Positions 1-64,000 of a stretch of 64,000 nt of DNA are shown one piece after another. The translations under genes were made by a program, and so were the position numbers. The DNA is from Pseudomonadota bacterium (GTDB taxonomy: Bacteria; Chloroflexota; UBA5177; JAJPKF01), in contig JAJPKF010000020.1 of the NCBI GenBank assembly GCA_021323865.1, positions 257,673 to 321,672 on the forward strand. The letters run 5' to 3'. How positions within the stretch are numbered: the first letter of the stretch is position 1; each line of letters begins with the position of its first letter. The notes below the pieces were generated by a model. It worked only from the letters and a program-made list of their open reading frames with translations, had not been told where the DNA came from and ran no database searches.

Positions 1-165
1 ATTCACGACCGAGGGAGCCTCGAGTCGGGTCTGAATCTGTGAACGCTCAACAGGCATGCTCTGCCGTGCGCCGTCGGTGGGACTTGAGGCGGCGGCAATG
101 CGATCGGGCGTGGTGAACGGAATGAGCAGGGAAAGGAGAGCCAGCGGGAGAAGAATCCGTTTCAT
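1..165 (-). CDS. N-terminal (signal-peptide) end of a secreted/lipoprotein-like protein, partial, runs off the window start
   Basis: Reverse complement of ~121-165 reads ATG AAA CGG ATT CTT CTC CCG CTG GCT CTC CTT TCC CTG CTC = MKRILLPLALLSLLIPF (hydrophobic signal), and the frame stays open to coordinate 1. Not in the ORF track because it is partial. Confidence 0.35.
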   Translation of the reverse strand, partial: MKRILLPLALLSLLIPFTTPDRIAAASSPTDGARQSMPVERSQIQTRLEAPSVVN

Positions 166-441
166 CAGGAGCCTTGGGTAGAGATTGAGATTGCAATCTC
201 ATCCGGGCGAACCCAGTCACAATTCGACATAGCCAGGCTCGGTAAGCCCAAGCAGGCTACTGTCAAACATTTGGTGAGGACCTGAGGGGTGTGAGTCCGA
301 GGGCCGTCTTAGGAGAGTCGGCCTCGATTCCGCGGTCCGGAAGCGGTCGCCAGCCCGAAGAATGAAGCCGGCCGGCCCCGCGCTACGGGATCGCTAAGGC
401 TGGAAGGCCCGCACGCTGGGAGGAAGGGCGTGGCGCCGACC

Positions 442-1077
442 TCACTCGAGTACCATCCACCGCCGACCGTCGATGAGCTCACGTGCAGCGTCCGCATGGC
501 CGGCATGACAAGCGGTCTCGGCGATGACGTGGAGCATGACCTGCCGGAGGTTCTGGAAGCGCCAGCTCGACCACCGGTCTTCGGGCCACCAGGCCGGCCC
601 AGCCTCGAGGCTGGTACGGGCGATGACCTGATTTGACCGCTCGACCTCCAATCGGTATCGCGCGATTACCTCTTGAGGCGCGACGGATTCCGGCACTCGC
701 CACGCCGCTTCGCCTGCGGTGTCCGGAGACCCCGGAACCTCCTCAGATTCTCCCGCCATGATGACGCCGAACCAGAATCGCTCAACGTCGAGCGCAAGGT
801 GTCGAAGCAGGCCGACGCAGGTCCATGCCGAAGGCAGGACAGGCCGTCGGAGGTCGACGTCTGAAAGGCCTTCCAGGATTCCCAGCACGTGATCTCGTTG
901 ACTGGTCAGGGCTCGAAGGAGTAACTCTCGCTCGCCGGACGCCGATGACTCAGTCAACGTGTTCCCCGTCTCGTCCCAGGATGCAGCTCGTTTCGACGAG
1001 TGATCGGTCCACACGCTATGTGTATCAGAAGATGCCGCGACATCGGCCAACCCGAGGCCGCCGTCACTCGTGCGCAA
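442..1077 (-). CDS. DinB_2/DUF664-like (mycothiol-dependent maleylpyruvate isomerase N-terminal-domain-like) protein; start may be internal
   Basis: The C-terminal motif ...VMLHVIAETACHAGHADAARELIDGRRW is typical of DinB_2 four-helix-bundle metal-binding proteins. Paralogous to 30179-30697 and to the C-terminal half of 12250-13050. Confidence 0.6.
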   Translation of the reverse strand: MRTSDGGLGLADVAASSDTHSVWTDHSSKRAASWDETGNTLTESSASGERELLLRALTSQRDHVLGILEGLSDVDLRRPVLPSAWTCVGLLRHLALDVERFWFGVIMAGESEEVPGSPDTAGEAAWRVPESVAPQEVIARYRLEVERSNQVIARTSLEAGPAWWPEDRWSSWRFQNLRQVMLHVIAETACHAGHADAARELIDGRRWMVLE

Positions 1078-1162
1078 CGGAATCGCGTAGGCACCCGCCG
1101 ATAGCCACGTGAAACCTCCCCGCTGCCGCAGACTGGAGTAATCGAAATCCTGGAGGCGACCG

Positions 1163-1801
1163 ATGAACCAGCCCTATCCCGTGTCTTTCGCAGTCGATTA
1201 TCCGGCCAGACCCCTTGACCGTATGTCCACATTGCTTCGCTTCTTCTACGCTATTCCGATCTTCATCATCCTCGCCACGCTTTCCCACAGCGAGTGGCAG
1301 GGCGCCAGCAGCGCTCATGGGTTCCACGCCTCGGCCAGCTCACTCGAATTCGGGGGATTGTTGACGCTCGCTCCGGCGCTCATGATCATCTTCCGGCAGA
1401 AGTATCCACGCTGGTGGTTTGACTGGAACGTTCAGCTTCTGGCCTTCAGCAGTCGGGTCTTCGCCTACTTCTCGCTCATGAGCGATCAGTACCCCTCGAC
1501 CGACGAGGAGCAGTACGTCCATCTGAACGTCGTCTACCCGGATGCGGCCGCCGACCTCAATCGCTTTCTACCCATCGTCAAGTGGCTCCTGGCCACTCCG
1601 CACTACATCGTGCTCATTTTCCTGAATCTGGGCGCCTTCTTCGCGGTCATCTTCTCGTGGTTCGCGATCCTCTTCACCGGCACCTATCCACGCGGCATCT
1701 TCGACTATGTGGAAGGCGTGATGCGGTGGAACAACCGAGTGGTGGGTTATGCCTTCATGCTGGTCACCGATCAGTACCCCCCCTTTTCGCTCTCGACATA
1801 G
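1163..1801 (+). CDS. DUF4389-like integral membrane protein (internally duplicated)
   Basis: Two repeated halves, each with a YP(A/R)...DR/WW motif followed by long hydrophobic helices (RFFYAIPIFIILATL; WLLATPHYIVLIFLNLGAFFAVIFSWFAILFTGTYPRGIFDY). Confidence 0.55.
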   Translation: MNQPYPVSFAVDYPARPLDRMSTLLRFFYAIPIFIILATLSHSEWQGASSAHGFHASASSLEFGGLLTLAPALMIIFRQKYPRWWFDWNVQLLAFSSRVFAYFSLMSDQYPSTDEEQYVHLNVVYPDAAADLNRFLPIVKWLLATPHYIVLIFLNLGAFFAVIFSWFAILFTGTYPRGIFDYVEGVMRWNNRVVGYAFMLVTDQYPPFSLST

Positions 1802-1934
1802 GCGATTCAAGCAGCCGGTGACTGCCGGTCGGCCAATGATCTAGACACTGAGGGCTTGACGTGGTGCAGTGGTCGGGGTGAGTATGGTCCAAATGTCCGG
1901 GTTGTCAAACCTGGACGATTGGTGAGGTGTCGGA

Positions 1935-3917
1935 GTGGCCAGGATGCTATCGCAGACGGAGAAGAGTCGAATGCTCCCGCGGATGATCGGCTCAGTTGCC
2001 ATTCTGATGGCTTCCCTCGGTCTCACCGCCGTGGCGGGACCGACGGCGGCAGCTGCGCGTACGTATGACGGTCCTCGAACGAGTCATCCCGTATTCCTCC
2101 GGCCCCCGGTTTACCACCGCGGGCGGCGGGACGGTTGCCCCTCGACGGGGTGTCCCCCGGCAGATGCCCATCTGAGCTACGGCGGCGGCCCGGTGATGCA
2201 TGCGGTCACGGTGTACACGATCTTTTGGCTGGCGCCCGGCTATCACTTCGAAGCCGCCTATGACGGCACGCCTGGCTCAACCGTGGCCGACCGGCGCTTT
2301 GAGAGCCTGATCAACCGCTTCGTCACTGACGTGGGAAGCACGCCCTTCTACAACACCCTGACGCAGTACTCGGATCAGACCGGTCCGGTGCGCAACGCCG
2401 TCACTTTCGGAGGGTCGTTCGTCGACATCGGGAAGCTCAACCAGTTCAAAAAGGGAGATCTGGGCACCGCCGCGCAGCCACTCATGGACTCGGACATTCA
2501 GGCCGTCATCAAGAGGGCGGCGAAGGATGAATCCTGGCCGTTGGGCAGTCCCAACGTTCAGTACTTGGTGTTCACGCCTGCGACGGTGCAGAGCTGTTAT
2601 TCGTCGATGAGCTGCGACGCCGAGATCGATACCGGGTCCGGCGCATACTGTGCTTACCACTCCAGCTTCGCCGTCGCCGCGGGGACGGTCCTGTACTCCA
2701 ACATGTTCGACGCCGGCTATTCGACAGCGTGCGGAGGGCCCAACTGGCAGGTCGGCGGAATGTCCGTGGGACCGTACGACGGCTACGGCCCAAACGGCGA
2801 CGCCGTCGCGGACTACGAAATCAATCCCGCTTCGCACGAGATGGCGGAGACGGTGACCGATCCATCGGGCTCGACCGGTTGGTACGACACCGGGAACACC
2901 AATGAGATCGGCGACACCTGCGCCTATAACTTTGCCACACTGAATCCGGATCACGGGGATGTCGTCCTTCACGGTGATCCCTACCTGATTCAACAGGAAT
3001 GGAGTAACGCGACCGATGTCTGCACGGTCGCCTTCCACCGCCCGACCAAGCTGCCCGTCAATTCCACTGCCGACTCGGTGCCATCGCTGGGGATCACGCC
3101 GCTCTGCTCCAACACCCCGGGCGGAGACGTCGCCAATCCTTCCTACAGCCTGCGTTGTGCCATCGCCGACGCGGACAACGACGCGCTCGCCGGAACCTTC
3201 CACCACGTCATCACTTTTAAGAAGTGCTCCTCGTGTTCCATCAAGCTGCAGAGCCCCCTGCCCGCGATTCAAGCGACCGGCCTCGCCATCTCCGGTGGCG
3301 GGAAGACAATCATCCTTGGGCGGCACGCGATCCCTCGTGGCCTGGTGATCAATGGGAATGGGGTCGTCGTGACGGGCCTGACGGTCAAGAACTTTACCGC
3401 CGATGGGATCGACGTCAGCGAATCGACGTCCGTGCGGATCGGCGGCAGCAAGGCCGACACGCTCACGAGTAACGGCGGCTTCGGCATCACCGTCGGCAGC
3501 TCCGCCACGGACAGTTCCACGGTGATCGTGAGCGGGAACCGCATCTATAAGAACGCCAGAGGTGGGATCAACCTCGCCGGACAGGCACCCGGCAGCTGCA
3601 CCGCCGGCCTCAAGCCGGGCGCTCCAAACGCCTATCTTCCCTGCCCCGTTATTCAGACGGCGATACCGGGACATGTGGCAGGCACGGCGTCCTGCAACGA
3701 CCACTGCGTCGTGCAGCTCTTCCTCGTTCCCAAGCAACCGGACGGCACGAATCACGGCCAGGCCAAGGCTTTCATCGGTCGATCCGGAGTGGTCGGGAAC
3801 AAGTGGTCCATCGTCCCGACTGTGGGTCTGACCAATGGTGAGCGAGTGACGGCGACGGTCACGGATCCTGGACGCGGCTACACTTCGGAGTTTTCCGCTA
3901 ACGGCAAGGTGACCTAG
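1935..3917 (+). CDS. Large secreted protein: signal peptide, N-terminal domain of unknown function, C-terminal right-handed parallel beta-helix (pectate-lyase-like) repeats
   Basis: N-terminus MLPRMIGSVAILMASLGLTAVAGPTAAAA is signal-like. C-terminal segment NGNGVVVTGLTVKNFTADGIDVSESTSVRIGGSKADTLTSNGGFGITVGSSATDSSTVIVSGNRIYKNARGGINLAG has the G/N-rich beta-helix coil pattern. Clear coding-like composition over 660 codons. Confidence 0.6.
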   Translation: MARMLSQTEKSRMLPRMIGSVAILMASLGLTAVAGPTAAAARTYDGPRTSHPVFLRPPVYHRGRRDGCPSTGCPPADAHLSYGGGPVMHAVTVYTIFWLAPGYHFEAAYDGTPGSTVADRRFESLINRFVTDVGSTPFYNTLTQYSDQTGPVRNAVTFGGSFVDIGKLNQFKKGDLGTAAQPLMDSDIQAVIKRAAKDESWPLGSPNVQYLVFTPATVQSCYSSMSCDAEIDTGSGAYCAYHSSFAVAAGTVLYSNMFDAGYSTACGGPNWQVGGMSVGPYDGYGPNGDAVADYEINPASHEMAETVTDPSGSTGWYDTGNTNEIGDTCAYNFATLNPDHGDVVLHGDPYLIQQEWSNATDVCTVAFHRPTKLPVNSTADSVPSLGITPLCSNTPGGDVANPSYSLRCAIADADNDALAGTFHHVITFKKCSSCSIKLQSPLPAIQATGLAISGGGKTIILGRHAIPRGLVINGNGVVVTGLTVKNFTADGIDVSESTSVRIGGSKADTLTSNGGFGITVGSSATDSSTVIVSGNRIYKNARGGINLAGQAPGSCTAGLKPGAPNAYLPCPVIQTAIPGHVAGTASCNDHCVVQLFLVPKQPDGTNHGQAKAFIGRSGVVGNKWSIVPTVGLTNGERVTATVTDPGRGYTSEFSANGKVT

Positions 3918-4127
3918 AAGTCCCGCCGCAGCTGGGTGGCGGATATCCCCTGGTTGCTACAATGCGTGACAGAACACCGACGGGAGCGTTCCCATGGCAA
4001 CTGGCTTCCTGCAGGCCCCCGTTCCGGCGGTACTCGCCTAAGACCCAGATGATGCCCGCGCCTTCCTAGAAGGCGGTCTCGCGCCTTGAGGCGCTGAGCG
4101 GCGGATTCGGCTTGATCGGTCACCTGG

Positions 4128-5957
4128 GTGGTGACCTGGCACATTGCAGAGCCCATCGCCGGCCGGCCTGCAGCACCTTCGTTTCGGCTACCCAGAATTC
4201 GTGCTGCAACAAGGAGCCGACCGTTGCCAAAGCTTGCCCGTTCTTTGCTCTTCTCGTACCTCCGTCCGGAGTGGCGGCGCACTGCCGTGCTGGGCGTCTT
4301 GCTGCTCGCCGGCATTGGCCTCCAGCTGGCCAATCCCCAAATCGTCAAGGTTTTCATCGACCGAGCCGTTGCCGGTGCGTCGCCGGCTCAGCTGGCCACG
4401 ACCGCCGTGCTGTTCCTCGTGGTTGCGGTCCTCGCTCAAGTCGCCACGGTCGCCGAGACCTACCTCGCCGAGGATCTCGGGTGGCGCACGACCAACGCCC
4501 TCCGTGCCGACCTAACCCGCCACGTGCTTTCACTCGACGGCTCGTTTCACGCCGAGCACAGCTCCGGGGAGCTGATCGAACGGATCGACGGCGACGTGTC
4601 GGCCATCGCCGACTTCTTCGCCCGCTTTGTCGTTCAGATTCTGGGTAGCGGCCTCTTTCTGGTCGGCGTGCTCGTCCTCCTCTACGCTGCCGATTGGCGT
4701 GTCGGGGCTGTCTTGACCGTCTGCAGCCTCGTTGGAGTCGGCTTCATGATTCGTGGTGGAGGCTTCGTGGCCGGGCGAGCGGGCGCGGCTCGGCAGGCGG
4801 CGGCAGCGCTCACCGGCTATCTGGAGGAGTCCTTGGGAGCGCTGCCGGACCTGAAGGCCAATGGCGCGGATGCGTACGCGATGCGCCGTATGAACGAACG
4901 CCTCGCAACCCGATTTCATCGCGCCTGGCGGGCCGCCCAGGGCGGATCACTCTTCAACGGCGTTATCGGCGTGATCTTCGCGGCCGGTACTGGAGCCGCC
5001 CTGGCGTTGAGCATCGGCCTCCACGCCGCCGGCGCCATGACCATCGGGACCGTATTCCTGGTGTTCCGCTACGCCGGCATGCTCCAGGTGCCATTGGGTC
5101 GTCTCACGTATCAGATGAACAGGCTTCAGCAGGCGCTCGGCGGCGTGGTGCGGGTGCGAGGCCTCCTGGACACCAAGCCTCGTGTGCCTGATGGCAGTGG
5201 TGTCTCGCTGCCTGCCGGACGGCCGACCCTCCAGCTGGAGCATGTGTCCTTCAGCTACGGCGAACTGCCGGTTCTCGACGATGTCTCCTTCCGATTGGAG
5301 GCGGGTGAGGTGCTGGGCCTGCTGGGGCGTACCGGCTCAGGGAAGACGACGATCTCGCGGCTGCTCTTCCGGCTGCATGATCCGACCAGAGGCAAGATCC
5401 GGCTCAACGGCATCGACATCCGCAACGCCACGCTCGACGATCTCCGTGCCCGAATCGGACTCGTCACCCAGGATGTGCAGCTGCTGCAAGGCACCCTGCG
5501 TGACAACGTGACCATGTTTGACGGCACTCTGCCCGATCGGACGCTTCGAGACGCGTTCCGAGCGCTGGGTCTTCGCGAGTGGCTTGCTGGTCTGCCGGCA
5601 GGGCTCGACACTCTACTGGGAACCGGCGGCCGCGGTGTATCCGCCGGCGAGGCTCAGCTCATCGCGCTGGCGCGTCTGTTTCTGAAGGACCCAGGTCTGG
5701 TGGTGCTCGATGAGGCGTCGTCACGCCTGGATCCATACACCCAGGCGCTCCTCGAGGAGGGCATGTCGCGGCTCCTGTTGGGCCGCACAGCGATCGTGAT
5801 CGCGCACCGGCTGGAGACTGTGCAGCGGGCCGATACGATTTTGATTCTCGAAGCAGGTTGTATCACCGAGCTAGGCCCCCGCCGGCAGCTCGGCGCTGAT
5901 CCTCTGTCTCACTACTCCCGGCTGCTTCGGGCGGGCATGGCCGAGGCGCTGGCATGA
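4128..5957 (+). CDS. ABC transporter, fused permease/ATP-binding subunit (exporter type), first of a heterodimeric pair; true start probably ~4220 (LPKLARSLLFSYLRPEWRR)
   Basis: Six-helix TMD followed by an NBD with Walker A GRTGSGKTT, signature VSAGEAQLIALARL, Walker B VVLDEASSRLD and H-loop AHRL. Confidence 0.85.
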   Translation: MVTWHIAEPIAGRPAAPSFRLPRIRAATRSRPLPKLARSLLFSYLRPEWRRTAVLGVLLLAGIGLQLANPQIVKVFIDRAVAGASPAQLATTAVLFLVVAVLAQVATVAETYLAEDLGWRTTNALRADLTRHVLSLDGSFHAEHSSGELIERIDGDVSAIADFFARFVVQILGSGLFLVGVLVLLYAADWRVGAVLTVCSLVGVGFMIRGGGFVAGRAGAARQAAAALTGYLEESLGALPDLKANGADAYAMRRMNERLATRFHRAWRAAQGGSLFNGVIGVIFAAGTGAALALSIGLHAAGAMTIGTVFLVFRYAGMLQVPLGRLTYQMNRLQQALGGVVRVRGLLDTKPRVPDGSGVSLPAGRPTLQLEHVSFSYGELPVLDDVSFRLEAGEVLGLLGRTGSGKTTISRLLFRLHDPTRGKIRLNGIDIRNATLDDLRARIGLVTQDVQLLQGTLRDNVTMFDGTLPDRTLRDAFRALGLREWLAGLPAGLDTLLGTGGRGVSAGEAQLIALARLFLKDPGLVVLDEASSRLDPYTQALLEEGMSRLLLGRTAIVIAHRLETVQRADTILILEAGCITELGPRRQLGADPLSHYSRLLRAGMAEALA

Positions 5958-7786
5958 GCGAACTACTGCAAACCGGTGCTGTTGCGACTCAGGGTCCGAG
6001 ATCGGGGAGACTGGGCGGAGCCGCTCCCCCTTCGCTGCCTGAACCGCGGCGGGACATGCCGGCCGCAGGCTCCCTGAGGATCCTCCTCCGACTCCTCCGG
6101 TTCAGTGGCCACTATACAGTCCTTTGTCTCGGCTACGCGGTTGCCAGCTTTTTGATTGGGCCCCTGCTGCTGGGATTCGCCACGCAGGCGTTCTTTGACG
6201 GTCTGGCCGGCAAGCATGCCTCCCTGAGCACCTGGGGAGCCATTGCGGTCCTGGTGGCGGTGCAGGTGGCGGACGCGATGTCAGGCGTCATCTTTCGCAG
6301 TCCCTGGAGTTCCATGCAGCAGAAGGCTCAGGCGCTCCTGCGGTGGAATCTGTTTGCCGGCGTCCTGCGAGGATATGGGAGGCACGGCCTCTCCCATCCC
6401 GCGGGCGAGATCGTGACCCGCTTCCGTGATGATCCGGAGCTGAGCGCCGACACCCTTGACGCTTTCTGCGATCTCGTGGGTCGAACCTTGTTCGCAGCCG
6501 TGGCGTTCATCGTGATGTGGCGGATCAGCCCGCAAGTCACGGCGGTCCTTTTTGTGCCTTTGGTGCTGTGCTCGTTCATCACAAGGGCGCTCGGACGGCG
6601 GATCAGGGCGTATCGGGCCGCATCTCGTGTGGCCACGGGCCGGATGACCGAGTTTCTCGCCGAGCTGGTGGCGGCCCAGCTGGCTGTGAAAGTGGCGGGA
6701 GCCACAGGCCGGGTCGTCAACCGGTTGGAGGAGCTGGGTGAGGTCAGGCGGAGAGCGGAAGTTCGCGACACTGTGTTCGGGGCCATTCTGGATGCATTCG
6801 ACCTCAATCTCGGCAATGTCGGCGCCGGCATCGTCCTGCTCCTGGGTGCGCAGGGGTTACGGTCCGGCACCTTCACGGTCGGAGATCTCGGTCTGTTCGT
6901 CGTCTACCTGGATGCACTGACGTGGTTTCCGGACGAGATCAGCCGCCTCATCGGAGGGCTACAGCAGATGGAGGTATCTCTGGAGCGCATGCACGCTGTG
7001 GCTCCCGGCGAAGCCAAGGCTACCTTCGCGGCTCCTGGAGCCCTCTCGCTGCATGGCGCTTCGTACGCGGCAGGCTGCAAAGAGGATGGAGAGCCCCCGT
7101 CCTTCTCGCTCAGCGATACTCTGCAGAGACTCGAGGTCTTGGGCTTGACCTACGCCCATCCCGGCGAGGCGCCCGCGGTCGAACATGTCTCGTTCACCCT
7201 GGAGGCCGGCACCCTCACCGCCATTACCGGAAAGATCGGCGCCGGGAAGACCACCGTCCTTGAGATCCTCCTGGGCCTGCGCCGGCGCGACGCGGGCGAG
7301 ATCCGCTGGAACGGGCGGCCCGTTGAGGACCCGGCCACGTTCTTCGTGCCTCCTCGAGCTGCGTTCGTCCCTCAGGTGCCCAGGCTATTCAGCTGGACAA
7401 TTCGGGAGAACATTGTGCTGGGTCGGCCTGCCGACGATGGAGCCCTGAGCCAGGCGATCGAAACGGCGGTACTCGAACGTGAGGTCGACGACTTCCCCCG
7501 GGGACTCGACACGCTCGTCGGGCCTCGGGGGCTGCGGCTCTCGGGTGGTCAGATGCATCGCGTGGCCGCGGCTCGCGCCCTCCTCCCTGACCCCGAGCTC
7601 CTGGTCTTCGACGATGTATCGTCGGCCCTCGACGCCGAGACGGAGCGGGAACTTTGGCGCCGTCTCTTCCAGCGGCGTGGCTCGGCGACATACCTGGTGG
7701 TCACGCATCGCCCGGCCGTCCTGAGCCGAGCCGATCAAGTCCTGGTCATGGAGCGAGGGCGGCTCGTCGCAGGTTCTGAAGGTTGA
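5954..7786 (+). CDS. ABC transporter, fused permease/ATP-binding subunit, second of the heterodimeric pair
   Basis: Walker A GKIGAGKTT, signature LSGGQMHRVAAARAL, Walker B LVFDDVSSALD, H-loop VTHR. Start overlaps the stop of the upstream ABC gene (ATGA). Confidence 0.85.
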   Translation: MSELLQTGAVATQGPRSGRLGGAAPPSLPEPRRDMPAAGSLRILLRLLRFSGHYTVLCLGYAVASFLIGPLLLGFATQAFFDGLAGKHASLSTWGAIAVLVAVQVADAMSGVIFRSPWSSMQQKAQALLRWNLFAGVLRGYGRHGLSHPAGEIVTRFRDDPELSADTLDAFCDLVGRTLFAAVAFIVMWRISPQVTAVLFVPLVLCSFITRALGRRIRAYRAASRVATGRMTEFLAELVAAQLAVKVAGATGRVVNRLEELGEVRRRAEVRDTVFGAILDAFDLNLGNVGAGIVLLLGAQGLRSGTFTVGDLGLFVVYLDALTWFPDEISRLIGGLQQMEVSLERMHAVAPGEAKATFAAPGALSLHGASYAAGCKEDGEPPSFSLSDTLQRLEVLGLTYAHPGEAPAVEHVSFTLEAGTLTAITGKIGAGKTTVLEILLGLRRRDAGEIRWNGRPVEDPATFFVPPRAAFVPQVPRLFSWTIRENIVLGRPADDGALSQAIETAVLEREVDDFPRGLDTLVGPRGLRLSGGQMHRVAAARALLPDPELLVFDDVSSALDAETERELWRRLFQRRGSATYLVVTHRPAVLSRADQVLVMERGRLVAGSEG

Positions 7787-7817
7787 GTGGTCAGACGCGC
7801 AGCCGGCCCAAGGCGGC

Positions 7818-8336
7818 GTGGAGAATGTCGTGATGCGCGCAGCCACAGAGCAAAGCCGGCCTCAGAGACCGGACCCAGACCTGTCGCGGCATTTGCTTCG
7901 AGCCCGCGACTTCATCGATGCACACTATGAGCATCCGCTGTCCGTAGCCGAGGTGGCCAGGGCCGCACATGTGTCAAGCGCTCACTTTGCGCGCCGATTT
8001 CGGGCCGAGTTTGGGGAGACGCCCCACCAGTACCTCAGCAGCCGGCGACTCGAACGAGCAGCATACCTGTTACGCAATACGGATTACTCGGTTGCGCATG
8101 TATGTCTGTCGGTAGGGTTCACCAGTGTTGGGTCATTTACCTCGGCCTTCGGTCGAGCGTACGGCATGACGCCGACTCGCTATCGAACCCGGCACCTGCC
8201 GGCACTCATCGCCCGGCTCATTCCGCCGTGCGTGCTCGAATTGGTCGACCGGCCCCGGCCTAAGAGGGCATCGGAGGTATCTCAAGCCCGAGACCCATTG
8301 GCGCAGCATGGCCCAACTGTGGCGACCGAAAGCTGA
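7818..8336 (+). CDS. AraC/XylS-family transcriptional regulator (HTH domain only, short)
   Basis: LSVAEVARAAHVSSAHFARRFRAEFGETPHQYLSSRRLERAAYLLRNTDYSVAHVCLSVGFTSVGSFTSAFGRAYGMTPTRYR is the canonical double-HTH AraC C-terminal domain. Confidence 0.8.
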   Translation: MENVVMRAATEQSRPQRPDPDLSRHLLRARDFIDAHYEHPLSVAEVARAAHVSSAHFARRFRAEFGETPHQYLSSRRLERAAYLLRNTDYSVAHVCLSVGFTSVGSFTSAFGRAYGMTPTRYRTRHLPALIARLIPPCVLELVDRPRPKRASEVSQARDPLAQHGPTVATES

Positions 8337-8407
8337 GGCAGACCACCTCGATCAAATGAGTCAAGCTGGCCCGAACATGACAGATAGCGGCTGGTACATC
8401 CGGTCAT

Positions 8408-8821
8408 ATGATCGAGTACTACGGAATGGAAAGGAGCACCCAAATGCCGTCAGTCACGCACATCGGCCGCGTGTTGGTCCCCGTTAACGACCAGGATGCT
8501 GCCATCGAGTTCTATCGCGACAAGCTGGGGTTCAGTGTCACCGCCGACATTCCCTATGGGGAGGGCAGCCGTTGGGTGGAAGTCATGCCTCCCGACGGTG
8601 GGGCCGCCATTGCGCTGACTCCGCCGCAGGGTGAGTATCAACCCGGCCGCATGACCGGAATCTCGTTGCAATCATCCGATGCCCGGTCCGCCCACGCCGA
8701 TCTTCGGGCCAAGGGCGTGGACGTCGACGATCAGCTCATGGGCGGAGACGGGACGGTGCCGCCACTGTTCTTCTTCCGTGACCTGGACGGAAACCAGCTC
8801 ATGGTTGTCGGTGGCTCCTAG
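8408..8821 (+). CDS. VOC (glyoxalase/bleomycin-resistance/dioxygenase) superfamily protein
   Basis: IGRVLVPVNDQDAAIEFYRDKLGF...WVEV...ALT...DVD has the beta-alpha-beta-beta-beta VOC pattern. Confidence 0.7.
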   Translation: MIEYYGMERSTQMPSVTHIGRVLVPVNDQDAAIEFYRDKLGFSVTADIPYGEGSRWVEVMPPDGGAAIALTPPQGEYQPGRMTGISLQSSDARSAHADLRAKGVDVDDQLMGGDGTVPPLFFFRDLDGNQLMVVGGS

Positions 8822-8995
8822 CACTCGAACCTTCGGCGGCTCTCCTCGGACTTCCTGGGTAGCGATGCCCTGTACTGGCTCGTGTGCGCACTCTCCAGCC
8901 ACTCGACGGCCGGAAACTGAGCAGGATAGGAGAAGACGCGGCCCGGGATCGACCGGTAGAACGAGGGGTAGTCCAATCAGCGAGAGGAGAGTCGT

Positions 8996-9412
8996 ATGAT
9001 CCTGCAGGTGAGCCACGCAACATTGTGGGTGCGCGATCAGGACGAGGCCTTGGAGTTCTTTCGGAAGCTGGACTTTGAGGTCCGCGAGGACGTGAGGAAC
9101 GGCGATTTTCGGTGGCTGTCCGTCGCGTCAAGGGAGGATCCCAACGTCGCCGTGGTTCTGGCCAAGCCCGGGTTCCCCATGGACTCTGAGACGGCCGAGT
9201 TGGTTGAGAACGCCGTTGCCAAGGGCATGCTCAGCACCATCGTGTTCTCCACCGACGACTGCTTTGGAGCGTACGAGGAGCTGAAGTCAAAGGGCATCGA
9301 GTTCACGCGTCCGGCGGACAATCGGGGCTATGGTATCGACGCCTCGTTCCGCGACCCATCAGGGAACGAATTCCGTATGCTTCAGGCGGCCGGGCAGCCG
9401 GCGGCGTCGTAG
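8996..9412 (+). CDS. VOC (glyoxalase-fold) superfamily protein
   Basis: ATLWVRDQDEALEFFRKLDFEV...DPSGNEFRM is the VOC signature. Confidence 0.7.
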   Translation: MILQVSHATLWVRDQDEALEFFRKLDFEVREDVRNGDFRWLSVASREDPNVAVVLAKPGFPMDSETAELVENAVAKGMLSTIVFSTDDCFGAYEELKSKGIEFTRPADNRGYGIDASFRDPSGNEFRMLQAAGQPAAS

Positions 9413-9421
9413 CTCACAAGA

Positions 9422-9464
9422 GGCGTCGACTCGGGTGGGTCATTAACTCACCCGACTCGACGCC
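9422..9464 (+). terminator. Imperfect inverted repeat (16-bp stem, one C-C mismatch) immediately downstream of the VOC gene; possible intrinsic terminator without a T-tract
   Basis: ggcgtcgaCtcgggtg-(loop ggtcattaact)-cacccgaCtcgacgcc, located 10 nt after the stop at 9410-9412. Confidence 0.3.
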
Positions 9465-9860
9465 CGCCGCGGCGAGCCATTCGGGGCGTACATCCTCCGC
9501 TCTCGAGTCGCCCGGCTCATGGCCCAGCCGGCCACATTTGACAACCTTCATCGGCTGCTGCTAGCATCCGGGGTTGTCCTGATTGACAATTGCGGCCAGG
9601 CGAACGCCACCCGTAGTGAGGCGGATGAGGGGAGTCGTTGCGACCCAATGTGGAGGCGGTTGGCCAGCCGGGTTTGCGCATTCTTGTCATGCATGTTCGG
9701 GCCCTCGTTCTCTGCCATCGCCCCTTGAGCGTCTTGTGCCGATCTTGGGCATGAGCCGAGCCCGCCTGAGGGAGGCGGCCACTGCCGCCATGACGTCATG
9801 CGCACTTACCGCTCCGTCGTACCAATCGACCAGACATATCCTTGGAACTGGAGACGAATA

Positions 9861-11921
9861 GTGAAACGCCGTATCCTTGCCGTGGCCGCAACCGCAATCC
9901 TCGGTGGCGTGGGTTTCATCCCCGCCGCTGTCAGCGCTTCGACGCCCTCGGTTCGTATGGGCACCGTTCACGGCACATTCTTCGCTGGGAATTCCTCGGG
10001 CAGCTTCCTGACTCCGGGATTCGAGCTGTTCCAGCAAGATTTCAAGGCGATTGACTTCAACCCACCAACGGGCGCCTATGCCGGCGATGTGACAAACGCT
10101 CCTCAGTGTTCCAACAACACGCATGTCAACGAGTCCACACGTCCTTTTACGGATGTGATCCCGCGAGGCAATGGAAGCTGCGCCAAGGTTGTCGCCAAGG
10201 GCAACGGATACAGCGCCGGAAAGAGCCCGGCTGCGTTTGAGGCAAGCTTCCTCAGCGAGCTGAAGGTAAGTGGACCGGGCACTGTGAAGTTTGTTGTATC
10301 GTCCGACGACGGGTTCGTCATGGGTCTTGGTCCCACCGGTTCATCTCAACCCACGCTGGTCGCCGGACCGCAGACCAATCTTCCTCAGGCCACATTTATA
10401 GGCGGATTTCCGACACTGGCGGGAGACAATTCCGGCCACTCTGCCACAACTATCTATCGGATCGCGATCAGCTTTCCCAAGGCCGGCACCTATCCCCTCG
10501 AGTTCGACTATGCGGAAGAGGGAACGCTCGGCTTGGCACTCACCTTCGGAACGGCCGCGGGGAAGCCGCTTGTTTCTTCATTTCCCACTCCGGCAAGAAC
10601 CGTCAAGATGGGCAATGTCACCGGGACGTTCTATGCCAATCCAAGCGGTTCAGATAGCTTTGTCCCCCCGAGCACTAAGGCGCTCTTCTCGACCGTCTTC
10701 CCGGTCATCGACTTCGATCCGCCGGTCGGGGCGCATAGTGGCGATCCCAAGAATGCCCCCAATTGCAGCCCTCCCAGCAAGGTGACAGAGCTGACGGCCC
10801 CCTTCACCGACGTGATCCCACGGTATGCGGGCGGAAAGGTGCACTGTACCCTCCAAGTCGCGGAGGGCAACGGGTATCAGGCGTTTGTGAATCCCGTGGC
10901 CTTTGAGGACACCATGGTGACGTCGATTCAGGTGAACAGTGCCGGAAACCAGGTCTTCAACGTGTCGGCCGATGACGGGTTCGTCCTCGGCTTCGGAAAG
11001 AGTGGTGGCCGCACGCCCACGTTCGTTGCCGGACCACAGAACGGATTCACCGTCGGGGACAAGAGCTTCGCCAGTCACGTGCCCTTGATGTTTGGAGACA
11101 ACACCGGCCACTTTCCAACCCAGATCTACGTGCTGGTGGTGCACTTCCCGGCCGCCGGCACCTACCCGATGGAGATGGATCACGCAGAGAACGGGATTGC
11201 CGCTACGTCGCTCACGTTCGGCCAGGCCCCGAACACGCCCCTGGCTTCGACGGTCGGAGCTGAGATGGGAAGCGTCACCGGTACGTTCTACAAGAACCCC
11301 TCGGGCTCCGGAACATTCCAGCCGCCGTCCTCGAAACCGCTGTTCAGCAAGACATTCGGAGCCATCGACTTCGACACGCCCAAGGGCGTCAAAAAGGGAG
11401 ATCCACCGAACGCTCCGAGCTGTAGCCCCGGGAACTCGGTCAACGAGAAGACGGCGCCCTTCACCGATGTGGTCCCTCATTACGGCAAGGCCAAGACAAC
11501 CTGCACGCTGCAGCCCGCGACAGGGAATGGACATACGATATTCGTCAAGCCGAAGGCATTCGAGGACACGATGGTCGCGTCGCTCCATGTCGACTCCGCG
11601 GGAGATCACACGTTCGCCGTCTCTGCCGACGACGGCTTCGAGGCAGCGTTCGGGTCGAGCCACGGGAAGCGACCGACCTATGTTTCGGGCCCGCGCCGGG
11701 GCTTCAAACATGGGGCGAAGAGCTTTGCCAGTCATCTGCCGCTCATGTTCGGCGACAATGCCTCACATTTGCCGTCCCGGATCAACATCATCGTTGTGCA
11801 CTTCCCCGTAGCCGGAACCTATCCCATGGAGATCGATCACGTGGAGAACGGCATCGGCTACACTGCCCTCACGTTCGGCAGCGCCGCGAATGTGCCCTTC
11901 GCCTCGACCAAGCTGAAGTAG
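9861..11921 (+). CDS. Secreted protein with three tandem ~220-aa PA14-like repeats (GTG start with GGAG upstream; signal peptide VKRRILAVAATAILGGVGFIPAAVSA)
   Basis: Three collinear repeats begin near 9954, 10597 and 11260. Each contains DF(N/D)PP.G...GD..NAP.CS...V.E.T.PFTDVIPR, then ...VSSDDGFV.G.G, ...P..VAGPQ, ...GDN.GH, and A/PAGTYP.E.D.AE.G....LTFG. The DDGF...AGTYP core resembles PA14/GLEYA-type beta-sandwich carbohydrate-binding domains. Confidence 0.7.
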   Translation: MKRRILAVAATAILGGVGFIPAAVSASTPSVRMGTVHGTFFAGNSSGSFLTPGFELFQQDFKAIDFNPPTGAYAGDVTNAPQCSNNTHVNESTRPFTDVIPRGNGSCAKVVAKGNGYSAGKSPAAFEASFLSELKVSGPGTVKFVVSSDDGFVMGLGPTGSSQPTLVAGPQTNLPQATFIGGFPTLAGDNSGHSATTIYRIAISFPKAGTYPLEFDYAEEGTLGLALTFGTAAGKPLVSSFPTPARTVKMGNVTGTFYANPSGSDSFVPPSTKALFSTVFPVIDFDPPVGAHSGDPKNAPNCSPPSKVTELTAPFTDVIPRYAGGKVHCTLQVAEGNGYQAFVNPVAFEDTMVTSIQVNSAGNQVFNVSADDGFVLGFGKSGGRTPTFVAGPQNGFTVGDKSFASHVPLMFGDNTGHFPTQIYVLVVHFPAAGTYPMEMDHAENGIAATSLTFGQAPNTPLASTVGAEMGSVTGTFYKNPSGSGTFQPPSSKPLFSKTFGAIDFDTPKGVKKGDPPNAPSCSPGNSVNEKTAPFTDVVPHYGKAKTTCTLQPATGNGHTIFVKPKAFEDTMVASLHVDSAGDHTFAVSADDGFEAAFGSSHGKRPTYVSGPRRGFKHGAKSFASHLPLMFGDNASHLPSRINIIVVHFPVAGTYPMEIDHVENGIGYTALTFGSAANVPFASTKLK

Positions 11922-12249
11922 CGGATGACCACTCCTCGAGCCCAGCCCGCTGGCTGAGCTCGAGGAGGTGTCTCCCGGCACATGCCCGCCCAGGATCGCG
12001 GCTGCAGGGCCTGGTATGAATGTCGTGGTTCGAAGCAGTTACGAGGGCGACGTCCAGTGGCCTGGCGAGTCTTAGCAGGTCCGCTCGGATGAGGCTCCCA
12101 GCCGGCAGTAGACACCAGAACCGGGACTTGGGGCCATAGCCGGGACTGGCCTGCTGCTTCCGCCTCCTGGAGGAGAATCGTACTGGTCTCGCCGGACCTG
12201 TTCGATGCCGAGCCTCACCGAACGATATCCATGGAATGGAGACGCATCG

Positions 12250-13050
12250 ATGACGGAATTTCACGACCAAGATCTATCAGGCGCCACCTTTGAGCGCGTG
12301 AACCTCACGGATGCAAGGTTTACCAGAGTTGACTTCAGCGGCGCGGTGATACGTGGCAGCCTGCTGGAAGGAGTCCGGCTTCGTGGGGCCGAGCTGATTG
12401 ACGTGGAGATCAGCGCCGAGCTGCAGAACGTGGTCGTGAATGGCGTCAATATCGCGCCGCTCATCGACGCGGAGTTGAATCGGCGGATGCCCGAGCGGGC
12501 GAAGATGCGCCCCGAAAGTCCTGAGGCGTTTCGGGAGGCGTGGGCCATCCTCGAAGGGTTGTGGGCCGGAACCATTGAGCGTGCCCGTACCTTCCCGGAA
12601 GAGACACTGCATCAGAGCGCGAACGGCGAATGGTCCTTCATCCAAACCCTTCGGCACCTGAACTTTGCCACTGCCGCCTGGGTGGAACGGATGGTCCTCG
12701 GCAACCGCTCTCCCTGGCACCCGCTGGACCTCCCCTGGGACGAGGCTCCGGGTTGGGAGGGCATTCCCTGGGACCGGGAGGCTCGACCTTCCCTCGATGA
12801 GGTGCTGGCGGTCCGCGGTCGACGCCAGGCCACAGTGGCCCGGGTCCTCGCTTCCCTGACGCAAGAGCAGCTTGCCTCCGAGGTGACCCGGACAGAGCCC
12901 GGCTGGCCGCAAGTCGAGACCTTTCCGTTCAAGGAGTGTCTCCTCATCGTGATTAACGAGGAGTGGGAGCACCGACTCTATGCGGAACGCGATCTTACCG
13001 TCCTCGAAAAAGAGGCGCCGGAATCGCGGCGCGCATTCCCCACATCCTGA
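12250..13050 (+). CDS. Fusion protein: N-terminal pentapeptide repeats + C-terminal DinB_2/DUF664-like domain
   Basis: ATG at 12250 preceded by GGAGAC. N-terminus [47 protein letters not shown] (A(D/N)LxG pentapeptides). C-terminus [24 protein letters not shown]...[18 protein letters not shown] is DinB_2-like. Confidence 0.7.
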
Positions 13051-13104
13051 GCCTGGCGATGGGGCACACGGCCAATGCCGCCGCAGATAAGGTCGACCAA
13101 TCGG

Positions 13105-13520
13105 TCTCGCATATCGCCGACAGCCATGACTTCATCCGGGTGCAGGGACCACGAGAGAACAACCTCCAAGACGTGAGCATCGACATCCCCAAGCGCCGTC
13201 TGACGGTGTTCACGGGCGTCTCGGGCTTGGGCAAGAGCTCGCTGGTGTTCGATACCATAATCCCAGCGGCTGATCAATGAAACCTACAGCGCGTGCGTGC
13301 AGGGCTTTATGCCGGCGCTGACGCGACCGGATGTCGACGTGCTCGAGGGCCTGACCACCGTCATCAGGGATCAGCAGCGCATGGGGGCTGATCCACGCTC
13401 CACGTCGGGACCGCCACAGACGCGAACGCCATGCTACGTATCCTCTTCAGCCGCTTGGGGCGGCCCCACGTGGGGCCTCCCAATGCCTTCTCCTTCAATA
13501 CCCCCCTCGGTGCGCGCCGT
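13105..13520 (+). pseudogene. Remnant of a uvrA-like (excinuclease ABC subunit A family, possibly the short UvrA2/DrrC-type paralog) gene: N-terminal ~150 codons spread over three frames, remainder deleted
   Basis: Frame a: [45 protein letters not shown] (UvrA N-terminal Walker A). Frame b after a shift near 13262: [45 protein letters not shown] (matches UvrA ...SLSAYARQFL..KPDVDSIEGLSPAISIDQK..RNPRST). Frame c after a shift near 13400: NAMLRILFSRLGRPHV..NAFSFNTP (UvrA ...YDYLRLLFARVG.PHC...LFSFN). Similarity then ends ~13520 and the next gene begins at 13676. Confidence 0.6.
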
Positions 13521-13675
13521 GGGGGCCATCACCGTCGAACGGGGCCATCGCGGCACGGGGTTTCCAATCGGCTCGGGCTCAATGTGCCGCATCGACAGGC
13601 GTACTGCGAATCCCGCAGTCTCGTAACGGTTTCCGTAACGAATCTTGGACGCCACTTCGATAGACTGACGATGAA

Positions 13676-15424
13676 ATGGCGGCAGGACTTCGAGTTTCGC
13701 GGCTTCCGATATTCCGCAAGAGAGCGGGGTCGGAACCCGTCCCGTCCGCGGCTCCCCAAATGTCGGCGAAGTCGGTCATTGAACCGCTCGACATCGCGCC
13801 GAACGATCCGCTGCTGGCCTACTTGGTGTCGTCCCCCGGCGCCGTGGACATCCAGCAGTTGGAGCTGGATTCACCCGCCGTACGGTCGATGAAGGCAGCG
13901 GGCATCAAGCTGGCCGTGCCGCTGGTCTCTCAGGGTGAGCTTATCGGCATGCTGAATCTCGGGCAACGAATGAGTGAACAAGAGTACTCATCCGACGATC
14001 GCGCATTGCTGAACAATCTCGCTGCTCAAGCCACCCCGGCATTGCGAGTGGCCCAGCTGGTTCGCCAGCAACAGGCGGAAGCCAAGGAGCGGCAGCGCAT
14101 CGAACAGGAGCTACAAGTCGCGCGGCTCATCCAGCATACGCTCCTTCCCAAGAACCTCCCACAGGTTGAGGGTTGGCACGTCGCAGCGCACTACCAGCCC
14201 GCACGGGCCGTCGGCGGTGACTTTTACGATTTCATCGAAATGGAGGATGGTCGGCTGGGGCTCGTCGTCGGAGATGTTACGGACAAGGGAGTTCCCGCCG
14301 CACTGGTCATGGCGACCACTCGCAGCGTGCTGCGAGCAGCGGCGGAATCCATGGCCCGCCCGGGCGAGGTCCTGCGACAAGCCAATAACAAGCTGTGTCC
14401 CGACATTCCAGAAAACATGTTCGTCACCTGTCTGTTTGCCCTCCTCGATCCGGTTGAAGGTCGGCTCGTCTACGCCAACGCCGGCCACGACGCGCCCTAT
14501 CAGCGATCCGAGGCGGGCGTGGTCGAGCTGCGAGCTCGCGGTATGCCGCTCGGTCTCATGCCCGATATGGAGTATGAGGAGCTTGAGACCCAGCTGGCTC
14601 CGGGCGATGCCATCCTCTTCTACAGCGATGGGTTGGTTGAAGCACACAACTCAAACCGGGAAATGTTCAGCTTTCCGCGGTTGCGCGAGCTGCTTGCTCG
14701 GCACGTCATGTCGACGCCGGACGAGCTCGTTGACTTCCTGCTCGACAACCTGGCTCGCTTCACCGGACGTGAATGGGATCAGGAAGACGACATCACCTTG
14801 GTCACGCTCCAGCGCGTGCACAATGTCGCTCGCCACACGGCATTTGCCACGAGCATGCTGGAGGAGGTCGAACCGCCTCCGAGCGACGAGACCCAGGCTG
14901 CATATGGCGAGGAGACGCCTGGCACGGACGCAAGCGGCAAGGCGAGTTCCACAGATGCTCCGATGTCTGCCGTTCGACCCGCCGACGACGGGGCGATCTG
15001 GGACAGGATCACAAAGTTCGAAATCGCCAGCCGGCCAGGAAATGAGCGCGTCGCAATTGAGCGAGTGCGCGAGGCGTTAAGAAGCGTCGATCTTCCGGCC
15101 CGAACATGTGAGCGTTTGGAGACGGCGGTAGGCGAGGCGACGATGAATGCCATGGAGCACGGCAACAAGTATCAGTCCGATGTCACCGTCGTCATTTGCG
15201 TCGAGCTTTCTCCCCGAGCGATTCGGATCGGAGTTACAGACCAGGGGGAACCGATCCCCCTCGAGACTGAGGAGCCTGACCTAGAGCTGAAGCTGGCCGG
15301 GATGCAGAGCCCCCGCGGCTGGGGCATGTTTCTCATCAAAAACATGGTGGACGACATGCAGGTGGTGGACGATGCGGTCGGCCATACCCTGCAGCTGACT
15401 GTTCACCGGGAAAGGAGCCACTGA
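13676..15424 (+). CDS. Fused partner-switching regulator: partial GAF + PP2C (SpoIIE/RsbU-type) phosphatase + C-terminal RsbW/SpoIIAB-like HATPase (anti-sigma-factor-type Ser kinase) domain; real start possibly ~13760 (MSAKSV..)
   Basis: GAF C-terminal half ...GIKLAVPLVSQGELIGMLNLGQR. PP2C motifs LQVARLIQHTLLP, GGDFYDF, GLVVGDVTDKGVPAAL, DAILFYSDGLVEA. HATPase_c ...ETAVGEATMNAMEHGN...VVICVEL...RIGVTDQGEP....GWGMFLIKNMVDDMQV. Confidence 0.75.
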   Translation: MAAGLRVSRLPIFRKRAGSEPVPSAAPQMSAKSVIEPLDIAPNDPLLAYLVSSPGAVDIQQLELDSPAVRSMKAAGIKLAVPLVSQGELIGMLNLGQRMSEQEYSSDDRALLNNLAAQATPALRVAQLVRQQQAEAKERQRIEQELQVARLIQHTLLPKNLPQVEGWHVAAHYQPARAVGGDFYDFIEMEDGRLGLVVGDVTDKGVPAALVMATTRSVLRAAAESMARPGEVLRQANNKLCPDIPENMFVTCLFALLDPVEGRLVYANAGHDAPYQRSEAGVVELRARGMPLGLMPDMEYEELETQLAPGDAILFYSDGLVEAHNSNREMFSFPRLRELLARHVMSTPDELVDFLLDNLARFTGREWDQEDDITLVTLQRVHNVARHTAFATSMLEEVEPPPSDETQAAYGEETPGTDASGKASSTDAPMSAVRPADDGAIWDRITKFEIASRPGNERVAIERVREALRSVDLPARTCERLETAVGEATMNAMEHGNKYQSDVTVVICVELSPRAIRIGVTDQGEPIPLETEEPDLELKLAGMQSPRGWGMFLIKNMVDDMQVVDDAVGHTLQLTVHRERSH

Positions 15425-15786
15425 TGGCTAATGAGCCTCTTGAAGTAACGGTTCGCCGGCTCCCGGCCCTGACGGTTCTGGACCTCGAGGGAGAGATCAA
15501 CGGCTTGGCCGAGTCACGACTCAATCACGCTTACGCAGACGCGGAGGGTGCAGGGCCACGGACCGTATTGCTCAATTTTTCGGGCGTGGACTATATCAAC
15601 AGTACCGGCATCGCCCTGATCGTCAGCCTGCTCGGACGCGCACGAGCGAGTGGTCGCGAGCTGCGCGCCTGTGGCCTCAGCGAGCACTATGTCGAGATTT
15701 TCAACATCACCCGGCTGGCCGACTTCATGTCCGTGTTTCCGAATGAGGAAGCAGCAGTCAGTGAGGCTGCTCTGGGCGCCGGATAG
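15424..15786 (+). CDS. STAS-domain anti-sigma-factor antagonist (SpoIIAA/RsbV-like)
   Basis: LTVLDLEGEINGLAESRLNHAY...VLLNFSGVDYINSTGIALIVSL...RELRACGLSEHYVEIFNITRL is the STAS fold with its phosphorylatable Ser/Thr region. ATGA overlap with the upstream gene. Confidence 0.8.
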   Translation: MANEPLEVTVRRLPALTVLDLEGEINGLAESRLNHAYADAEGAGPRTVLLNFSGVDYINSTGIALIVSLLGRARASGRELRACGLSEHYVEIFNITRLADFMSVFPNEEAAVSEAALGAG

Positions 15787-15848
15787 AGGAAGAGGCGCCC
15801 CCGGGATCCGCGTCAGCTACCACACCACTGTGCAAACGAGAGGAAACC

Positions 15849-16193
15849 ATGGACCAAACACAGACGTTCGGCGTCCGGGCAACTGAGGGTGCAGCGGTCA
15901 TCGACATCACCGGCGAACTCAATGCCTCGAGCGACCCCGCACTTTCCGATGCCTATGCCCAGGCGTCCGAGCTGAGCGGGCTGATCCTCCTCAACTTCGC
16001 GGGTCTCGAGTACATGAATAGCTCGGGCATTGGCCTCCTCGTTACGCTGCTCATTCGGGCCAATCGGCAGAAGAAGCGCCTCGCGATCTGCGGCCTGTCT
16101 GACCACTACCGGCATATCTTCCAGATCACGAAGCTCGACGATGCGATGAAGATCTATGAAACCGAAGCGGACGCGTTAGGGAGCGATCGATAG
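15849..16193 (+). CDS. Second STAS-domain anti-sigma-factor antagonist
   Basis: AAVIDITGELNASSD...LILLNFAGLEYMNSSGIGLLVTL...KRLAICGLSDHYRHIFQITKL; paralog of 15424-15786. Confidence 0.8.
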   Translation: MDQTQTFGVRATEGAAVIDITGELNASSDPALSDAYAQASELSGLILLNFAGLEYMNSSGIGLLVTLLIRANRQKKRLAICGLSDHYRHIFQITKLDDAMKIYETEADALGSDR

Positions 16194-16236
16194 CGGCGTC
16201 CACTGACGGACGCCGAAGACCAAGTGGAGGATAACC

Positions 16237-17013
16237 ATGACCGAAAGCCGAGAGCAAAGAGCCTCGCAGATACCTCGTGACGCGGCCAACTGGGCGACAC
16301 AAACTGATGCCGTCAGGCTGTCGGCGGTCCCAACCGGGGCCCGGAATCTCAACGTAGAAGGGAAGCAGGCAGTCGGTCCACTTCAGGGCTTCGGACCAAT
16401 GTGGCAAAAGACCTACCGTGTCCGTCTCCAGGGAAGCGACGCCACGCCCAAGGATGTCATCGCGGCCTGGAAGGAGAACTTCCCCAAATTCTGGCCGCCG
16501 GGCAACACGTTCTATGCGCCGCTCACCGGCATTGCTCCAGGAGAGGCGGCCTTGATCAACTCCTCACTGCCTGGAGGAATGCCGCTCTCGACGGGGGTGA
16601 TGGTGCTCTACGCGGACGATGAGTCATTCACCCTGATGACCACCCAGGGCCATCCCTTCTCCGGTTGGGTGACCTTCAGCGCGACCGTCGAGTCGGAGGG
16701 AGGTATGACGTGCACCGTGGCCCAAGCGCAGGTGCTGATGCGCGCCAATGACCCACTTTATGCGGTTGGCATGCGGTTCGGCGGCCATAAGCAAGAGGAC
16801 CGCATCTGGGAGTGGACGCTGGCCTCCGTAGCGAAGCACTTCGGCGTCGAAGCGCAGGTCGACACCAATTGCCAGTGTGTCGACCGGAGGCCCCAGTGGA
16901 GGCGGGCGGGAAACATCTGGTACAACGCCGGAATTCGGTCGGGCATGTACGTGATGACGACGCCCGTGCGCTTCGTCGCGCGGCCATTCTCCCGTCCTCG
17001 CACGGGCGCATAG
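16237..17013 (+). CDS. Hypothetical soluble protein (no family recognised)
   Basis: 258-codon ORF with coding-like codon usage and a GGAGGATAACC RBS-like sequence upstream. No motif I can name. Confidence 0.5.
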   Translation: MTESREQRASQIPRDAANWATQTDAVRLSAVPTGARNLNVEGKQAVGPLQGFGPMWQKTYRVRLQGSDATPKDVIAAWKENFPKFWPPGNTFYAPLTGIAPGEAALINSSLPGGMPLSTGVMVLYADDESFTLMTTQGHPFSGWVTFSATVESEGGMTCTVAQAQVLMRANDPLYAVGMRFGGHKQEDRIWEWTLASVAKHFGVEAQVDTNCQCVDRRPQWRRAGNIWYNAGIRSGMYVMTTPVRFVARPFSRPRTGA

Positions 17014-17339
17014 CCCGTCGTCAACCAGAGCTGTCTGGGTTCGTCACCGGGGTGTGCACCAATCGAGAGGGCAAGCGGGGCATGACAAATTGGTAATTCC
17101 CCTCACGTGGTCCAGTTGAGCCCTTCAGACGCTGCGGCTCCGCTCCTCGGGGAGTTCAGGCGCACCACGGACATGACCCCTATTGGAGAATGGCCGCGAC
17201 AGATCCGTCTCGGCCGGCTTTCTCAGCGACTCGGGTCGTTTGTGCGGGAGCCGATGAATCTCCAGCCGGCCTACCGGCGGCTGGTTTCTGAGCCGGGGGT
17301 GCGAGGACTCGGTCGCGCTGCCACAGGAGGCGCATTCCG

Positions 17340-18536
17340 ATGATGGTCAAACCGGCAAACAGGCCACGTCTCTGGGTGCCGGTCTGGTTCATCACTGCCG
17401 CCACCGGAACCGCCGTCTGGATCGCAGGCCCGATCGTGGAGTGGACGCGTCTGCAGACCGTTTGTCACCATGAGTCTCGCTGCTTGAACACGCAGCTCAA
17501 CGTCATGGCCGCGCGGACCCTCACGCAGCACCACGTCTCGCTCGTGGACTACGCGTTGGGTTCGTTCGCCATGCTGGCCCTTCTCTGGGTCCTCTGGTAC
17601 GGGCTTGCGGCCCTCCTGGTGTTCAAACGTCCCGAGGACAGGGGCGCACTGCTGGCGGCCTTCTTCTTGGTCATCTTTCCGATGTGGGAGTACAGCGATC
17701 TCGTGCCCTGGTGGGGATGGCTCGGAGGAGTCTTCGTGGGAGTGCTGCTGCTCTTCGCCCTGATCTTCCCAGACGGGAGATTTCAGCCGCCCTGGACCAA
17801 GTGGCTTGCCGTCGCAGTAGCGTTGTTCTTCGGCCTCAACTTTCTGTCATCGCTCTCCTTCCTGAATGGGCCTCTGGGACTGGTCATGTTCGTTGGTCTG
17901 GTTGCGCTGGTGGTCGTCGCCCAGGTGCACCGGTTTCGGACCGTGTCGTCCTGGTCCGAGCGTCAGAGAACGAAGTGGGCCGTGTTGGGTCTGACAGCGG
18001 CCGTTGCCGGGGTGATGACCACCTGGCTCCTCGGCTCAATCCTGCCAATCCCAACCGGATCCGGCTCGATCTTCAGCGCTGTCGACAACCAGGTGGGCAC
18101 CGCTATGGTGATGTCGGTCATCCCAGTCTCGATGGCCGTGGCCGTCCTCCGGAACCGATTGTGGGACATTGACCGAGTCATGAGTCGGGCTCTGGCCTAT
18201 GCCGTCCTGACAGCCGTGGTCATCGGCGTCTACGTCGGGAGCGTGGTCGGGCTTCAGTCTCTCTTGGCGCTCTTCGCTCACAACGGCTCGCCCGTCGCCA
18301 TCGGGCTCTCGACTCTCGCCATCGTCGCCCTGTTTGGCCCGCTGCACAGGCGGATCCAGCGCACCGTCGAGCGAAGGTTCTACCGGGCCCGCTACGACGC
18401 GGCTCGTACGGTGGCTGCTTTCGGGGAGCGCCTTCGAGACCAAGTTGATCTTGAACAGCTTAGTCACGGCCTGACCGGTGTTGTCCGGGACACTCTTCAT
18501 CCCGAGCATGTGTCGCTTTGGCTGCGCCAGACGTGA
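17340..18536 (+). CDS. Paralog P1 of the seven-member array of ~10-TM membrane proteins (conserved C-x5-C ectoloop; C-terminal RRFYRARYDAARTV...HPEHVSLWLR tail)
   Basis: GGAGG then ATG. TM1, then TVCHHESRCLNTQLNV, then ~9 more hydrophobic helices with conserved loops RPEDRGA, FPDGRFQPPWTKW, HRFRTVSSWSERQRTKWA, LRNRLWDIDRV, then the tail. Followed by hairpins. Confidence 0.8.
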   Translation: MMVKPANRPRLWVPVWFITAATGTAVWIAGPIVEWTRLQTVCHHESRCLNTQLNVMAARTLTQHHVSLVDYALGSFAMLALLWVLWYGLAALLVFKRPEDRGALLAAFFLVIFPMWEYSDLVPWWGWLGGVFVGVLLLFALIFPDGRFQPPWTKWLAVAVALFFGLNFLSSLSFLNGPLGLVMFVGLVALVVVAQVHRFRTVSSWSERQRTKWAVLGLTAAVAGVMTTWLLGSILPIPTGSGSIFSAVDNQVGTAMVMSVIPVSMAVAVLRNRLWDIDRVMSRALAYAVLTAVVIGVYVGSVVGLQSLLALFAHNGSPVAIGLSTLAIVALFGPLHRRIQRTVERRFYRARYDAARTVAAFGERLRDQVDLEQLSHGLTGVVRDTLHPEHVSLWLRQT

Positions 18537-18546
18537 CAAGGATGAC

Positions 18547-18588
18547 GGGCTGGCGAAAACGTTTCCCAGCCCCCGCCACTTGGGAAAC
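18547..18588 (+). terminator. Two overlapping, mutually exclusive GC-rich hairpins in the P1-P2 spacer (terminator/attenuator-like); a 12-bp palindrome GGCGCCGGCGCC follows at 18628-18639
   Basis: gggctgg(18547-53)/ccagccc(18566-72) and gtttccca(18561-68)/tgggaaac(18581-88) share nucleotides, so only one can form. This is the only sizeable spacer inside the array besides the P4-P5 gap. Confidence 0.3.
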
Positions 18589-18678
18589 GGTCGCCGCGGA
18601 CATTTTGGGCGTGTGGACCGACCCCTTCGGCGCCGGCGCCTTTTGGCCTGAGCAGTTCTCTCCCTTGATCCGTACCCG

Positions 18679-19923
18679 ATGAGCACTCGGAGCGTATCGA
18701 CTGCTGACCTGTCGCCGCGGACGGCTCGAATCGCCCAGATTGTGTGCCTTGTGTTGATCGCCGGAGGGGTCGCCCTGCTCGTGGCTGCCCTCGTCTGGAT
18801 GTGGCCTGGCATGGTCCACCCATGCGCACGGCTTACGACGTGTCAGCAATACCAGCTTGACTCGGCATCGGCCCAATTCCTGAGCCGGCACGACATCAGC
18901 CTCAGCGCTTATGCAACCGGCCTTGCCTTCCTCCTGATCCTCACCACGCTCGTATGGTACGCGCTGGCGGCTTTGATCCTCTGGAAGCGGCCCGGAGACC
19001 GGGGCGCAATCGTGGCGGCCTTTTTCCTTGCCCTGTTTCCTCAGCTCCCGCTTGGCACAATTACCAACTGGGATGCTGGAGCCGACGCCTCTATTGGGCT
19101 GGTAGCGCTGATCATCTTCGGTCTCCTGTTTCCGGACGGTCACTTCAAGCCCCGATGGACCCGGTGGTGGGCACTCGGGGTCTTCGTCATGCTTGTGGCC
19201 ATTTCATTTACTCCAGGTTCCAGCAGCGGGAACGGGAACTTCCTGTGGGTCGTCCCCGTCCTTGTGCTTCCCGCCGCCGTGGTCGGGACGCAGATTTACC
19301 GGTATCGCAAGTTGTCGACGTGGTCTGAGCGTCAACGCTCGAAGTGGGCGTTCTTCGGCATTATTTCAGGGATTCTGGGTATCATCCTCGTCTTTGTTAC
19401 CGGCACGATCACCCAGCCTTCGACCACGGCCGGAATGGGCGGCGGCGACCTGTCGGGACTCTGGGTCAGCGCCGGAATCGTTATCTTTCCGCTCGCCATT
19501 CCCGTCTCGATCACCATCGCGCTGCTTCGGAGCAACCTATGGGACATTGACCACATCATCAGTCGGGCTCTGGCCTACGCCGTCTTGAGCGCGGTCATCG
19601 TGGGGGCGTACATCGGTGGCGTTGTCGGCCTCCAGTCCCTCTTCGCGCTGTTCGCCCACAACGGCTCGCCGGCGGCCATCGCCCTATCGACGCTCGCAAT
19701 CGTGGCACTCTTCGGCCCAATGCTCAGACGCATCCAGCGCATTGTGGACCGAAGGTTCTATCGGAGCCGGTATGACGCCGCCCGCACGGTTGCCACCTTC
19801 GGCGAGCGGCTGCGTGACCAGGTCGATCTGGGCCAGCTTTCCTCCGGCTTGACCGCCGTTGTCCATGAGGCCCTTCATCCGGAGCATGTATCGTTGTGGC
19901 TCCGAGAGATGAGGGAAGGGTGA
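18679..19923 (+). CDS. Paralog P2 of the membrane-protein array
   Basis: CARLTTCQQYQLDSASAQFL..., RPGDRGA, FPDGHFKPRWTRW, YRYRKLSTWSERQRSKWA, LRSNLWDIDHIISRALAYAVLSAVIVGAYIGGVVGLQSLFALFAHNGSP, DRRFYRSRYDAARTVATFGERLRDQVDLGQLSSGLTAVVHEALHPEHVSLWLREMREG. Confidence 0.8.
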   Translation: MSTRSVSTADLSPRTARIAQIVCLVLIAGGVALLVAALVWMWPGMVHPCARLTTCQQYQLDSASAQFLSRHDISLSAYATGLAFLLILTTLVWYALAALILWKRPGDRGAIVAAFFLALFPQLPLGTITNWDAGADASIGLVALIIFGLLFPDGHFKPRWTRWWALGVFVMLVAISFTPGSSSGNGNFLWVVPVLVLPAAVVGTQIYRYRKLSTWSERQRSKWAFFGIISGILGIILVFVTGTITQPSTTAGMGGGDLSGLWVSAGIVIFPLAIPVSITIALLRSNLWDIDHIISRALAYAVLSAVIVGAYIGGVVGLQSLFALFAHNGSPAAIALSTLAIVALFGPMLRRIQRIVDRRFYRSRYDAARTVATFGERLRDQVDLGQLSSGLTAVVHEALHPEHVSLWLREMREG

Positions 19924-21113
19924 CGGACAGGCAGAAGATATTCGCACTCCGCGCCGTCTGGTCCGCGGTCGCCATCGGGGTTTCAGTCGTCTGGGCTCAA
20001 GCCTTCACCGCCGGCATCGGCCGACTAATGTCGGTGTGTCATGTCGCCTCCGCATGCTCGAGCTATCAGCTCGATGGCCCGGCGTCCCGTGTGCTTACGG
20101 ACCATGGCATCCCGCTCGCCCTCTATGCCGGCATCACGGCTGTAGTCACAGTCGGAGCCTGGCTGGTCTGGTTTGGGCTGGGGGTCCTGCTGGTCTGGAG
20201 GAGACCGCGGGATCGCGGAGCCTACATCTCGGCGCTGTTCCTTGCCGTCTTTCCCCTGATGTTCGCGTCGCTTTGGGCGGCGACGACGGCGCAAACGAAG
20301 CTCTTCTCCGGAATCGCCATCTTCTCGCTGATTCCACTCCTGCTGCTGTTTCCGAACGGCCGGTTCGTCCCGCGCTGGACCTGGGTATTCCTCACCTTCG
20401 TTTCGATCCTGGTGGCCTACGGTCAACTGACGAGGGGGCACTTGTTGCACAAGGCCCTCGGCCCGTTCGGAGCCGTCATTGTCCTCCTGATTGCGATGGG
20501 CCTGCAGATTCATCGATTTCGCTCCATATCATCGTGGCGGGAGCGCCAGCAGACGAAGTGGGCCACACTGGGGCTCTGTGCCTGCGTCATCGGCTTCGCC
20601 GCGACGCTGCTGCCCATACTCATCGGCAAGGTCGCTACGAATTCGCTCTACTCAGACTTCGTCGACATCCTTCTCGCCCTCACCACATCGGCCATTCCCA
20701 TCACCTTAGCGATCGCCGTCCTGAGGAGCGGGCTCTGGGACGTTGACCACATCATCAGTCGGGCTCTGGCCTACGCCGTCTTGAGCGCGGTCATCGTGGG
20801 GGCGTACATCGGTGGCGTTGTCGGCCTCCAGTCCCTCTTCGCGTTATTCGTGCACAATGGCTCTCCGCCGGCGATCGCCCTGTCGACACTCGCCATCGTC
20901 GCTTCGTTTGGTCCACTCCGGAGACGGATCCAGCACGTCGTTGACCGGCGCTTCTACCGAAGCCGGTACGATGCCTCGCTCACATTGGCCGCCTTCGGCA
21001 AGCGGCTTCGGGATCAGGTCGATCTCGGAGAGCTCTCTCATGACCTGACGGGTGTTGTTCACGAGACCCTGCACCCTGAGCACGTTTCGCTGCGGCTGCG
21101 AGCTCCAGGATGA
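19920..21113 (+). CDS. Paralog P3 of the membrane-protein array (GTG start overlapping the P2 stop, GTGA)
   Basis: VTDRQKIFALRAV...SVCHVASACSSYQLDGPASRVL..., RPRDRGA, FPNGRFVPRWTW, HRFRSISSWRERQQTKWA, LRSGLWDVDHIISRALAYAVLSAVIVGAYIGGVVGLQSLFALFVHNGSP, DRRFYRSRYDASLTLAAFGKRLRDQVDLGELSHDLTGVVHETLHPEHVSLRLR. Confidence 0.8.
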   Translation: MTDRQKIFALRAVWSAVAIGVSVVWAQAFTAGIGRLMSVCHVASACSSYQLDGPASRVLTDHGIPLALYAGITAVVTVGAWLVWFGLGVLLVWRRPRDRGAYISALFLAVFPLMFASLWAATTAQTKLFSGIAIFSLIPLLLLFPNGRFVPRWTWVFLTFVSILVAYGQLTRGHLLHKALGPFGAVIVLLIAMGLQIHRFRSISSWRERQQTKWATLGLCACVIGFAATLLPILIGKVATNSLYSDFVDILLALTTSAIPITLAIAVLRSGLWDVDHIISRALAYAVLSAVIVGAYIGGVVGLQSLFALFVHNGSPPAIALSTLAIVASFGPLRRRIQHVVDRRFYRSRYDASLTLAAFGKRLRDQVDLGELSHDLTGVVHETLHPEHVSLRLRAPG

Positions 21114-22282
21114 GAGCGACAGTCGAAGCTGTCTTGCGCCGGCACTCGCGGCTGCTGGCCCGGTTGGTATGGGTCGCACTGACCGCGATCGTTCTAGCCG
21201 TCTTCGTCTCGCAAATTCCGGAGGAGTGGAGCTCCCTCGCGACCGTCTGCCGCGGAGCGGCTGCCTGTGCGAATCGGGGCGGTCTCGACGCGTCGGCGGC
21301 TCACACCCTCATCCGACACGGCATTTCCCTACCGGTCTTTGCGTCGCTCATCGTCATGTTCTCGACCACCGTGCTCGCGATATGGGTCCTCCTGGGTGGC
21401 CTCATCGTGTGGCTCAAGCCCGACGATCGAGGAGCCCTGGTCGCTGCTTACTTTCTGGCCGTCTTTCCCCTGTTGCTCGATTCACAGATCCCGCTCGCCG
21501 TCACCTTCACGGCCCTGATTCTCTTTGGCCTGCTGTTTCCTGACGGACACTTCCAGCCTGGGTGGGCGAGATGGCTGGCTGCGGCCGCGCTTGTCGGCGC
21601 CGCCGCTTCCCCATTTGCCGGTGCCCCCGCCGGCATCGCTTCTCTGGTCCTGCTTCTGGCAGCGATCCCGCTCCAAATCTACCGCTTTCGGAAGGTGTCG
21701 ACCTGGGAGCAACGCCAGCAAACCAAGTGGGCCGTCTTCGGGCTAACCGCGACCGTGCTCGGCTTCATTGTGCTGCTGCCGATCTTCAAATTCGGAGCCG
21801 GCTCCCTGGGCGGCGTACTTCTCCAGAACCTCGGCTTCATTACCGTTATCACGATAATGCCGGTCTCCATGGCCCTGTCCGTGCTTCGGAACCGCCTGTG
21901 GGATATCGACCGGATCATCAGCCGCGCCCTGGGCTATGCCCTCCTGAGCGCGGTCACCGTGGGCGCATACGTCGGAGGTGTCGTCGGCTTCCAGTCACTC
22001 TTTGGGCTGTTCGCTCACGACGGCTCCCCTGTTGCCATTGCCCTGTCCACCCTGGCAATTGTGGCGCTGTTTGGCCCCCTGCGCAGACGCATCCAGCAAA
22101 TTGTCGATCGACGGTTCTATCGAAGTAGATACGATGCGTCCCGCACACTCGCCACTTTCGGCGAGCGGCTGCGTGACCAGGTCGATCTGGGCCAGCTTTC
22201 CTCCGGCTTGACCGCCGTCGTCCATGAGGCCCTTCATCCGGAGCATGTATCGTTGTGGCTCCGAGAGATGAGGGAAGGGTGA
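21110..22282 (+). CDS. Paralog P4 of the membrane-protein array (ATGA overlap with P3)
   Basis: TVCRGAAACANRGGLDASAAHTL, KPDDRGA, FPDGHFQPGWARW, YRFRKVSTWEQRQQTKWA, LRNRLWDIDRIISRALGYALLSAV, DRRFYRSRYDASRTLATFGERLRDQVDLGQLSSGLTAVVHEALHPEHVSLWLREMREG (3' end nearly identical to P2 at DNA level). Confidence 0.8.
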   Translation: MRATVEAVLRRHSRLLARLVWVALTAIVLAVFVSQIPEEWSSLATVCRGAAACANRGGLDASAAHTLIRHGISLPVFASLIVMFSTTVLAIWVLLGGLIVWLKPDDRGALVAAYFLAVFPLLLDSQIPLAVTFTALILFGLLFPDGHFQPGWARWLAAAALVGAAASPFAGAPAGIASLVLLLAAIPLQIYRFRKVSTWEQRQQTKWAVFGLTATVLGFIVLLPIFKFGAGSLGGVLLQNLGFITVITIMPVSMALSVLRNRLWDIDRIISRALGYALLSAVTVGAYVGGVVGFQSLFGLFAHDGSPVAIALSTLAIVALFGPLRRRIQQIVDRRFYRSRYDASRTLATFGERLRDQVDLGQLSSGLTAVVHEALHPEHVSLWLREMREG

Positions 22283-22411
22283 CGGACACGCAAAAGATAT
22301 TCGCACGCCGTGCCGAGCACCTACATGGGGAACTGGACAACGACCGGCTGTCCAAGGAGCTCTGGTCTGGGCCTTGCACCCCGCGTCAGTCTCCATCACG
22401 TTGAGGGAGCC

Positions 22412-23650
22412 ATGAGGCCTGTCCGACTAGACGCAAGGAGGAGCCGCTTCCGAGGAGTGCGTCACGAGCGGGCGGTGCAGGCACTGTGGCTTGCGATGGC
22501 GCTGTTCGGCAGCGCTCTGTGGGCTGGCATTCCAATCTCTCAGTGGGGCCGCCTACTGCGCGTGTGCCGGCCCGTCTCAACCTGTGCCCAGTTTCAGCTC
22601 GACGCAGCCTCCGCTGGCCTCCTCCAGCAGCGCGGGGTCTCGCTCGACGATTACGCGATGTTTACGGGCATCGTTCTCGCCACAGGCTGGACGATCTGGT
22701 ACGGCATGTCGGCGCTCGTCATCTATCGCAAGCCCGGGGAGCGGGCAGCGTTGATATCCGCCTTCTTTCTCTTGGTCATGCCCCTGGCAGCCGTCGCCCT
22801 CTGGGTTTCGTGGGGGCTGCTTCTAGCCCTGGCCTCTCTCGCGGCGCTGAACCTCTTTGGCCTCCTGTTCCCCGACGGACGATTCTCACCCCGTTGGACC
22901 CGCTGGCTGGGGATAGGCGTGGTGGCGGCATGCGGTTTCTTGGCGATTCCGGTCTTCGCCAACTCGTCGTTTTATTGGGTCATCCCGCTTTTCGTCGTTC
23001 CGCTTCTCATAGCCGCGCTTCAGATCTATCGGTTCCGCGCCATTTCCTCGTGGCGTGAGCGTCAGCGTAGCAAGTGGGTCTTTCTGGGCCTCGGGACCGG
23101 TCTGGCGGCTTTCCTTTCCATCATCGTCACCCTGAATTTCGTTGGGGCCGGTAATAGTAGCAACGGCACCTTGGGCGGTGGCACGCTGGCGGGTGCACTG
23201 GTAACTCCCGTGTTTGTAATCGGCATCGGCCCGGTGCCGCTTTCAATAGGCATTGCGATTTTGCGCAGCGGCCTCTGGGACATAGATAGGGTGGTTAGTC
23301 GCGCACTGGGGTACTCAGTGTTGACCGTGATCCTCGGGGCTATCTACATCGGCGGAGTGATTGGCCTCCAGGGACTGATCGGCTTGATCGCCGGAAACGG
23401 CTCAGCCGCGGCCGTCGTACTGTCGACGCTAGTGGTGGCCGCTCTCTTTGGCCCACTCCGTCGCCGCCTCCAGAATCTTATCGATAGCCGCTTTTACAGG
23501 TCCCAGTATGACGCCGCGCGAATGGTCAGGAGCTTTGCCGAGCAACTACGGGACGAAGTAGACGTAGACCGGCTCTCAACCGACTTGTCCTCGATCGTGC
23601 GCCAGGCCCTCCATCCTTCACACGTCTCGCTTTGGCTTAGGGAGCAATGA
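22412..23650 (+). CDS. Paralog P5 of the membrane-protein array (ATG at 22412 after GAGGGAGCC; the ORF-track start at 22310 is probably too early)
   Basis: RVCRPVSTCAQFQLDAASAGLL, KPGERAA, FPDGRFSPRWTRW, YRFRAISSWRERQRSKWV, LRSGLWDIDRVVSRALGYSVLTV, DSRFYRSQYDAARMVRSFAEQLRDEVDVDRLSTDLSSIVRQALHPSHVSLWLREQ. Confidence 0.75.
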   Translation: MRPVRLDARRSRFRGVRHERAVQALWLAMALFGSALWAGIPISQWGRLLRVCRPVSTCAQFQLDAASAGLLQQRGVSLDDYAMFTGIVLATGWTIWYGMSALVIYRKPGERAALISAFFLLVMPLAAVALWVSWGLLLALASLAALNLFGLLFPDGRFSPRWTRWLGIGVVAACGFLAIPVFANSSFYWVIPLFVVPLLIAALQIYRFRAISSWRERQRSKWVFLGLGTGLAAFLSIIVTLNFVGAGNSSNGTLGGGTLAGALVTPVFVIGIGPVPLSIGIAILRSGLWDIDRVVSRALGYSVLTVILGAIYIGGVIGLQGLIGLIAGNGSAAAVVLSTLVVAALFGPLRRRLQNLIDSRFYRSQYDAARMVRSFAEQLRDEVDVDRLSTDLSSIVRQALHPSHVSLWLREQ

Positions 23651-24846
23651 CATACATCGTCTCGGAGCAGCGCTGGAGACAGGTCGCCTGGCTACTCCTC
23701 GCGCTTTGGGGCGCGGTATTGTGGCTCGCGGGCCCTGCCTCACAGTCGCTGAGAATCCGGTCGATTTGTCGCCCTCTCTCCTGTAGCTCCTATCAGCTGG
23801 GTGCGCCGGCCGCCTCGACGCTCTCCGGCCACGGCATATCCCTCACGGCCTATGCCGTCTTCACTGTCCTCGTCCTGGGCTTCTTATCCGTCGTCTGGTA
23901 TGGCCTGGCCGGACTCATCATCCTGCGCGAGCCGGACAACCGGGGGGCGGTCATGGCCGCCTTCTTCCTCGTCGCCTTCCCGCTCTTGGAGGTCGCGACC
24001 TGGATCCCAAGCGCACCGTCAGGGCTGAAGAGCCTATTACCGGCGACCGGCGTCGCGGTGCTCCTGCTCTTCTGTCTCCTGTTCCCGGATGGCACCTTCG
24101 CTCCCGGTTGGGCCCGATGGCTCGTGCCTTTGGCTCTGGCGGGAGGTCTCTCGGCCTATCTGCCTCTGCTCCCGCGAGGCGTCGTCCTGGCCATCGCGCT
24201 GGCGTCGGTGGTGGCTGCCCAGGTTGCTCGCTTCCGGACGATATCATCCTCGGCTCAGCGTCAGCAGACCAAGTGGGCGCTCTATGGTGTGATCGCGGCC
24301 GCCGTTGCCTTCGCCACGCTGGCGGCGGGATTCCTGGTCGTGCCTGCCGCTCAGACCGGACCCGGCGGACTATACCGAAGCTTCGCGAACAGCACCGGTC
24401 TCGCCCTGGCAGCGTCCCCAATTCCCATAAGCACCGGCATCGCCATCTTGCGCTACCACCTGTGGGACATCGACCGCGTCGTCAGCCTCACCCTCGGCTA
24501 TGCGCTCCTGACGGCGATGTTGGCGGGTCTTTACATCGCCGGCGTCATCCTCCTGGAACAGCTCGTCCAGGTCTTCACGCCCAGTGGCTCTGACGCCCCC
24601 ATTGCGCTGTCGACGCTTACGGTCGTGGCCCTGTTTGGACCGCTGCGGCGCCGAATCCAGACGGGTATTGACCGGTACTTCTATCGTGCGAAGTACGATG
24701 CCGCGCGCACCTTGGCGGCCTTCGGCGACCGGCTTCGACGTGAAGTCGATTTGGATGCCGTGAGCCGCGACCTCACCGGCGTGGTCGAAGAAGCGCTCAG
24801 GCCCGAGCGAGTAACGCTCTGGGTGCGCACCGAGGCAAAGTCGTGA
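23647..24846 (+). CDS. Paralog P6 of the membrane-protein array (ATGA overlap with P5)
   Basis: SICRPLSCSSYQLGAPAASTL (C-x4-C variant), EPDNRGA, FPDGTFAPGWARW, ARFRTISSSAQRQQTKWA, LRYHLWDIDRVVSLTLGYALLTA, DRYFYRAKYDAARTLAAFGDRLRREVDLDAVSRDLTGVVEEALRPERVTLWVR. Confidence 0.75.
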   Translation: MTYIVSEQRWRQVAWLLLALWGAVLWLAGPASQSLRIRSICRPLSCSSYQLGAPAASTLSGHGISLTAYAVFTVLVLGFLSVVWYGLAGLIILREPDNRGAVMAAFFLVAFPLLEVATWIPSAPSGLKSLLPATGVAVLLLFCLLFPDGTFAPGWARWLVPLALAGGLSAYLPLLPRGVVLAIALASVVAAQVARFRTISSSAQRQQTKWALYGVIAAAVAFATLAAGFLVVPAAQTGPGGLYRSFANSTGLALAASPIPISTGIAILRYHLWDIDRVVSLTLGYALLTAMLAGLYIAGVILLEQLVQVFTPSGSDAPIALSTLTVVALFGPLRRRIQTGIDRYFYRAKYDAARTLAAFGDRLRREVDLDAVSRDLTGVVEEALRPERVTLWVRTEAKS

Positions 24847-26111
24847 GTCGCCGTTCCAGTTTCCTTTGGGCTCGTCGCGGAGAGGTCGCTGGCGTGAGTA
24901 GCGGGAACGGGGCCTCGGGACGCATGTTTGGCCGGGAGACGGAGCTCGGCATCAGAGTGGCCTGGGCGCTGGTGGCGAGCGCCGTTACCATCACCTGGGC
25001 AGTGGCCGTGGCGGCTCAATGGAAATCGCTGACCTCGGTATGTCATCGAGCATCCAGCTGCACGAACTTCCAGATGGACGAGGCCACCGCCCATCTGTTG
25101 GCCGCCCACGGCATTCAGCCGGAAGTGTACGGGGTGTACACCGCTCTGGGGCTGGCACTGGTGTGGGCGGTATGGTGTGGACTTGGTGGACTGATCGTCT
25201 GGCGGCGCCCGCGAGAGGTGGGAGCCGTGGTATCCGCCTTCTTCATGGTCCTCTTCCCGCTGTTCGAGATCAGCTTTTGGTTTCCCAGCGGCAACGGCTC
25301 CCAGCTCATGGGAGCCGTTGCGTTCCTGGCGTTAACCATGTTCTACCTGCTCTTCCCCAATGGCAGCTTCGCCCCACGCTGGTTTCGCTTCGTCCCCATC
25401 GCCCTCATTCCTTTAGGGCTGATTTCCAACTTCCTGCCATGGCTCCTCGGGCCGATGCTCCTCGTGTTTTTCCTCAGTGTTTCTGGCAGTCAGATTTATC
25501 GCTTCCGCATGGTGTCCTCTTGGAAAGAGCGACAGCAGACCAAGTGGACAGTGGCCGGCCTGTTGGTTTCCATACTGCTGTTTGTCGCCGTGGCGGTGGT
25601 CCCATTCAGCGTGGATCCAAAGGTTGGGTATTCAGGCACCGGATATGAGGTGCTCACCATCACCCTGGTGCCGATTGTCACGACGCTCATTCCGCTCTCC
25701 GTGGGGGCGGCCATCTTTCGCAGCGGCCTTTGGGATATCGACCGCATCATCAACCGCGCTCTCGTTTACGGCGTCCTCAGCATCGCGCTGGCCGTCGCCT
25801 ATGTGGGCGGCGTTCTGGGGCTCGAGGCGCTGTTCAGACTCTTCATACGGGGCAGCGCGGCGCCAGCGATCGTCGTTTCGACGCTCGCCATTGCCGCCCT
25901 CTTCGGGCCGCTTCGACGGCGAATTCAGGATGCCATCGACCGGCGCTTCTATCGAGCCAGATACGACACCGCCCGAATCCTTTCCGCCTTCGGTGACCGG
26001 CTTCGGCAGGAGGTGGACCTGATGAATCTCACGCAGGACATGACCTCGGTAGTACAGGAGACGCTGCGTCCAGAGCACGTGTCGATTTGGCTGAGCGGGG
26101 AGATGTCATGA
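24843..26111 (+). CDS. Paralog P7 of the membrane-protein array (GTGA overlap with P6; an alternative ATG at 24927 is possible)
   Basis: SVCHRASSCTNFQMDEATAHLL, RPREVGA, FPNGSFAPRWFRF, YRFRMVSSWKERQQTKWT, FRSGLWDIDRIINRALVYGVLSIA, DRRFYRARYDTARILSAFGDRLRQEVDLMNLTQDMTSVVQETLRPEHVSIWL. Confidence 0.75.
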   Translation: MSRRSSFLWARRGEVAGVSSGNGASGRMFGRETELGIRVAWALVASAVTITWAVAVAAQWKSLTSVCHRASSCTNFQMDEATAHLLAAHGIQPEVYGVYTALGLALVWAVWCGLGGLIVWRRPREVGAVVSAFFMVLFPLFEISFWFPSGNGSQLMGAVAFLALTMFYLLFPNGSFAPRWFRFVPIALIPLGLISNFLPWLLGPMLLVFFLSVSGSQIYRFRMVSSWKERQQTKWTVAGLLVSILLFVAVAVVPFSVDPKVGYSGTGYEVLTITLVPIVTTLIPLSVGAAIFRSGLWDIDRIINRALVYGVLSIALAVAYVGGVLGLEALFRLFIRGSAAPAIVVSTLAIAALFGPLRRRIQDAIDRRFYRARYDTARILSAFGDRLRQEVDLMNLTQDMTSVVQETLRPEHVSIWLSGEMS

Positions 26112-26226
26112 CGTCGGGCCTGTCCGGCTCGGGCCTGCCAACAGTAGCGGCATTTGAGCCGGTATCCAACCAGGTTTCTGGGTACCCGATTCACCGTCGT
26201 CAAACAAAGTGTAAGGAGGAGAACAG

Positions 26227-26682
26227 GTGGTACGAGCGTTTCGAGTCGTCTGGGCGTCACTCATCTGGTTGTTTATGATCATGATTCCGATTCAGTTCTA
26301 CCTGGCGGGCCACGGAGCAATGGAAGGAGCACATGCCGCCGACAAAGGGATCAGGCCCATGAAGACTGGGTGGGACCCGCATGCCTCATTCGGTACGATC
26401 ATGCTGCTGGTGTCGCTTCTGGTGCTCCTGGCTGCTCTCCCCGCCCGTCCGACACGCCGGCTTCTGGGCATGAGCGTAGCTCTATTCGTCTTCATGGTCA
26501 TCCAGTTCGTGCTGCCCTTCTTCAACGATTCGGCCGGCACTCGTTGGGTCGCTGCCTTTCACGGCGTCAACGCATTGATCGTTACCGGCCTGGCAATGGG
26601 TCTCATCATCCGGACACGACCCTACTGGCCATTCACGAAGTCCGAGGCTGCAGAGGCGGAGGCCGGCGCTGCCATGACATGA
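26227..26682 (+). CDS. Small integral membrane protein (4 predicted helices), hypothetical
   Basis: AGGAGGAGAACAGGTG Shine-Dalgarno. ASLIWLFMIMIPIQFYLAG; IMLLVSLLVLLAAL; VALFVFMVIQFVLPFF; ALIVTGLAMGLII. Confidence 0.55.
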   Translation: MVRAFRVVWASLIWLFMIMIPIQFYLAGHGAMEGAHAADKGIRPMKTGWDPHASFGTIMLLVSLLVLLAALPARPTRRLLGMSVALFVFMVIQFVLPFFNDSAGTRWVAAFHGVNALIVTGLAMGLIIRTRPYWPFTKSEAAEAEAGAAMT

Positions 26683-26904
26683 AGTGAGTTCGGTTGGGCA
26701 TCACTCATTCAGCCGCACCTTCAAAGACCGGGCATGAGGGCCAATCCGGAAAGTTGTCAGGCGAGTTGTGGCCCAACCGCCACCCGAACGAGCATCTCCG
26801 GGATATTCTGTCCGGCCAACGTGACTGCACGAGGAGGTGGGACGTCTAGCGTTGGTCTCCGATCGGTGCGGGAGCCAGGTTGCCCTCAGCCTCGCGCATT
26901 GCGA

Positions 26905-29802
26905 TCACCATTCGGTTAGCTTCCACACCTCTGGCCTCAGCTCCCCGGACTCCACTCCGATCTCGGCATAAATCGAGACGGCCGCTTTCAGGTGGCCCAT
27001 CGCGTCCTCGCCGTTGCCTAGATCATGTGCCAGATCGGCCAGAAGATTGTGTAAGGCCGCTTCGCGATGCCGGTCTCCGCAGGAGGCGCTGAGATGGAGA
27101 GCTTCGACGGCGAGGCTGCATGAAGTCTCAGCGTCGCCCATTCGTCGTGCCACGAGCGCCAGATTTTGCAGGGAGCGCACCCGCAGCGCCGAATCGTCCA
27201 GTTCACGCGCCAGTTCGAGACTTGCTTGCAGGTGCTTCCTGGCCCTCGCCAGATCACCGACTCCGGCTGCGACGATTCCCACGGTGCCGTTTGCCAGCAC
27301 AGCCGCTCGGCCATCACCGGTTTTCTGGGCCAGATCGAGGGCACGGTGCGCGAGCGGCAGAGCGCGCTTTGCGTCGCCTTGATGGTAAATGGACATGCTC
27401 CAACCCGAATAGATGCCGGCCAGCTCAGATGGACCCAGTTCGGGACCCAGGTCGACAGCCCTCTTGAAGTGCCCTTCGGCGCGCTCATGATCGCCCCATC
27501 GGTCCTGCGCGGCGCCCAGCTTGGACTCCAGCCGGGCATTCGTGCCTCCGTTCACTTCCAGCGCGCTTTCGTATGACAACACCGCAGTCTGGTACTCGCC
27601 AAGCGTAAGCCGGAGATCTCCGATAGATTCCCAGAGGTGGGCCGGGTCCGAATGCCCAAGATCCAATGCTGCACGAAAGTGTTCGATGGCGTCCGCGGCG
27701 GCGAACAGGCTCGCGGATCGCTCGCCGGCCTTGGCGTGCCACAGGGCAGCTTCCGCGTCCGAGCCACCCGCACGATAATGCCGTGCGATTTCGCCCGCGG
27801 AGGCCGACAGCTGCGCAGAGGAGTTCAGTTGTGCGAGTGCGTCGGCCGTACGTCGGTGTAACAGACGAAGCCGCGGAGCACTCGCCGATTCCAGAACGAC
27901 GGATCTCTGCTTGTCGTGGCTAAAGTCGTAGATAACGTCCCCATCCGGTTCAGACGGAGAGCGATCCACCAAACCGCGGCTGACGAGCTCCTCCAGTGCT
28001 CTGATGGTCATCTCCTCGTCGCGTCCTGCCGCCTGTTGCAGGGTCGCGAACTGGAAGGAATGACCGATGACGGCTGCCGTGGTGAGTACCTGCCGGGCCC
28101 CCTCACTCACGCGAGTCACCCGCGAAATCAGAACATCCCGCACGCTCTGGGGGATGGTAGCCAGCTCCCCCTCCGCTAGCTCAGCGAGATACTCACTGAC
28201 AAAGAGGGGAACGCCTTCACTCTCTTCGAAGAGGCGGTCGGGTAGATCGGCCCGGTCAGCCTGCTCTTTGGAAGCAACTGACTGGACGATTTGCCTGATT
28301 TCATTTGACTTAAGACGCCCTGGCCGGACCTCGGTAAGATTTCCCAGACGTCGGGCACTCACGGTTATCTGTCGCAGTGGCTCCGCTGCCGCGGGTTCCT
28401 CCTCTCTCCACGCCAGCGCGACGAGGAGTCTCTGCCGGTCGATCCGCCGGAGGAGGTAGGCAAGCCAGGCCAGTGTCGAGTCGTCAATCCAGTGCAGGTC
28501 GTCAACCATGAGCAGCAGGGGCTTGTCCAGCGCGCACGCCAGGATCGCCGACGTCACGGACTCGAGGAAGCGGGTCTCGGCCGCCAGTCGCTCCATGCGA
28601 TCGCCTTGCGTCCGGATCTCCGGGTCCTCAACGTCCTCGTCCATAGCCACGAGGCGGCCGAGCTCTCTGCGATTGCTGACGGAAAGGGGCGAGGCGACGC
28701 TCGAGTGATGCAACTGCGGCAGGGCCACTCGAAGGAGCTGGATTAGCGGCGCGTACGGCAGATCTGATTCGCCTTCATAACATCGTGCCGCCAGGACTCG
28801 AAATCCGCGCACCCGAGCCCGTTCCTCCAGCTCCTCCAGGAGCCGGGTCTTTCCGATGCCCGCCTCTCCCTTTACGACCACGACATGTGCCGCCTCTGTG
28901 GCATGATCCAGCGCTTTGCTGAGGCGATCGACCTCGGCCGCTCGTCCCGTGAGTGGAAGCCGGCCCGCTGCCGGACTTCTAATGGGACTCGGCCCGACGA
29001 TGGCCGATTCAGGACGAGCGGTACGGCCCTCGCGAATCGCGGCATATAGGGACTCCGTCTCCTCCACTGGTGGGACCGCCAGCTCTTCCTCGAGGATGCG
29101 GAGACATTCGCGATACTGGCGGATCGCCGCGGCACGGTCTCCCTTCTGGGCATAGGTCGACATAAGGAGCCGGTGCGACGACTCGTCGAGTGGGTCAAGG
29201 TCGACGAGTCGCCGTGCCATGGCGATTGCCTGCTCTAGCTCATTCGCAGCGGCGAGCCCTTGGGCGGAGGCACCGAGTGCCCACGCGAGCTCTCGGCGAT
29301 ATGCATCTGTCTGCGTTGTCTGCCAGGCATCGAAGTCTGAGCCCGCGTGTGCTGAGAACCCCGTCAGGAAGTCGCCGCTGTAGGCCGAAATCGCCTCGAG
29401 AAGGAGGCGGACGGACCGCGAACCTGGAGGCAGGGCGCCATCCATGTGTTCCCGAGCGCTTTTCAGCAAGCTTCGAAACAGTACGACGTCGAGAGCCAGG
29501 TGCTCAAGGTCGAGACGGAGCGATTGACTCTCGGTGACGATGGCGGACGAGCCAATCGCGCCTCGAAGCGTGGAGAGCGTTCGACGCAGAGATGACCTGG
29601 CGGAAGCGGCGTCCGCCTCAGGCCAAAGCATAGCCACCAGCTCATACCGAGATCGGGGCTTATCCGAGGCCGCCAGCAGCGCCAGCAGCGCAATCGCCTT
29701 CCGGGTATCGACCTCTACCCGAAAGCCGCCGCGCTCGATTCTGGGAGGGCCGAAGAGCGTCACCGAGATGGCCGGCACTCGATGTGTCCCGCCATCTTGC
29801 AT
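26905..29802 (-). CDS. AfsR/SARP-family large regulator: N-terminal OmpR-like winged-helix + BTAD, central NB-ARC/AAA ATPase, C-terminal TPR repeats
   Basis: N-terminus VTLFGPPRIERGGFRVEVDTRKAIALLALLAASDKPRSRYELVAMLWPEADAASARSSLRRTLSTLR (SARP DNA-binding) with BTAD helices (DFDAWQTTQTDAYRRELAWAL...RLVDLDPLDESSHRLLMSTYAQKGDRAAAIRQYRECLRILEEELAVPP). P-loop VVVKGEAGIGKTRLLEELEE and hhhDDLHWID. C-terminal repeated TPR-like helices (AKAGERSASLFAAADAIEHFRAALDLG...). Confidence 0.85.
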   Translation of the reverse strand: MQDGGTHRVPAISVTLFGPPRIERGGFRVEVDTRKAIALLALLAASDKPRSRYELVAMLWPEADAASARSSLRRTLSTLRGAIGSSAIVTESQSLRLDLEHLALDVVLFRSLLKSAREHMDGALPPGSRSVRLLLEAISAYSGDFLTGFSAHAGSDFDAWQTTQTDAYRRELAWALGASAQGLAAANELEQAIAMARRLVDLDPLDESSHRLLMSTYAQKGDRAAAIRQYRECLRILEEELAVPPVEETESLYAAIREGRTARPESAIVGPSPIRSPAAGRLPLTGRAAEVDRLSKALDHATEAAHVVVVKGEAGIGKTRLLEELEERARVRGFRVLAARCYEGESDLPYAPLIQLLRVALPQLHHSSVASPLSVSNRRELGRLVAMDEDVEDPEIRTQGDRMERLAAETRFLESVTSAILACALDKPLLLMVDDLHWIDDSTLAWLAYLLRRIDRQRLLVALAWREEEPAAAEPLRQITVSARRLGNLTEVRPGRLKSNEIRQIVQSVASKEQADRADLPDRLFEESEGVPLFVSEYLAELAEGELATIPQSVRDVLISRVTRVSEGARQVLTTAAVIGHSFQFATLQQAAGRDEEMTIRALEELVSRGLVDRSPSEPDGDVIYDFSHDKQRSVVLESASAPRLRLLHRRTADALAQLNSSAQLSASAGEIARHYRAGGSDAEAALWHAKAGERSASLFAAADAIEHFRAALDLGHSDPAHLWESIGDLRLTLGEYQTAVLSYESALEVNGGTNARLESKLGAAQDRWGDHERAEGHFKRAVDLGPELGPSELAGIYSGWSMSIYHQGDAKRALPLAHRALDLAQKTGDGRAAVLANGTVGIVAAGVGDLARARKHLQASLELARELDDSALRVRSLQNLALVARRMGDAETSCSLAVEALHLSASCGDRHREAALHNLLADLAHDLGNGEDAMGHLKAAVSIYAEIGVESGELRPEVWKLTEW

Positions 29803-30178
29803 TCCAGATTGTATTGAAGCGTCGATGGTTTGGGCGAGTTGGCAAGGCTCAGCCTTCCAAAGCTGGCCCGGAGTTGATCTCAGCGGACAGTGCCGCGCCG
29901 TCTCGCTTCTAGGCCGACTGTACTCTCATTGCCCGCTCCTGCCTGGGCCCACTTCTGAGCCTCTCTTCTGACCTTTGCCGCGATGCGTCCGGCGGTCGGA
30001 GCTATTCCGAGTCGGTTTTCTCCCGCTGCGCACAGATACACCGAGATCTGCAACGTGGCATGTACGAAAAGAACCGAATTGATATGACGGATTGGCGCTT
30101 CATCGGGAGGCAGTCATAAAGGCCGGCCAGGTCGAGGTCCGCAGGCGACTTGGACCGCTGGTAGGAGCGGTGAGGAAG

Positions 30179-30697
30179 TCACCGCGGGCCCAACCCGGTG
30201 CGCCCGTCGATCAGCTCTCGCGCGATGTCCAGATGGCCGGCATGCCGGGCGGTCTCTTCGATCATGTGCAGCACAACCCAGCGCACATCGGGCGGTTCCT
30301 CCATCTCCGGGTCGCCATGCCTTCCCAGCGGCTTGGACGACATCGGTGTCGCCGACAGCACTGCATCAGACCGGGCGCATTGGTCCCGGTAGAACGCGAC
30401 GATGTCCGCCGACGGCAGCTCGGAGACAAACGCCGCCGTCGGGTCATAGGGTGTCATATCCGCGTCGGGCGGTGGCGCCGGGCGAATGCCTGCCACGACG
30501 CCCTGAAACCAGTGCCACTCTGCGCCGCCGAGATGTTCGACCAATCCAGCCGGCGTCCAACCGGAAGGCACCACCGACTGGTGCCAGCCCTCTTCGTCCA
30601 GACCATCCACGATGGAAAGCACCGCGCCTCGCTGGGCCTGCAGAAAGGCCAACAGCGCACCATCATTTTGTTCTTGGGAATCGTCGGTCATAGTCAT
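30179..30697 (-). CDS. DinB_2/DUF664-like protein (start at ATG 30697 after GGGAGG; ORF-track start 30859 is too long)
   Basis: MTMTDDSQEQNDGALLAFLQAQRGAVLSIVDGLDEEGWHQ...VVLHMIEETARHAGHLDIARELIDGR; paralog of 442-1077. Confidence 0.65.
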   Translation of the reverse strand: MTMTDDSQEQNDGALLAFLQAQRGAVLSIVDGLDEEGWHQSVVPSGWTPAGLVEHLGGAEWHWFQGVVAGIRPAPPPDADMTPYDPTAAFVSELPSADIVAFYRDQCARSDAVLSATPMSSKPLGRHGDPEMEEPPDVRWVVLHMIEETARHAGHLDIARELIDGRTGLGPR

Positions 30698-30895
30698 GGC
30701 CTCCCTTTCATCGAATACTCCATGGGACCGGGGCCAGCGAAATTGCCAGGACATGCGGCGGGTATGGTGGAAGCGTAGCACGACCAACCACGAGCGGACA
30801 CTCCCATTCCGCAAAGGATCCCGTTGTGTGGACGGCACCGAAGAGCCACCCCGGATCAACCTGGCTGGGCATCCTGAGAGAGCGCGACAAGTTTG

Positions 30896-31675
30896 CTACC
30901 CACCAGTTCCGACGTCGCCACGTTCGTACTCGTCGTGACGGCGCCACCAGAAGTCGGCCTCGTTCCGTCCCAATGGCGCCCGGTCGAGCCATTGATAACC
31001 GCCCCAGAGGGCATCGAGGCCTCGAGCGTATGCAGAGTAGGTATGATAAACCTCCCCGTTGTCGAGGGCGAAGGCGCTCATGCCAGGCATCTGTCGGGAG
31101 TAGGTGGCCCAGTCGGTGCCCACGGGAGAGGCATTTGGGCCGTCCTCGACGTTTGGGTCCGGCCGCAAGTCCACCGTTCGGAAGTTGTATTCGACGGCGC
31201 CGCTCTGCTGCTGCTCTTGCGTGATGGCGGCCTGAAAGTCGAAGTTGAAGTCTGTGTTGAATGATGAGGCCCATGGAAATGTCCAGCCCATTCGTCGCTT
31301 GAAGGCCTGGAGCCTGGCCAGGGGGGCGCGAGACACGGCCCACAGCATGACGTCATGGTTGGCCAGATGGATCACAAAGCCATTGAAGCCGTCGGCAATG
31401 GCCGAGCAGGCGGGACAGCCCGCCTGATACTCGGGTCCGAACATAAAGTGGTACACGAGGAGCTGTGACCGTCCCCTGAAGAGATCGGCGAGTGAGGCTC
31501 GGCCCTCGTCCGTGTCGAACTGGTATTCCTTGTCCATCCGTACCCAAGGCAGGCGACGGCGCTGCTCCGCGACCTCGTCGCCCTGACGGGTCAATGCCTT
31601 CTCGGCCTCGAGCAGCTGCATGCGAGCTGTGCGCCACTCCTCACGAGTCGCGACGTGGTGTTCAGGCATGGTCAT
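30896..31675 (-). CDS. DUF899-like thioredoxin-fold protein
   Basis: ATREEWRTARMQLLEAEKALTRQGDEVAEQRRRLPWV...LADLFRGRSQLLVYHFMFGPEYQAGCPACSAIADGF matches the DUF899 pattern with the CxxC-like GCPAC. Confidence 0.65.
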   Translation of the reverse strand: MTMPEHHVATREEWRTARMQLLEAEKALTRQGDEVAEQRRRLPWVRMDKEYQFDTDEGRASLADLFRGRSQLLVYHFMFGPEYQAGCPACSAIADGFNGFVIHLANHDVMLWAVSRAPLARLQAFKRRMGWTFPWASSFNTDFNFDFQAAITQEQQQSGAVEYNFRTVDLRPDPNVEDGPNASPVGTDWATYSRQMPGMSAFALDNGEVYHTYSAYARGLDALWGGYQWLDRAPLGRNEADFWWRRHDEYERGDVGTGG

Positions 31676-31945
31676 CTCCTTCCCGGTTGCTGTTCAGTGA
31701 GTTCGATGGGACCGTCGGCGAGGCAGCGAGCCTTGAGGTCTCGTCTCCAAGACGTCAGAGCCCCTTCTCCAGTGTGGCGAAGACAAAGGCGAGAACGTCC
31801 AGCAATCGACCCGGAGTCCTTCCTCCCGCCCGGCTGTGACCTCGGCCGCCCGATTCGAAAAGGTCTGAAGACGGCGAGGAAGAGCGAAATCCTTGGCGGC
31901 TGACGGGGTATGGTCTGAGGGAAGGCTCCAAACGGGAGGTGGCCG

Positions 31946-32518
31946 GTGGTCCCGCACGAGTACCACGACTTTCTAATCGGTAGCTCTCAGGCAAGCGCGG
32001 CGCTGATCGGGTTGCTCTTTGTGGCCGTCTCCCTTGCTCCGGACCGCGTGTTCGGCGCGGAGGCGTCGGCTCGCCACCGGGCGCAGGCCTTGAGCGCCTT
32101 TACGGCGCTCGCGAACGCGTTTTTTACCTCCATGGCCGGTCTGATTCCCGACGTGAACATGGGCGCCGTCGCCATCGTTGCCGCCGCCGTTTCTCTCGTC
32201 CAGACGGCCTCGCTCCTGTTTCTCTGGCCTCGATGGAGGGAACAGGCGCGGCTGGGCCGGGCCGTCTTCCTGCTGCTCGTGAGCGCGGGCGTATACGCGG
32301 CAGAGCTTTACGCCGGGGTCAAGTATCTGGGAAAGGTGACCGACGAGGGGCCCATCCCCGTCTTGTTCATGTGCGTGCTGGTCATGTTCTTTGTGGGCCT
32401 GTCGCGCGCTTGGGAGCTGATGGGGGCCGCGGATAACGCGGGGCTCATCATGCAGATTCGCCGCCGCCTGGCACCTGACCGTGACCGCATGGAGCGGACC
32501 GAGGGACAGGGAACGTGA
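31946..32518 (+). CDS. Hypothetical integral membrane protein (5 helices)
   Basis: AALIGLLFVAVSLAP; ALANAFFTSMAGLIP; AIVAAAVSLVQTASLLFLW; VFLLLVSAGVYAAELYAGV; PVLFMCVLVMFFVGL. Confidence 0.5.
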   Translation: MVPHEYHDFLIGSSQASAALIGLLFVAVSLAPDRVFGAEASARHRAQALSAFTALANAFFTSMAGLIPDVNMGAVAIVAAAVSLVQTASLLFLWPRWREQARLGRAVFLLLVSAGVYAAELYAGVKYLGKVTDEGPIPVLFMCVLVMFFVGLSRAWELMGAADNAGLIMQIRRRLAPDRDRMERTEGQGT

Positions 32519-32633
32519 GTGGAGAACGCGGGACTCGTCGCCGGCACAGTTGGGACAGAACGCCTGATATCGTGACTCGCATGACAACACGGCGAAGCGG
32601 AATGGCTCAGCAGCGAGCGGCGAGAGACACCAT

Positions 32634-33602
32634 TTGTCGAGAGCCTCCATGATTGAGACCGACGATCTAGCCTCCTCAGCAAATCGTCCTTCCATCACCC
32701 CTGCTATCTCGACAAGCGGACTTTCCAAGCGCTTTGGGAATCGCTCGGCGGTCAGGGACCTCACCATCGAAGTGCCGTCGGGGCGGGTCGTGGGATTCGT
32801 CGGTCCCAACGGGTCGGGAAAGACGACGACCATTCGGATGATGCTGGGGCTGATCCGTCCATCCTCGGGGACCGCTCGGGTGCTGGGAGAGTCAATCGCG
32901 GACCCCCCTCGATATCTGAGCCGCGTGGGTGCCCTCATCGAGACGCCCGCCTTCTACCCCACACTCTCCGGCGTGGGGAATCTCCGAGTGCTGGCCACGC
33001 TGGGCGGCATTGGCTACGGGCAAATCTCGCATCTCCTCGACGTCGTCGGTCTTTCGGGCCGTGAGCGCGACATGGTGGGCAGCTATTCGTTGGGGATGAA
33101 GCAGCGCCTGGGCGTTGCCGTGGCCCTGCTTCCGGATCCGGAGCTCCTCATCCTGGACGAGCCGGCCAACGGGCTCGATCCGGAAGGCATCATCGAGATG
33201 CGGGAGCTGCTGCGTCGTCTGCGTGACGAGGGGAAGACGCTCTTCGTCAGCAGTCATCTGCTTGGCGAGCTGGAGCAGGTGGCCGACTGGCTGGTGATGA
33301 TCAAGAGTGGCGAGGCCCTCTATGCCGGTCCCACCAGTGAGCTGCGCTCACATGAGACCAGCGGCTTCGTTCTCGGAGCCGCCGTTGAGCAGCTCCCCGC
33401 CCTGGAGTCCCTCATGGAGGGTATGGGCTTCGAATGCCGTGTCGAGGGCGACTCGGTCCGGGTTACGGCACCGCCCGAAGCCGCAGCTCTCATCAACGAA
33501 CAGTCCATGCGGGGGGGGATCACGCTGACGGAGATCCGTCCTATCCGCCCAACCTTGGAGCAAACGTTTCTTGACATGATTTCCGGAGATGGCGATGCTT
33601 GA
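32634..33602 (+). CDS. ABC transporter ATP-binding protein (ABC-2/DrrA-like)
   Basis: Walker A GPNGSGKTT, Q-loop, signature YSLGMKQRLGVAVAL, Walker B LILDEPANGLDP, H-loop SSHLL. Confidence 0.85.
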   Translation: MSRASMIETDDLASSANRPSITPAISTSGLSKRFGNRSAVRDLTIEVPSGRVVGFVGPNGSGKTTTIRMMLGLIRPSSGTARVLGESIADPPRYLSRVGALIETPAFYPTLSGVGNLRVLATLGGIGYGQISHLLDVVGLSGRERDMVGSYSLGMKQRLGVAVALLPDPELLILDEPANGLDPEGIIEMRELLRRLRDEGKTLFVSSHLLGELEQVADWLVMIKSGEALYAGPTSELRSHETSGFVLGAAVEQLPALESLMEGMGFECRVEGDSVRVTAPPEAAALINEQSMRGGITLTEIRPIRPTLEQTFLDMISGDGDA

Positions 33603-34407
33603 GGCGTTCCGGAGCGAATGGATCAAGAACCGGCGGCGCTCCATGCTGATCGGGGCCGGTCTGATGCCGCTACTGACCATCATCTTCGTGCCGCTCGGCA
33701 TCAGACGCGCACTGAGTGGTGGTGGCGGCGGCCGGTTCGCCGGACCGGGAGACCTGACGAAGCTGGTTCTGGAAGGGGACAAGGGTCTCACCACTCTTCT
33801 CAGCCGCGGCGGGACGCTGTCGGCGGTCATTGCGCTGGCCATCGTAGCGTCGTCGATGGCGGTCGAGTACCCTCACGGAACGCTGCGGAACCTGCTCGTC
33901 CGTCAGCCGCGCCGCATTCAGCTGCTGTCGGGCAAGTTCCTCAGTCTTCTGACGTTCGTGTTTATCGCCGGCACACTATCGCTGGGGCTCGGGGTGCTCA
34001 CGGCCTTACTGGTGGCGCCTGGACAGGGCGTCGACACGGCCGCGTGGACCAGCTCTACGGGAGTCTCGAACCTCGTGACTCTGTATTGGGAGCTGCTCGT
34101 CACGATCCTCGGGTACTCGGTTCTGGGCTACTTCAGCGCTGTACTCTTCCGGTCTCCCGCCGCGGCCGTTGCGGTGCCGCTGGTATACATCATCATTCTC
34201 GAGAACCTAATCGGTGCCGTCTGGACCGATGCGCCGAACTGGCTGTACGGCAAACTGCTGGGCGGGGTCATCAACGGTGAGTCGGTGCTACGGAGTGACA
34301 CTGCAGTCGCCGGCTTGAGCCGAGGGCTGACGCTCAGCATCATCTACATGGCCGGCATGGGCATGGTGAGCGCGCTCATCTTCCGCTTCCGCGACGTCAC
34401 CTCGTAG
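33589..34407 (+). CDS. ABC-2 type transporter permease
   Basis: Overlaps the ATPase stop. Six hydrophobic helices (LIGAGLMPLLTIIFVPLGI ... LTLSIIYMAGMGMVSALIF). Confidence 0.75.
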   Translation: MAMLEAFRSEWIKNRRRSMLIGAGLMPLLTIIFVPLGIRRALSGGGGGRFAGPGDLTKLVLEGDKGLTTLLSRGGTLSAVIALAIVASSMAVEYPHGTLRNLLVRQPRRIQLLSGKFLSLLTFVFIAGTLSLGLGVLTALLVAPGQGVDTAAWTSSTGVSNLVTLYWELLVTILGYSVLGYFSAVLFRSPAAAVAVPLVYIIILENLIGAVWTDAPNWLYGKLLGGVINGESVLRSDTAVAGLSRGLTLSIIYMAGMGMVSALIFRFRDVTS

Positions 34408-34412
34408 GCGCG

Positions 34413-35108
34413 TCAGGTCGCTGGCCCGCCCTCTCTCATTCGTTCGATACCGTCGAGTATCAGGTCGAGGCCGAAGGCGAACTCCTCGTTGCCCGTCGGG
34501 GCATTGGAGGCCAGGTGCTGCCGTCCGTGTTCGACGGTGTAGGGAAACTCCTCGTCGGAAATCTGCCGGAACAGCATCGGGATGGCCTTTCGGATCTCGG
34601 CAGCGTGACGGGAAATGCTAACCTGCCAGAGCGTGAAGCCCATGATGTGGCTCTCAATGGCGTGATAGGCGTGATGGGTCAGCTCGGGGGAGAAGCCTGC
34701 GCTCCGAAGCGTGCGCAGGAGACCTTCCATGTAGGTGAGTCGTGCCCTCCGGATCCGGGACGGCCCAGTCGACAACATCAGTGCGCACGCCCAGCGATGC
34801 CGGATCATCGCATCGTGAGCGGAGATGGCGAACCGGCGAACGTCACTTTTCCACTCGCCGTTCCCGTCCGGTACTTCGATCTCGGCATCAACCAGGTCGA
34901 GCAGGCCATAGATCAGGTCTTCTTTGTTGGCGACATGACGGTAGAGAGACATGGCCTCGACGCCGAGAGCGTGACCGAGCTTGCGCATGCTGACTGACTC
35001 GATACCCCCGGCGTCGGCCAGCTCCATGGCGGCTTCGAGGACGCGCTCCCGACTGAGCGGACGTCGACGTCCGGCCTCGGGGCTGGAGCCAACCGGCCTC
35101 GCAGTCAT
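34413..35108 (-). CDS. TetR-family transcriptional regulator
   Basis: RERVLEAAMELADAGGIESVSMRKLGHALGVEAMSLYRHVANKEDL is the TetR N-terminal HTH. Confidence 0.8.
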   Translation of the reverse strand: MTARPVGSSPEAGRRRPLSRERVLEAAMELADAGGIESVSMRKLGHALGVEAMSLYRHVANKEDLIYGLLDLVDAEIEVPDGNGEWKSDVRRFAISAHDAMIRHRWACALMLSTGPSRIRRARLTYMEGLLRTLRSAGFSPELTHHAYHAIESHIMGFTLWQVSISRHAAEIRKAIPMLFRQISDEEFPYTVEHGRQHLASNAPTGNEEFAFGLDLILDGIERMREGGPAT

Positions 35109-35206
35109 ACCGGGAACCGTTGGATGCGATTCGGTCTCAACGGTGCAATGTCGTTCTGCCCGGCCGTGGCAACTGGTTCTTTCTCACGCTTCGGTCCACG
35201 AGTGCC

Positions 35207-36247
35207 TCAGCTCGTGGTGATGACGATCTTGGCCTTCGCATGCCCGGTCGCCAGGTAGCGGAAGGCCTCGGCCGTTTGATCGAGTGGAAACGTGCGGTCG
35301 ATGCAGGGCATCAGCTTTCCTTCGTCGACGAGCTTGGCCAGGGTTGCGAGGTCCTCCGGGTTGAACTGAGCGATGAAGAAGGCGATCCGTCCCTTGATGA
35401 ACCGTCGGACCATCATGGACCATCCGATCTTACTGAGCGCGCGAAGCATGTTCTTGCCATGCCCGTCCTGATGTCCTCCTCCGGCGAGCACGAGCGTGCC
35501 GTTGGGCGTCAGCACCCGCCGAAGATCTCGAAGGGAGCGGTTCCCGACCACGTCAAACACCAGGTCGTATCGCTCCCCACTTTGTGCGAAGTCCTCTCGG
35601 GTGTAGTCGAATACCCGATCGGCGCCGAGAGAGCGCACCAGTTCGCCATTTCCGGGGCCGCACACGGCGGTCACCTCACCGCCGAGCGCCTTGGCGATCT
35701 GAACCGCGAAGGTGCCGACACCCCCGGCAGCGCCGTTGATGAGAACCCGACTGCCGGGCTGGAGCCGGCCCTTGTCGCGCAGCCCTTGGAGCGCCGTCAG
35801 GCCGGCGATGGGTATGGCCGCCGCCTGTTCGAACGTGAGCCGAGCGGGTTTGCGGGCCAGTACCTTGGCGGACGCGAAGCCGGCCAGGGAGCCGCGCGCT
35901 CCTCCGAACACCTCGTCTCCGACGCGGAAGCCGGATGCCGCGCTGCCGACCCGGACGACGACCCCTGCGACGTCCGATCCCGGGGCGGGGTTGGACGGTT
36001 TCTTGAAGCCGCTGAGGGCTCGCGTCACCAGAGATCCACCCAACATATGGAGGTCAGCGGGATTGATCGATGCGGCGCGCACTTCCACCAGAAATCGATC
36101 CGGTTCCAGATCCGGAAGCGCAACGTCGACCGGCTTCCAGGCAGCGCTCCCATATCCCTCGAAGGGCATGGCGCGCATGGTGGCCGGCAGCTCCTGGGCG
36201 GTGCGATCGTCGTTCCTGGTCGCCGGCTCTGTCGAGGGGATGTTCAT
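35207..36247 (-). CDS. Zinc-independent MDR-superfamily NADPH:quinone oxidoreductase (Qor-like); start at ATG 36247 after GGAGAC
   Basis: FLVEVRAASINPADLHMLGG..., GxGxxG-like Rossmann VLINGAAGGVGTFAVQIAKALGGEVTAVCG, and C-terminal GKLMPCIDRTFPLDQTAEAFRYLATGHAKAKIVI. Confidence 0.8.
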   Translation of the reverse strand: MNIPSTEPATRNDDRTAQELPATMRAMPFEGYGSAAWKPVDVALPDLEPDRFLVEVRAASINPADLHMLGGSLVTRALSGFKKPSNPAPGSDVAGVVVRVGSAASGFRVGDEVFGGARGSLAGFASAKVLARKPARLTFEQAAAIPIAGLTALQGLRDKGRLQPGSRVLINGAAGGVGTFAVQIAKALGGEVTAVCGPGNGELVRSLGADRVFDYTREDFAQSGERYDLVFDVVGNRSLRDLRRVLTPNGTLVLAGGGHQDGHGKNMLRALSKIGWSMMVRRFIKGRIAFFIAQFNPEDLATLAKLVDEGKLMPCIDRTFPLDQTAEAFRYLATGHAKAKIVITTS

Positions 36248-36488
36248 CACTGTGTCTCCTTGCTTATAATTCCAGGCAGTGCTTACAAAGTAAGCATACA
36301 TCGTAAGCTGGACTCTTTGTGGCCGCTGCGTGCGACTGTGATGAGGATCACATCGACCGGCTCAGGACATGAGGCCGTGAGAGGCTACCCGAGCCGCGAA
36401 GTCCTGCGCACTGATGCCTTGGCAGGGTTAGGAAGTGTTGGAATCGGGAATTGACCTGGGAGACGTGTGAATCCCTTCGCGCAAGAGC

Positions 36489-36977
36489 TCAGTAAGGTCG
36501 CCCAGGGCCACGAAACCGACGTTCCAGATAGGGGACAAAGTGCCCGGCATAACGCTCCTGCAGGTCAGGCCGCTTCCAATCCCATCCGGTAACCACACCT
36601 CGGCAGGCTGCGGAGCCGCACACGCATTGCATGGTCCATGCGGCGTCGTCGCTCAGAAGCCCGTAGTCAATTGTCAGCTCCTCGCCGGGGCCGATCGTGC
36701 GTCTCGCAGAGATGGAGGTAGCGTCCGCCATCCAGAGGTTCGAGTCACAGGAATGATTCCCGCGAACCACAGGGTCGTCGAGCGCAAACAGGATGATCTC
36801 GTCCTCGGAAATCGCGGCGCAGTCATAGCGAGCCAGCCTTTTCAGCCCCTCAAGTCGACTCTTGGGAACGATCTCACCGCCCCAGCGAATCAGCAGCTCT
36901 CCCTTCGCGACCGCCGCCGTAGCACGGAGGCCAAGTCCATGAATGTCCGACGGAGCGACGGCGATTCGCCCATCCAT
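36489..36977 (-). CDS. SET-domain protein (putative protein-lysine methyltransferase)
   Basis: GLGLRATAAVAKGELLIRWGGEIV...RGNHSCDSNLWMADATSISARRTIGPGEELTIDYG...CVCGSAACRG has the SET core (NHSCxPN-like, ELTxDY) plus a cysteine post-SET. Confidence 0.7.
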   Translation of the reverse strand: MDGRIAVAPSDIHGLGLRATAAVAKGELLIRWGGEIVPKSRLEGLKRLARYDCAAISEDEIILFALDDPVVRGNHSCDSNLWMADATSISARRTIGPGEELTIDYGLLSDDAAWTMQCVCGSAACRGVVTGWDWKRPDLQERYAGHFVPYLERRFRGPGRPY

Positions 36978-37081
36978 CCACGACCTTCGCCGGACAGTCG
37001 CATTACCGAGCAGCCATGTCCGGGTGGCACCGTGACGTTACTCTGAGGGACATGTCTTGAGCCGGCACGCGTCCCCTCGGC

Positions 37082-37477
37082 TCACCGCTCGCGCTTGAGC
37101 TTGCGCCAACCTCCCGCACGGTTGTTGGCGATGATCTGTCTGAACATGGTCGAGAGTGCGCGTGCGTTGATGGTGCCGTCCTGGCGAACGGCAACCGTGC
37201 GCGCCGTCTGGTTGCCGTGGCCGCCCGTAATGATTCCTTCCGGGTCCGGGACGATGGCGCCGTCGTAGAGGAAGATGTTCACGTGGTCCTTCGCAGCCAC
37301 CAGAGCGCAGATGTTCCCCTGAAGCACAAAGTACGGATACCTGCTCCGCTTGATCGTCTCCGTTACCTCGGGATCGGCACCGTGGACGAGATCACGCACC
37401 CCGTAACAGATCGTTTGCTGCCAATCCGGCAGGGTCTCGATGTAGGCATCGACGAGCGGGTCTCGTTCGTAGGTCAC
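37082..37477 (-). CDS. DUF1801/YdhG-like protein
   Basis: DAYIETLPDWQQTICYGVRDLVHGADPEVTETIKRSRYPYFVLQGNICALVAAKDHVNIFLYDGAIVPDPEGIITGG fits the YdhG-like pattern. Confidence 0.6.
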   Translation of the reverse strand: MTYERDPLVDAYIETLPDWQQTICYGVRDLVHGADPEVTETIKRSRYPYFVLQGNICALVAAKDHVNIFLYDGAIVPDPEGIITGGHGNQTARTVAVRQDGTINARALSTMFRQIIANNRAGGWRKLKRER

Positions 37478-38460
37478 ATTGTGTCCGACATCTGATCGGC
37501 CTCATTCTGCTGGGCTGCCTGGGCCTTCCGTCCGGGTACAAAGTTCATGTCCGTCCGCCTACCGCGGAAGTGAACTGTGTCGCCGACGGTGACGATGGTT
37601 TCTTGGAACGGAATCCAGCTCTCGCCCATGATCCGCGTGCGGCCACTTGTATCCGGCCTGATCCAGATCGGTGAGCCTGCCGGCCTCAGGCCCGCGAGCG
37701 GCTTGATCATGCTTCGTTCGCCGGTATTCTGATCGATCGCGGTCACCTCGCATCGATCGCATGGCTTGGCCTGGCAGACCTTCACGCCGTTGACGACGAC
37801 TTGCGTGTAGTCGTGGATGGCCCACAAGGGAAGCCCGTCCAGGAGAAGCTGATAACGGAACCTGTTGGGATCCGGAGCGGTACCGCTCGCAGCGAAGGCC
37901 GCCTCGGCATCACCCAGCATCACCGCGTGGACCGGGTAGCCGTCCTGGGCGCGTAGCGGGTTATTGTTCTCCATGAAGTACGTCGCCGTCATCCGGTTCC
38001 ATGGTCCGGCCGTTCGGACCACACTGACCGCCCGGCCCAGATGCTCGGTCAGCCAGCGAGACAGTACCGGGACTTCCAACGCCTGTCCCCGGTACTTGAA
38101 AAGCCGTACGGGAATCGCCCTGGCCGGATCATCCTTGTCCGGTCCAGGATCCAAGACCTCATCCTTGCCCTCGAACGTGAAGCTCAGACCAGCGTCCCCC
38201 AGGGAGGGACGTATCAGAGCCAGCTTGGGAGATCCCGGAAAGTGCAGGCCCAAGGAAGGAACCAGCCGCGTCCGCTGCGTGATAAAGGAGTGATCACCGT
38301 CGGGATTGGGACGCGCATCGACGACAAACAGGGAGTGATCCAACACCCGCCCGTCCATGCTTTCCAGCCCCGAGCGCGTCATACGCGCTCGGCTCAGCTT
38401 GACCGCGCCTCCTCCCTTGATCGGTTGAATCTGGATGTCGACGATTCGCGCCTGAGGCAT
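37474..38460 (-). CDS. MOSC-domain protein (MOSC N-terminal beta-barrel + MOSC); start at ATG 38460 (MPQARIVDIQIQPIKGG); the ORF-track start at 38835 is too long
   Basis: Opens with IQPIKGG, as MOSC N-terminal beta-barrel domains do. C-terminal ...GDAEAAFAASGTAPDPNRFRYQLLLDG...CQAKPCDRCEVTAIDQNTGER has the MOSC conserved Cys. Confidence 0.7.
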   Translation of the reverse strand: MPQARIVDIQIQPIKGGGAVKLSRARMTRSGLESMDGRVLDHSLFVVDARPNPDGDHSFITQRTRLVPSLGLHFPGSPKLALIRPSLGDAGLSFTFEGKDEVLDPGPDKDDPARAIPVRLFKYRGQALEVPVLSRWLTEHLGRAVSVVRTAGPWNRMTATYFMENNNPLRAQDGYPVHAVMLGDAEAAFAASGTAPDPNRFRYQLLLDGLPLWAIHDYTQVVVNGVKVCQAKPCDRCEVTAIDQNTGERSMIKPLAGLRPAGSPIWIRPDTSGRTRIMGESWIPFQETIVTVGDTVHFRGRRTDMNFVPGRKAQAAQQNEADQMSDTM

Positions 38461-38641
38461 TCCGTATTCTAGGCAAGAGCACACCCGTTCCGAAGCAGGC
38501 GCCAAGCCATTACCGCCGACAGCACAGAGCAAAAGATGCGGCCTGCCCCTCCGGAGATCAGGACCACGTGTGGAGACCAACTCGGGACCGAGGCCGTGCC
38601 GAGCTGTGGAGCTTGAACGAAGGATGCGTCTTCGAGCCCCA

Positions 38642-39832
38642 ATGACGACGTACGCCGGCGCGCTCGTGGGCCTGTCTCTGGGAGCCGCTCTCACCGCCCA
38701 CGCCTTGTCGTGGAAGGCTCGGACGCACCTCAGCCCTCCCCGGCTGCACGTCCAGGGGCACCTGCTCGTGAATCGCGCCGGTCGGCCGGTGTTGCTCCAT
38801 GGTGTCAACCGGTCGGGTACGGAGTACGCCTGCATTCAGAACACCGGCATCTTCGATGGTCCCAGCAATGCGGCGTCCGTTGGCGCGATGGCGGCGTGGC
38901 ATGTCAATGCCGTGCGCCTGCCCCTCAATGAGGACTGCTGGCTCAACGTGAATACGAGAGGGATTGATCGCCGCTATGTCGGGGCACGGTATCGACGGGC
39001 AATCGTGCGCTATGTCAGACTCCTCAATCGCTATGGCATGGATGTTCTGGTGAATCTGCACTGGAGCGGCCCCGGCAAGCTGAGGGCCCTGGGCCAGCAG
39101 CCCATGGCCGATGCTGACCACACTCCGGCATTCTGGCGCAGCGTCGCCGCCACGTTCCGGAAGAACCCCTTCGTGCTGTTCGACCTCTACAACGAGCCCT
39201 ATCCCGACGCCGATCGGGACACAGCCCGCGCCTGGTATTGCTGGCTCCATGGAGGGCAGGGACATGAGGCCGGGAGTAAACGGGTATGTCCGGGGGTTAC
39301 CTATTACAATGCCGCCGGGCGCGATACGCGGCGGACCTATCGGGCAGTGGGCATGCAATCGCTGATCAACGTCGTGCGGAGAGCAGGAGCGCGTCAGGTC
39401 CTCGTGGCGGACGGCGTGTCATATGCCGACTCGCTTTCGGGCTGGCTGACCCACCGGCTGCACGATCCGCTCCATAATCTCGCCGCCGGCTGGCACCCCT
39501 ACAACTTCAACATCTGTGGCGATTCGGTCCACTGTTGGAAGCGTCACGTCGCCCCGGTTACCCATCGGGTGCCGCTGATAGCAGGCGAGCTTGGCGAGGA
39601 CGACTGCAGCGGTCGGTACATCAACCGCGTCATGTCCTGGCTCGATCGGCATCAGGCGAGCTACCTCGCCTGGACCTGGGACACCTGGTATGGCGATCGC
39701 TGCCGCCCGAACCTGGGGCCGGACGGTGACATCAGTGTGATCTCCAGCTACAGCGGGAAACCATATCCCGGCATGGGCGTGGCCTACAAGCGGCACCTGG
39801 CCTGCCTGGCCCGCCGTACCGCGACCTGCTGA
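38642..39832 (+). CDS. Secreted glycoside hydrolase family 5 (cellulase/endoglucanase-like); start at ATG 38642 with signal peptide MTTYAGALVGLSLGAALTAHA
   Basis: NRAGRPVLLHGVNRSGTEYAC, AMAAWHVNAVRLPLNEDCWL, NLHW, FDLYNEPY (acid/base NEP), IAGELGEDDCSG (nucleophile). Confidence 0.8.
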   Translation: MTTYAGALVGLSLGAALTAHALSWKARTHLSPPRLHVQGHLLVNRAGRPVLLHGVNRSGTEYACIQNTGIFDGPSNAASVGAMAAWHVNAVRLPLNEDCWLNVNTRGIDRRYVGARYRRAIVRYVRLLNRYGMDVLVNLHWSGPGKLRALGQQPMADADHTPAFWRSVAATFRKNPFVLFDLYNEPYPDADRDTARAWYCWLHGGQGHEAGSKRVCPGVTYYNAAGRDTRRTYRAVGMQSLINVVRRAGARQVLVADGVSYADSLSGWLTHRLHDPLHNLAAGWHPYNFNICGDSVHCWKRHVAPVTHRVPLIAGELGEDDCSGRYINRVMSWLDRHQASYLAWTWDTWYGDRCRPNLGPDGDISVISSYSGKPYPGMGVAYKRHLACLARRTATC

Positions 39833-39879
39833 TCGGTGGACGGAGGCGCCCAGCCCTGGGCTCCGCAAGGGGTTTAGGC

Positions 39880-40215
39880 TCAGCCGACGCTCTTCTGAAG
39901 CTCCCACGCGGCCTCGATCGCGTCTTCGATAGCTCCTCGGACCCCGTCCGTGAGATCGGCAATGACCATCATGTGCTTCCGGTACCGCTTCGGCACGCTG
40001 AAGGTTTGGGGAAATTGCCAGAGGATCGCATCACGGTATTCGAAGTCGGCTCGAATCACAATGTGTCTCTCGTCCAAGGCCCGGACCACCAGCCTGCCCT
40101 GGTATCGCCACTCGGGAAGCCCTCTCGGTTCGGTGGTGCGAACGCCAGGGAGCGTCGAGGCGAACCTGGCAACGTCTTCGATATCTACGGCAGGACTCCG
40201 GGTCGAAACGTAGGT
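39880..40215 (-). CDS. YjbR/MmcQ-like small protein; start unclear (no in-frame ATG; AAGGAG at ~40225)
   Basis: Minus-strand frame reads ...DIEDVARFASTLPGVRTTEPRGLPEWRYQGRLVVRALDERHIVIRADFEYRDAILWQFPQTFSVPKRYRKHMMVIADLTDGVRGAIEDAIEAAWELQKSVG, the YjbR pattern. Confidence 0.45.
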   Translation of the reverse strand, partial: TYVSTRSPAVDIEDVARFASTLPGVRTTEPRGLPEWRYQGRLVVRALDERHIVIRADFEYRDAILWQFPQTFSVPKRYRKHMMVIADLTDGVRGAIEDAIEAAWELQKSVG

Positions 40216-40261
40216 TTGCTCCTTATAGCTGATGCATGTTGACCTCCTGCGGCATCTGTGA

Positions 40262-40930
40262 TTGAATGAACATATGACCGACCAGTCAGTCAGTTCTAGT
40301 CCGGCTGTGGACTCAGCCGGCGTGCGAAAGGCGCGTATCCGAGAGGAACGACGTCAGGCGATTCTGGATGCCGCCATTCCCTTGTTTGCCGCCAATGGCT
40401 TCTCGGATACCGGAATCTCGGAGATTGCACAGGCCGCCGGTATGAGCCATGGCACCGTCTTTCTCTACTTCCGAAACAAAGAGGCGCTCTTTTTCTCGGC
40501 CGTCGTCGAGCCGCTCCGGGATATGGAGCGAGCGTTCAGCTTCGAGGAGACCGAGGGAAGACCGCTGCAGCGGCTCCAGCAAGTGATCGCTAACCATGTC
40601 AGATTCGTGGCCCATCACCGCGACTATCTGCGCCTCGTGCAGTACGTCCTTGGCCACTATGAACGTTTTCAGGATTCGGCCACGGAAGTCTTGGCGCAAA
40701 CGGAGCGGTACGGCGAATCGCTGGTGGCGCTGATTCGGGATGGCCAGCGGGCGGGACAACTGGTCCCCGGTGATGCCCACGCCACAGCGCTCGCCTATCT
40801 TGGCTACATCAATGGTATCGGCTTGGTGGTGGATGTGCGTGGGAACCAAGAGTCTCCAATCTGGGACGCCATGGCCGGCCTTGGCCTCCGCCTCTTCGGT
40901 CCGACGAACATGAGCGACGGGACGAAATGA
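40262..40930 (+). CDS. TetR-family transcriptional regulator
   Basis: RRQAILDAAIPLFAANGFSDTGISEIAQAAGMSHGTVFLYFRNKEALF. Confidence 0.8.
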   Translation: MNEHMTDQSVSSSPAVDSAGVRKARIREERRQAILDAAIPLFAANGFSDTGISEIAQAAGMSHGTVFLYFRNKEALFFSAVVEPLRDMERAFSFEETEGRPLQRLQQVIANHVRFVAHHRDYLRLVQYVLGHYERFQDSATEVLAQTERYGESLVALIRDGQRAGQLVPGDAHATALAYLGYINGIGLVVDVRGNQESPIWDAMAGLGLRLFGPTNMSDGTK

Positions 40931-41613
40931 CCATCATCGAGAACCCTGCACAGTCGGGTCAGACGGATGCAGAAATGGCAACCGGAGCTGCTGCCTTGGA
41001 AGTCCCCACGGTTGGGGTACTCCAGGTGCTCTTCGGAAACCGCTGGGCACTCCTGCTCGACTTCGTGCTTCCCGTTGTCGGTTACCAGGTGCTGGCCAGT
41101 CGCGGGGCCTCTCCAACCATGGCCCTGAGCCTCACGACTGTCTTTCCCATCGCTGGCATCCTCGGCAGCTGGTTCCGTGAGCGGAGGCCGGATATTCTGG
41201 GCATCATCAGTCTGCTGTTCATCGTGGCAGGGCTGGCAGCGACCATGGTCACGGGGGATCCCCGCCTCACCCTCATGAAGGGGTCCATCATCACTGGTGC
41301 ATTCGGATTGGCGTTTCTTGCATCGCTGTTACTGCCGCGACCGTTGGCCTTTTACCTGGGACGGCGGATGATGACCGGAGGGAAGCCGGACCTCATGTCG
41401 CGCTGGGATGCGCTTTGGGAGTATCCACGATTCCGGTACGGAAATCGCGTCGTCTCCATGGTGTGGGGTTTCGGGCTGATCGTCGAAGCGCTCCTCCGGG
41501 TCGTCCTCGCCCTGAGCCTTACCACCTCGACATTCGTCTGGCTGTGGTCGGTACTGAGCTACGGGATCTACGCGTCGCTGCTCGTCTGGACGGTCTGCTA
41601 TGCCCGTCGCTGA
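40927..41613 (+). CDS. VC0807/DUF3159-like polytopic membrane protein (ATGA-coupled to the TetR gene)
   Basis: Five or six helices with ...RRPDILGIISLLFIVAGLAATMVTGDPRLTLMKGSIITGAFGLAFL...WDALWEYPRFRYGNRVVSMVWG. Paralog of 59986-60660. Confidence 0.6.
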   Translation: MTIIENPAQSGQTDAEMATGAAALEVPTVGVLQVLFGNRWALLLDFVLPVVGYQVLASRGASPTMALSLTTVFPIAGILGSWFRERRPDILGIISLLFIVAGLAATMVTGDPRLTLMKGSIITGAFGLAFLASLLLPRPLAFYLGRRMMTGGKPDLMSRWDALWEYPRFRYGNRVVSMVWGFGLIVEALLRVVLALSLTTSTFVWLWSVLSYGIYASLLVWTVCYARR

Positions 41614-41639
41614 TCTGACCGTGAACCGACAACCGAACG

Positions 41640-42143
41640 ATGCCGGCCATGATAAGGGGATGCCTTCGCTTCAGCACCACGCGGCGCGGTTCGAGTGATG
41701 GGACGGTGAAACCCCGCATCCACGTCATCACCCTGGCGGTCCATGATCTCGAGCGTTCTCTCCGCTTCTATCGCGACGGGCTCGGTCTGGCGTCGGGCCG
41801 GATCATCGGCACGGAGTTTCACGAAACGGAAACTACACCAGCTGGTGCCATCGCATTGTTCGAGCTTGACCGCGGACTGTTTCTCTGTCTCTACCCCTGC
41901 TCGGATCTTGCCAAGGACGCCGGGATACCCATTCAGGGTGCGGTGTCGGGGCAGTTCAGCCTGGGGCACGCGGTCAAGTCTCGGGAGGAAGTGGATGCGG
42001 TGCTGGCCGGGGCCGTGGCCGCCGGGGCCACGCTGACCGACGAGCCGCACGACCGTCCGTGGGGAATCTACAGTGGTTACTTCAAAGACCCGGACGGTCA
42101 CCTTTGGGAGGTCATCTGGAACCCGGCCCTCGAAGACGTGTGA
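41640..42143 (+). CDS. VOC (glyoxalase-fold) protein; start may be GTG ~41709
   Basis: IHVITLAVHDLERSLRFYRDGLGL...DPDGHLWEV. Confidence 0.7.
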   Translation: MPAMIRGCLRFSTTRRGSSDGTVKPRIHVITLAVHDLERSLRFYRDGLGLASGRIIGTEFHETETTPAGAIALFELDRGLFLCLYPCSDLAKDAGIPIQGAVSGQFSLGHAVKSREEVDAVLAGAVAAGATLTDEPHDRPWGIYSGYFKDPDGHLWEVIWNPALEDV

Positions 42144-42316
42144 GGGATCTGAGTGACCGGTTCACGAACCCTCATTTCGATGGTGGTCTCCACACACATG
42201 GGGGTGCTGAACGAGTTCCATCAGCGGGCGGGGCCCGCTCGTCCCCTGTGGTCTGAACCCACTTCGCTGCGTGGGGAAGCCCATTTGAGAGTCAGCCACT
42301 CAAACAGAGAGGGAGG

Positions 42317-42733
42317 ATGCCGATGAAGGTAACACGACAAACGAAACCCACCGGCACCGGCCCGAAGGAATGGTTCACCGGCTCGGTGTACATCGATCCC
42401 ATCGCCGAACCCACCGATGGTCACGGCCTCAGCGCGAGCAGCGTTCACTTCACGCCGGGCGCTCGGACCGCCTGGCACACCCATCCCAAGGGCCAGACGA
42501 TATTCGTGGTCGAGGGCGTGGGCCTCGCCCAGCGTCGAGGCGGCTCCATCGAAGTGATCCGTCCCGGTGACCGCGTCTTTTTCGAACCAGGCGAAGAGCA
42601 CTGGCACGGCGCCGCGCCCGATCGCTTCATGGTCCACATCGCCATGCTCGAGGTTGACGAGCAGGGCAACGCGGCGAGCTGGCTCGAACACGTCGACGAG
42701 CAGGAGTACGCCAGGGCGGCCCTGGAACGCTAG
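42317..42733 (+). CDS. Cupin-domain protein
   Basis: SVHFTPGARTAWHTHPKGQTIFVVEGVGLAQRRGGSIEVIRPGDRVFFEPGEEHWHGA has the two-His cupin motifs. GGGAGGATGCCG ATG Shine-Dalgarno. Confidence 0.7.
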   Translation: MPMKVTRQTKPTGTGPKEWFTGSVYIDPIAEPTDGHGLSASSVHFTPGARTAWHTHPKGQTIFVVEGVGLAQRRGGSIEVIRPGDRVFFEPGEEHWHGAAPDRFMVHIAMLEVDEQGNAASWLEHVDEQEYARAALER

Positions 42734-42816
42734 TCGCACAGACCCGACCCTGCGGCTTGGCAGCCGGCCGTGGGGCCTTGTGCAGAGCTGTCACCGCCGC
42801 AAGGATAGGCGGGTAG

Positions 42817-44535
42817 ATGGCGCCGAAGAGCCTAACGCTACTCGCCTTCGCCATCCATTGGGCTATGTCCGACGAGGCGCCGACCCGCAACTCTGAGTGG
42901 AGGGGAGCAGCCCTCCGGACACCGGTTGAGGCGGACGAGCTGAAGCGCTTTGGGGTGCTGCAGGGCGCGATGCATCTTCCCGCATCGCTACCAAATCCAG
43001 GCACATCACGGAGATCCCTGACGAACGCAGAAGCCCTGCCGGCCGGCGCCACACCTAAAAGCGTTGCGACATCCGCGCCGCGTCCGCGACTTCTGGCAAC
43101 TCCCCGCACCACCCGGTACAGCCGCGATTCGGTTCTGGCTCCCCTGGTCGTCGTGGCCGTCGCTTCCATCTGGGCAGTTCTCCAAAGGTTCGACGCTCAC
43201 TACATCTCCTTCTCGGATGGCGTCTACACCTATATCGCCGCAGCGGTGGCCCGATCAGGGCCTGCGATTCTCTACCACCGGGTGGTTCTGTCGCAGCCGC
43301 CCGGAGTCGTGCTCTTCGGCGCAATGATCTGGAGACTCTCCCCGGCCGTCTCGTCGATCCGGTTGGCCCTGGCGGCGCTGCTCGTCACTACGGGCCTGTT
43401 GACGTACGCGCTCGCGCGAGTGCTCGGCCTGGGACGGCCGGCCGCTGTGGTGGCGGCAGCGGTGGCCGTCACGGCGCCGCTTCGGGCGCAATACGGCGGA
43501 CTCGACGGCGAGGCCTTTCTGTCGCCTCTGGCGCTGGCGCTGACCATCCTCACCTCGCGTTCTCGCACGGGAGTGGCAGGCCTGCTCGTCGGGCTGGGGT
43601 TCCTGTTCAAGCTGACCTGGGCCCCATTCGCGTTGGCGGGGCTGGTTGCCATCGGGGCCGAGGCCGGTCCTCGCGCCGCGCTTCGCTCCGCCGGCCTGGC
43701 GTTCCTGAGCGCGTCGACGCTGGTTTCGATCGGCATCCTGGCATTCGGCTGGCACACGGGAGACATGCTGAAACAGGCGGTTCTGGGTGAATCCGGCAGC
43801 GGGCTGCAGTTGGCGCTCCTGCCCGGTATCCTGATCATCGTGGTTCTGAGCTGGTGGTCGCTGGGCATTCCCGCCATGGCCGGACGCTTCGCGCTTGACC
43901 GATCATCTCGCCTCATGGCGGTTGCCGGCTTGTTCTCGGGACTGCTCATGCTCAAGCAGGGCACCTTTCTCAACGTGCTCATCCCGCTCGAGCCGTTTGT
44001 GGCGATCGCCGCAGTCGCGGGCACTCTGCAGCTGTGGGGACGTGCCACTGCGCGAAGCCGGGCTCTCGCCGGCATCTGCATGGTGTTCGTCGTGCTGCAC
44101 ACCGTCAGCCTTGCCTCAGGTGCGGGACGGTCCGCCCTCCCCGTCCCCATCGGCGCCGCCATCCTCAACACGCATGACGGCGCTCAGATCGCGCGAGCCG
44201 CCGCAGCGGTCGATGCCGGCACCAAGCCAGGTCAACGAGTGTTCGTCAACCCGCTGATCGCCGTGGCCGCGCACAGACGGGAACTGGACGATCAAGCCGA
44301 TTGGTTCATCCTTCACGCAATGTCGCGATCCTGCCAAGGCCGTGGCGCACAGTGCACTGAGTGGAGACGGCTGGGCCGGGCGATTGCCGATGCAGAGCCC
44401 GCAGCCGTCGGCATCGACGCGAACGTCCGCAGCTTCGACCCCACCTTCGCCTCCGGCCTTCCTCGACGGCGCTATCGTGCGGCATTTCGGGTGGATGCTC
44501 CTCCGCTGCATACCGTGATCTACGTGGCTCGATGA
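42817..44535 (+). CDS. Large polytopic membrane protein, GT-C-like (DUF2029/mannosyl- or arabinosyl-transferase-like); real start probably ~43120
   Basis: 11 or more hydrophobic helices (VLAPLVVVAVASIWAVL ... ICMVFVVLHTVSLA) with acidic loop motifs. The first ~100 ORF-track residues are non-membrane and Ala/Pro-rich. Confidence 0.5.
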   Translation: MAPKSLTLLAFAIHWAMSDEAPTRNSEWRGAALRTPVEADELKRFGVLQGAMHLPASLPNPGTSRRSLTNAEALPAGATPKSVATSAPRPRLLATPRTTRYSRDSVLAPLVVVAVASIWAVLQRFDAHYISFSDGVYTYIAAAVARSGPAILYHRVVLSQPPGVVLFGAMIWRLSPAVSSIRLALAALLVTTGLLTYALARVLGLGRPAAVVAAAVAVTAPLRAQYGGLDGEAFLSPLALALTILTSRSRTGVAGLLVGLGFLFKLTWAPFALAGLVAIGAEAGPRAALRSAGLAFLSASTLVSIGILAFGWHTGDMLKQAVLGESGSGLQLALLPGILIIVVLSWWSLGIPAMAGRFALDRSSRLMAVAGLFSGLLMLKQGTFLNVLIPLEPFVAIAAVAGTLQLWGRATARSRALAGICMVFVVLHTVSLASGAGRSALPVPIGAAILNTHDGAQIARAAAAVDAGTKPGQRVFVNPLIAVAAHRRELDDQADWFILHAMSRSCQGRGAQCTEWRRLGRAIADAEPAAVGIDANVRSFDPTFASGLPRRRYRAAFRVDAPPLHTVIYVAR

Positions 44536-44710
44536 CTGCCATGCCCCTTCGCGATGATCGTCTCTCGCATCAGCTCGGCGTGTGAAGTGACCGGGTCTGT
44601 CGCATCGAGCACCGGTTTCGGCTAGAGTAGGACGCCGAGGCTGCCCGCCGGTATCGCCGGACGGTCCACTTCAATCGCTCGAAAGGAAGCTGGTAGCAGG
44701 TCGCCTTCGG

Positions 44711-46369
44711 ATGGGTCGGTCAATGGATTGGATGGGTAGCTCAGAAGACGCCCCCCGGGAGCGGCCGAAGGCGACGGCTGATACGACGACATCCCGGAGG
44801 GATCCGGAGGCGGCCCGACTACGCCTGGCCGACATTCTGGCCGCCCTGTCAATTTCCACGGATCTGGGGCATGGTCAAGCTCCTGAGACTGCGATGCGTG
44901 TCTGTGTTGTGGCCATGCGCCTGGCGGACCTCCTCGGTTTGAGTGCGGGCGACCGGGCTTGCATCTACTTCGCCGCCCTGCTGCGTCACATCGGCTGCAC
45001 CGCCTACGCCCACGAAGAAGCGGAGCTGTTCGCTGGTGATGAGATCTCGATACGCGGCGGCGTGGCGCCTCTCGACACCGCCAATCCACGGGAGATCGTC
45101 GGCTTTACGATTTCGAACGTCGGGTCTCACCTCGCGCCGTTGCCACGTGCTGTGGCGGTAGCGAAGGCGTTGACCCGCACGCCTCGAACCATGAGTGACC
45201 TCGCCGCGTCGAACTGCGAGGTGGGGTCGATGATGGCGCGCCGCCTCGATCTTCCGGACTCCGTACAGACCGCGCTGAATCAGGTCTATGAGCGTTGGGA
45301 CGGCAAGGGCTGGCCCCGGCGCCTCTCAGGCGAGGGTCTGTGCCTCGCTGTGCGCGTCGTTACGGTTGCGGACGCCGGCATTGCCCTGGTTGATGCTGCG
45401 GGCGTAGAGCCTGCTCGAGACGCGGTGGGCAGGCGTGCCGGAGGGATGCTCGACCCGGAGATCGCGGCCACCTTCTCGCATCATTGCTCGAGCATTCTGG
45501 AGCAGCCTCATGAGGAGGACACCTGGGAAACCGTACTGGCTTCTGAACCGGAGCCGTATCGCACTGCGGGTGAGACGCGGCTGGACGGCATCTGCCGCGC
45601 GTTCGCCGACATGGCCGACCTGAAGCTAACGTTCACGCGTGGCCACTCATCCGAGGTAGCACGCCTGTCGGCCGGCGCGGCCTCGCATCTTGGGCTGGAT
45701 CCGACCGAGGCGGCGAACGTAACGCGCGCGGCCTTCCTCCACGACCTGGGCCGTGTCGCCATTCCGAACGGTGTGTGGGAAAAGGCCGGCCGGCTTTCAG
45801 CCTCCGATTGGGAACGAGTGCGCCTCCATCCCTACTACTCCGAGCGAATCCTGTGTCGCTCGGGCGCGCTGGCCCACCTGGGTCCCATTGCCGGCATGCA
45901 CCATGAGCGGCAGGACGGCAGCGGATACCACCGCCAGCTCTCCAAAGCGGCGATACCACTGCCCGCGCGGGTCCTTGCGGCCGCGGATACATACCAGGCG
46001 CTGACGAGCGACCGGCCCTACCGCGTTGCGTGTGATGCGAGCGAGGCTGCTTTGATGATGGAAACGGAGGTGGCAGAAGGAAGGCTGGACGCGCAAGCGG
46101 TTGCCGCCGTGTTGACAGCCGCGGGCCATTCGAAGAAGACGCGATCGGCCTGGCCGGATGGTCTGACCGATAGGGAGGTGGAAGTCCTAAGGCTCATTGC
46201 CCGAGGCGCCTCGCAGAAGGAGGTTGGCCGTCAGCTGGTGATTTCACACCGTACGGCCGCCCACCACATCCAGCACATTTACGACAAGGTGGGCGTCGCC
46301 ACGCGGGCGGCGGCAGCCATGTATGCCATGGAGCATGATTTGCTGGCGGAAGCTCGCTGGCGACCCTGA
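44711..46369 (+). CDS. HD-GYP-type (GYP to GYH variant) phosphohydrolase-like domain(s) fused to a C-terminal LuxR-type HTH
   Basis: First HD-like region ...AALLRHIGCTAYAHEE. Second: HDLGRVAIP...RLHPYYSERIL...MHHERQDGSGYHRQL (HHExxDGxGYP consensus with P replaced by H). C-terminus REVEVLRLIARGASQKEVGRQLVISHRTAAHHIQHIYDKVGV is the LuxR/GerE HTH. Confidence 0.7.
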   Translation: MGRSMDWMGSSEDAPRERPKATADTTTSRRDPEAARLRLADILAALSISTDLGHGQAPETAMRVCVVAMRLADLLGLSAGDRACIYFAALLRHIGCTAYAHEEAELFAGDEISIRGGVAPLDTANPREIVGFTISNVGSHLAPLPRAVAVAKALTRTPRTMSDLAASNCEVGSMMARRLDLPDSVQTALNQVYERWDGKGWPRRLSGEGLCLAVRVVTVADAGIALVDAAGVEPARDAVGRRAGGMLDPEIAATFSHHCSSILEQPHEEDTWETVLASEPEPYRTAGETRLDGICRAFADMADLKLTFTRGHSSEVARLSAGAASHLGLDPTEAANVTRAAFLHDLGRVAIPNGVWEKAGRLSASDWERVRLHPYYSERILCRSGALAHLGPIAGMHHERQDGSGYHRQLSKAAIPLPARVLAAADTYQALTSDRPYRVACDASEAALMMETEVAEGRLDAQAVAAVLTAAGHSKKTRSAWPDGLTDREVEVLRLIARGASQKEVGRQLVISHRTAAHHIQHIYDKVGVATRAAAAMYAMEHDLLAEARWRP

Positions 46370-46542
46370 GCGCGCGGCTCCATCGGGACTACCGAATGCC
46401 CTCGAGCGGCGCCGGCCGGTTGACACGGCTCATCCGGGAAATGGGCCAAATGACCGATGAATCGAGGACTCATTTCCGCCTACGCTGGTCCTATGCGCAT
46501 CGAGACGATGTGGCAAATTCACGATGAGATAGGAGCAGAACA

Positions 46543-46977
46543 ATGTCGGAAGAGCAGAACGAGAAGGTCGTCAGGACGTGGCTGGAAGAGGCATGGAACA
46601 AGGGAAACATCGACGGGCAGGCTCGAATTCTTTCACCCTCTTACTCGTGGGACGGTCTGCCGCCGCCCTTCGGGACCGGTCCCCAGGGTTTGCTGAACTT
46701 CGTTCACGGCTTCCGGAGCGCCTTCCCTGATCTCCAATTCACCATGCAGGATCTGATCGCCAAGGGCGACAAGGTCGTCTGGCGGATCGAGGGGGGCGGA
46801 ACGCAGCGGGGTGAGTTCTTGGGTATCCCGGCGACCGGCCGGTCGTTCAAGGTCTCCGCGATCATCATTAGCCGCTTCGAGTACGGTCTGTGGCGCGAGG
46901 ATCACGTCTGTTGGGACCGACTGGGCATGCTGGAGCAGCTGGGTGTGATTCCGACGGCCGAGGGCACGGCAGCGTAA
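46543..46977 (+). CDS. SnoaL-like/NTF2-fold (ester-cyclase-like) protein
   Basis: EEQNEKVVRTWLEEAWNKGNIDG...RSAFPDLQFTMQDLIAKGDKVVWRIEGGGTQRGEFLGIPATGRSF. Confidence 0.65.
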   Translation: MSEEQNEKVVRTWLEEAWNKGNIDGQARILSPSYSWDGLPPPFGTGPQGLLNFVHGFRSAFPDLQFTMQDLIAKGDKVVWRIEGGGTQRGEFLGIPATGRSFKVSAIIISRFEYGLWREDHVCWDRLGMLEQLGVIPTAEGTAA

Positions 46978-47136
46978 CTGACGCGAGCTGGGTGAGCGGC
47001 CGTCCCGGTCTGCAGGACCCCGAAGCATGTCAGGGTGGTGAGATTCCATCGGGTCAGCAGCGGGTCGTCCTTGATCGCTCGCGATGGCTCAGGTTTCGCG
47101 GGCACCGGTGTCCGCGAGCCTGAGCCATTACTGCAT

Positions 47137-48099
47137 CTACCCGGGCTTGCGGCCAATCAATGCCACATATGCGTCGTCAGGCATCGGAGGTCGGTCCGTA
47201 TTCCCCTTAACGATCTCGATGTCTGTAAATCTGGCCAGCTCCAGCAGGAGGGCCAGCTCGTTCTTGAAGTACTCGTTCTCGGTGAGGTGGTGGTGTTCTT
47301 CCTGGACGACCGCTCCATCCCGATACAGACGTGCTTCTATTTCGAGGGTGATGCGCTGGTCCAGCGGATCTATGGCGGCGAGCCGCGCCCGCAGGTTCAG
47401 CTGTTCACCGTTCGCGGCCGTCTTTGGCTCTCCCCAGTCGGGATAGGGTCGAGGAAGCTGCTCTCGCTGCTGGGCCGGGTAGGCGTTCCACCAGCCAATG
47501 TTCATGTACGGCAGACACAGGTCGATGACGAGGGCTCCGCCGGGCTTGAGGTGACGGTACGCACGTCGAAGGGACTCCCGATCCTGCTCTCGGGTTGAGC
47601 CCAATCCAAACGCTCCGCATATAAGGATGGTGCGGTAGCGACGCGGCGTGTTCAGCTCGTGCATTGGTTGGACGTGCAGTCTACCGGTGGGAAGATGCCG
47701 GTTCAGAAGCTCGCGCCGGGAGAACTCGATCATGTCCGGCGAGACGTCGCAGCCGTCGACATCCAGCCCTTCGCCGCGGAGCGGGATGAGAAGCCTTCCC
47801 GACCCACATCCGAGGTCAAGAGCCGGCTCACCGAACCTCCGGACGGCCGAGCGCCAGAACCCGAGCTCCTCCGGTTCGGCACGGTTGAATTCGGCCCACC
47901 ATCTCGCAATGAGTCCGTAATGCCAAGTGGCAGGCTGCAGCGGGAGGGCCACTGCTCTCCTTCCCAACTGCTGGGGATTGGTCCGAGTTCTGGTCGTCAA
48001 GATAGTCCCCCCTGAATCCTCCGGCGCACTCGCGCCCCTCAGACGCCCTAGGGGCTCTATCCCGGGATAATCCGGCAGCCGGCCGAATGTATCCGGCAA
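47137..48099 (-). CDS. Class I SAM-dependent methyltransferase
   Basis: ALDLGCGSGRLLIPL (motif I), DVDGCDVSPDMIEFSR, LKPGGALVIDL. Confidence 0.75.
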   Translation of the reverse strand: MPDTFGRLPDYPGIEPLGRLRGASAPEDSGGTILTTRTRTNPQQLGRRAVALPLQPATWHYGLIARWWAEFNRAEPEELGFWRSAVRRFGEPALDLGCGSGRLLIPLRGEGLDVDGCDVSPDMIEFSRRELLNRHLPTGRLHVQPMHELNTPRRYRTILICGAFGLGSTREQDRESLRRAYRHLKPGGALVIDLCLPYMNIGWWNAYPAQQREQLPRPYPDWGEPKTAANGEQLNLRARLAAIDPLDQRITLEIEARLYRDGAVVQEEHHHLTENEYFKNELALLLELARFTDIEIVKGNTDRPPMPDDAYVALIGRKPG

Positions 48100-48117
48100 C
48101 TCGACCGCCCGCAGTGT

Positions 48118-48582
48118 CTAGGCAGCTTCCAAAGCCGCGATGTCGAGTTTCACCATGCCCATCATGGCTTTCATGCGGCGTTCGGCCCGGGCCGGGTCGG
48201 GAGGGCTCAGCAGCTCTCCAATGTTCTCGGGAACGATCTGCCACGAAAGGCCGAATCGATCCGTCAGCCAACCGCAGGCCACTTCGGTTCCCCCTTCCGC
48301 GGTCAGCTTGTCCCAGTAGTAGTCGATCTCCGCCTGGTCCTTACAGGCGACAGTGAAGGAAAAGGCGGGGGTCAGCTTCTGCTCGGGACCTCCATTGAAG
48401 AGCTGAATTTTCTGTCCTTCGATCTCCACTCGGGCCATCAGGACGCTCCCCTCCGGAAATGGCGCGCCGGGCCCCCAACGATCGACGCCGAGCGACCGTG
48501 CATTCTTGAAGACCGAGAGGTAGAGATTCATCGCCTCCTCGGCCTGGTTCTCAAACCACAGAAACGGCGTGACGGTAGGCAT
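48118..48582 (-). CDS. VOC-superfamily protein of the PhnB/3-demethylubiquinone-9 methyltransferase-like type
   Basis: MPTVTPFLWFENQAEEAMNLYLSVFKNA...QKIQLFNGGP...DRFGLSWQIV. Confidence 0.65.
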   Translation of the reverse strand: MPTVTPFLWFENQAEEAMNLYLSVFKNARSLGVDRWGPGAPFPEGSVLMARVEIEGQKIQLFNGGPEQKLTPAFSFTVACKDQAEIDYYWDKLTAEGGTEVACGWLTDRFGLSWQIVPENIGELLSPPDPARAERRMKAMMGMVKLDIAALEAA

Positions 48583-48853
48583 GACAGGCTCCTTCAGATT
48601 GATTCCCAGATTGTAGTCCTCAGGGCAGGCCCGACCTCGGCGACCTCATGCTCTCGTCTCTGTTCGGACAGTGTCCGCCTCGGCCGTATTCGCGGCATTT
48701 CCGCGGGCGTGTTTCGGCTGATTCGAGGGCCAGACTCCGGATGGGACAGGGGAAGGGATAGAGCCAAACGGTGGCGGCACAAGGTGTCATCCAGCGGTCG
48801 CAACATCGGCAGTCTACAATCCACTAATCCGCAGCCATGCTCGAGGTTCCCCC

Positions 48854-49336
48854 ATGCCGGATCCATCGGTCACTCATGTCACCTTTACGTTCGACCGGCT
48901 CTGCCAGGCTCGGGTGGAGCGGGTCTTTCAAGCCTTTGCCGACCCGCGACAGAAGACCCGCTGGCAGGACTCGCCGGAGGTTGAGCCGGCCGAGCCCGAC
49001 GCCGGAGACGACTACCTGGAGTTCGACTTCCGGGTCGGGGGCCACGAGCGCTTCGCCTTCAAGGTCGACGATGTGACCTACGAATATGACGCACAGTACT
49101 TCGACATTGTTCCCGACCGGAGGCTCGTGTACCGCTACGCGATGGCGGCCAACGGGCGGCCCGACTCGATGTCAATCGTCACGGTGGTCCTAACGCCGCA
49201 AGGGGAAAGGACGGCACTGAGCTACACCGAGCAGGGTACGTTCCTGGATGGGATCGACGACCCAGCCATCCGCGAGGCCGGGATCTCGGAGCTCCTCGAC
49301 AATCTGGTCACGTTTGTCTCGCTGCCGGTTCGCTAG
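48854..49336 (+). CDS. SRPBCC/AHSA1 (activator of Hsp90 ATPase homolog)-like protein
   Basis: VTFTFDRLCQARVERVFQAFADPRQKTRWQ...EFDFRVGGHERF. Confidence 0.6.
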   Translation: MPDPSVTHVTFTFDRLCQARVERVFQAFADPRQKTRWQDSPEVEPAEPDAGDDYLEFDFRVGGHERFAFKVDDVTYEYDAQYFDIVPDRRLVYRYAMAANGRPDSMSIVTVVLTPQGERTALSYTEQGTFLDGIDDPAIREAGISELLDNLVTFVSLPVR

Positions 49337-49574
49337 CTCCGAGCATGCCCTCCAGCGCAGAAGCGTGCCGAGGGCCATGGCAGGTGCTCGCACCGCAACT
49401 TTCACCGAAAGTTCAACAGGAAATCAGACTTTCGCAACCTTTGATTCTTATGACTGAAGATATGGCCTGGGTAGTGCCCAGACGACCCCAGGCAACAGAA
49501 CCCTGATTCGCGGGTGCGGCGGAGCCCAGTAGAGGCTCGCCGCGAGAAGCTCGGCGGACGGAGGAGCACCGAGC

Positions 49575-50324
49575 ATGCCCCTACTCCAGCGGACGGTCAT
49601 CGAAGCGGCCCCCACGGAGACAGAGGCGCCCTCGCGGCCGGAAGGCCGCGGCAAGTTCCTGTTCCAGGGGGCCGAGAAGCTCTACGTGCGCGGGGTAACG
49701 TACGGGACCTTTGCGCCGGGTCCGGACGGCTGCGATTATCCCGAACCCGCGACCGTTAAGAGCGACTTCCAAACCATGGCCGCCCGGGGCATCAATGCGG
49801 TGCGCACCTACACGGTCCCGCCTCGGTGGCTGCTCGACCTTGCGGAGCAGCAGGGGCTGCTCGTCATGGTCGGCATTCCCTGGGAACAACACGTCGCGTT
49901 TCTCGACGACCCGGCCATGGTGCGCCGAATCAGGGATCGGGTCCGCAGCGGTGTGGCGGCATGCGCAGGCCATCCAGCCGTACTTTGCTATGCCATCGGG
50001 AACGAGATCCCTGCCTCGATCGTGCGGTGGCACGGCCGGCGAAACATCGAGCGGTTCCTCAGGACCTTGTACCAAGTGGCGAAGAGCCAGGACCCCGATG
50101 CGCTGGTCACCTATGTCAACTTTCCCTCGACCGAATACCTACAGCTTCCCTTTCTCGATCTGGTCTGCTTCAATGTCTACCTGGAGTCCGACGAGGCCTT
50201 CGACGCCTATCTGCCTCGACTCAGCAATCTGGCCGGAAACAGACCCCTGCTCATGACCGAGATCGGGTTGGACAGCTCCCGTCATGGAGAGACCCGGCAA
50301 GCCCAGTTCTGGAATCCCAAGTGA
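49575..50324 (+). CDS. Cytoplasmic clan GH-A (TIM-barrel) glycoside-hydrolase-like protein
   Basis: FLFQGAEKLYVRGVTYGTFAP...GINAVRTY...YAIGNEIP (NEP-like acid/base)...PLLMTEIGLDS (TE nucleophile-like). No signal peptide. Stop TGA overlaps the GTG of the next gene. Confidence 0.65.
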   Translation: MPLLQRTVIEAAPTETEAPSRPEGRGKFLFQGAEKLYVRGVTYGTFAPGPDGCDYPEPATVKSDFQTMAARGINAVRTYTVPPRWLLDLAEQQGLLVMVGIPWEQHVAFLDDPAMVRRIRDRVRSGVAACAGHPAVLCYAIGNEIPASIVRWHGRRNIERFLRTLYQVAKSQDPDALVTYVNFPSTEYLQLPFLDLVCFNVYLESDEAFDAYLPRLSNLAGNRPLLMTEIGLDSSRHGETRQAQFWNPK

Positions 50325-52102
50325 GACGGGTCTTCGCCGCGGGTTTCGCCGGCGCTTTTGTCTTCTCCTGGACGGACGAGTGGTATCGGGGCGGAGCAGA
50401 AATCATGGACTGGGACTTCGGGTTGACAACCCGGAGGCGCAAGCCCAAGCCGGCCCTGACTGCGGTTTCTGCCTCCTTCGGACACATCCCCTTTCCCCCC
50501 GATGTCGCTTGGCCACGGATCTCGGTGGTCGTGTGCACCCACAACGGCTCACGGACGATTGGGGATTGTTGCGAGGGCCTGCTGCAGCTCGACTATCCAG
50601 AGTTCGAGGTCATCGTGGTTGACGACGGCTCAACCGACGGCGCTGCCGAGATCGTGGAGAGCTACGGGTTCCATGCGTTCAGAACCAGCAATCGCGGCCT
50701 GAGCGCAGCACGCAATACCGGCCTGCAGCTGGCAACCGGGGAGATCGTGGCCTATCTCGACGACGACGCGCGACCTGACCCCCAATGGCTTCGGTACCTG
50801 GCCTACAGCTTCATGACCTCGAATCACGCAGCCATCGGAGGTCCGAACATCGCGCCGTCCAGTGATGGTCCCATCGCACAGTGCGTGGCCAACGCTCCGG
50901 GCGGTCCGATTCACGTCCTTCTGACCGACCAAACCGCCGAGCACATACCCGGATGCAACTTTGCGGTTCGATCGTCATGTTTGCGGCAGCTACAGGGCTT
51001 CGATCGACGCTTCCGCGTCGCCGGTGACGACGTCGACATGTGCTGGCGGATCCAGGATGCCGGTTGGACCATCGGCTACAGTCCGGGTGCGATGGTTTGG
51101 CATCACCGCAGAAACTCCATCAAGGCCTACTGGAAGCAGCAGGTCGGCTATGGTCGGGCCGAAGCGCTGCTGGAAAGCAAATGGCCGGAACGGTACAACA
51201 CCTTCGGCCATGTGAGCTGGAAGGGCAGAATCTACGGCGCCGGTCCCACGCGCGCACTGCCTTCATTTCGTGCCCGAGTGTACGGAGGAGTGTGGGGGAC
51301 GGCGCCATTTCAGTCCATTTACGAACGGGTACCCGGCGGCCTGGGATCATTGCCCCTGATGCCGGAGTGGAATCTTCTGACGGTGTTCCTGGGCGGCTTG
51401 GGGCTGCTGGGTTTCCTCTGGCGGCCGCTGCTCGCGGTGCTGCCGTTGTTCGGGCTCGCCATCGGTATTCAGCTGCTGCAGTCGCTGCTGAGCGCCTCTC
51501 GGGCGTCGTTTCCGGCTACCGCCGGCCGCAGCAGGGGCGGCATGATCGCAATCACCACACTGCTCCATGTGCTGCAGCCGATGGCGAGGCTTTGGGGCAG
51601 ACTCCGCTACGGATTGACGCTATGGCGCCTCGGCTCGCGGGCGACACGGCACATATCTCCCGCGCTGCCCAGGCCGCGTCGGATCGACATATGGCGCGAG
51701 ACCTGGGAAGCGCCCGAGACGATGCTGACCAGCCTGGACTCCTGGGTCAGACGCCACGGCCTTCCCACCCGGTCAGGCGGTGGGTTTGACCGCTGGGACA
51801 TGCAGGTGTGCGCCGGCATCCTTGGCTGTGCCCGGCTGAGGATGGCCGTCGAGGAGCACGGTCAAGGCGCGCAGCTGTTCCGGTTTCGGGCCTGGCCCAT
51901 TCCCTCGGTCACGGGTCTGACGCTCATGGGAGTGCTCCTGTTCCTCTGCGCGGCAGCGGCGGTATCCGGCTCGGTGGTGGCGTCAGTCTGCCTGGCTGTC
52001 GTGCTGGCGTTTTTCCTCTTTCACATGGTTAGAGACCTGTCCTGCAGCATTGGATCGGTGCTTGCCGCGTTACACTCCGCCGCAGACCCCGAGCGGCGGT
52101 AG
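50321..52102 (+). CDS. Family-2 glycosyltransferase with C-terminal multi-helix membrane domain (GTG start in GTGA overlap)
   Basis: ISVVVCTHNGSRTIGDCCEGLLQLDYPEFEVIVVDDGSTDG...RGLSAARNTGLQLATGEIVAYLDDDARPD...GGPNI...CNFAVRSSCLRQLQGFDRRFRVAGDDVDMCWR gives the GT2 DxD/DDD plus a QxxRW-like region. Then four or more hydrophobic helices (LTVFLGGLGLLGFLW..., LTLMGVLLFLCAAAAVSG...). Confidence 0.75.
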   Translation: MRRVFAAGFAGAFVFSWTDEWYRGGAEIMDWDFGLTTRRRKPKPALTAVSASFGHIPFPPDVAWPRISVVVCTHNGSRTIGDCCEGLLQLDYPEFEVIVVDDGSTDGAAEIVESYGFHAFRTSNRGLSAARNTGLQLATGEIVAYLDDDARPDPQWLRYLAYSFMTSNHAAIGGPNIAPSSDGPIAQCVANAPGGPIHVLLTDQTAEHIPGCNFAVRSSCLRQLQGFDRRFRVAGDDVDMCWRIQDAGWTIGYSPGAMVWHHRRNSIKAYWKQQVGYGRAEALLESKWPERYNTFGHVSWKGRIYGAGPTRALPSFRARVYGGVWGTAPFQSIYERVPGGLGSLPLMPEWNLLTVFLGGLGLLGFLWRPLLAVLPLFGLAIGIQLLQSLLSASRASFPATAGRSRGGMIAITTLLHVLQPMARLWGRLRYGLTLWRLGSRATRHISPALPRPRRIDIWRETWEAPETMLTSLDSWVRRHGLPTRSGGGFDRWDMQVCAGILGCARLRMAVEEHGQGAQLFRFRAWPIPSVTGLTLMGVLLFLCAAAAVSGSVVASVCLAVVLAFFLFHMVRDLSCSIGSVLAALHSAADPERR

Positions 52103-52105
52103 CTC

Positions 52106-53866
52106 GTGAGCAACTACAGCGACTCTCTCCTCTATCGACGGTTGGCACGGCAGGCCCGGCCTTACTGGCCGCACATCGGGGGTCTGTTTCTGCTGAGCCT
52201 GCTGGCCACACCCATCGCGCTGCTGACTCCGCTGCCGCTCAAGATCGCGGTGGACAACATCGTCGGCCATCATCCCTTGCCGGGCTTCATCGCCTGGCTC
52301 ATCCCATCGGCCGTCGCGAGGTCTCACCTATCCGTGCTCGCATTGGCGGCGGTGATCTTCGTCGTGGTGGCCTTCCTCAATCAGCTCCAGCAATTGGCGA
52401 CCACCGCATTGAGCACCTATGCCGGCGAGAAGATGGTCCTCAGCTTTCGGGAGCAGCTCTTTCGCCAAGCCCAGCGCTTGTCACTGGCATATCACGACAT
52501 GAAGGGCACCACCGATTCCGTCTACCGCATACAGTACGACGCTCCCTCGATCCAGTGGATCGGCATTTACGGCGTCATCCCCTTCGTGTCCGCGCTCTTC
52601 ACGCTGGTGGGCATGTTTGTGGTGACCGTCCAGATCGACTGGGTCCTGGCCGTGGTGGCGATGACCGTATCTCCGGCGCTCTTCCTGGTGGCGCGTTCCT
52701 ACCGCCGGCGCCTCCGGGATCGCTGGCGCAACGTCAAGGACCTGGAGAGTTCTGCGATGTCGGTGGTGCACGAAGGGCTCTCGGCGATACGGGTGATCAA
52801 GGCCTTCGGGCAGGAAGACCGAGAGCAAAAGCGGTTCATCGAGCGTTCCGGCGCCGGCATGTGGGCCCGAATCCGGGTGACCATCATCGCCGGGTGGTTC
52901 GATCTGGCGATCTCCATGATTACCGCCCTGGGCACGGCGGCCGTTCTCTTTATCGGTATGCTTCACGTCGAGGCGCACATCATCACCGTCGGACTGCTGC
53001 TGCTGATCATGGGCTATCTGGTCGAGCTCTACGCACCGCTGCAGACGGTCAGCCAAAGCTTCGCCATGCTGCAGTCCTCCCTCGCGAGCGCGGAGCGAGC
53101 CTTCACCCTACTCGACCAAGCTCCCGATGTCGTGGAGAAGCCCCATGCGCGGCCGTTGATGCGGGCGCTGGGGGACATCAGCTTCGATGATGTTTGGTTC
53201 CGCTACGGCGAGGAACGCCCGGTTCTCAGCGCGGTGTCGTTTCACGTGGCGCCCGGAACCAAGGTGGGAATCGCGGGCGCGACCGGGGCCGGTAAGACCA
53301 CGCTGGTCAGCCTGCTCACCCGCTTCTATGACCCTACCCAGGGCTCGATCATGCTCGACGGCATTGATCTCCGTGATTACAAGCTCGCCGATCTCCGCAA
53401 TCAATTCGCCATCGTGCTCCAGGATCCAGTGCTCTTTTCGACCACCATCGCCGAGAACATCGCCTATGGGCGGCCCGATGCCCGGCCGGAGGAGATCATG
53501 GAGGCCGCACGGATGGCCAACATTCATGACTTCATCAGCAGTCTGCCGGAGGGCTACGAGACGCAGGTTGGAGAGCGCGGCATGCGCATGTCGGGCGGCG
53601 AACGTCAGCGCATATCGCTGGCCAGAGCGTTCCTCAAGGATGCGCCTATCCTGATCCTGGACGAGCCGACGAGCTCAGTGGATCTGCGAACCGAGGCTGC
53701 CATCATGGCAGACATGGAACGCTTGATGGAGGGCAAGACGGCGTTTCTCATCGCTCACCGGCTCTCAACCCTTTCGTCGTGTGACCTGCGCCTCGAAATC
53801 GACTCCGGGCAGCTCCGGTCTCAGAAGAGGGAAGTGACGCCCGATTCAGTGACCGTCGCGAGCTGA
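52106..53866 (+). CDS. ABC exporter, fused permease/ATP-binding (MsbA/lipid-or-glycan-flippase-like)
   Basis: Six-helix TMD. Walker A GATGAGKTT, signature MSGGERQRISLARAF, Walker B LILDEPTSSVD, H-loop AHRL. Confidence 0.85.
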   Translation: MSNYSDSLLYRRLARQARPYWPHIGGLFLLSLLATPIALLTPLPLKIAVDNIVGHHPLPGFIAWLIPSAVARSHLSVLALAAVIFVVVAFLNQLQQLATTALSTYAGEKMVLSFREQLFRQAQRLSLAYHDMKGTTDSVYRIQYDAPSIQWIGIYGVIPFVSALFTLVGMFVVTVQIDWVLAVVAMTVSPALFLVARSYRRRLRDRWRNVKDLESSAMSVVHEGLSAIRVIKAFGQEDREQKRFIERSGAGMWARIRVTIIAGWFDLAISMITALGTAAVLFIGMLHVEAHIITVGLLLLIMGYLVELYAPLQTVSQSFAMLQSSLASAERAFTLLDQAPDVVEKPHARPLMRALGDISFDDVWFRYGEERPVLSAVSFHVAPGTKVGIAGATGAGKTTLVSLLTRFYDPTQGSIMLDGIDLRDYKLADLRNQFAIVLQDPVLFSTTIAENIAYGRPDARPEEIMEAARMANIHDFISSLPEGYETQVGERGMRMSGGERQRISLARAFLKDAPILILDEPTSSVDLRTEAAIMADMERLMEGKTAFLIAHRLSTLSSCDLRLEIDSGQLRSQKREVTPDSVTVAS

Positions 53867-53870
53867 CGAA

Positions 53871-54884
53871 GTGCTTGCGCAAGAGGAGCTGTCGACTGCT
53901 GCCGCCCGGAGCGAGACACCTTCCGATCTGCCTACCGACGACGAACTTCTCTTCGGCCTAGCCATCGCTCTGTCGGAGACAGGGTCGAAGCCTCGGAAGC
54001 TGGAGCTGGTGGACCGAAGGCCCAATCCCGAAGCCTCCACCTTTGCCAGTGAGCGCATCACCTGCCGCGTCGACGGCACCGAGCTCCGTCTCTTCTGCAA
54101 GTACGCGGTGAGCCGGGTGGGAGAACCGGACCCGGCAGCGGGCCTCGCCTACGAGATCGCGGTCTACCGCTCGATCCTTGGCCATCTCAACCTCGCAACC
54201 CCGCGCTATTACGGATCGGTTGATCAGGGCGTCCCCTCGGCGCCCTGGCTGGTCGTGGAGTCGATCGAGGCTGCCCAATCGATTGACGTCATGGAGGGGA
54301 CGGAGGCGGTTTGCGCGGCCGCAAAGTGGATCGGAAACTTCCACCGCCTCATGGAATCATCCGGGAGCCGCTTCGACACCGGCTTTCTCAGTCAGTTCGC
54401 CGAGGCCGACTGCGTCGCGCCGCCGGAGTGGCTGGATCGTCTCAAACAGCTCCCTCGGGGGGCTGAGCCGGTTTGGTGGTACCGGCTGGTTCGGTATTTT
54501 CTGAGGCTGGCGCCGATCCTGGCGGAGGACGCGACGGTCATTCACGGCGACTATTACGGACCGAACGTGCTGTTCCAACAGGGCCAGGTACGTCCGCTTG
54601 ACTGGCATACGGCAAGGTCCGGTCCCGGCGTCATCGACCTGGCGATGCTGCTCGAGGCTCGCCCGAGCTCTCAAGTCGAACCGATCGTGTCGGCCTATCG
54701 TCTGGCCCGGTGGGGTGCAAACCCGCCGGCTGACCTCTTAGACAGATTGACTGCCGCTCGACTGTGGCTGCACTTCAGAACCGTCGGCGTTGTCTGGGTC
54801 CCCGGCCGCGGCAGGAAGTGGCGACTTGAGTCCCTGCGGGAGGAGGCACGCGAGTTGGGGTTTCTCCGTTCCTCGAATGGTTGA
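53871..54884 (+). CDS. Aminoglycoside-phosphotransferase (APH)/choline-kinase-fold phosphotransferase
   Basis: Brenner-type catalytic loop VIHGDYYGPNVLF and DWHTARSGPGVIDLAMLLE (DxxxxG). N-terminus LFCKYAV. Confidence 0.7.
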   Translation: MLAQEELSTAAARSETPSDLPTDDELLFGLAIALSETGSKPRKLELVDRRPNPEASTFASERITCRVDGTELRLFCKYAVSRVGEPDPAAGLAYEIAVYRSILGHLNLATPRYYGSVDQGVPSAPWLVVESIEAAQSIDVMEGTEAVCAAAKWIGNFHRLMESSGSRFDTGFLSQFAEADCVAPPEWLDRLKQLPRGAEPVWWYRLVRYFLRLAPILAEDATVIHGDYYGPNVLFQQGQVRPLDWHTARSGPGVIDLAMLLEARPSSQVEPIVSAYRLARWGANPPADLLDRLTAARLWLHFRTVGVVWVPGRGRKWRLESLREEARELGFLRSSNG

Positions 54885-55923
54885 GGCCAGCGCAGGTGCC
54901 GCTGGGGATCGAGGGGTGGCTGTTGCCGGGCACTCGAACTTGCGCCCGCCCTACCCGGCCGACTCAGCGCTGCGTGAAGGGCTCGAAGGTATTTTCCGGC
55001 GGGCCCGGCCCCATGCGCGACTGGAGATCGTGTCGAGGCAGCTAAATCCATTCACCAGCACCTTTGCCTCGGAGAAAGTGGTGTGTCGGGTCGACGGCGA
55101 GGTGGTTCGCCTGTTTTGCAAATACGGCACCGGCCGTAATGCCGCCGAGCAAGGGGCGGATCCCAAGCTGCTGGGCTACGAAACCGAGATATACCGCTCG
55201 GTGCTTCCGACACTACAAGTCTCGACTCCACTTTTTCATGGGGCTATCCTCTCGGGACTGCCGCATTCGCCCTGGCTTTTCATCGAGGATCTTGACGGCG
55301 CCACCCAGCTCGACAAGTCGCCAACGCTCGATGTCTATCTGCGGGCCGCGGCCTGGATCGCCCGGTTCCACGACGAATCTCGAGCGCTTCTCGATGACCC
55401 CCGAGCGCGCTTCATTCGCCGTTTCGTCCTCGACGACTATCTGGCTCCGATCGAGCCCATCGGATCCATGGATCTCTTCGGAGCCGAGGGCGACTGGCTG
55501 GGTGAGGTCATCGAGCGCTACTGCGATCTGGCGCCCATCCTCACCGACGATCCCGTGCTCACCCATGGCGAGTACTATCCGCAAAACATTCTGGTTCGGG
55601 GAGACCGGATCGCTCCGGTTGACTGGCAGGGTGCAAGGATCGGAGCGGCCGAGGTCGACCTGGCCATGCTCACGGACGCCTGGTCAAATCGACAGACCGC
55701 CCGGATGGTACAGCACTACCGCAGTGCGAGCCGGCAGAAGATGAGCGATGAATCATTCGAGCGCCGCTTCCTGGCCGCCCGGATCTACGTTCAGCTTTAC
55801 TGGCTCACGACCGAGCCGGGCCGGGTGCGCTTTCTTCGATCTGAAGCACGGCACCTCGGGGTGAAGGTGCCGAAGGCGCCACCTCGGCCAACCCGGCAGG
55901 GGCCGGGCAGGCCCGCGAGCTGA
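54877..55923 (+). CDS. Second APH-fold phosphotransferase, paralog of the upstream gene (ATG 54877 overlaps the upstream stop; ORF-track start 54790 is too early)
   Basis: LTHGEYYPQNILV and DWQGARIGAAEVDLAMLTD. Shares TFASE(R/K)(I/V)(T/V)CRVDG..(L/V)RLFCKY with its neighbour. Confidence 0.7.
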   Translation: MVEASAGAAGDRGVAVAGHSNLRPPYPADSALREGLEGIFRRARPHARLEIVSRQLNPFTSTFASEKVVCRVDGEVVRLFCKYGTGRNAAEQGADPKLLGYETEIYRSVLPTLQVSTPLFHGAILSGLPHSPWLFIEDLDGATQLDKSPTLDVYLRAAAWIARFHDESRALLDDPRARFIRRFVLDDYLAPIEPIGSMDLFGAEGDWLGEVIERYCDLAPILTDDPVLTHGEYYPQNILVRGDRIAPVDWQGARIGAAEVDLAMLTDAWSNRQTARMVQHYRSASRQKMSDESFERRFLAARIYVQLYWLTTEPGRVRFLRSEARHLGVKVPKAPPRPTRQGPGRPAS

Positions 55924-55924
55924 A

Positions 55925-57133
55925 ATGACCAAGCGCGTGATCGTGGTGCTTGGGGTTATGGCGGGTAATCCCTATGCCGGCATCGCCTGGCAATGCCTTC
56001 AATACCTGATTGGCCTGCGGCGTCTCGGCCATGAGGTCTACTACTTCGAAGTGTCCTCCGTGTGGCCGTACGATCCGAACCGTCGGAGTCCGGTGGACGA
56101 CTCCGCGTATCCACTGAGCTACCTCCAGAGGCTTGCGGCCGACTTCGATTTCCGTGGCCGCTGGGCCTACCGCCGGAGCTACTCCGATGGCGAGTGGTTC
56201 GGCCTGCCGAGGACGCGCGCCGAGGCCATACTTCGGGAAGCCGACGCCGTGCTCAACATCTCGGGCGCCACGGACGTTCGCGCCGAGGGCTTGAGCGAGA
56301 ATCTCATTCTCGTGGGAACCGATCCGGTCGTGGAGGAGGCCCGGTTGGCCGCCGGCATCGAGGACACAGCCTGCCATATCTCGGCGCACCGAGCCAGCTT
56401 CACCTTTGGCGAGAACATCGGGACCGACCGGTCGCCCGTGCCGGCCTTCCCCAATCTCGCCGGAACGACGCGCCAGCCCGTGGTTCTCGATTTCTGGGGA
56501 CCGCAAGGCGCTCCATCCCGGGATGTCTTCACGACAGTGGGCAACTGGCATCAGGAAGGCACGGAGATCGCATTCGGCGGCGAGACATACTTCTGGAGCA
56601 AGGATCGGGAGTTCCTAAGGTTCGTCGACCTGCCGCGGCGCCTCGGCATGCAGATAGAGCTGGCGACCACATTGGATCCCTCGGGCGAGCTGGAATCGCC
56701 TGGCAACGGCTCCCTTCCGGCCGGTGCCGGAACACCACGAGAGGTGTTGGAGAGCCATGGATGGAGGCTGATCGATGCCCTGGCCCTGACCGGCGATCCG
56801 TGGTCCTATCGCGACTACATCCGGGCCTCGAAGGGTGAGTTCACGGTGGCCAAGGACGCCAACGTCCGGCTCCGAACCGGCTGGTTCAGCGATCGCAGCG
56901 CCTCATACCTGGCCGCCGGACGGCCGGTCATCACCCAAGACACCGGCTTCGGCGACGTGCTCCCCACCGGCCGCGGTCTGTTCGCCTTTCGGTGCATGGA
57001 GGATATTCTGGCCGCCTTTGCCGCCATTCAAGCGGACTACGCCGAACACAGCCGCGCGGCGCGTGACATCGCCCAGCAGTATTTCCGTGCGGAGACCGTG
57101 CTGAGTCGCATGCTGGCCGACGCGGGCCTCTAG
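55925..57133 (+). CDS. Hypothetical protein, probably a GT-B-fold glycosyltransferase-like enzyme
   Basis: C-terminal SDRSASYLAAGRPVITQDTGFGDVLPTGRGLFAF resembles the GT1/GT4 donor-binding helix-loop. N-terminal VIVVLGVMAGNPYAGIAWQCLQYLIGLRRLGHEVYYFE is Rossmann-like. Not a confident family call. Confidence 0.45.
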   Translation: MTKRVIVVLGVMAGNPYAGIAWQCLQYLIGLRRLGHEVYYFEVSSVWPYDPNRRSPVDDSAYPLSYLQRLAADFDFRGRWAYRRSYSDGEWFGLPRTRAEAILREADAVLNISGATDVRAEGLSENLILVGTDPVVEEARLAAGIEDTACHISAHRASFTFGENIGTDRSPVPAFPNLAGTTRQPVVLDFWGPQGAPSRDVFTTVGNWHQEGTEIAFGGETYFWSKDREFLRFVDLPRRLGMQIELATTLDPSGELESPGNGSLPAGAGTPREVLESHGWRLIDALALTGDPWSYRDYIRASKGEFTVAKDANVRLRTGWFSDRSASYLAAGRPVITQDTGFGDVLPTGRGLFAFRCMEDILAAFAAIQADYAEHSRAARDIAQQYFRAETVLSRMLADAGL

Positions 57134-57958
57134 GTGCCCCGTAGTACCGCCGGTGAAGGGCGTGGCGATCTCCCTTCATCGGCTCCGGGCCGAACCTCTG
57201 TCGACGGAGCCGTGGCATTGGGAGAAGCAGCGCCCAATGTCGAGAGGCGCCTCATCGTCAACGCCGACGATTTTGGGCTCTCGCCGGGCGTGAACGAGGG
57301 GATTATCCGGTCTCATGAGGAGGGCATCGTTACCAGCGCCAGCCTCATGGTCCGTCAGGCGGCTGCAGCCGAGGCCGCGTCGTATGCACGCCGCTCCCCT
57401 CGTCTCAGTGTTGGCCTGCACCTTGACCTGGGAGAGTGGGAGTTTCGTGGCGCGGAGTGGAGGATCCGATATGAGGTGGTTCCGATGGATCAAAGCGAAG
57501 CGGTCGAGCGGGAGGTGGAGAGCCAGCTTGATCGGTTTCACGATCTCGTGGGCACGCATCCCACGCACATCGACAGCCACCAGCACATTCACCGAGACCA
57601 GCCCGCCCGCTCGGCGGTTCTCGCGGCGGCATCCGAGTTGAGAATACCGGTTCGGGACATGACCGAGGAGATTCGCTACCTCGGCGACTTCTACGGGCAA
57701 GACGATACGGGAAATCCGCTGCCGGAGCTGGTCAGCGTCGCGGCATTGGTGCGACGTGTCTCGGAGCTGCCCGCGGGTACCACCGAGCTGGGCTGCCACC
57801 CGGGCCTCGACGACAAGCTGCCCTCGGCCTACGGCCGCGAACGAGCCCTGGAGGTGGAGGCTTTGTGTAGTCGGGAGGTCAAGGCGGCGATCACGGAGGT
57901 TAATGTCTCCCTCATTTCCTTCCGCGACGTTGCGTGCTCGCCGTTGAGGGCCCGATGA
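57134..57958 (+). CDS. YdjC/ChbG/HpnK-family carbohydrate deacetylase; true start probably ~57240
   Basis: LIVNADDFGLSPGVNEGIIRSHEEGIVTSASLMV...VGLHLDLGEW...HIDSHQHIH has the YdjC conserved D and H motifs. Confidence 0.75.
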   Translation: MPRSTAGEGRGDLPSSAPGRTSVDGAVALGEAAPNVERRLIVNADDFGLSPGVNEGIIRSHEEGIVTSASLMVRQAAAAEAASYARRSPRLSVGLHLDLGEWEFRGAEWRIRYEVVPMDQSEAVEREVESQLDRFHDLVGTHPTHIDSHQHIHRDQPARSAVLAAASELRIPVRDMTEEIRYLGDFYGQDDTGNPLPELVSVAALVRRVSELPAGTTELGCHPGLDDKLPSAYGRERALEVEALCSREVKAAITEVNVSLISFRDVACSPLRAR

Positions 57959-58935
57959 AGATCCTCGTCACCGGGGGAGCTGGATACATCGGCAGCCATA
58001 CCTGCAAGGCGCTTGCGGCTGCCGGCATTGAGCCGGTCGCCCTCGACGACCTCAGCACCGGCTGGCGCGATCTGGTACGGTGGGGCCCCTTGGTCGAGGG
58101 AACCCTGGCCGATCGCGACTTCATCGCTTCGACGCTGCGGAAACACCACGTTGCCGGCGTCATCCACTTTGCCGCCAAGGCATATGTGGGCGAATCGGTA
58201 ACCAATCCTCGCGAGTACTTTCAAGCCAACGTCGTCAACACCCTCAACCTCTTGGCGGCGATGCTCGACGCGGGGGTCAGGCACATTGTCTTCTCGTCGA
58301 CGTGCTCCGTCTACGGCACATCCGCCGGTGTCCCCATACGCGAGGAAGAACCTCCGAAGCCGGTCAACCCATACGGGGAGTCGAAGCTCTTCGTCGAGCG
58401 CGTGCTGGGCTGGCACGAGCGCGCGTATGGCTTGAGCTGGATGGCACTGCGCTACTTCAACGCCGCCGGCGCGAGTCCGGATGGAGATATTGGGGAGAAG
58501 CATGAGCCCGAGACACATCTGATCCCGCTCGCGATCGCGGCCGCCCTGGGTGCAGAACGGCAGCTTGGCATCTTTGGAACCGACTACCCGACCCCCGACG
58601 GCTCAGCCGTTCGGGACTACATTCATGTCGACGACCTGGCAGCGGCCCATCTGCTGGCGCTCGAGCGTCTGCAGGGCGGGGGACAGAGTGGGCCGCTGAA
58701 TCTGGGGACCGGGAAGGGCCACTCGGTGCGCGAGGTGGTGCAGTCCGTCGAGAAGGTCAGCGGCCGAACGGTGCCGGTGGTCGAAATGGCGCGCCGTCCC
58801 GGAGACCCTGCGGAGCTGGTTGCCGACCCCAGCCGGGCGAGGGAACTTCTGGGCTGGGAGGCCAGGTATCAGGACCTCGACGGCATTGTCGAGAGTGCGT
58901 GGCGGTGGCAGAGCCGGGCAGAGCGCTCTGGCTAG
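57955..58935 (+). CDS. galE: UDP-glucose 4-epimerase
   Basis: MKILVTGGAGYIGSH (GxxGxxG), YGESK (YxxxK), NLGTGKGHSVREVV. ATGA overlap with the deacetylase gene. Confidence 0.85.
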   Translation: MKILVTGGAGYIGSHTCKALAAAGIEPVALDDLSTGWRDLVRWGPLVEGTLADRDFIASTLRKHHVAGVIHFAAKAYVGESVTNPREYFQANVVNTLNLLAAMLDAGVRHIVFSSTCSVYGTSAGVPIREEEPPKPVNPYGESKLFVERVLGWHERAYGLSWMALRYFNAAGASPDGDIGEKHEPETHLIPLAIAAALGAERQLGIFGTDYPTPDGSAVRDYIHVDDLAAAHLLALERLQGGGQSGPLNLGTGKGHSVREVVQSVEKVSGRTVPVVEMARRPGDPAELVADPSRARELLGWEARYQDLDGIVESAWRWQSRAERSG

Positions 58936-59010
58936 TCGCCAGCGAATCCAACGCCCCAAGTGAGCCTTCCCGTCGGCGCCCGGACGCTCATCTATCCCCG
59001 CCGCAGGAGT

Positions 59011-59937
59011 CTACCCTGGGGACGGCGGGTCACGCCTCGGGAGGGTCGATCTCATCAGTCTCACCGCGGCACCCAAACGCTCGACCCCGGTGACGTCGCT
59101 CGGCTGGATCGTACAGACCAAGTGCGTGATCCCGGCGTCCGCAAACTCACCAAGCGCCTCCGCCACTTCCTCGACGGTGCCGGTAATTTGCGATTCACCG
59201 GGCTGACCCGACTCATTGTCGCCGAGGAGCGTCATGTCTGTGCCGGCCGTGAGTTGGACCGTGGCGGGATCGCGCCCGACGTCGCGACAGGCAACCAGGA
59301 ACGAGGCGTACAGAGACGAGACCGACGCGCCGTTCGCGTGTCCATTGGTGGTCCAAGCATCGGCGTAGGTGGCGGCAAGTCGGAGCATGCGCGGCCGCCA
59401 GGCGGCGATCCAGATCGGAAGCTGATCGCCTGAGGGCCCGCGGGGACGCGAAAAGGCGTCGTGGACTGAGTAGTAGGCACCCTCGAAATCGACATGTCCC
59501 TCCCGCATCAGGGGAATGATGATCCGAAGCGCCTCCTCGAACCGATCGACACGGTGATCAGTCGGATAGCCGAACATCTCGTGCTCGGTATCGTTGCACC
59601 CGGCGCCGAGCGCGAAGATCGAACGGCCGCCGCTAATCTCGTCGAGAGTAGATGCCATTCTCGCCAGGAGAGCCGGCGTTCGAAACGCCGTGCTGGCGAC
59701 CATTGGCCCAAGCTGGATGCGGGACGTGCACGCCGCGAGTCCGCTCAGAAATGTGAAGGCTTCCCAGCCGCCGATGTTGGGCCGGCCGGGCTCGTTGAAC
59801 AGGAAGTGATCCGCAAGCCAGAAGGAATCGAGGCCCGCATCCTCGGTCGCGCGCGCCATGTCCAGGATTTCGGCAAAGCGAGCGGTTCCGCGTCGGTGTC
59901 TTCCCTCGCCTTGGTCACCGACAACGCCGACTTGCAC
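59011..59937 (-). CDS. LLM-class (luciferase-like) flavin/F420-dependent oxidoreductase
   Basis: ARATEDAGLDSFWLADHFLF...FALGAGCNDTEHEMFGYP. Confidence 0.75.
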   Translation of the reverse strand: MQVGVVGDQGEGRHRRGTARFAEILDMARATEDAGLDSFWLADHFLFNEPGRPNIGGWEAFTFLSGLAACTSRIQLGPMVASTAFRTPALLARMASTLDEISGGRSIFALGAGCNDTEHEMFGYPTDHRVDRFEEALRIIIPLMREGHVDFEGAYYSVHDAFSRPRGPSGDQLPIWIAAWRPRMLRLAATYADAWTTNGHANGASVSSLYASFLVACRDVGRDPATVQLTAGTDMTLLGDNESGQPGESQITGTVEEVAEALGEFADAGITHLVCTIQPSDVTGVERLGAAVRLMRSTLPRRDPPSPG

Positions 59938-59985
59938 TCGTGCCCCTCAATCCGGCCACCGTTGTGAGCCTGTTCGCTCTCTTTC

Positions 59986-60660
59986 TTATCCGTCCTGCGG
60001 CGCAAGCGCCTTGCGCTGGACTCGCCGGCCGTACGCCATCGTCAGGGCAAATGTCCCAGCGAACATGCCGTAAAAGAGGACCTGCGACGCCACCAAGAAC
60101 GCGGATGTCGAGAGGATGAAGACAAGCGCCGCCCGAACGACGGCATCGCCGACAAAGGCCACGCCCCATGTGACGGTGATGACTCGCATGGCATGACGAA
60201 AGCTGGGATATTGCCAGAGGTCGTTCCAGTGTCGCCACCGTTCCGGATCTCCGCCGGTTGAGAACTTGCCGGCGATGTAAAACATCAGCGGCCGGCTTGT
60301 GAGTAGCGAGCCAAAGAAAATAAGGCCAAAGATCCCCGTGAAGACTGACTCCTTGAGGAGACTGAAACGCGGGTTTTGGGAGATGAGGCTTGCCGCGGCG
60401 CTGATGCCAATGAACAGCAGCGAGATCAAGGCAATCACGTCGAATTGACGAGTTCGGATCCAGTCCCAGATGCTGTATGCGAGCGGAAAGATGGAACCCG
60501 AAACCAAGGCCGGGACCTGGGAAACGCCACGAGCCGTGAGCACTTGATAGAGGATGATCGGCAGCGCCGCATTGACGACGAGATTGGGTATGAGGAACCG
60601 GATCAGACCTCGAGAAGAGGGCTGTTCGGGGTCTCGAGCCAGAGATTCGGATTGAGGCAT
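59986..60660 (-). CDS. VC0807/DUF3159-like membrane protein, paralog of 40927-41613 (start at MPQSES.., 60660)
   Basis: ...QFDVIALISLLFIGISAAASLISQNPRFSLLKESVFTGIFGLIFF...WNDLWQYPSFRHAMRVITVTWG aligns position-for-position with the 40927 protein. Confidence 0.6.
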   Translation of the reverse strand: MPQSESLARDPEQPSSRGLIRFLIPNLVVNAALPIILYQVLTARGVSQVPALVSGSIFPLAYSIWDWIRTRQFDVIALISLLFIGISAAASLISQNPRFSLLKESVFTGIFGLIFFGSLLTSRPLMFYIAGKFSTGGDPERWRHWNDLWQYPSFRHAMRVITVTWGVAFVGDAVVRAALVFILSTSAFLVASQVLFYGMFAGTFALTMAYGRRVQRKALAPQDG

Positions 60661-60834
60661 CAACTCGCGAGAAGGCCTGCCAAACGATGAAGAAGCAACT
60701 CTGGTCACCCGTGTGTGTTCGGTCCATCGGGTGCGCACCCGAACTCTGCTCTCATAGACCAGAGGCTCCGACCATCCAGTCGGAGCGCGGCCCGAGGTTC
60801 CCTTCGGAAAAGGTGGGTCGAGTCTCTTCGGCGC

Positions 60835-61371
60835 CTACTGCGAGGGCGTGGTCGGATTATCGTCGGCTTCGGCACCGTCCGGAATCTCGTCCATCTCTGA
60901 TTGGAGTCGGGCGACCGTCTGGTCGGTGTTCCGGACATCGATGTCACGGACCTGTTCGAACATTGGGTTCGGCCCGTGCAGCGCTGTCTCGACCATCCCG
61001 AGACCGGACGCCGCAGAGCTGCCCAATGGTCCGGCGCCCGGCCGCATGCCGAGGGCCATCTGCTCATCCTGCATCTGCTGAAGGTTGCCATCAACCTGAA
61101 CCGCCGCGATCTCGGTCTTCTTCCACAGTCGCCGCACCCGATTCCAAAGGGCTCCCATTACCGCCGGCTCCCGTCGCTCTCGTGCCGAACGGACAATATG
61201 TTCGGCCGTGACGCATTCTAGTCGCCCGCGCCTCGGCGGCGAATCGTTTGCCGGGTGCACTGCCGGCCGCCCATAGGTGGCGAGACAGGTTGTCTTTGGC
61301 CTGCCTTTCGCTCGGACCCTGAACTGAGCCTGACGCCGAGCCTTGGAGGGCCACCCTGTGCAACTGCCCAC
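60835..61371 (-). CDS. Hypothetical protein (start probably internal, ~61160)
   Basis: ORF with moderate coding bias; no recognisable motif. Confidence 0.3.
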   Translation of the reverse strand: MGSCTGWPSKARRQAQFRVRAKGRPKTTCLATYGRPAVHPANDSPPRRGRLECVTAEHIVRSARERREPAVMGALWNRVRRLWKKTEIAAVQVDGNLQQMQDEQMALGMRPGAGPLGSSAASGLGMVETALHGPNPMFEQVRDIDVRNTDQTVARLQSEMDEIPDGAEADDNPTTPSQ

Positions 61372-61437
61372 CCACTAAGGCTGCTGGAGAGAATATGACA
61401 GATAGCCGGACGATGCTATACGAGGAGAACCCCGGGC

Positions 61438-62487
61438 GTGACCCTCGATCGCAAGCCGCCGTCCAAAGATACCGGGCAGCAGACCGGACAGTCGCGTAAT
61501 GAAAAGCACACTCCGCCCGGTCTGCCGGATATCTGGACGCTCCGAATGAGCTACATGGAATTCGAAGACATGGAGTACCCCCACTTCCACGTCGGCTACC
61601 TGACCCAGTTTGCGATCATGGCCTCTCCCACCGGCTGGTCGACCGAACGTCCGCCGGACTGGGTCGACGAACCGAGCAATACGACGCACTGGTCAATCTC
61701 CTGGCCTGTAGCCCCGCTTGGCGGCTTGTTCGTCCAGCCCGAGGGTACGGGGAGGTGGGCGACGAAGTTGGACGACCACGGCCGCTATCGGGTCGCGGGC
61801 ACGGTCGTCGCCGTGCCGAAGCGTGACTTCTTCTGGCAGGATGCGTGTGAATGTTGGTCTCCCATGCCGAATTGCCTGCTCGACTGCGGCATCGTGATCA
61901 TGGCACGGCTGTATCAACCGGGCGAGCACACCTACCGTGTGGACTGCGGGCAGACAGAGACTCGAGGCCTCCTGCGCCCCACAGTTGGCGACTTCGTCTC
62001 CGGGGAGGTGTTCCTGGACATTCACATTCCGGAACTGCGAGGAGTGCCTCCCTGCATCTATACCTGGAGAATCACTGGTCTCAAGGGCCGAGACAACGAG
62101 CACCTGACGTCCACAACCAAGGGAGAGACGGAGCTCGTGTCGGCCCGGTTGACCCGCGCAGAGCCGCTCCGCGAGCGAGATGATCTGGCGGTCGTGCTCT
62201 TGCCCATGTCTCCGGCACCGAGGCACGTGAGGCTCATCATGCAAGCGGCCGGGGTTGACCGGCATGAGTCGGAGCGGCTCTTGACGCAGGCGCCCGTCCC
62301 GCTTCGGTCACGCCTCACGCAGGACGAAGCACGCCGCCTGATGGCCAAGCTCGAGGAAGCCGGGATCCTGGCGGCTATCTCATACGTGCCCCGCCGGCCC
62401 TCGGGAAGGGATGTCCGGTTTAGACCCGGCAAAACGTGGGACTACGGCCCTGACGATTACATACCGCGGGTGACTTGGGAGCCGTGA
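61438..62487 (+). CDS. Hypothetical protein with C-terminal ribosomal-L7/L12-CTD-like domain
   Basis: C-terminal HVRLIMQAAGVDRHESERLLTQAPVPLRSRLTQDEARRLMAKLEEAGILAAISYV follows the L7/L12 C-terminal domain pattern (..IK.VR..TGLGLKEAK.LVE.AP..LKEG.SK.EAE.LK.KLEEAGA). Cys/Trp-rich N-terminal part. Confidence 0.45.
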   Translation: MTLDRKPPSKDTGQQTGQSRNEKHTPPGLPDIWTLRMSYMEFEDMEYPHFHVGYLTQFAIMASPTGWSTERPPDWVDEPSNTTHWSISWPVAPLGGLFVQPEGTGRWATKLDDHGRYRVAGTVVAVPKRDFFWQDACECWSPMPNCLLDCGIVIMARLYQPGEHTYRVDCGQTETRGLLRPTVGDFVSGEVFLDIHIPELRGVPPCIYTWRITGLKGRDNEHLTSTTKGETELVSARLTRAEPLRERDDLAVVLLPMSPAPRHVRLIMQAAGVDRHESERLLTQAPVPLRSRLTQDEARRLMAKLEEAGILAAISYVPRRPSGRDVRFRPGKTWDYGPDDYIPRVTWEP

Positions 62488-62621
62488 CTCGCTCTGTAAG
62501 GGGATAATCCGGCTTCCAGGTCCGCGCCTCTCTTCGTTCCGCCTGGCTCGGAACTGTTGGCCACATTGGGCCTTTAGGCGGCTCCAACTCGGTGGGCAGC
62601 TAGAAAGGCGAAGCGGATCAT

Positions 62622-62890
62622 CAGTTGTTGGAGGGGATTTTCGCGTTCACGTTGCCCCAACAGCGAATAGTGCCGTCCGTGAGCCCGCAGGCGCTATCTC
62701 CACCGTTTCCGGCGCTGACCTGTGAGTATGTACCAGGGGGTGGAGAGTTCCGGCCGGCATAATTCCAGCCCCAGCACTTGGCTGTACCGTCGGCGGTAAG
62801 GCCGCAGGACAGTTGCCAGCCGGCCGAAACCTGCGTGAAGGTGCCGGCTGCTGGATCGGACTGTCCCTGCGAGTCGGCTGACTGTGTCCA
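62622..62890 (-). pseudogene. Fragment containing two RCC1-like repeats, no start codon (in-frame TGA immediately upstream)
   Basis: Minus-strand frame reads QSADSQGQSDPAAGTFTQVSAGWQLSCGLTADGTAKCWGWNYAGRNSPPPGTYSQVSAGNGGDSACGLTDGTIRCWGNVNAKIPSNN*. The pattern (VS.G...SC.LT.DGT..CWG.N..G) is the RCC1 blade. It is a different frame from the 62647-63291 ORF in the track. Confidence 0.4.
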
Positions 62891-62943
62891 GGCTCACAGA
62901 GCGAGGCGAACCCACGCATGGCCCGGCGTTCTAGGCTCGTACT

Positions 62944-63510
62944 GTGGACGCATGGTTGAACCGGCTTCGGGCGGTGATCCCCTCGCTGGTCCGGCCGGGC
63001 TTTCTGCTGGGCGGTGTGGCGCTCGTCGGGGTCGGGGTGAGCGGATTGCTGAGCGCGTTGATGGCCGCCGTCTTCGGCGCCGCCTCTGTGACGGGAGACA
63101 TTCCCGGAGATACCTACACGCCGGACCGCTGCGCGCAGCTCCTCCGCCTCGCCCACGCCTCGACCTGTGAACGGGCCGCCGTCCTCCATCACCTCGACGA
63201 GGTGACGACCAATCGTGTGGCAGCCGGCATGCTCGGGCTGTTCGTCCTCGGGCTGTGGGTGTGGCTCCGGCTCACCCGCGGCAACCGTCACCGGCCTGGA
63301 GTGCTGCCCGAGCGCTTCACGTCCACGGTCGGGGCCTCGCTATTCCTCCTGGCGGCGGCCCTCCTGATCCTCGACGGGCTGGGTCGTCTGGCCCTGGGAA
63401 CCCAGGCGGGAGCCGGCGCGTCACTGAGCGGTGGCATCGTCTCGGCCTTTTTGGGGGTCGCCTTCGCGGTCGCGTTCCTCCGGGATGTTCCCTCCGCTCC
63501 GCCTCCCTAA
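62944..63510 (+). CDS. Hypothetical integral membrane protein (4 helices)
   Basis: GFLLGGVALVGVGVSGLLSALMAAVFGAASV; AAGMLGLFVLGLWVWL; ASLFLLAAALLILDGL; GIVSAFLGVAFAVAFL. Confidence 0.45.
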   Translation: MDAWLNRLRAVIPSLVRPGFLLGGVALVGVGVSGLLSALMAAVFGAASVTGDIPGDTYTPDRCAQLLRLAHASTCERAAVLHHLDEVTTNRVAAGMLGLFVLGLWVWLRLTRGNRHRPGVLPERFTSTVGASLFLLAAALLILDGLGRLALGTQAGAGASLSGGIVSAFLGVAFAVAFLRDVPSAPPP

Positions 63511-63589
63511 GCCGCTTGGGTTTGGCTCCAGAGGTCCGGAACCAGCTCCCAGCGGGGTCCTACCGGCGAGAGATTGAAGGGCAACGGTC

Positions 63590-64000
63590 TCAGTGCAACG
63601 CGCTGCGGCTAAGCCGGAAACCGGTCCCGTCGTGGAGGTCTTCGTGGCTCCAGGCGCGAGCGGCTTCGGGCACCAGTCTCAGGATCCCGCTGCCGCTGGG
63701 GTCCGGGGCGAAACGACCGTACTTGGCATTCCAGACTTGAACAAGCCGCTTACCCTCCTCAACGGGAAGGGTCAGATCTTCAACCGTGCCATCGAGGATC
63801 ACCACCGCGTTGGTGCTTTCCAAGTGGACGGTCGCGTATGGGTTGACCGAGAGGTTACGGGACCACCTCGTGTGCGGATGTCCGTCGAAGTAGAGCATCT
63901 CATCGATCCAGATGCCCCAGACCGGTGTGGCGTGCGGTTTGCCGGTCCGGCCGGCCGTGACCAGCCAGTAGGCATGGCTTGCCTCGAGCTGGTGCTCGAC
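63590..64000 (-). CDS. Pyridoxamine-5'-phosphate-oxidase-like (PPOX/F420-dependent split-barrel) protein, 5' partial (continues past window end)
   Basis: ...NPYATVHLESTNAVVILDGTVEDL...VQVWNAKYGRFAPD fits the FMN/F420-binding split barrel. The frame stays open to 64000. Confidence 0.45.
   Translation of the reverse strand, partial: VEHQLEASHAYWLVTAGRTGKPHATPVWGIWIDEMLYFDGHPHTRWSRNLSVNPYATVHLESTNAVVILDGTVEDLTLPVEEGKRLVQVWNAKYGRFAPDPSGSGILRLVPEAARAWSHEDLHDGTGFRLSRSALH

Follow-up and report, generated by a model that had tools for sequence, protein, structure and literature searches.

How did P2 and P4, two genes of one tandem array, come to share a nearly identical 3' end that crosses a gene boundary, and what is the DNA that separates P4 from P5? 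The array lies in a 64,000-nt stretch of contig JAJPKF010000020.1, hereafter the window, and consists of seven related membrane-protein genes in a row (P1-P7). All seven copies (7/7) are full-length ORFs with start codons, chained through 4-nt overlaps. The GTG of P3 (19920-19922) overlaps the TGA of P2 (19921-19923) as GTGA, and ATGA joins P3 to P4 and P5 to P6. Stop/start overlap is found at four internal junctions other than P4/P5. The genes concerned are:

18679-19923, forward strand: P2, 414 aa, likely donor gene; the exact protein is present on JGI contig L026
19920-21113, forward strand: P3, 397 aa; GTG start, the same as in the JGI gene call on contig L024
21110-22282, forward strand: P4, 390 aa, recipient gene, multi-helix membrane protein (AlphaFold2 model with mean pLDDT of 86.5)
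22412-23650, forward strand: P5, 412 aa; ATG start at 22412

Full-length P1-P7 match the N-terminal ~400 residues of longer homologues, which continue into GAF, HisKA_3 and HATPase_c domains or into a Ser/Thr kinase domain. In contrast to GAF-HisKA_3-HATPase_c histidine kinases, P1-P7 end about 25-30 residues into the position where GAF starts and are devoid of a kinase domain. Pfam search returned no domain for any of them, the catalytic HisKA and HATPase_c being found only in longer distant homologues; a role as sensor histidine kinases was rejected, since both these domains are absent. The nearest named model is NCBIfam PrsK (TIGR02916), whose match (E = 1.4e-6) is far below its cutoff, and a search for structural relatives retrieved no solved one. 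Members of the family are stand-alone versions of the histidine-kinase membrane module. In Chloroflexota the family occurs in tandem, with 3 to 11 or more copies per array. These arrays adjoin partner-switching genes and a BTAD-AAA-TPR regulator.

Ungapped comparison at an offset of 2359 showed that 19798-19929 and 22157-22288 are identical in 131/132 positions, with T at 19860 and C at 22219 as the single core mismatch. The one-base difference between P2 and P4 ends seen in the original prediction is therefore correct, while its end coordinates (19930 and 22289) are one base too long, the last base being a mismatch. The next 27 bases (19930-19956 versus 22289-22315) agree in 23/27 positions, with mismatches at 19930, 19934, 19948 and 19952, and blastn matches 19924-19956 at 87.9%. 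The tract totals 159 bases, comprising the end of P2 and the start of P3, copied onto the end of P4:

19798-19929, forward strand: core on the likely donor side; last 41 codons of P2 (FGERLRDQ...SLWLREMREG), TGA, overlapping GTG and first 3 codons of P3
19930-19956, forward strand: lower-identity tail on the same side; P3 codons 4-12 plus one base
22157-22288, forward strand: recipient core; the 41 codons and stop with which P4 now ends, copied P3 start codon and ribosome-binding context
22289-22315, forward strand: copy of P3 codons 4-12, non-coding here; right junction in the 4-nt microhomology GCCG (22312-22315)

Both proteins end with ...HPEHVSLWLREMREG and the stop codon. Upstream of the tract, the last mismatch is at 19797 and P2/P4 identity is about 75-80% over 19500-19797; from 19957 and 22316 onward it falls to about 20-30%. 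The tract is hence bounded on both sides, 131/132 standing against about 77% upstream and about 25% downstream.

Since the identity reaches synonymous sites, the tract is not a product of selection on protein. Third codon positions are 98% identical in the tract versus 50-53% upstream, and among codons for the same amino acid, 40/41 are identical in the tract compared to 37/78 over 300 nt upstream of it (Fisher p = 4e-9). In a GENECONV-style permutation test (889 polymorphic sites, 2000 permutations), the runs of agreeing polymorphic sites reached 41 for P2-P4 and 71 for P2-P3, with a permutation maximum of 24. Tract comparison and permutation test together bear out the earlier suggestion that the P2/P3 stop-start junction was copied to the P4 end across a gene boundary, and this copying is recent. 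P2/P3 is likely the donor, because only in P3 do the 12 copied codons continue into the N-terminal "R-x-V-W" motif of the family. A search for a close outgroup found none; the direction from P2/P3 to P4 is suggested by this continuity of the P3 reading frame and by the geometry of the relic described below. Divergence is higher in the final 27 nt than in the core (4/27 versus 1/132, Fisher p = 0.003; p = 0.07 when contrasted with synonymous sites alone), which may indicate two events instead of one.

We then asked what the P4-P5 spacer contains. It is 129 bases long, and it had been proposed that the copied junction followed by decayed P3 sequence explains it. This is true for 33 of the 129 bases. 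Similarity to P3 stops sharply at 22315/22316, no further P3 match was found beyond 22315 in the spacer, and past the right junction similarity to either partner is absent. The other bases stem from the displaced 3' end of a paralog: over its whole length, 22312-22415 can be aligned with the final ~115 nt of such a gene. Two features overlap here:

22312-22415, forward strand: paralog 3' end, frameshifted and surviving as a relic; once the tail of P4 itself or that of a lost gene X
22279-22404, forward strand: 41-codon ORF (GTG at 22279-22281, TGA at 22402-22404), consisting of a P3-type start, 11 P3-like codons and relic codons

The tail of P5 ranks first among 844 window chunks as a match to the relic (Smith-Waterman score of 52; shuffles 18 +/- 3.2; z = 10.7). 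R1, the first gene of the syntenic locus L027 in a related genome, has a tail scoring 56 (shuffles 19 +/- 3.3). Over 42 nt, identity is 79% for R1, 71% for P5 and 43-57% for other paralogs. A collinear match was also given by nhmmer, though a weak one (E = 0.89 over 64 kb). Translation of the relic gives AEHLHGELDNDRLSKEL in its first part and, after the frameshift, ALHPASVSITLREP and a stop as its last part. This TGA (22413-22415) overlaps the P5 ATG, as at other junctions, and GAGGGAG, which precedes that ATG, is situated within the relic. R1/P5-type affinity is absent from P4 upstream of the junction, and likewise absent for P5 itself. The ~100-nt remainder of the spacer is thus a decayed paralog 3' end, probably P4's own old one.

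The frame opened by the copied P3 start ends after 41 codons at 22402-22404, 7 nt before the P5 ATG, and the start of P5 at 22412 is the same in the JGI gene call on contig L023; both points agree with the original prediction. No credible homologue of this ORF was found in 22 related loci; neither does it match Pfam or occur in JGI gene calls. The ORF was created by the copying event as its by-product. Its translation would begin at the copied P3 start, and P5 may by this means remain translationally coupled.

Taken together, the event belongs to a known kind of process, ordinary gene conversion among neighbouring paralogs, and has left an unusually readable scar. As for its course, we consider it slightly more probable than not that about 152 nt of the P2/P3 junction were inserted into P4 in one templated step, displacing the original P4 tail. 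Copying would be non-allelic and anchored by homology between paralog junctions, the piece being inserted rather than swapped in. The copied piece would extend from the P2 codons "F-G-E-R" (19798/19801), across the stop of P2 and the start of P3, as far as P3 codon 12 (19952/19956), 152 nt plus shared junction bases, the homologous "TTC G" being its point of entry into P4. The left junction falls within the conserved 3' third of the genes and is in register: P2 and P4 have "TTCG" at the same codon, and collinear homology upstream is ~77%. The right junction would be illegitimate, on the 4-nt microhomology GCCG, where "...GCC G|TC" of P3 meets "...GCC G|AG" of the tail (22312-22315). A break-repair or replication strand may have left P4, copied P2/P3 and rejoined P4 beside its exit point. 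P4 would in this way have acquired the last 41 codons and the stop of P2, and its own last ~38 codons would have been shifted downstream, out of frame. The TGA of the displaced tail would formerly have overlapped the P5 ATG, as is the case at four other internal junctions. The tail presumably gained deletions and a frameshift later and now, joined by the 33 nt copied from the P3 start, would make up the 129-nt "spacer".

Several observations fit this scheme. When 22160-22311 is removed and ~10 nt of decay are allowed for, a gene of about 388 codons results, ATGA-joined to P5. The 152-nt insertion also accounts for the frame of the first part of the relic, which is that of P4 plus 2. Finally, insertion predicts that the relic starts at the codon adjoining the tract start. 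This is what is observed, the tract starting at the "F" codon (22157) and the relic at the codon after "F" (22312-22315); were the relic derived from another gene, this would be a coincidence of ~1%. That a single step sufficed is our inference. Several points speak against the insertion scheme: the upstream anchor is now only about 77% identical, low for RecA-type pairing; the final 27 nt of the tract differ more than its core; P4 upstream of the junction does not show the R1/P5-type affinity of the relic; the nhmmer match of the relic is weak if taken alone; and the P1-P2 spacer is more simply explained by an internally deleted gene, which could also be the case behind P4.

The P2/P4 tract is accompanied by other traces of recombination. 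A second conversion tract connects P2 and P3:

19547-19647, forward strand: P2 copy, 101 nt, exactly identical to P3 20743-20843
20743-20843, forward strand: P3 copy, 101 nt, exact match to P2

P1-P4 cluster only in the tree of C-terminal thirds; in the N-terminal tree, P1, P2, P3 and P4 each group with genes of other genomes. The C-terminal thirds of P1-P4 thus evolve in concert, and the array is recombinationally active. Short exact tracts are also present in other arrays (127 nt in L022, 352 nt in L006 and 97 nt in L002), and pseudogenised copies occur in them as well, such as the frameshifted 19418-20465 of L002. The same locus of L027 has 3 copies versus 7 here, and its R1 resembles a P2-type body on a P5-type tail. 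Junction blocks composed of an A-gene end and a P3-like start have three occurrences. The P1-P2 spacer contains a P3-like gene start (z = 7.7): the P1 end plus spacer can be aligned without gaps over 109 nt with the P2/P3 junction and the first 32 P3 codons. A 46-codon ORF (18542-18682) lies in this spacer, its stop overlapping the P2 ATG. Programmed cassette systems of the pilE/pilS or vlsE type consist of one expression site and promoterless, truncated silent donor cassettes. Such recombination was rejected for the array, all seven copies of which are full-length ORFs with start codons.

The strongest alternative, possible though clearly doubtful, places an extra paralog X between P4 and P5. 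Its [P4 end - X start] would be homologous to [P2 end - P3 start] and hence homogenised by two-sided conversion, and a separate internal deletion of X between two GCCG motifs, from codon 13 to the "F|AE" codon, would have left its first 33 nt and last ~100 nt. The equally composite P1-P2 spacer, with its 109-nt alignment and an ORF overlapping the P2 ATG, is in favour of this scenario, as are the pseudogenised copies of other arrays (L002 19418-20465) and the closeness of the relic to the R1 tail of L027, by which X could be an R1 orthologue. An R1 orthologue, however, should have an R1/P2-like and not a P3-like start, and conversion would then still need an illegitimate right end. Moreover, two or three events are needed, and it stays unexplained why the deletion endpoint falls within about 4 nt of the homologue of the tract's left edge, for which chance is about 1% in a 1.17-kb gene.

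Unequal crossing-over, which the original prediction had named, is rejected as origin of the tract itself because P2/P3 similarity ends 33 nt past the P4 stop codon, downstream similarity being absent; the expected difference in copy number between related genomes (7 versus 3) does exist. It could act only in combination: an in-register unequal P2-P4 crossover would duplicate the P3-P4 block, giving the order P4body/P2tail - P3' - P4' - P5, and a later deletion would begin at P3' codon 13 and end at the equivalent site of P4'. This yields the observed segment order, is in keeping with 7 genes here and 3 in L027, and R1, as a P2-type body on a P5-type tail, is what crossovers in the conserved 3' third are expected to produce. 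Nevertheless, we regard it as very unlikely. It requires two large rearrangements with the second endpoint exactly on the first, is strictly less parsimonious than one-step insertion, and its intermediate left no trace in the three assemblies searched.

Even less probable is an artefactual origin of the identity, with similar paralogs joined in a chimeric path during short-read metagenome assembly. Assemblers do struggle with this region. The independent JGI assembly, made from the same strain, has a break between two contigs precisely at 22219, the sole core mismatch within the P4 copy, and Logan contig L025 ends 30 nt into the 101-nt P2/P3 tract. Yet JGI contig Ga0070739_10000040 (L024), equal to window 7340-22218, runs from P4-specific sequence without interruption into the first 62 nt of the tract, and Ga0070739_10002552 (L023), equal to window 22220-36111, runs from the last 69 nt of the tract into the four spacer-specific variants and P5. 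A second assembly thus anchors the P4 copy in both its halves, and the tract is not an artefact of this window's assembly alone. Upstream of 22157, P2 and P4 share no k-mers and mismatch about every 5 nt. In addition, the decayed relic cannot serve as P4 tail, and P4 therefore needs the copied one to end like the rest of the family.

Selection on a shared RNA structure or regulatory site at the stop/start junction is scarcely credible: the tract does hold a functional stop/start overlap and the Shine-Dalgarno-like GGGAAGGG, but identity spans 41 ordinary coding codons with all synonymous sites but one, RNA folding z-scores are -0.68 and +1.16, neither an Rfam match nor a promoter or terminator signal was found in the tract, and the sequence is not common to the other five junctions.

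Interparalog gene conversion and concerted evolution are established in bacterial multigene families (prokaryotic cases are surveyed in PMC6053082), with PE/PPE conversions of M. tuberculosis as examples (PMC12046097, PMC13061034). The locus described here shares with non-allelic gene conversion a short identical tract between otherwise diverged paralogs, synonymous sites included, a phylogeny of the converted region in disagreement with the rest of the gene, and clustering of tracts where paralogs are most similar. It differs in that the P4 tract ends in non-homologous DNA past the stop codon and in an apparent net insertion that left the old segment behind instead of like-for-like replacement. 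In these respects it resembles two kinds of displacement ascribed to homology-facilitated illegitimate recombination, that of C-termini in rhs and polymorphic-toxin loci and that of effectors in Vibrio T6SS clusters (PMC5361080, citing Jackson et al. 2009, PMC2935791). There too, an incoming 3' segment is anchored upstream by homology, joined illegitimately at its far end and captures the reading frame; the old 3' end persists downstream as an orphan remnant, as that of P4 would if the relic is its own. By contrast, the donor at this locus is a neighbouring paralog of the same array, at a distance of 2.3 kb, where the others take up DNA by horizontal transfer; about 150 nt were copied in place of an entire toxin or immunity module; a conserved tail was displaced and not a variable tip; one displaced tail is present instead of a string; and there is no sign of toxin or immunity function.

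The main value of these findings lies in annotation and correct reading of the locus. The P4-P5 spacer is gene debris instead of a regulatory region, the last 41 residues of P4 are uninformative on its ancestry, and breaks of short-read assemblies at the locus have a known reason. The locus offers a clean natural case of interparalog copying in a bacterium, with one homologous end, one microhomology end and the displaced segment still legible. Junction-spanning copying might be a recurrent re-assignment of the cytoplasmic C-terminal segment among paralogs, with the two resulting in-frame mini-ORFs (18542-18682 and 22279-22404) retained for translational coupling of the gene downstream; we regard this as speculative and rather improbable. 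If true, it would represent a small-scale, intragenomic analogue of rhs C-terminal displacement in Chloroflexota arrays of kinase-less sensor-like membrane proteins. The locus shows concerted evolution of a conserved module alongside ancient divergence of the remaining gene, and this uncharacterised family may merit study in its own right.

The copied sequence at the end of P4 belongs to a head-to-tail array of seven paralogs, all on the plus strand, with the following surroundings.

Features of the array and its neighbourhood (window positions)
13676-15424, GAF-SpoIIE-HATPase_c_2 protein, upstream of the array
15424-15786 and 15849-16193, two STAS anti-sigma-antagonist-like proteins, upstream of the array
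16237-17013, unannotated 258-aa protein, upstream of the array
17340-18536, plus strand, P1
18679-19923, plus strand, P2
19920-21113, plus strand, P3
21110-22282, plus strand, P4
22412-23650, plus strand, P5
23647-24846, plus strand, P6
24843-26111, plus strand, P7
26227-26682, DUF6220 membrane protein, downstream of the array
26905-29802, minus strand, BTAD-AAA-TPR regulator (965 aa), downstream of the array

P1-P7 are 390-422 aa long and share 39-54% pairwise identity. Four-base start/stop overlaps (GTGA or ATGA) join P2/P3, P3/P4, P5/P6 and P6/P7, and spacers occur in the array only at P1-P2 (142 nt) and P4-P5 (129 nt). The codons of the conserved C-terminal "...LRE.." (AGGGAG, GGGAAGGG or CCAGGA) also serve as Shine-Dalgarno sequence of the following paralog, the start of which overlaps this stop (19905-19923, 21100-21113, 22399-22415 and 23636-23650). 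Protein tail and translation signal of the next gene are therefore one DNA segment.

No Pfam family matched P1-P7, and a sequence profile search against PDB gave no match. The AlphaFold2 model of P4 (mean pLDDT 86.5) is an all-helical, multi-pass membrane protein; searching PDB with this fold retrieved no significant match, only generic 7-helix resemblance (TM ~0.3). NCBIfam yielded a weak, sub-threshold match to the N-terminal region of PrsK histidine kinase. In distant homologues, the same module of ~400 residues is fused to GAF, HisKA_3 and HATPase_c domains or, in one homologue, to a Ser/Thr kinase domain (loci noted for this comparison: L014, L015, L016, L017, L019, L020 and L021). Since the C-termini of P1-P7 lie ~25-30 residues past the point at which GAF starts in the longer homologues, these proteins are kinase-less, stand-alone forms of the N-terminal membrane module of sensor histidine kinases. 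The family occurs in Chloroflexota metagenome-assembled genomes, often in tandem arrays. Its first extracytoplasmic loop carries two nearly invariant cysteines (C47 and C53 of P4).

Ungapped alignment at an offset of 2359 revealed that 19798-19929, spanning the P2/P3 junction, and 22157-22288 at the end of P4 differ in a single base (19860 T, 22219 C). The last upstream mismatch is at 19797, beyond which P2 and P4 display background identity of ~77%. Downstream, 23 of the next 27 bases match, and identity is at random level from 19957 and 22316 onward. The original prediction had placed this tract to within one base, and its account of the shared P2/P4 C-terminus, the GTG, the 41-codon frame behind P4 (TGA at 22402-22404) and the P5 ATG at 22412 is correct throughout. 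Protein-level constraint is excluded as the cause of the identity because synonymous sites are nearly identical inside the tract and diverged outside it: third codon positions are 98% identical within the tract versus 50-53% in the 200-300 nt upstream, and codons for the same amino acid are identical in 40 of 41 cases versus 37 of 78 (p = 4e-9). In a GENECONV-style permutation test (2000 permutations of the 889 polymorphic sites in the codon alignment of all seven genes), only two pairs exceeded the permutation maximum of 24, namely P2-P4, with a run of 41, and P2-P3, with one of 71. Together with the synonymous-site identity, this supports copying, and the sequences had thus rightly been read as a product of conversion. 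The significant P2-P3 pair reflects a second tract, absent from the original prediction, in which 101 nt of P2 (19547-19647) are exactly repeated in P3 (20743-20843) within the conserved 3' third (LWD.DHIISRALAYAVLSAVIVGAYIGGVVGLQSLFA). Exact tracts were located by k-mer diagonal scan, as self-blastn had absorbed them into long, less identical alignments and so missed them. The P4 tract and the spacer behind it contain no promoter or terminator detectable by scanning, no Rfam family and, by folding, no structured RNA.

Two further public assemblies contain the strain of the window. JGI contig Ga0070739_10000040 (L024) corresponds to 7340-22218 with one mismatch and ends 62 nt into the P4 tract copy. 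Contig Ga0070739_10002552 (L023) corresponds to 22220-36111 with two mismatches; the other 69 nt of the tract stand at its start, and behind them come the four spacer-specific variants and P5. Because these two contigs carry the halves of the P4 copy together with unique flanks, both halves are independently joined to P4-specific or spacer-specific sequence. A Logan contig from SRR5579884 (L025; 16485-19576) breaks off 30 nt inside the 101-nt tract shared by P2 and P3. Such breaks are the expected effect of repeats this long in short-read assembly. The two JGI contigs abut with a one-base gap at 22219, the sole P2/P4 mismatch inside the tract core. Since the break falls exactly there, this base is the least certain one; it may be polymorphic in the population or may have been left unsettled by the assembler.

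The remainder of the P4-P5 spacer had been taken for a decayed P3, which proved wrong. Likeness to P3 stops abruptly after 33 nt, and beyond 22316 there is no further match to P3 or to the P1-P2 spacer; homology of the two spacers was tested and rejected, as they share no similarity. The 41-codon ORF has no Pfam match. Its status as a conserved gene was likewise rejected, since its lone tblastn match in related loci (L004, E = 0.02-0.04) is to the C-terminal motif of the family. That match prompted a search for a relic of a paralog tail. Indeed, 22309-22415 aligns from end to end with the 3'-terminal ~115 nt of P5 (Smith-Waterman score 52 versus 18 +/- 3.2 for shuffled sequences), and when the anchoring ends are trimmed off, the P5 tail still ranks first among 844 chunks of the window (both strands). 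The first part translates as AEHLHGELDNDRLSKEL, compared with F(G/A)E.LRDEVD..LS..L in the family, and the last part, after a frameshift, as ALHPASVSITLREP*, compared with ALHPEHVSLWLRE.* in the family. Its TGA (22413-22415) overlaps the P5 ATG as ATGA, as at the P3/P4 and P5/P6 junctions. The match is better still to the tail of R1, first of three paralogs (R1-R3) at the syntenic locus of a related Chloroflexota genome (score 56; shuffles, 19 +/- 3.3). In its first 42 nt, the segment is 79% identical to R1, 71% to P5 and 43-57% to the other paralogs of the window. The likeness to R1 does not reach into P4 upstream of the junction, but this says little, since P5 itself is not R1-like there. 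A generic tail profile recovers the segment in the expected register, though at low significance (nhmmer E = 0.89 over 64 kb); its matches and those of a protein HMM are collinear, each weak alone. The assignment rests instead on pairwise comparison with P5 and R1, and on how these alignments score relative to shuffles and rank across the window. The sequence behind the P4 copy is very probably a relic of a paralog 3' end, and the weak profile match keeps this short of certainty. A scan for relics in the spacers of other arrays returned only self-overlap artefacts.

The relic begins at 22312-22315, at the codon after a conserved "F", and the tract begins at the same "F" codon in P4 (22157). 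The order is thus P4 body up to TTC G, 152 nt as in P2/P3 (19801-19952), GCC G, and an old paralog tail whose sequence takes up exactly where that of P4 breaks off. On the left, the junction keeps the register of the homologous sequence around it; the right junction shows 4-nt microhomology (GCCG) between P3 codon 12-13 and the second codon of the tail. We favour, somewhat above even chance, a single templated insertion of 152 nt from P2/P3 into P4, with displacement of the old tail. During break repair or a replication template switch, an invading strand would have entered the upstream paralog, copied across the stop/start junction and rejoined by microhomology. Such an event predicts the observed order of segments and would account for the frame of the first part of the relic (that of P4 plus 152 nt) and for the existence of the P4-P5 spacer. 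Removal of the insert restores a gene of ~388 codons joined to P5 by ATGA. The direction from P2/P3 to P4 is indicated by the junction geometry and by the copied codons, since P3 alone continues them into the N-terminal R-x-V-W motif of the family. The last 27 nt hold four mismatches, compared with one in the 132-nt core. The copy, no longer coding there, may have drifted neutrally (p = 0.07 if compared with synonymous sites alone); alternatively, later conversion may have re-homogenised the coding part (p = 0.003 if all sites are counted).

The main competing explanation is that the relic is the tail of a lost gene X between P4 and P5, whose start was converted by P3. It draws on analogy with the P1-P2 spacer (18537-18682), which contains a P3-like gene start: 18529-18638 aligns without gaps to 19907-20016 (109 nt, z = 7.7). 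This start lies within a 46-codon ORF from ATG 18542 to TGA 18680-18682 (MTGWRKRF...WPEQFSPLIRTR*). The stop of this ORF overlaps the P2 ATG, and its last 12 codons bear a faint likeness to the family C-terminus (z <= 2.4). This spacer is probably an internally deleted paralog, and the array may therefore once have had eight or nine genes. Loss of gene X nevertheless requires several events and leaves the coincidence of relic start and tract start to chance (roughly 1%). We consider it a rather unlikely course and rank it below the one-step insertion. Exact-protein look-ups for P4 and P3 found no closer strain or outgroup, and two metagenome scans (with the P5 protein and with a degenerate P5 start pattern) yielded no closer strains. 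The tract itself is not a product of unequal crossing-over. A programmed cassette system is unsupported, because all copies are full-length, chained ORFs.

Copy number does differ between genomes, as had been anticipated. The syntenic locus L027 (DASRCF010000123.1, 3102-6713) holds three paralogs, versus seven at 17340-26111 of the window. Flanks of this locus (L027/L028) match those of the window: SpoIIE/HATPase_c_2 phosphatase, two STAS proteins, a 257-aa protein, DUF6220 and the BTAD-AAA-TPR regulator. Preservation of this neighbourhood is a hint that the array may act through a partner-switching pathway. P6 and P7 have orthologues in R2 (83%) and R3 (85%), respectively. R1 is a mosaic of a P2-type body (64%) and a P5/relic-type tail (68%), suggestive of earlier crossover or conversion within the conserved 3' third. 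On other Chloroflexota contigs (L022, L006, L011, L012), the family is present in 5 to 11 or more tandem copies, with at least 9 packed into the 11 kb of L022 (JGI Ga0372956_0009894), and a frameshifted copy is present in L002 (19418-20465). K-mer diagonal scan revealed short exact interparalog tracts in other arrays as well, mostly in the same 3' third.

Interparalog tracts in other arrays
L022, 127 nt exact; 198 nt at 99%
L006, 352 nt exact; 327 nt at 99.1%
L002, 97 nt

Neighbour-joining trees of the C-terminal third and of the N-terminal two-thirds disagree. P1-P4 group together only in the former, whereas in the latter each of them groups with genes of other genomes. The conserved 3' third thus evolves in concert within the array, while the gene bodies are ancient.

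Displacement of rhs C-termini and of Vibrio T6SS effectors is attributed, in PMC5361080 and references cited there, to homology-facilitated illegitimate recombination. The P4 case resembles these systems in that the incoming 3' segment has an upstream homology anchor and an illegitimately joined far end, and, on the one-step reading, in that the old 3' end would have stayed downstream. It differs in that the donor is a neighbouring paralog of the same array, the segment is ~150 nt, and the putatively displaced piece is a conserved tail rather than a variable toxin tip. The reading as a decayed P3 was wrong yet instructive, and general interest of the case is modest. Interparalog gene conversion and concerted evolution are known processes (PMC6053082; PMC12046097), and the core phenomenon in this array is an ordinary instance of them. 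The feature at the P4 tail is real, was correctly described, and provides a fresh example of this known process.

Follow-up and report, generated by a model that had tools for sequence, protein, structure and literature searches.

A glycosidase–glycosyltransferase fusion gene probably interrupted by a recent one-nucleotide deletion in a soil bacterium

The analysed window is a stretch of 64,000 nucleotides. Its segment 49575–52102 holds two overlapping reading frames on the forward strand. The upstream frame, ORF A (49575..50324, + strand), codes for 249 aa with the C-terminus ...ETRQAQFWNPK and stops with a TGA at 50322–50324. The downstream frame B, if read from the GTG at 50321, begins with VRRVFAAGFAGAFVFSWTDEWYRGG... 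and gives a product of 593 aa (ORF B) with a stop codon at 52100–52102. The GTGA overlap between the stop of ORF A and the GTG of the glycosyltransferase frame had been pointed out in a preliminary description of the locus, and its coordinates were reproduced here. The start of ORF A at ATG 49575 agrees with the N-termini of homologous proteins in the alignment. Frame B is open upstream as far as 49826, so GTG 50321 is merely the start chosen by gene callers. The Logan gene call begins at position 10831 of contig L002, which corresponds to the ATG at window position 50405 (M278). The features of the locus are collected in Table 1, where the residue numbers are those of the restored 842-aa protein described below.

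Table 1. Features of the locus and of the neighbouring genes (window coordinates).
Feature	Position	Strand	Basis or remark
Shine-Dalgarno-like GGAGGAG	49560..49566	+	8 nt 5' of ATG 49575; read from sequence
Clan GH-A (beta/alpha)8 domain, residues 1-244, beta1 to first half of alpha7	49575..50306	+	PF02836, AF2
Frameshift site CAGTT	50304..50308	+	Between A243 codon (frame A) and L246 codon (frame B); homologue alignments
Out-of-frame tail FWNPK and TGA of ORF A	50307..50324	+	Sequence
Residues 246-303: rest of alpha7, beta8, alpha8	50309..50482	+	Frame B; AF2, Pfam
GTG start of the called GT2 gene	50321..50323	+	Codon of conserved V/I250; no Shine-Dalgarno upstream
GGAG (50393-50396), 8-nt spacer, ATG (50405-50407, M278)	50393..50407	+	Candidate internal start of the GT2-membrane half
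GT2 domain (GT-A fold), residues 314-545	50513..51208	+	PF00535, PF13641, PF13632; Foldseek matches to GT2 structures
C-terminal membrane module, residues 589-842	51338..52102	+	AF2, hydropathy, K+R count
MsbA-type ABC exporter, fused TMD and NBD	52106..53866	+	Pfam; conserved partner gene
Two APH-fold phosphotransferase genes, accessory	53871-54884 and 54826-55923	+	PF01636; homologues in 7-9/80 loci
U402, conserved 402-aa protein	55925..57133	+	Homologue in 51/80 loci
YdjC-type carbohydrate deacetylase, accessory	57134/57218-57958	+	Pfam, NCBIfam; homologue in 16/80 loci
NAD-dependent sugar epimerase, accessory	57934/57955-58935	+	Pfam, NCBIfam; homologue in 16/80 loci

The neighbourhood was compared with 80 homologous loci kept from genomes other than that of the window. 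A homologue of the ABC exporter is present in 68 of them, and in 50 it lies on the same strand less than 400 nt downstream. In one homologue (P0019) the glycosidase, GT2 and ABC parts form a triple fusion. The exporter of the window scored below every NCBIfam cut-off, with 336 bits against 733 required for the glucan exporter and 404 against 602 for MsbA. For U402, searches of Pfam, NCBIfam and PDB returned no match except a faint Glyco_trans_1_2 hit (E = 0.0078). The MsbA-type exporter and the U402 homologue, which define the family neighbourhood, are thus both found in the window. In some relatives, NodS-, NodE/F-, NodH- or NodL-like, YdjC or kinase genes adjoin the fusion gene.

The pentanucleotide CAGTT at the junction of the two frames stands where two codons belong, which means that one nucleotide is missing. 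The likeliest ancestral sequence is CAG GTT (Q-V) with one G lost; 50 of 118 homologues have valine at position 245, more than any other residue. When one base is restored within CAGTT, a protein of 842 aa is obtained, which aligns without gaps to the 118 listed homologues with 56–60% identity. All 118 are single polypeptides of 794–930 aa bearing both PF02836 and PF00535, and they cover 90–100% of the length of the restored protein. On the frame A side of the junction, Q242 is invariant and A243 is found in 115 of the 118 homologues; on the frame B side, L246 is found in 114 and Q249 is invariant. In the 80 genome loci, which represent more than 12 phyla, a single tblastn HSP spans residues 200–330 with the junction in one frame in every case. 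The uninterrupted ORF is therefore present in all 80 genome homologues and absent, by a gap of one nucleotide, in the window. A later position of the shift, with frame A kept through the TGG (W) codon, was rejected, as the nearly invariant L246 would be lost. GTG 50321 codes for the conserved Val/Ile 250, and the GTGA overlap therefore arose as a consequence of the frameshift and is not a coupling signal.

These data support the conclusion that 49575–52102 is one gene, coding for a glycosidase domain, a GT2 domain and a membrane module, and not two genes. The preliminary description had offered two readings, a frameshifted fusion and a pair of translationally coupled partners. The former agrees with the single polypeptides and the read-through loci described above, and the alignment to GH-GT2 fusions that it had called for is gapless across the junction. 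The coupled pair was discarded: a stop/start overlap does exist, yet the barrel is cut inside alpha7, the glycosidase domain is incomplete before its stop, and the two parts are never separate in the relatives. The position of the shift had been given as ~50320, and the homologue alignments move it 13–17 nt upstream.

The structural predictions lead to the same picture. In ORF A alone, the GH2_C profile (PF02836) is matched over positions 37–213 of 302, and in the restored protein over positions 37–294, reaching residue 299. In the representative search, the ORF A matches of all hits end by residue 246. The AF2 model of the fusion (pLDDT 87.6, pTM 0.87) contains a complete (beta/alpha)8 barrel, in agreement with Foldseek, and the barrel is complete in the restored protein only. 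The break falls within alpha7 (239–255), which is followed by beta8 (260–263, AFVF), a WTDEW motif and alpha8 (293–303); in this region the mean pLDDT of 10-residue blocks is 88–98. In the model of ORF B alone, residues 246–303 fall to pLDDT 45–70. The earlier suggestion that the ~60 residues before the GT2 fold are the last unit of the TIM barrel was thus borne out, as the model places beta8 and alpha8 within the ~55 N-terminal residues of ORF B.

The domain has the hallmarks of clan GH-A, with the glutamate of an N-E motif after beta4 and a nucleophile glutamate after beta7. No variation was seen in 119 sequences at E144 of the acid/base motif N143-E144 (E144 at 50004–50006) or at the nucleophile E229 (50259–50261), and the conservation of N143 is at least 90%. 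The domain is a putative retaining glycosidase or transglycosylase. In the alignment with LaGH157, E229 pairs with E224, the position mutated in PDB 9g4n. Foldseek matched the domain to GH157, GH158, GH2 and GH5 structures with E-values of about 1e-13 to 1e-14, and among PDB entries those of GH157 and GH158 determined with laminari-oligosaccharides match best. The GH157 phmmer match (E = 1.8e-8 over 243 residues, ~19% identity) is nearly equalled by GH2 (E = 4.5e-8). The (beta/alpha)8 fold is common to GH157 (LaGH157, PDB 9fz9, 9g4n and 9g5g), GH158 and the GH2 beta-glucuronidases, and their NE acid/base motif and TE(I/F)G nucleophile align with the domain described here. These enzymes are its best matches both by sequence (E = 1.8e-8) and by Foldseek (E = 1.2e-14), with an identity of only about 19–21%. 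The GH157/GH158 endo-beta-1,3-glucanases and the GH2 beta-glucuronidases are stand-alone degradative hydrolases, whereas the present domain lacks a signal peptide and forms part of a synthase polypeptide.

In ORF B, PF00535 matches aa 68–220 with 105 bits against a cut-off of 23.3, and the ~60 residues before this match have no Pfam assignment. The GT2 domain carries the motifs DDD (396–398; 50759–50767), GDD (484–486) and QQxGY (522–526). The DxD motif is present: across 119 sequences, D396 and D398 show no variation, and the conservation of D397 is 90% or more. The GT-A fold, DxD and the acidic GDD are shared with GT2 enzymes of the MftF, EpsD and PgaC/NodC types, and the best NCBIfam scores were those of MftF (161 bits) and EpsD (119 bits), all under the family cut-offs. 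Those types carry Q(Q/R)xRW, in contrast to the QQxGY found here. The membrane module consists, in order, of a TM hairpin (598–641), a long helix (654–678) that looks amphipathic from its sequence, a small alpha/beta domain (702–777) and a second TM hairpin (779–826). Hydropathy and the K+R count revealed no hydrophobic segment before residue 598 and a TM2–TM3 loop rich in K/R; on the former ground both the glycosidase and the GT2 domain are predicted to be cytoplasmic. Foldseek gave no close structural match for the C-terminal module (query-normalised TM-score at most 0.38). The GT2 had previously been called processive-type, for which these data give no support. The processive synthases BcsA, HAS, chitin synthase and NodC have Q(Q/R)xRW, whereas here the motif reads Q522-Q523-x-G-Y526. 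Their TM channel flanks the GT domain, whereas the present protein has only four TM helices, arranged as two C-terminal hairpins, and none N-terminal to GT2. Superposition on BcsA was poor (rmsd 28 A).

The restored protein belongs, by its full-length homology to the 118 listed members, to a family in which a GH157/158/GH2-like domain, predicted to be cytoplasmic, precedes GT2 and four C-terminal TM helices, usually followed by the genes of the MsbA-type exporter and of the conserved 400-aa protein. Literature searches (NdvB/GH17, 9FZ9, GH + GT2 + ABC, PF02836 + PF00535) found no paper on this fusion family, and no curated family model covering it was found. The glycosidase domain alone is present in 510 clusters (50% identity) at E ≤ 1e-30. 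The pairing of a glycosidase with GT2, described earlier as unusual, is therefore not so, and it has a precedent in NdvB, the cyclic beta-1,3-glucan synthase of pseudomonads and Bradyrhizobium, which combines GH17 and GT2 in one polypeptide (PMC10237404). It has been proposed for NdvB that GT2 makes a linear beta-glucan, which is then cleaved and transglycosylated by the GH domain; this GH17 domain is periplasmic and preceded by a signal peptide, and a BcsA-like TM channel stands between it and GT2 (PMC10237404). The family described here resembles NdvB in having an N-terminal clan GH-A TIM barrel joined to GT2. It differs in the type of barrel, which is PF02836 and GH157/158/GH2-like, with the GH17 family (PF00332) not among the Pfam hits, in the membrane part, which has just two C-terminal hairpins, and in the location of the barrel, which is predicted to be cytoplasmic with export apparently left to a separate ABC transporter. 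In a second known system, Cgs/ChvB, a membrane-bound protein has cytoplasmic GT and glycan-processing domains, and its product is exported by the MsbA-type ABC transporter ChvA/NdvA. The combination of a GT and a glycan-processing enzyme with a fused TMD-NBD exporter is the same here, but Cgs uses GT84 and GH94, which have no sequence relation to the present family, and the ABC protein of the window scored below the cut-off of the glucan-exporter family. By analogy with NdvB and Cgs/ChvA, GT2 would assemble a beta-linked oligo- or polysaccharide on the cytoplasmic side of the membrane. The GH-A domain, acting as a retaining enzyme, might trim or transglycosylate this product and thereby control its length, branching or cyclisation, and the ABC exporter would carry it over the membrane.

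The same junction is found in the JGI contig Ga0070739_10002127, which is 100% identical over 13.9 kb, and in an independently assembled Logan contig of SRR5579884; ORF A is also on record from contigs of 335 kb and 337 kb, and a search for contigs encoding the 593-aa product returned none. Intact or alternative alleles were sought in a metagenome contig collection, which does not include this contig, by scans for the junction with a variable gap and for the downstream flank; neither scan gave a hit. The agreement of the JGI and Logan assemblies indicates that the frameshift is not an assembler quirk. The junction was compared at the assembly level. As one sample or a set of sister samples may be the source of all the assemblies, the junction could still reflect a systematic error or a mixture of minority and majority alleles. 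Of 253 columns with at least 95% conservation, 3 deviate in the restored protein, as against a mean of 4.1 (sd 2.4) in homologues, and this absence of decay fits a sequencing error and a recent mutation equally well. If the break were an artefact, the organism would have an intact gene of 842 codons, one base of which the reads or the consensus failed to record. Apart from the undegraded gene and the possible origin of all records of the contig in one sample series, such an error is made plausible by the metagenome representatives of the family, among which frameshifted chimeras are very common. Non-homologous tails were seen in 65 of the 150 top-ranking sequences, and their breaks are spread over positions 157–780; this implies that assemblies of such high-GC genes often carry indels. 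A frameshift hot-spot was also considered, as 9 of these 65 break at 241–250, but it was rejected as a sign of conserved recoding because of the wide span of the breaks; the count is biased towards 241–250, since the query ended at 244. We nevertheless regard an artefact as rather unlikely in view of the identical junctions. In addition, the site is not a homopolymer, as no run of one base there is longer than 2. A Pfam scan of about 20 further ORFs in the window showed no truncated main domain in any that had a hit. Consensus indels are rare in short-read data, which the JGI data of this series presumably are. In our judgement, the sequenced population does carry the one-nucleotide deletion and acquired it recently. 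The product of ORF A, a barrel without beta8 and alpha8, is probably inactive or unstable, and the GT2-membrane half would be made only by reinitiation, either at GTG 50321, which has no Shine-Dalgarno sequence, or at ATG 50405, which has GGAG. On these two grounds, the gene appears to be a fresh pseudogene or a hypomorph. One gene with a recent, real one-nucleotide deletion, from a family that builds, trims and exports a glycan, is the joint explanation that we favour, with a probability of about 0.6.

A tolerated split would mean that two subunits are produced, through termination-reinitiation at GTGA or from the internal start ATG 50405, and that the two pieces assemble non-covalently into a barrel, or else that the GT2-membrane half is functional in the absence of the glycosidase domain. 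It is consistent with the stop/start overlap, with the intact partner genes and absence of downstream decay, and with the known ability of (beta/alpha)8 barrels to be sometimes reconstituted from fragments. The GGAG at 8-nt spacing before ATG 50405 points the same way, as does Met 278, which occurs in none of the 118 homologues (E in 71, D in 21) and is unique among the 119 sequences. Together with W248S, three residues from the shift, M278 could hint at adaptation to the split state, but one unique Met may well be chance. None of the 80 homologues is split, the predicted cut lies within a helix and not at a domain boundary, ORF A ends in five junk residues, GTG 50321 is simply the V250 codon with no Shine-Dalgarno sequence, and disorder is predicted for the orphan segment when it stands alone. 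We therefore consider such a split quite improbable. Restoration of the full-length protein by programmed -1 ribosomal frameshifting or by transcriptional slippage has hardly any probability. A -1 slip after CAG, with G50306 re-read as part of GTT, would yield a protein of exactly the expected length with V245, the residue found most often there. However, positions 50295–50324 contain neither an X XXY YYZ heptamer nor an A/T run, the folding of the 126 nt downstream is on a par with that of shuffled sequences (z = 0.03), no frameshift occurs in the 80 genome homologues, and the break points of other frameshifted database entries are scattered with no fixed site. With neither a slippery site, nor a stimulatory RNA structure, nor a conserved frameshift, programmed recoding is unlikely.

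A wider reading is that the GH157/158-like domain, GT2, the exporter and the 400-aa protein form a multi-phylum system for a new class of oligosaccharide or glycolipid, with the split tolerated in this lineage because the lineage-specific ATG (M278) and its GGAG sequence let the GT2-membrane half be made alone. We put this forward as an improbable, speculative possibility. As part of it, the product might be cyclic or decorated, considering the Nod-type, YdjC or kinase genes next to some relatives.

For annotation, the favoured one-gene reading means that the recorded CDS of 249 aa and 593 aa are two pieces of a single gene and need a flag for a frameshifted gene or a pseudogene, and that the GTGA overlap should not be taken here for operon design. 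The break itself is an ordinary one in a soil bacterium, and the enzyme family is widespread. The locus leads to a large family of more than 12 phyla, in which a catalytically equipped clan GH-A domain lies on the same side of the membrane as GT2, predicted to be the cytoplasmic one. It has two cultured carriers, Desulfoferrobacter suflitae DRH4 and Haliea sp. E17, in which the polymer made could be tested directly.

The window sequence bore out the preliminary description of a glycoside hydrolase (GH)-like frame, ORF A, whose end overlaps a GT2 glycosyltransferase frame, ORF B. In the Pfam search, ORF A matched only profile positions 37-213 of 302 of the GH2_C TIM-barrel family (PF02836). In ORF B, GT2 (PF00535) was found at residues 68-220, and about 60 N-terminal residues had no assignment. 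Since frame B is free of stops as far back as 49826, its GTG is merely the choice of the gene callers. NCBI and JGI picked this codon, and the Logan gene call picked ATG 50405. The features are collected in the table below; amino acid positions there and in the following text refer to an 842-aa restored protein, obtained by reading frame A through CAG (50304-50306), adding one placeholder residue and continuing in frame B from CTG (50309).

Features of the GH-GT2 locus (window positions) and of the restored protein (residues)
Feature	Position	Description
GGAGGAG	49560-49566	upstream of ORF A ATG
ORF A	ATG 49575 to TGA 50322-50324	249 aa, C-terminus ...ETRQAQFWNPK
ORF B	GTG 50321 to 52102	-1 frame, 593 codons; GTG overlaps ORF A stop (GTGA)
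MsbA-type ABC exporter gene	52106-53866
U402	55925-57133	402-aa protein
beta1	38-42	barrel, AlphaFold2
beta4	136-143	barrel, AlphaFold2; N143-E144
beta7	225-230	barrel, AlphaFold2; E229
alpha7	239-255	barrel, AlphaFold2
beta8	260-263	barrel, AlphaFold2
alpha8	293-303	barrel, AlphaFold2
GT2 domain	314-545
TM hairpin	598-641	membrane module, C-terminal to GT2
Long helix	654-678	membrane module
Small alpha/beta domain	702-777	membrane module
TM hairpin	779-826	membrane module

The restored protein was used to search 5.8 billion proteins, which gave thousands of matches; the window's own 593-aa entry was set aside. Among the matches listed, each of the 118 full-length homologues is one polypeptide (794-930 aa) containing both PF02836 and PF00535, with 90-100% query coverage and 56-60% identity in the alignment. 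The 119th match, P0019 (1467 aa), shares this architecture and adds the ABC part, making it a natural triple fusion (GH-GT2-ABC). A genome scan with one genome per species revealed 293 stretches encoding relatives. Each of the 80 loci kept gave a single tblastn HSP across residues 200-330; the taxa represented are Binatia, Desulfobacterota, Acidobacteriota, Chloroflexota, Gemmatimonadota, Rokubacteria, Nitrospirota, Planctomycetota, Actinomycetota, Bacteroidota, Verrucomicrobiota, Gammaproteobacteria and Eremiobacterota. This data supports a frameshifted bifunctional GH-GT2 gene, which the preliminary description had preferred, and is the opposite of two always separate genes with the GH domain complete before its stop.

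The alignment at the junction is gapless. Frame A encodes Q242 (invariant) and A243 (115/118 homologues), frame B encodes L246 (114/118), Q249 (invariant) and R251, and exactly two variable residues lie between the conserved residues of the two frames. Thus, CAGTT (50304-50308) occupies the place of six bases, which upholds the proposed shift itself and moves it from ~50320 to this site. Valine is the most frequent residue at position 245 (50 of the 118 homologues), and the simplest and likeliest repair is CAG-GTT, i.e., one G was lost. GTG 50321 has no SD and encodes the conserved residue V/I250; the GTGA overlap is an accidental outcome of the frameshift. W248, conserved in 113/118 homologues, is Ser (TCC, 50315-50317) in the window, three residues past the frameshift.

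In the restored protein, the GH2_C match lengthened to profile positions 37-294 of 302, and an AlphaFold2 model built with 119 sequences reached a pLDDT of 87.6 and a pTM of 0.87. The break, at residues 244/245, falls in the middle of alpha7, so ORF A has seven of the eight beta/alpha units. The start of ORF B had been taken for the last barrel unit, and in the model it indeed forms half of alpha7, beta8 and alpha8. The first 60 residues of ORF B had a pLDDT of 45-70 when modelled alone and 88-98 in the fusion (10-residue block means). Hydropathy analysis of the restored protein found no segment before residue 598 hydrophobic enough to serve as a TM helix or as a signal peptide. With 21 K+R in the TM2-TM3 loop, the positive-inside rule would place both GH and GT2 domains on the cytoplasmic side. 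Judged by sequence, the long helix of the membrane module looks amphipathic.

By sequence and fold, the best PDB relatives of the GH domain are GH157 and GH158, with GH2 glucuronidases and GH5_18 ranking next, at about 19-21% identity. The GH157 match consists of LaGH157 structures 9fz9, 9g4n and 9g5g, solved with laminaribiose or laminaritriose. The VINE and TTEFG motifs of LaGH157 align with IGNE and (A/T)EIG of the GH-GT2 family, its E224 (mutated in 9g4n) aligns with family E229, and E144 and E229 are invariant across 119 sequences; the GH domain thus has the appearance of a clan GH-A enzyme that is active and works by a retaining mechanism. The GT2 motifs are D351, DDD 396-398, GDD 484-486 and QQxGY 522-526, the last in place of the Q(Q/R)xRW of processive synthases. 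The best curated NCBIfam matches of the GT2 domain, MftF and EpsD, were both under the cut-off, no NCBIfam model covered the whole protein, and Foldseek returned only generic GT2 folds (query-normalised TM-score ≤0.38). The homologues carry generic database names ('GT2 family glycosyltransferase', 'O-antigen biosynthesis protein').

The frameshift is present in JGI metagenome contig Ga0070739_10002127 from sample 3300005532, which matches window 46474-60324 at 100% identity, and in the independently built Logan assembly of SRR5579884, which matches window 39574-51859 with one difference. ORF A is also recorded on contigs of 335,051 nt (NCBI/ENA) and 336,608 nt (JGI). The longest homopolymer at the site is two bases, and no truncated main domain was found among the Pfam-matched of about 20 other window ORFs scanned, some of which had no match. 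At 253 columns at least 95% conserved (leave-one-out count), the restored protein is off-consensus at three (W248S, F502Y, L743M) and homologues depart on average at 4.1 ± 2.4; besides the indel, no decay is seen. Taken together, the shared junction, short homopolymers, lack of truncation among the Pfam-matched neighbours and lack of decay argue for a recent event rather than an assembler artefact. The evidence comes from assemblies, which may share one sample series, and a sequencing-level error is kept as an unlikely source. For this genome the finding is an ordinary one: a gene recorded as two CDS that is probably a recently arisen pseudogene or a hypomorph. The sole difference from the Logan contig is intergenic (46473, TTT in the window vs TT), and 46474 is the very first position of the JGI contig; this points to heterogeneity among strains or to a break in the assembly.

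Signals for recoding are absent from the junction. Neither an X XXY YYZ heptamer nor an A/T run lies near 50295-50324, folding of the 126 nt downstream was no stronger than that of shuffled sequences (z = 0.03), and none of the homologues at the 80 loci is frameshifted there. Frameshifted chimeric proteins of the family make up 65 of the top 150 matches in the 50%-identity representative library, but their breaks are scattered from position 157 to 780; a break hot-spot at 241-250 was rejected, the mild excess being explained by a search query ending at 244. A functional split, with the GT2-membrane half made from its own internal start, has a low probability, and one detail speaks for it. ATG 50405 (M278) is preceded by GGAG (50393-50396) with 8-nt spacing and could be a lineage-specific internal start (50393-50407); Met278 occurs in none of the 118 homologues, where E or D is usual. 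Among the metagenome-derived chimeras, P0129, P0137, P0171, P0198, P0205, P0206, P0230 and others have tails that come from reading the same gene off-frame. Wrong frames stay open in high-GC genes and chimeras seed their own 50% clusters, so the apparent family diversity is inflated.

The ABC exporter has a homologue in 68/80 loci, in 50 of them on the same strand and no more than 400 nt downstream. U402, with one in 51/80 loci, probably belongs to the core as its third member; Pfam, NCBIfam and PDB sequences gave it no match other than a faint Glyco_trans_1_2 (E = 0.0078). Homologues of the YdjC deacetylase and of the sugar epimerase were each found in 16/80 loci, and of the APH-fold kinases in 7-9/80. 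One of the two nearest precedents is Cgs/ChvB, partnered by the ABC exporter ChvA/NdvA: the glycan is made and processed in the cytoplasm, and an MsbA-type transporter exports the product. The GH-GT2 family would share this topology and export logic. On the inner face of the membrane, its GT2 domain would assemble an oligo- or polysaccharide with beta linkages; trimming or transglycosylation would fall to the GH-A domain, and export of the processed glycan to the ABC protein. A beta-1,3-glucan is hinted at by the GH157/158 similarity, and HexNAc chemistry by the presence of YdjC and an epimerase as accessory genes. GH-GT2 pairing, previously called unusual, is not a rare one, and NdvB (GH17 + GT2) is the other near precedent; in the model proposed for it, the GT2 synthesises beta-1,3-glucan, and the periplasmic GH17 domain cleaves and cyclises this product (PMC10237404). 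As far as we found, the cytoplasmic GH-GT2 architecture with an exporter and an unknown partner is uncharacterised.

In an Acidobacteriota relative (P0087; L006/L007, 12592-22583), genes for ACP, ketoacyl synthase, two hexapeptide acyltransferases and a GT4 lie 3' of the GH-GT2 gene, and there is a faint match to a sulfotransferase family. In another relative's locus (L005, 8904-21222), a NodS-like methyltransferase, YdjC and a PMT_2 gene follow it. These genes recall Nod-factor decoration, which suggests a decorated or lipidated oligosaccharide as the product of some relatives. In Desulfoferrobacter suflitae DRH4 (L004, 12997-15371), a GH65 phosphorylase adjoining the GH-GT2 gene is called as ORFs of 501 and 293 aa with a 13-nt overlap, a possible further case of a glycan enzyme that is split or frameshifted. 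Elsewhere in the window, two tandem MsbA-type ABC half-transporter genes (4116-7786, TMD-NBD each) are unrelated to the GH-GT2 cluster. Seven ORFs in a row on one strand (17292-26111) measure about 400-456 aa and have coding-type GC3; three of them were scanned and had no Pfam match, and the group may be a paralogue array.

Follow-up and report, generated by a model that had tools for sequence, protein, structure and literature searches.

A tightly packed operon for sugar-chain assembly and export with a frameshifted GH-GT2 synthase gene

Introduction

What product is built and exported by an uninterrupted run of genes for sugar-handling enzymes, kinases and an ABC transporter, and how is this run affected by a break in the gene of its main enzyme? 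Within the window (the whole stretch of 64,000 nucleotides of DNA analysed), the run extends from a first ORF start at 49575 to the galE stop at 58935. An earlier note on this DNA had proposed a nine-gene glycoconjugate synthesis-and-export locus, and we know of no published study of such clusters from our search. Our analysis indicates that these closely spaced genes form a genuine operon for sugar-chain building and transport across the cell membrane.

Results

Eight ORFs, all on the plus strand, occupy the region (Table 1), and not the nine genes counted earlier. The abutting or overlapping arrangement described in the earlier note is correct, with junctions spanning an 8-nt overlap to a 4-nt gap. 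The families that it named are recovered by Pfam/TIGRFAM-type profile matches for the GH, GT2, ABC, kinase, YdjC and GalE proteins. Hence, its coordinates, packing and families stand, whereas its gene count and its separate GH-like and GT2 genes do not. Since these two ORFs are parts of one gene, seven gene units remain.

Table 1 Positions of the features of the operon in the window
Feature	Position	Strand	Description
Synthase 5' part	49575..50324	+	Hydrolase-like (beta/alpha)8 domain of clan GH-A (residues 1-244), 5 out-of-frame codons, TGA
Frameshift site	50299..50306	+	1-nt deletion within caa gcc ca/g ttc tgg, near 50303
GH/GT2 junction	GTG 50321; TGA 50322-50324	+	GTG overlaps TGA
Synthase 3' part	50321..52102	+	Last GH-barrel strand, GT2 (GT-A) domain, interface helix, four membrane helices
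GT2/ABC junction		+	3 nt
ABC half-transporter, MsbA/PglK/NdvA type	52106..53866	+	Membrane domain and ATPase domain; exporter or flippase
ABC/APH1 junction		+	4 nt
APH-fold kinase 1	53871..54884	+	PF01636, 53.9 bits; canonical catalytic loop HGDYYGPN
APH1/APH2 junction	ATG 54877	+	8-nt overlap
APH-fold kinase 2	54877..55923	+	PF01636, 50.8 bits; catalytic loop HGEYYPQN
APH2/X400 junction		+	1 nt
X400, GT-B-fold glycosyltransferase	55925..57133	+	AlphaFold2 and Foldseek; adjoins YdjC
X400/YdjC junction	GTG 57134	+	0 nt when counted from this GTG
YdjC-family carbohydrate de-N-acetylase	57134..57958	+	PF04794, 168.1 bits, full model
YdjC/GalE junction	57955	+	ATGA overlap
GalE, UDP-hexose 4-epimerase	57955..58935	+	TIGR01179, 422.7 bits (cut-off 262.3)

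In homologues, the synthase is one polypeptide of 830-930 aa; when the two ORFs are rejoined to 842 aa and aligned with 23 such proteins, no gap opens at the junction. The GH and GT2 ORFs are therefore halves of one gene that a 1-nt deletion has interrupted. At the break, the invariant residues Q242 and A243 belong to frame 1, and the invariant L246 and Q249 to frame 2. The site does not lie within a long homopolymer and recurs unchanged in a JGI contig from a separate assembly (L007), in which the 3' ORF is called as 593 aa. In all of the 84 other loci examined, the reading frame of this gene is unbroken. In the closest relative (L089), the GH domain has independently lost about 32 nt, and invariant residues with them.

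Because the synthase is frameshifted, the main enzyme may be impaired in this organism. In the extreme case the locus would be a decaying remnant that yields no product, a reading compatible with any other and, in our judgment, possible but somewhat unlikely. The two independent deletions, the position of the 1-nt deletion outside a long homopolymer, its recurrence in the JGI contig and the absence of frame breaks elsewhere speak for it. On the other hand, the remaining genes of the about 9.4-kb cluster are intact in both lineages, and the GH part in the window retains every invariant residue. Both lesions fall within the GH domain, about 10% of the cluster, which makes random decay unlikely. 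In addition, the GTGA overlap at 50321 would permit coupled re-initiation, so that the GT2 part could be translated. Since the two assemblies may share reads, an assembly error keeps a small probability.

The GH-like ORF matches PF02836 (E 5.8e-13), and the GT2 ORF matches PF00535 (104.9 bits) as well as PF13641 and PF13632. The nearest curated family of the GT2 is MftF (157 bits, under its cut-off of 280), and its scores on the oligo- or polysaccharide-building families MftF, EpsD and PgaC are far above those on polyprenyl-phosphate transferases. The AlphaFold2 model of the rejoined protein (pLDDT 78.5) contains helices 597-612, 617-642, 652-679, 779-797 and 801-837; a conserved beta-rich domain lies between membrane helices 2 and 3. 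The synthase has just four membrane helices and lacks a QxxRW motif, so that it forms no channel by itself and depends on a separate exporter. Foldseek matched the GT part of the model to BcsA, PcManGT and WrtF, and the rejoined model to GH157, GH158, GH2 and GH5_18 enzymes (E about 1e-14 to 1e-12). N143-E144 aligns with the catalytic NE of LaGH157, and E229 with E224 of that enzyme; all three residues are invariant across 24 sequences. With GH157/GH158 endo-beta-1,3-glucanases and GH2 beta-glucuronidases/galactosidases, the domain has in common its (beta/alpha)8 fold, a conserved NE as acid/base and a Glu as nucleophile, at an identity of only about 19%, a similarity that gives no substrate specificity. 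The best precedent for a cytoplasmic GH domain is the cyclic glucan synthase, whose product is soluble; this observation counts against the lipid-carried chain favoured below. GH157 acts on beta-1,3-glucan, and a Bacteroides GH157 enzyme is predicted at the cell surface (PMC10229575), whereas the GH domain of the synthase lies in the cytoplasm and is joined to a glycosyltransferase.

The exporter matches PF00664 (117.8 bits) and PF00005 (114.3 bits). It reaches 403.7 bits on the MsbA model (cut-off 602), 336 bits on the glucan-exporter model (cut-off 733) and 156.6 bits on the PglK model (cut-off 1000); all three curated cut-offs are missed alike, which counts against assigning the protein to any one substrate class.

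X400 matches a single Pfam model, PF13524, at an E value of 0.0078 that is below cut-off, and its sequence has no match in the PDB. Its more than 7,700 homologues are mostly annotated as hypothetical proteins and in a few cases as YHS domain-containing proteins, and the family counts 3,331 cluster representatives at E<=1e-3. The GT-B-like character proposed earlier could be confirmed by structure only: the best Foldseek matches of the AlphaFold2 model (pLDDT 86) are the GT4-type GT-B enzymes tll1591, BGluT, PimA, BshA and MshA. X400 thus models as a glycosyltransferase of a large family without a Pfam model.

The downstream YdjC protein, whose start JGI places at 57218 instead of GTG 57134, scores 143 bits on ChbG and 118 bits on HpnK, both under cut-off. 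The PDB matches of GalE are UDP-glucose 4-epimerases (E 1e-107 to 1e-91).

The two kinases are paralogues (37% identity, BLASTP E 1e-55). Kinase 2 has a Glu in its catalytic loop where Asp is usual, a variant also found in cluster-linked kinases of six other loci (L009, L016, L033, L035, L058 and L070), and both L016 and L082 encode proteins in which two APH domains are fused. The PDB matches of the cluster-kinase profile are corramycin, macrolide, capreomycin and aminoglycoside phosphotransferases, with no WbdD or WaaP structure among them. The WaaP-like logic previously suggested for these kinases therefore lacks a detectable sequence relationship, their nearest solved relatives being of the small-molecule APH type. 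This proximity to small-molecule kinases rather than to known glycan kinases is a point against the pathway proposed below.

The cluster was compared with 84 loci in which the GH-GT2 gene served as anchor; they represent at least 17 phyla of bacteria. An ABC exporter lies near the anchor in 62 loci and X400, often as 2-4 paralogues, in 55; this core of GH-GT2, ABC and X400 is 48-62% identical across at least 17 phyla. APH kinases occur in 24 loci, a GalE-like gene adjoining the anchor (counted at >=45% identity) in 23, YdjC in 17, a hexapeptide acyltransferase in 16 and UDP-glucose dehydrogenase in 7; methyltransferases and kinases recur in related loci. X400 accompanies YdjC in 17/17 cases and directly adjoins it in 16. 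Twelve loci of about nine phyla share the set of ABC, APH, X400 and YdjC. Kinases are found in 12/17 loci with YdjC versus 12/67 without (Fisher p = 6e-5). All these co-occurrence figures leave phylogenetic relatedness and contig truncation out of account. Homologues also join parts of the cluster into single proteins, as GH-GT2-ABC (P0019), ABC-X400, ABC-X400-GT2 and X400-GT2 fusions; ABC is joined to X400 in P0250, P0260 and P0263. The earlier note had named scattered homologues as refuting its view; instead, the genes of the cluster are repeatedly grouped near the anchor. This recurrence in many phyla indicates grouping beyond chance and, with the fusions, bears out a single synthesis-and-export unit.

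Discussion

We give an even chance to the view that the operon assembles a lipid-carried sugar chain at the cytoplasmic face, which is partly de-N-acetylated and phosphorylated, and then exported by the ABC protein. GalE would supply a UDP-galacto-configured sugar, and a membrane-anchored GH-A/GT2 protein, its GT2 inverting, would make a short beta-linked chain at the cytoplasmic face. In intact homologues, the GH-A domain, with both catalytic glutamates kept, may trim, release or rearrange this chain. X400 would add an alpha-linked N-acetylhexosamine, from which YdjC would remove the acetyl group to leave a free amine; a precedent is NaxD, a YdjC-family enzyme whose substrate for deacetylation is a lipid-linked HexNAc (PMC11279074). 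Phosphorylation of a hydroxyl, either as a decoration or as a chain-end cap, would fall to the two kinases, which probably operate as a pair. A dimer of the MsbA-type half-transporter would finally carry the finished product across the cytoplasmic membrane.

MsbA and PglK flip lipid-linked substrates, and PimA, a fold neighbour of X400, acts on a membrane lipid. We therefore prefer a membrane lipid as carrier, either in a glycolipid or in a polyprenol-linked intermediate whose priming enzyme would lie outside the cluster; the chain would be flipped on this lipid rather than released as a soluble sugar. Against this carrier, no lipid-priming enzyme is present in the cluster or recurrent in related loci. 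Classical ABC-dependent O-antigen clusters likewise rely on a primer, WecA, encoded elsewhere, so that a polyprenol-linked product is still allowed. As the earlier note had stated, Wzx, Wzy and Wzz are absent, here from the ORFs scanned at 40-64 kb, where an ABC-2 transporter is also absent, in agreement with a non-Wzy route. Overall, the earlier interpretation as a non-Wzy glycan synthesis and export unit holds, whereas its gene count and its treatment of GH and GT2 have to be given up, its likeness to WaaP finds no support in sequence, and its roles for GalE as supplier, for YdjC on a GlcNAc-type intermediate and for the kinases on a sugar or lipid hydroxyl are putative.

Two known systems share parts of this plan. 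In Campylobacter Pgl, GT4-type and GT2 enzymes assemble an oligosaccharide at the cytoplasmic face and the MsbA-like half-transporter PglK flips it. A similar combination is found here, with weak matches to PglI (5.6e-08) and PglK. However, our cluster has no priming phosphoglycosyltransferase, oligosaccharyltransferase or bacillosamine genes, Pgl has no GH domain, and the PglK cut-off is far from being reached. In E. coli O9a, glycan assembly is completed in the cytoplasm before export through an ABC transporter, with a primer encoded elsewhere and WbdD, a kinase and methyltransferase, as chain terminator. A kinase here, and methyltransferases in related loci, could similarly cap the chain end, whereas the exporter is an MsbA-type half-transporter and not the Wzm/Wzt ABC-2 system of O9a. 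The X400-YdjC pair also recalls MshA/MshB, BshA/BshB and PIG-A/PIG-L, in which a retaining GT-B enzyme stands beside a deacetylase. The deacetylases MshB, BshB and PIG-L are of the LmbE type and not YdjC, and X400 matches no GT4 Pfam model above cut-off.

An unlikely reading, to which we nevertheless give weight, is a soluble exported oligosaccharide resembling a cyclic beta-glucan. In the cytoplasm, a beta-glycan, free or enzyme-primed, would be the product of the GH-GT2 protein, whose GH-A domain would cut the chain to length, release it or cyclise it through transglycosylation. Decoration by X400, YdjC and the kinases would be added to this chain, and the ABC protein would export it to the periplasm or medium, for instance as an osmoprotectant or signal. 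Cyclic beta-1,2-glucan is passed to ChvA/NdvA, an MsbA-type ABC half-transporter. The absence of a priming enzyme, the score on the glucan-exporter model and the proximity of the GH domain, with both catalytic Glu kept, to endo-beta-1,3-glucanases suit this view. So does the architecture of the Cgs/ChvB/NdvB synthase, in which a membrane-anchored GT2-like GT-A domain is combined with cytoplasmic domains of hydrolase origin that control the length of the chain and cyclise it (PMC10901819). However, that synthase is made of GT84, GH94 and GH144-like domains, to which the GT2 and clan GH-A domains found here are not homologous, and our cluster has GT-B enzymes, a deacetylase and kinases in addition. 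In addition, the exporter scores higher on the MsbA model than on the glucan-exporter model, whose cut-off it misses, lipid-acting PimA is among the neighbours of X400, and the disruption of the GH domain in this clade, with the rest kept, is hard to square with an essential role in release or cyclisation.

We consider improbable a lipid-linked amino-sugar donor pathway like the Arn and Flm/NaxD modifications of lipid A. The GT2 would load HexNAc on polyprenyl phosphate, YdjC would deacetylate it and the ABC protein would flip it, before a GT-C enzyme encoded elsewhere transferred the amino sugar to another envelope molecule. This succession of a GT2, de-N-acylation of a lipid-linked sugar and flipping is that of ArnC/ArnD/ArnT and of Francisella FlmF2/NaxD/FlmK, and NaxD, a member of the YdjC superfamily, deacetylates undecaprenyl-phosphate-GalNAc (PMC11279074). 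The C-terminal membrane anchor of the GT2, with weak matches to DPMS and PcManGT, resembles that of polyprenyl-phosphate glycosyltransferases, GalE could provide UDP-GalNAc, and one related locus (L006) has a PMT-type GT-C gene. Against this scheme, no GT-C gene occurs at 40-64 kb or recurs in the 84 loci, the GT2 scores point away from polyprenyl-phosphate transferases, and YdjC is rarer than X400, which the scheme does not need. It also leaves the GH domain, absent from Arn/Flm like the GT-B enzymes and kinases, without a role.

Finally, an aminoglycoside-like secondary-metabolite cluster, in which the APH proteins would confer self-resistance, the ABC protein efflux, and X400 with the deacetylase would form a glucosamine-containing small molecule, agrees with the solved relatives of the kinases and with the GT4-type transferase and subsequent deacetylase of aminoglycoside pathways, but is very improbable: no cyclitol synthase, aminotransferase, radical SAM or other scaffold gene is present in the window or among recurrent neighbours, 60 of the 84 loci have no kinases, and the conservation of the core over so many phyla is unlike that of a specialised antibiotic cluster.

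For the family as a whole, YdjC, APH and GalE, each present in only 20-29% of loci, are accessory, and the details of the lipid-carried pathway fit a sub-type rather than every member. Within the lineages represented by our locus and its closest relative, a tolerated or selected loss of GH activity suits both lesions better than random decay. In this organism, the split synthase may act as two working polypeptides, function without GH activity, or leave the pathway impaired.

Organization of the locus

The locus consists of eight long ORFs, all on the forward strand, with almost no intergenic space. The earlier note had counted nine genes in this run; the common orientation and the tight packing stand, but there are eight ORFs and the first two are parts of one split gene. 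Upstream, a 238-bp gap separates the locus from an unrelated AHSA1/SRPBCC gene, and downstream the unit is closed by a convergent F420-type luciferase-like oxidoreductase gene. The cluster has a GC content of 0.62-0.65, against 0.60-0.66 in the rest of the window; recent horizontal import, considered on grounds of composition, was therefore rejected. Promoter and terminator scans did not give more sites than shuffled sequence, and an Rfam search of the whole window returned no match.

Features of the locus and of the rest of the window (positions in the window; junctions are with the next gene; the last column gives loci with the feature near the synthase gene, as lower bounds)
Feature	Position	Strand	Junction	Loci of 84
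ABC half-transporter pair, MsbA-type	4128-5957 and 5954-7786	+		
Array of seven paralogous ORFs	17340-26111	+		
BTAD + AAA_16 + TPR regulator	26905-29802	-		
HDOD-like + HD_5 + GerE/LuxR protein	44711-46369	+		
Whole locus	49575-58935	+		
Synthase, GH part		+	GTGA overlap	
Synthase, GT2 part		+	3-nt gap	
Beta-rich domain of the synthase	51650-51900	+		
ABC exporter		+	4-nt gap	62
Kinase 1 (APH)	53871-54884	+	8-nt overlap (ATG 54877)	24 (APH kinases)
Kinase 2 (APH)	54877-55923	+	1-nt gap	
X400	55925-57133	+	0-nt gap	55
YdjC	 	+	ATGA overlap	17
GalE (neighbours at >=45% identity)		+		23
Hexapeptide acyltransferases				16
UDP-glucose dehydrogenase				7

Four further features lie elsewhere in the window. 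The second MsbA-type pair consists of overlapping genes, probably encodes a heterodimeric exporter and is unrelated in position to the glycan locus. The seven tandem paralogues (390-446 aa, 41-52% pairwise identity) have about 7-9 hydrophobic segments each and no Pfam match; the AT skew at 18-26 kb, coinciding with the array, is strongly negative. It is directly followed, on the opposite strand, by the 965-aa regulator, a large ATPase of the SARP/LuxR-like type. Finally, a 552-aa protein combining an HDOD-like domain, an HD-GYP-type HD_5 domain and a DNA-binding domain is encoded 3.2 kb upstream of the locus and could be a candidate regulator linked to cyclic-nucleotide signalling.

The synthase is encoded by one frameshifted gene

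The GH-like gene and the GT2 gene had been taken as separate. However, in homologues of the GT2 protein one polypeptide chain of 830-930 aa includes a GH2_C domain at its N-terminus, and the 842-aa protein obtained when the two window frames are joined aligns end to end, gapless at the junction, with 23 homologues (57-59% identity). We conclude that there is a single, frameshifted gene. Frame 1 reads the invariant residues Q242 and A243, and frame 2 reads the invariant L246 and Q249; the switch between them places a 1-nt deletion at about 50303, which is not inside a long homopolymer. The frameshift falls between residues 244 and 245 and parts strand 7 from the strand 8 region 'FSWTDEW', so that the catalytic domain is not continuous. 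The GTG at 50321 overlaps the upstream TGA, and the GT2 part could thus still be translated. The JGI contig Ga0070739_10002127, assembled separately, has the same frameshifted sequence; the two assemblies may, however, have reads in common. This contig was reached from the X400 protein (P0121) and from P0241, an exact look-up of the 593-aa GT2 product (P0001) having given no record; because the translation of the GTG start is all that distinguishes P0001 from P0241, the two lend no independent support to the frameshift.

The GH domain matches PF02836 (E 5.8e-13) and has the (beta/alpha)8 barrel of clan GH-A. In Foldseek searches, the model of the rejoined synthase retrieved GH157, GH158, GH2 beta-glucuronidases and GH5_18 at E 1e-14 to 1e-12. 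The catalytic pair of the clan is kept, with N143-E144 (strand 4 acid/base) and E229 (strand 7 nucleophile) invariant in 24 sequences. In the alignment, the counterpart of E229 in the GH157 endo-beta-1,3-glucanase LaGH157 is E224, which carries the mutation in substrate complex 9g4n; activity of GH157 on beta-1,3-glucan is documented (PMC10229575). No signal peptide or membrane helix precedes the GT2 domain. Since GT2 enzymes use nucleotide sugars, the GT2 domain should face the cytoplasm, and the sequence and model place the GH domain presumably there as well.

The GT2 domain scores 104.9 bits on PF00535 (cut-off 23.3), and its DxD motifs 'DDGS' and 'DDDA' are invariant in the alignment. It is similar to GT-A enzymes that build glycans and are peripheral, chondroitin synthase among them (3.5e-16). 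The nearest curated family is MftF, at 157 bits against a cut-off of 280. Matches to PgaC (85 against 422), NodC (25.6 against 550) and EpsD are likewise below cut-off. In the AlphaFold2 model, all four membrane helices of the synthase are C-terminal, in the order interface helix, two membrane helices, beta-rich domain and two further membrane helices, and the alignment has 'WKQQxGYG' in place of QxxRW. In BcsA, PgaC, NodC and hyaluronan synthase, by contrast, pore helices flank the catalytic domain and Q(Q/R)xRW is present; the window synthase lacks both. With only four C-terminal helices and no QxxRW, it does not belong with pore-forming synthases such as BcsA and PgaC, and this accounts for its need of a separate exporter. 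For the same lack of pore-forming architecture, a PNAG-, cellulose- or Pel-type system was rejected.

The beta-rich domain between helices 2 and 3 (residues about 690-777) carries the invariant motifs GGDxDRWD and EEHGxGxQ..R..W; no PDB relative was identified among the fold matches listed.

Exporter, X400, YdjC and GalE

Profile searches bore out the family calls made from the sequence alone for GH, GT2, ABC, both APH kinases, YdjC and GalE. In the ABC protein (586 aa), a six-helix ABC_membrane domain (PF00664, 117.8 bits) precedes an ATPase domain (PF00005, 114.3 bits), as in a half-transporter. The protein falls below every substrate-specific cut-off: MsbA (403.7 against 602 bits), glucan exporter (336 against 733), ChvA (277.7 against 585), HepA (320 against 725) and PglK (156.6 against 1000).

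X400, a 402-aa protein, has no significant sequence match in Pfam, NCBIfam or PDB; only PF13524 came up, with 16.6 bits against a cut-off of 25. Its AlphaFold2 model, based on 32 homologues, is confident (pLDDT 86, pTM 0.89) and shows two Rossmann-like domains in a GT-B arrangement. The best Foldseek matches of the model are GT-B transferases of the GT4 type, namely tll1591, the pteridine glucosyltransferase BGluT, PimA, BshA and MshA (E 3e-12 to 1e-7, TM about 0.55). Calling it GT-B-like was thus right at the level of the fold. Inspection of the alignment shows that the EX7E motif is incomplete, with the first acidic residue present (E/D323) and Ala at the second position. The family is large: over 7,700 close homologues were found, most of them annotated as 'hypothetical protein' and a few as 'YHS domain-containing protein', and 3,331 cluster representatives fall within E<=1e-3. 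Two members, P0268 and P0299, are giant proteins of 1,584 and 2,148 aa that join X400 with GT2, GT4, sulfotransferase or methyltransferase domains, which points to assembly-line enzymes for heavily decorated glycans.

The YdjC protein matches PF04794 over its full length (168.1 bits, model positions 1-265 of 266) and lies below the substrate-specific cut-offs of ChbG (143.4 against 227) and HpnK (117.7 against 232.6). GalE exceeds the cut-off of TIGR01179 (422.7 against 262.3 bits) and matches GalE structures in the PDB at E 1e-107. The residue at the aligned 'gatekeeper' position for substrate range is probably Leu.

A pair of APH-type kinases

The two kinases are paralogues (37% identity) and both are of the APH type (PF01636, 53.9 and 50.8 bits). 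The beta-3 lysine, the HxDxxxxN loop and the metal-binding aspartate are represented by K77, H225, N232 and D244, invariant in 20 cluster-linked kinases. The catalytic loop is the canonical HGDxxxxN in kinase 1 and HGE in kinase 2. This exchange of the catalytic-loop Asp for Glu, in the form HGE(Y/F)YPxN, is also found in cluster-linked kinases of six other loci (L009, L016, L033, L035, L058, L070); its recurrence identifies a conserved variant, not decay. The HGE kinase often adjoins a canonical HGD paralogue, and two APH domains occur in one protein in L016 and L082, which suggests that the HGE and HGD kinases form an obligate pair.

The earlier note had likened these kinases to WaaP. A profile made from the 20 cluster-linked kinases was searched against all PDB sequences; it matched corramycin, macrolide 2'-, capreomycin and aminoglycoside kinases and YihE, all small-molecule phosphotransferases, and no chain named WaaP or WbdD is among its 25 matches at E<=0.01. 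The analogy therefore finds no support in sequence.

Conservation across phyla and gene fusions

A search for relatives of the GH-GT2 synthase with one genome per species gave at least 597. The best 80 of these come from at least 17 bacterial phyla and one Thermoplasmata genome bin and share 48-62% identity with it. These 80 and four further loci make up the 84 neighbourhoods centred on the synthase gene. Many contigs are short, which makes the neighbour counts (table) minimum values. Fifty loci extend 5 kb or more beyond the synthase gene on its downstream side; 42 of them have the ABC exporter and 40 have X400. X400 often occurs as 2-4 paralogues per locus, and methyltransferases are further recurrent neighbours. 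The set of the window (ABC, APH, X400 and YdjC) is found in 12 loci of about nine phyla, some with two tandem kinases (for example L025, L016 and L032). All 17 loci with YdjC have X400, and in 16 of them the two genes directly adjoin. APH kinases are present in 12 of these 17 loci against 12 of the 67 without YdjC (Fisher p = 6e-5, uncorrected for phylogeny).

Natural fusions reinforce the links between the parts of the cluster. GH, GT2 and ABC are joined in one protein of 1,467 aa (P0019), and ABC-X400, ABC-X400-GT2, X400-GT2 and APH-APH fusions also occur.

Some loci depart from this arrangement. In Desulfoferrobacter suflitae (L001/L002) and Tateyamaria pelophila (L072), the solitary GH-GT2 gene has neither an ABC nor an X400 gene within 10 kb, its neighbours in D. 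suflitae being GH65 phosphorylase and HAD genes. Such lone genes in cultured species imply that a dedicated neighbouring exporter may not always be needed. The Thermoplasmata archaeon bin (L070, DASQXV010000094.1) has two tandem GH-GT2 copies, about 55% identical to that of the window, beside APH-like genes. These copies could reflect horizontal transfer into archaea or a binning artefact.

Two independent lesions in the GH domain

The closest relative found, L089 (GH-GT2 71-74% and X400 69% identity), also has a broken synthase gene. At L089:5450-7889 (JGI 3300086344, Ga0683577_0000625), a deletion of about 32 nt with a frameshift, independent of the lesion in the window, takes out the invariant PxTEYLxLPF stretch of the GH domain. 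Programmed frameshifting was rejected, since there is no slippery site and the lesion in L089 is a deletion of this size. In all 84 other loci, the GH-GT2 gene is free of frame breaks.

Seen in this genome alone, the locus looks like an ordinary sugar operon whose main gene is broken, and the pathway might be inactive in this lineage. We find this rather doubtful. All genes of the cluster besides the synthase are intact in the window, and the cluster of L089 is otherwise intact too (ABC, X400, GT2, GT4, APH, YdjC, epimerase). As the GH domain makes up about 10% of the cluster length, two independent lesions within it argue for tolerated or selected GH loss in the clade over random decay. This double knock-out hints that the hydrolase activity is conditionally dispensable or selected against.

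Proposed pathway

Very probably, the locus is one unit that makes and exports a decorated glycan. This keeps the general idea of the earlier note, and it builds on the domain identities, operon-like packing, co-localisation conserved across phyla and fusion proteins established here. A fuller proposal, which includes a lipid-linked intermediate, has in our estimate an even chance of being right. GalE would supply a galacto-configured UDP-sugar. On the inner side of the membrane, GT2 would assemble a beta-linked chain, to be trimmed, released or rearranged by the GH-A domain in intact homologues. The kinase pair would phosphorylate a hydroxyl, as a decoration or a chain-end cap; WbdD phosphorylates in this manner in E. 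coli O9a. X400 would add an alpha-linked HexNAc that YdjC would then de-N-acetylate, a glycosylate-then-deacetylate logic known for MshA/MshB, BshA/BshB and PIG-A/PIG-L. For YdjC enzymes, the precedent is NaxD, which acts on undecaprenyl-phosphate-GalNAc (PMC11279074). The product would be exported by the ABC dimer.

The earlier note had argued against a Wzy-type polymer, which fits the scans: Wzx, Wzy, a chain-length regulator and a priming phosphoglycosyltransferase are absent from the Pfam matches of ORFs scanned at 40-64 kb and from the recurrent neighbour families of related loci. No ABC-2 type transporter (Wzm/Wzt, KpsM/KpsT) is found in the locus, whose sole transporter is the ABC_membrane/ABC_tran half-transporter.

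In the main rival reading, to which we give a minor but appreciable weight, the product would be a soluble oligosaccharide, synthesised along the lines of cyclic beta-1,2-glucan. That glucan is exported by the MsbA-type NdvA/ChvA. In its synthesis, GH-derived cytoplasmic domains set the chain length and cyclise the product (PMC10901819). An Arn/NaxD-like route to a lipid-linked amino-sugar donor is less likely and would surprise us: no GT-C (ArnT/FlmK-type) transferase family was matched among ORFs scanned at 40-64 kb, a PMT-type gene being observed in related locus L006 only, the X400 enzymes would be superfluous, and the GT2 domain scores better on glycan-building families. An aminoglycoside-like secondary-metabolite cluster is highly improbable, as scaffold genes are lacking and the core is widespread across at least 17 phyla.

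Novelty and implications

The superfamilies to which the parts of the decorated-glycan unit belong are all known, and so is the general type of system, glycan synthesis coupled to an exporter. The combination of a cytoplasmic GH-A domain and a four-helix-anchored GT2, an MsbA-type exporter and a Pfam-less GT-B family appears new. No curated functional family matched the GH-GT2/exporter/X400 combination, all such cut-offs being missed, and we found no published description of the cluster family in the searchable literature, where absence is not proof. We therefore propose, tentatively and with slightly less than even confidence, a very widespread uncharacterised glycan-export system (GH-A-GT2 with four-helix anchor, MsbA-type exporter and X400). 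It would make an undescribed class of glycan or glycolipid with optional free-amine, phosphate, methyl or acyl decorations, and its hydrolase would have been knocked out twice in the lineage of the window.

A glycosyltransferase fused to a catalytically competent cytoplasmic hydrolase is a rare design, the best-known case being cyclic glucan synthase. The GH-GT2 family would offer a second system in which to study how synthesis and cutting are coupled, and the existence of cultured carriers makes the question testable. Intact clusters occur in the cultured Segetibacter aerophilus NBRC 106135 (L049), Nibrella saemangeumensis JCM 17927 (L019) and Planctomycetales bacterium ZRK34 (L080). Bacteria from soil, sediment and aquatic habitats, in at least 17 phyla, share the core genes at roughly 50-60% protein identity, as does one archaeal genome bin. 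Should the system prove to make a new envelope glycolipid or exported oligosaccharide, that product would be common among environmental bacteria yet so far overlooked, and could bear on desiccation or osmotic tolerance, surface charge or signalling.
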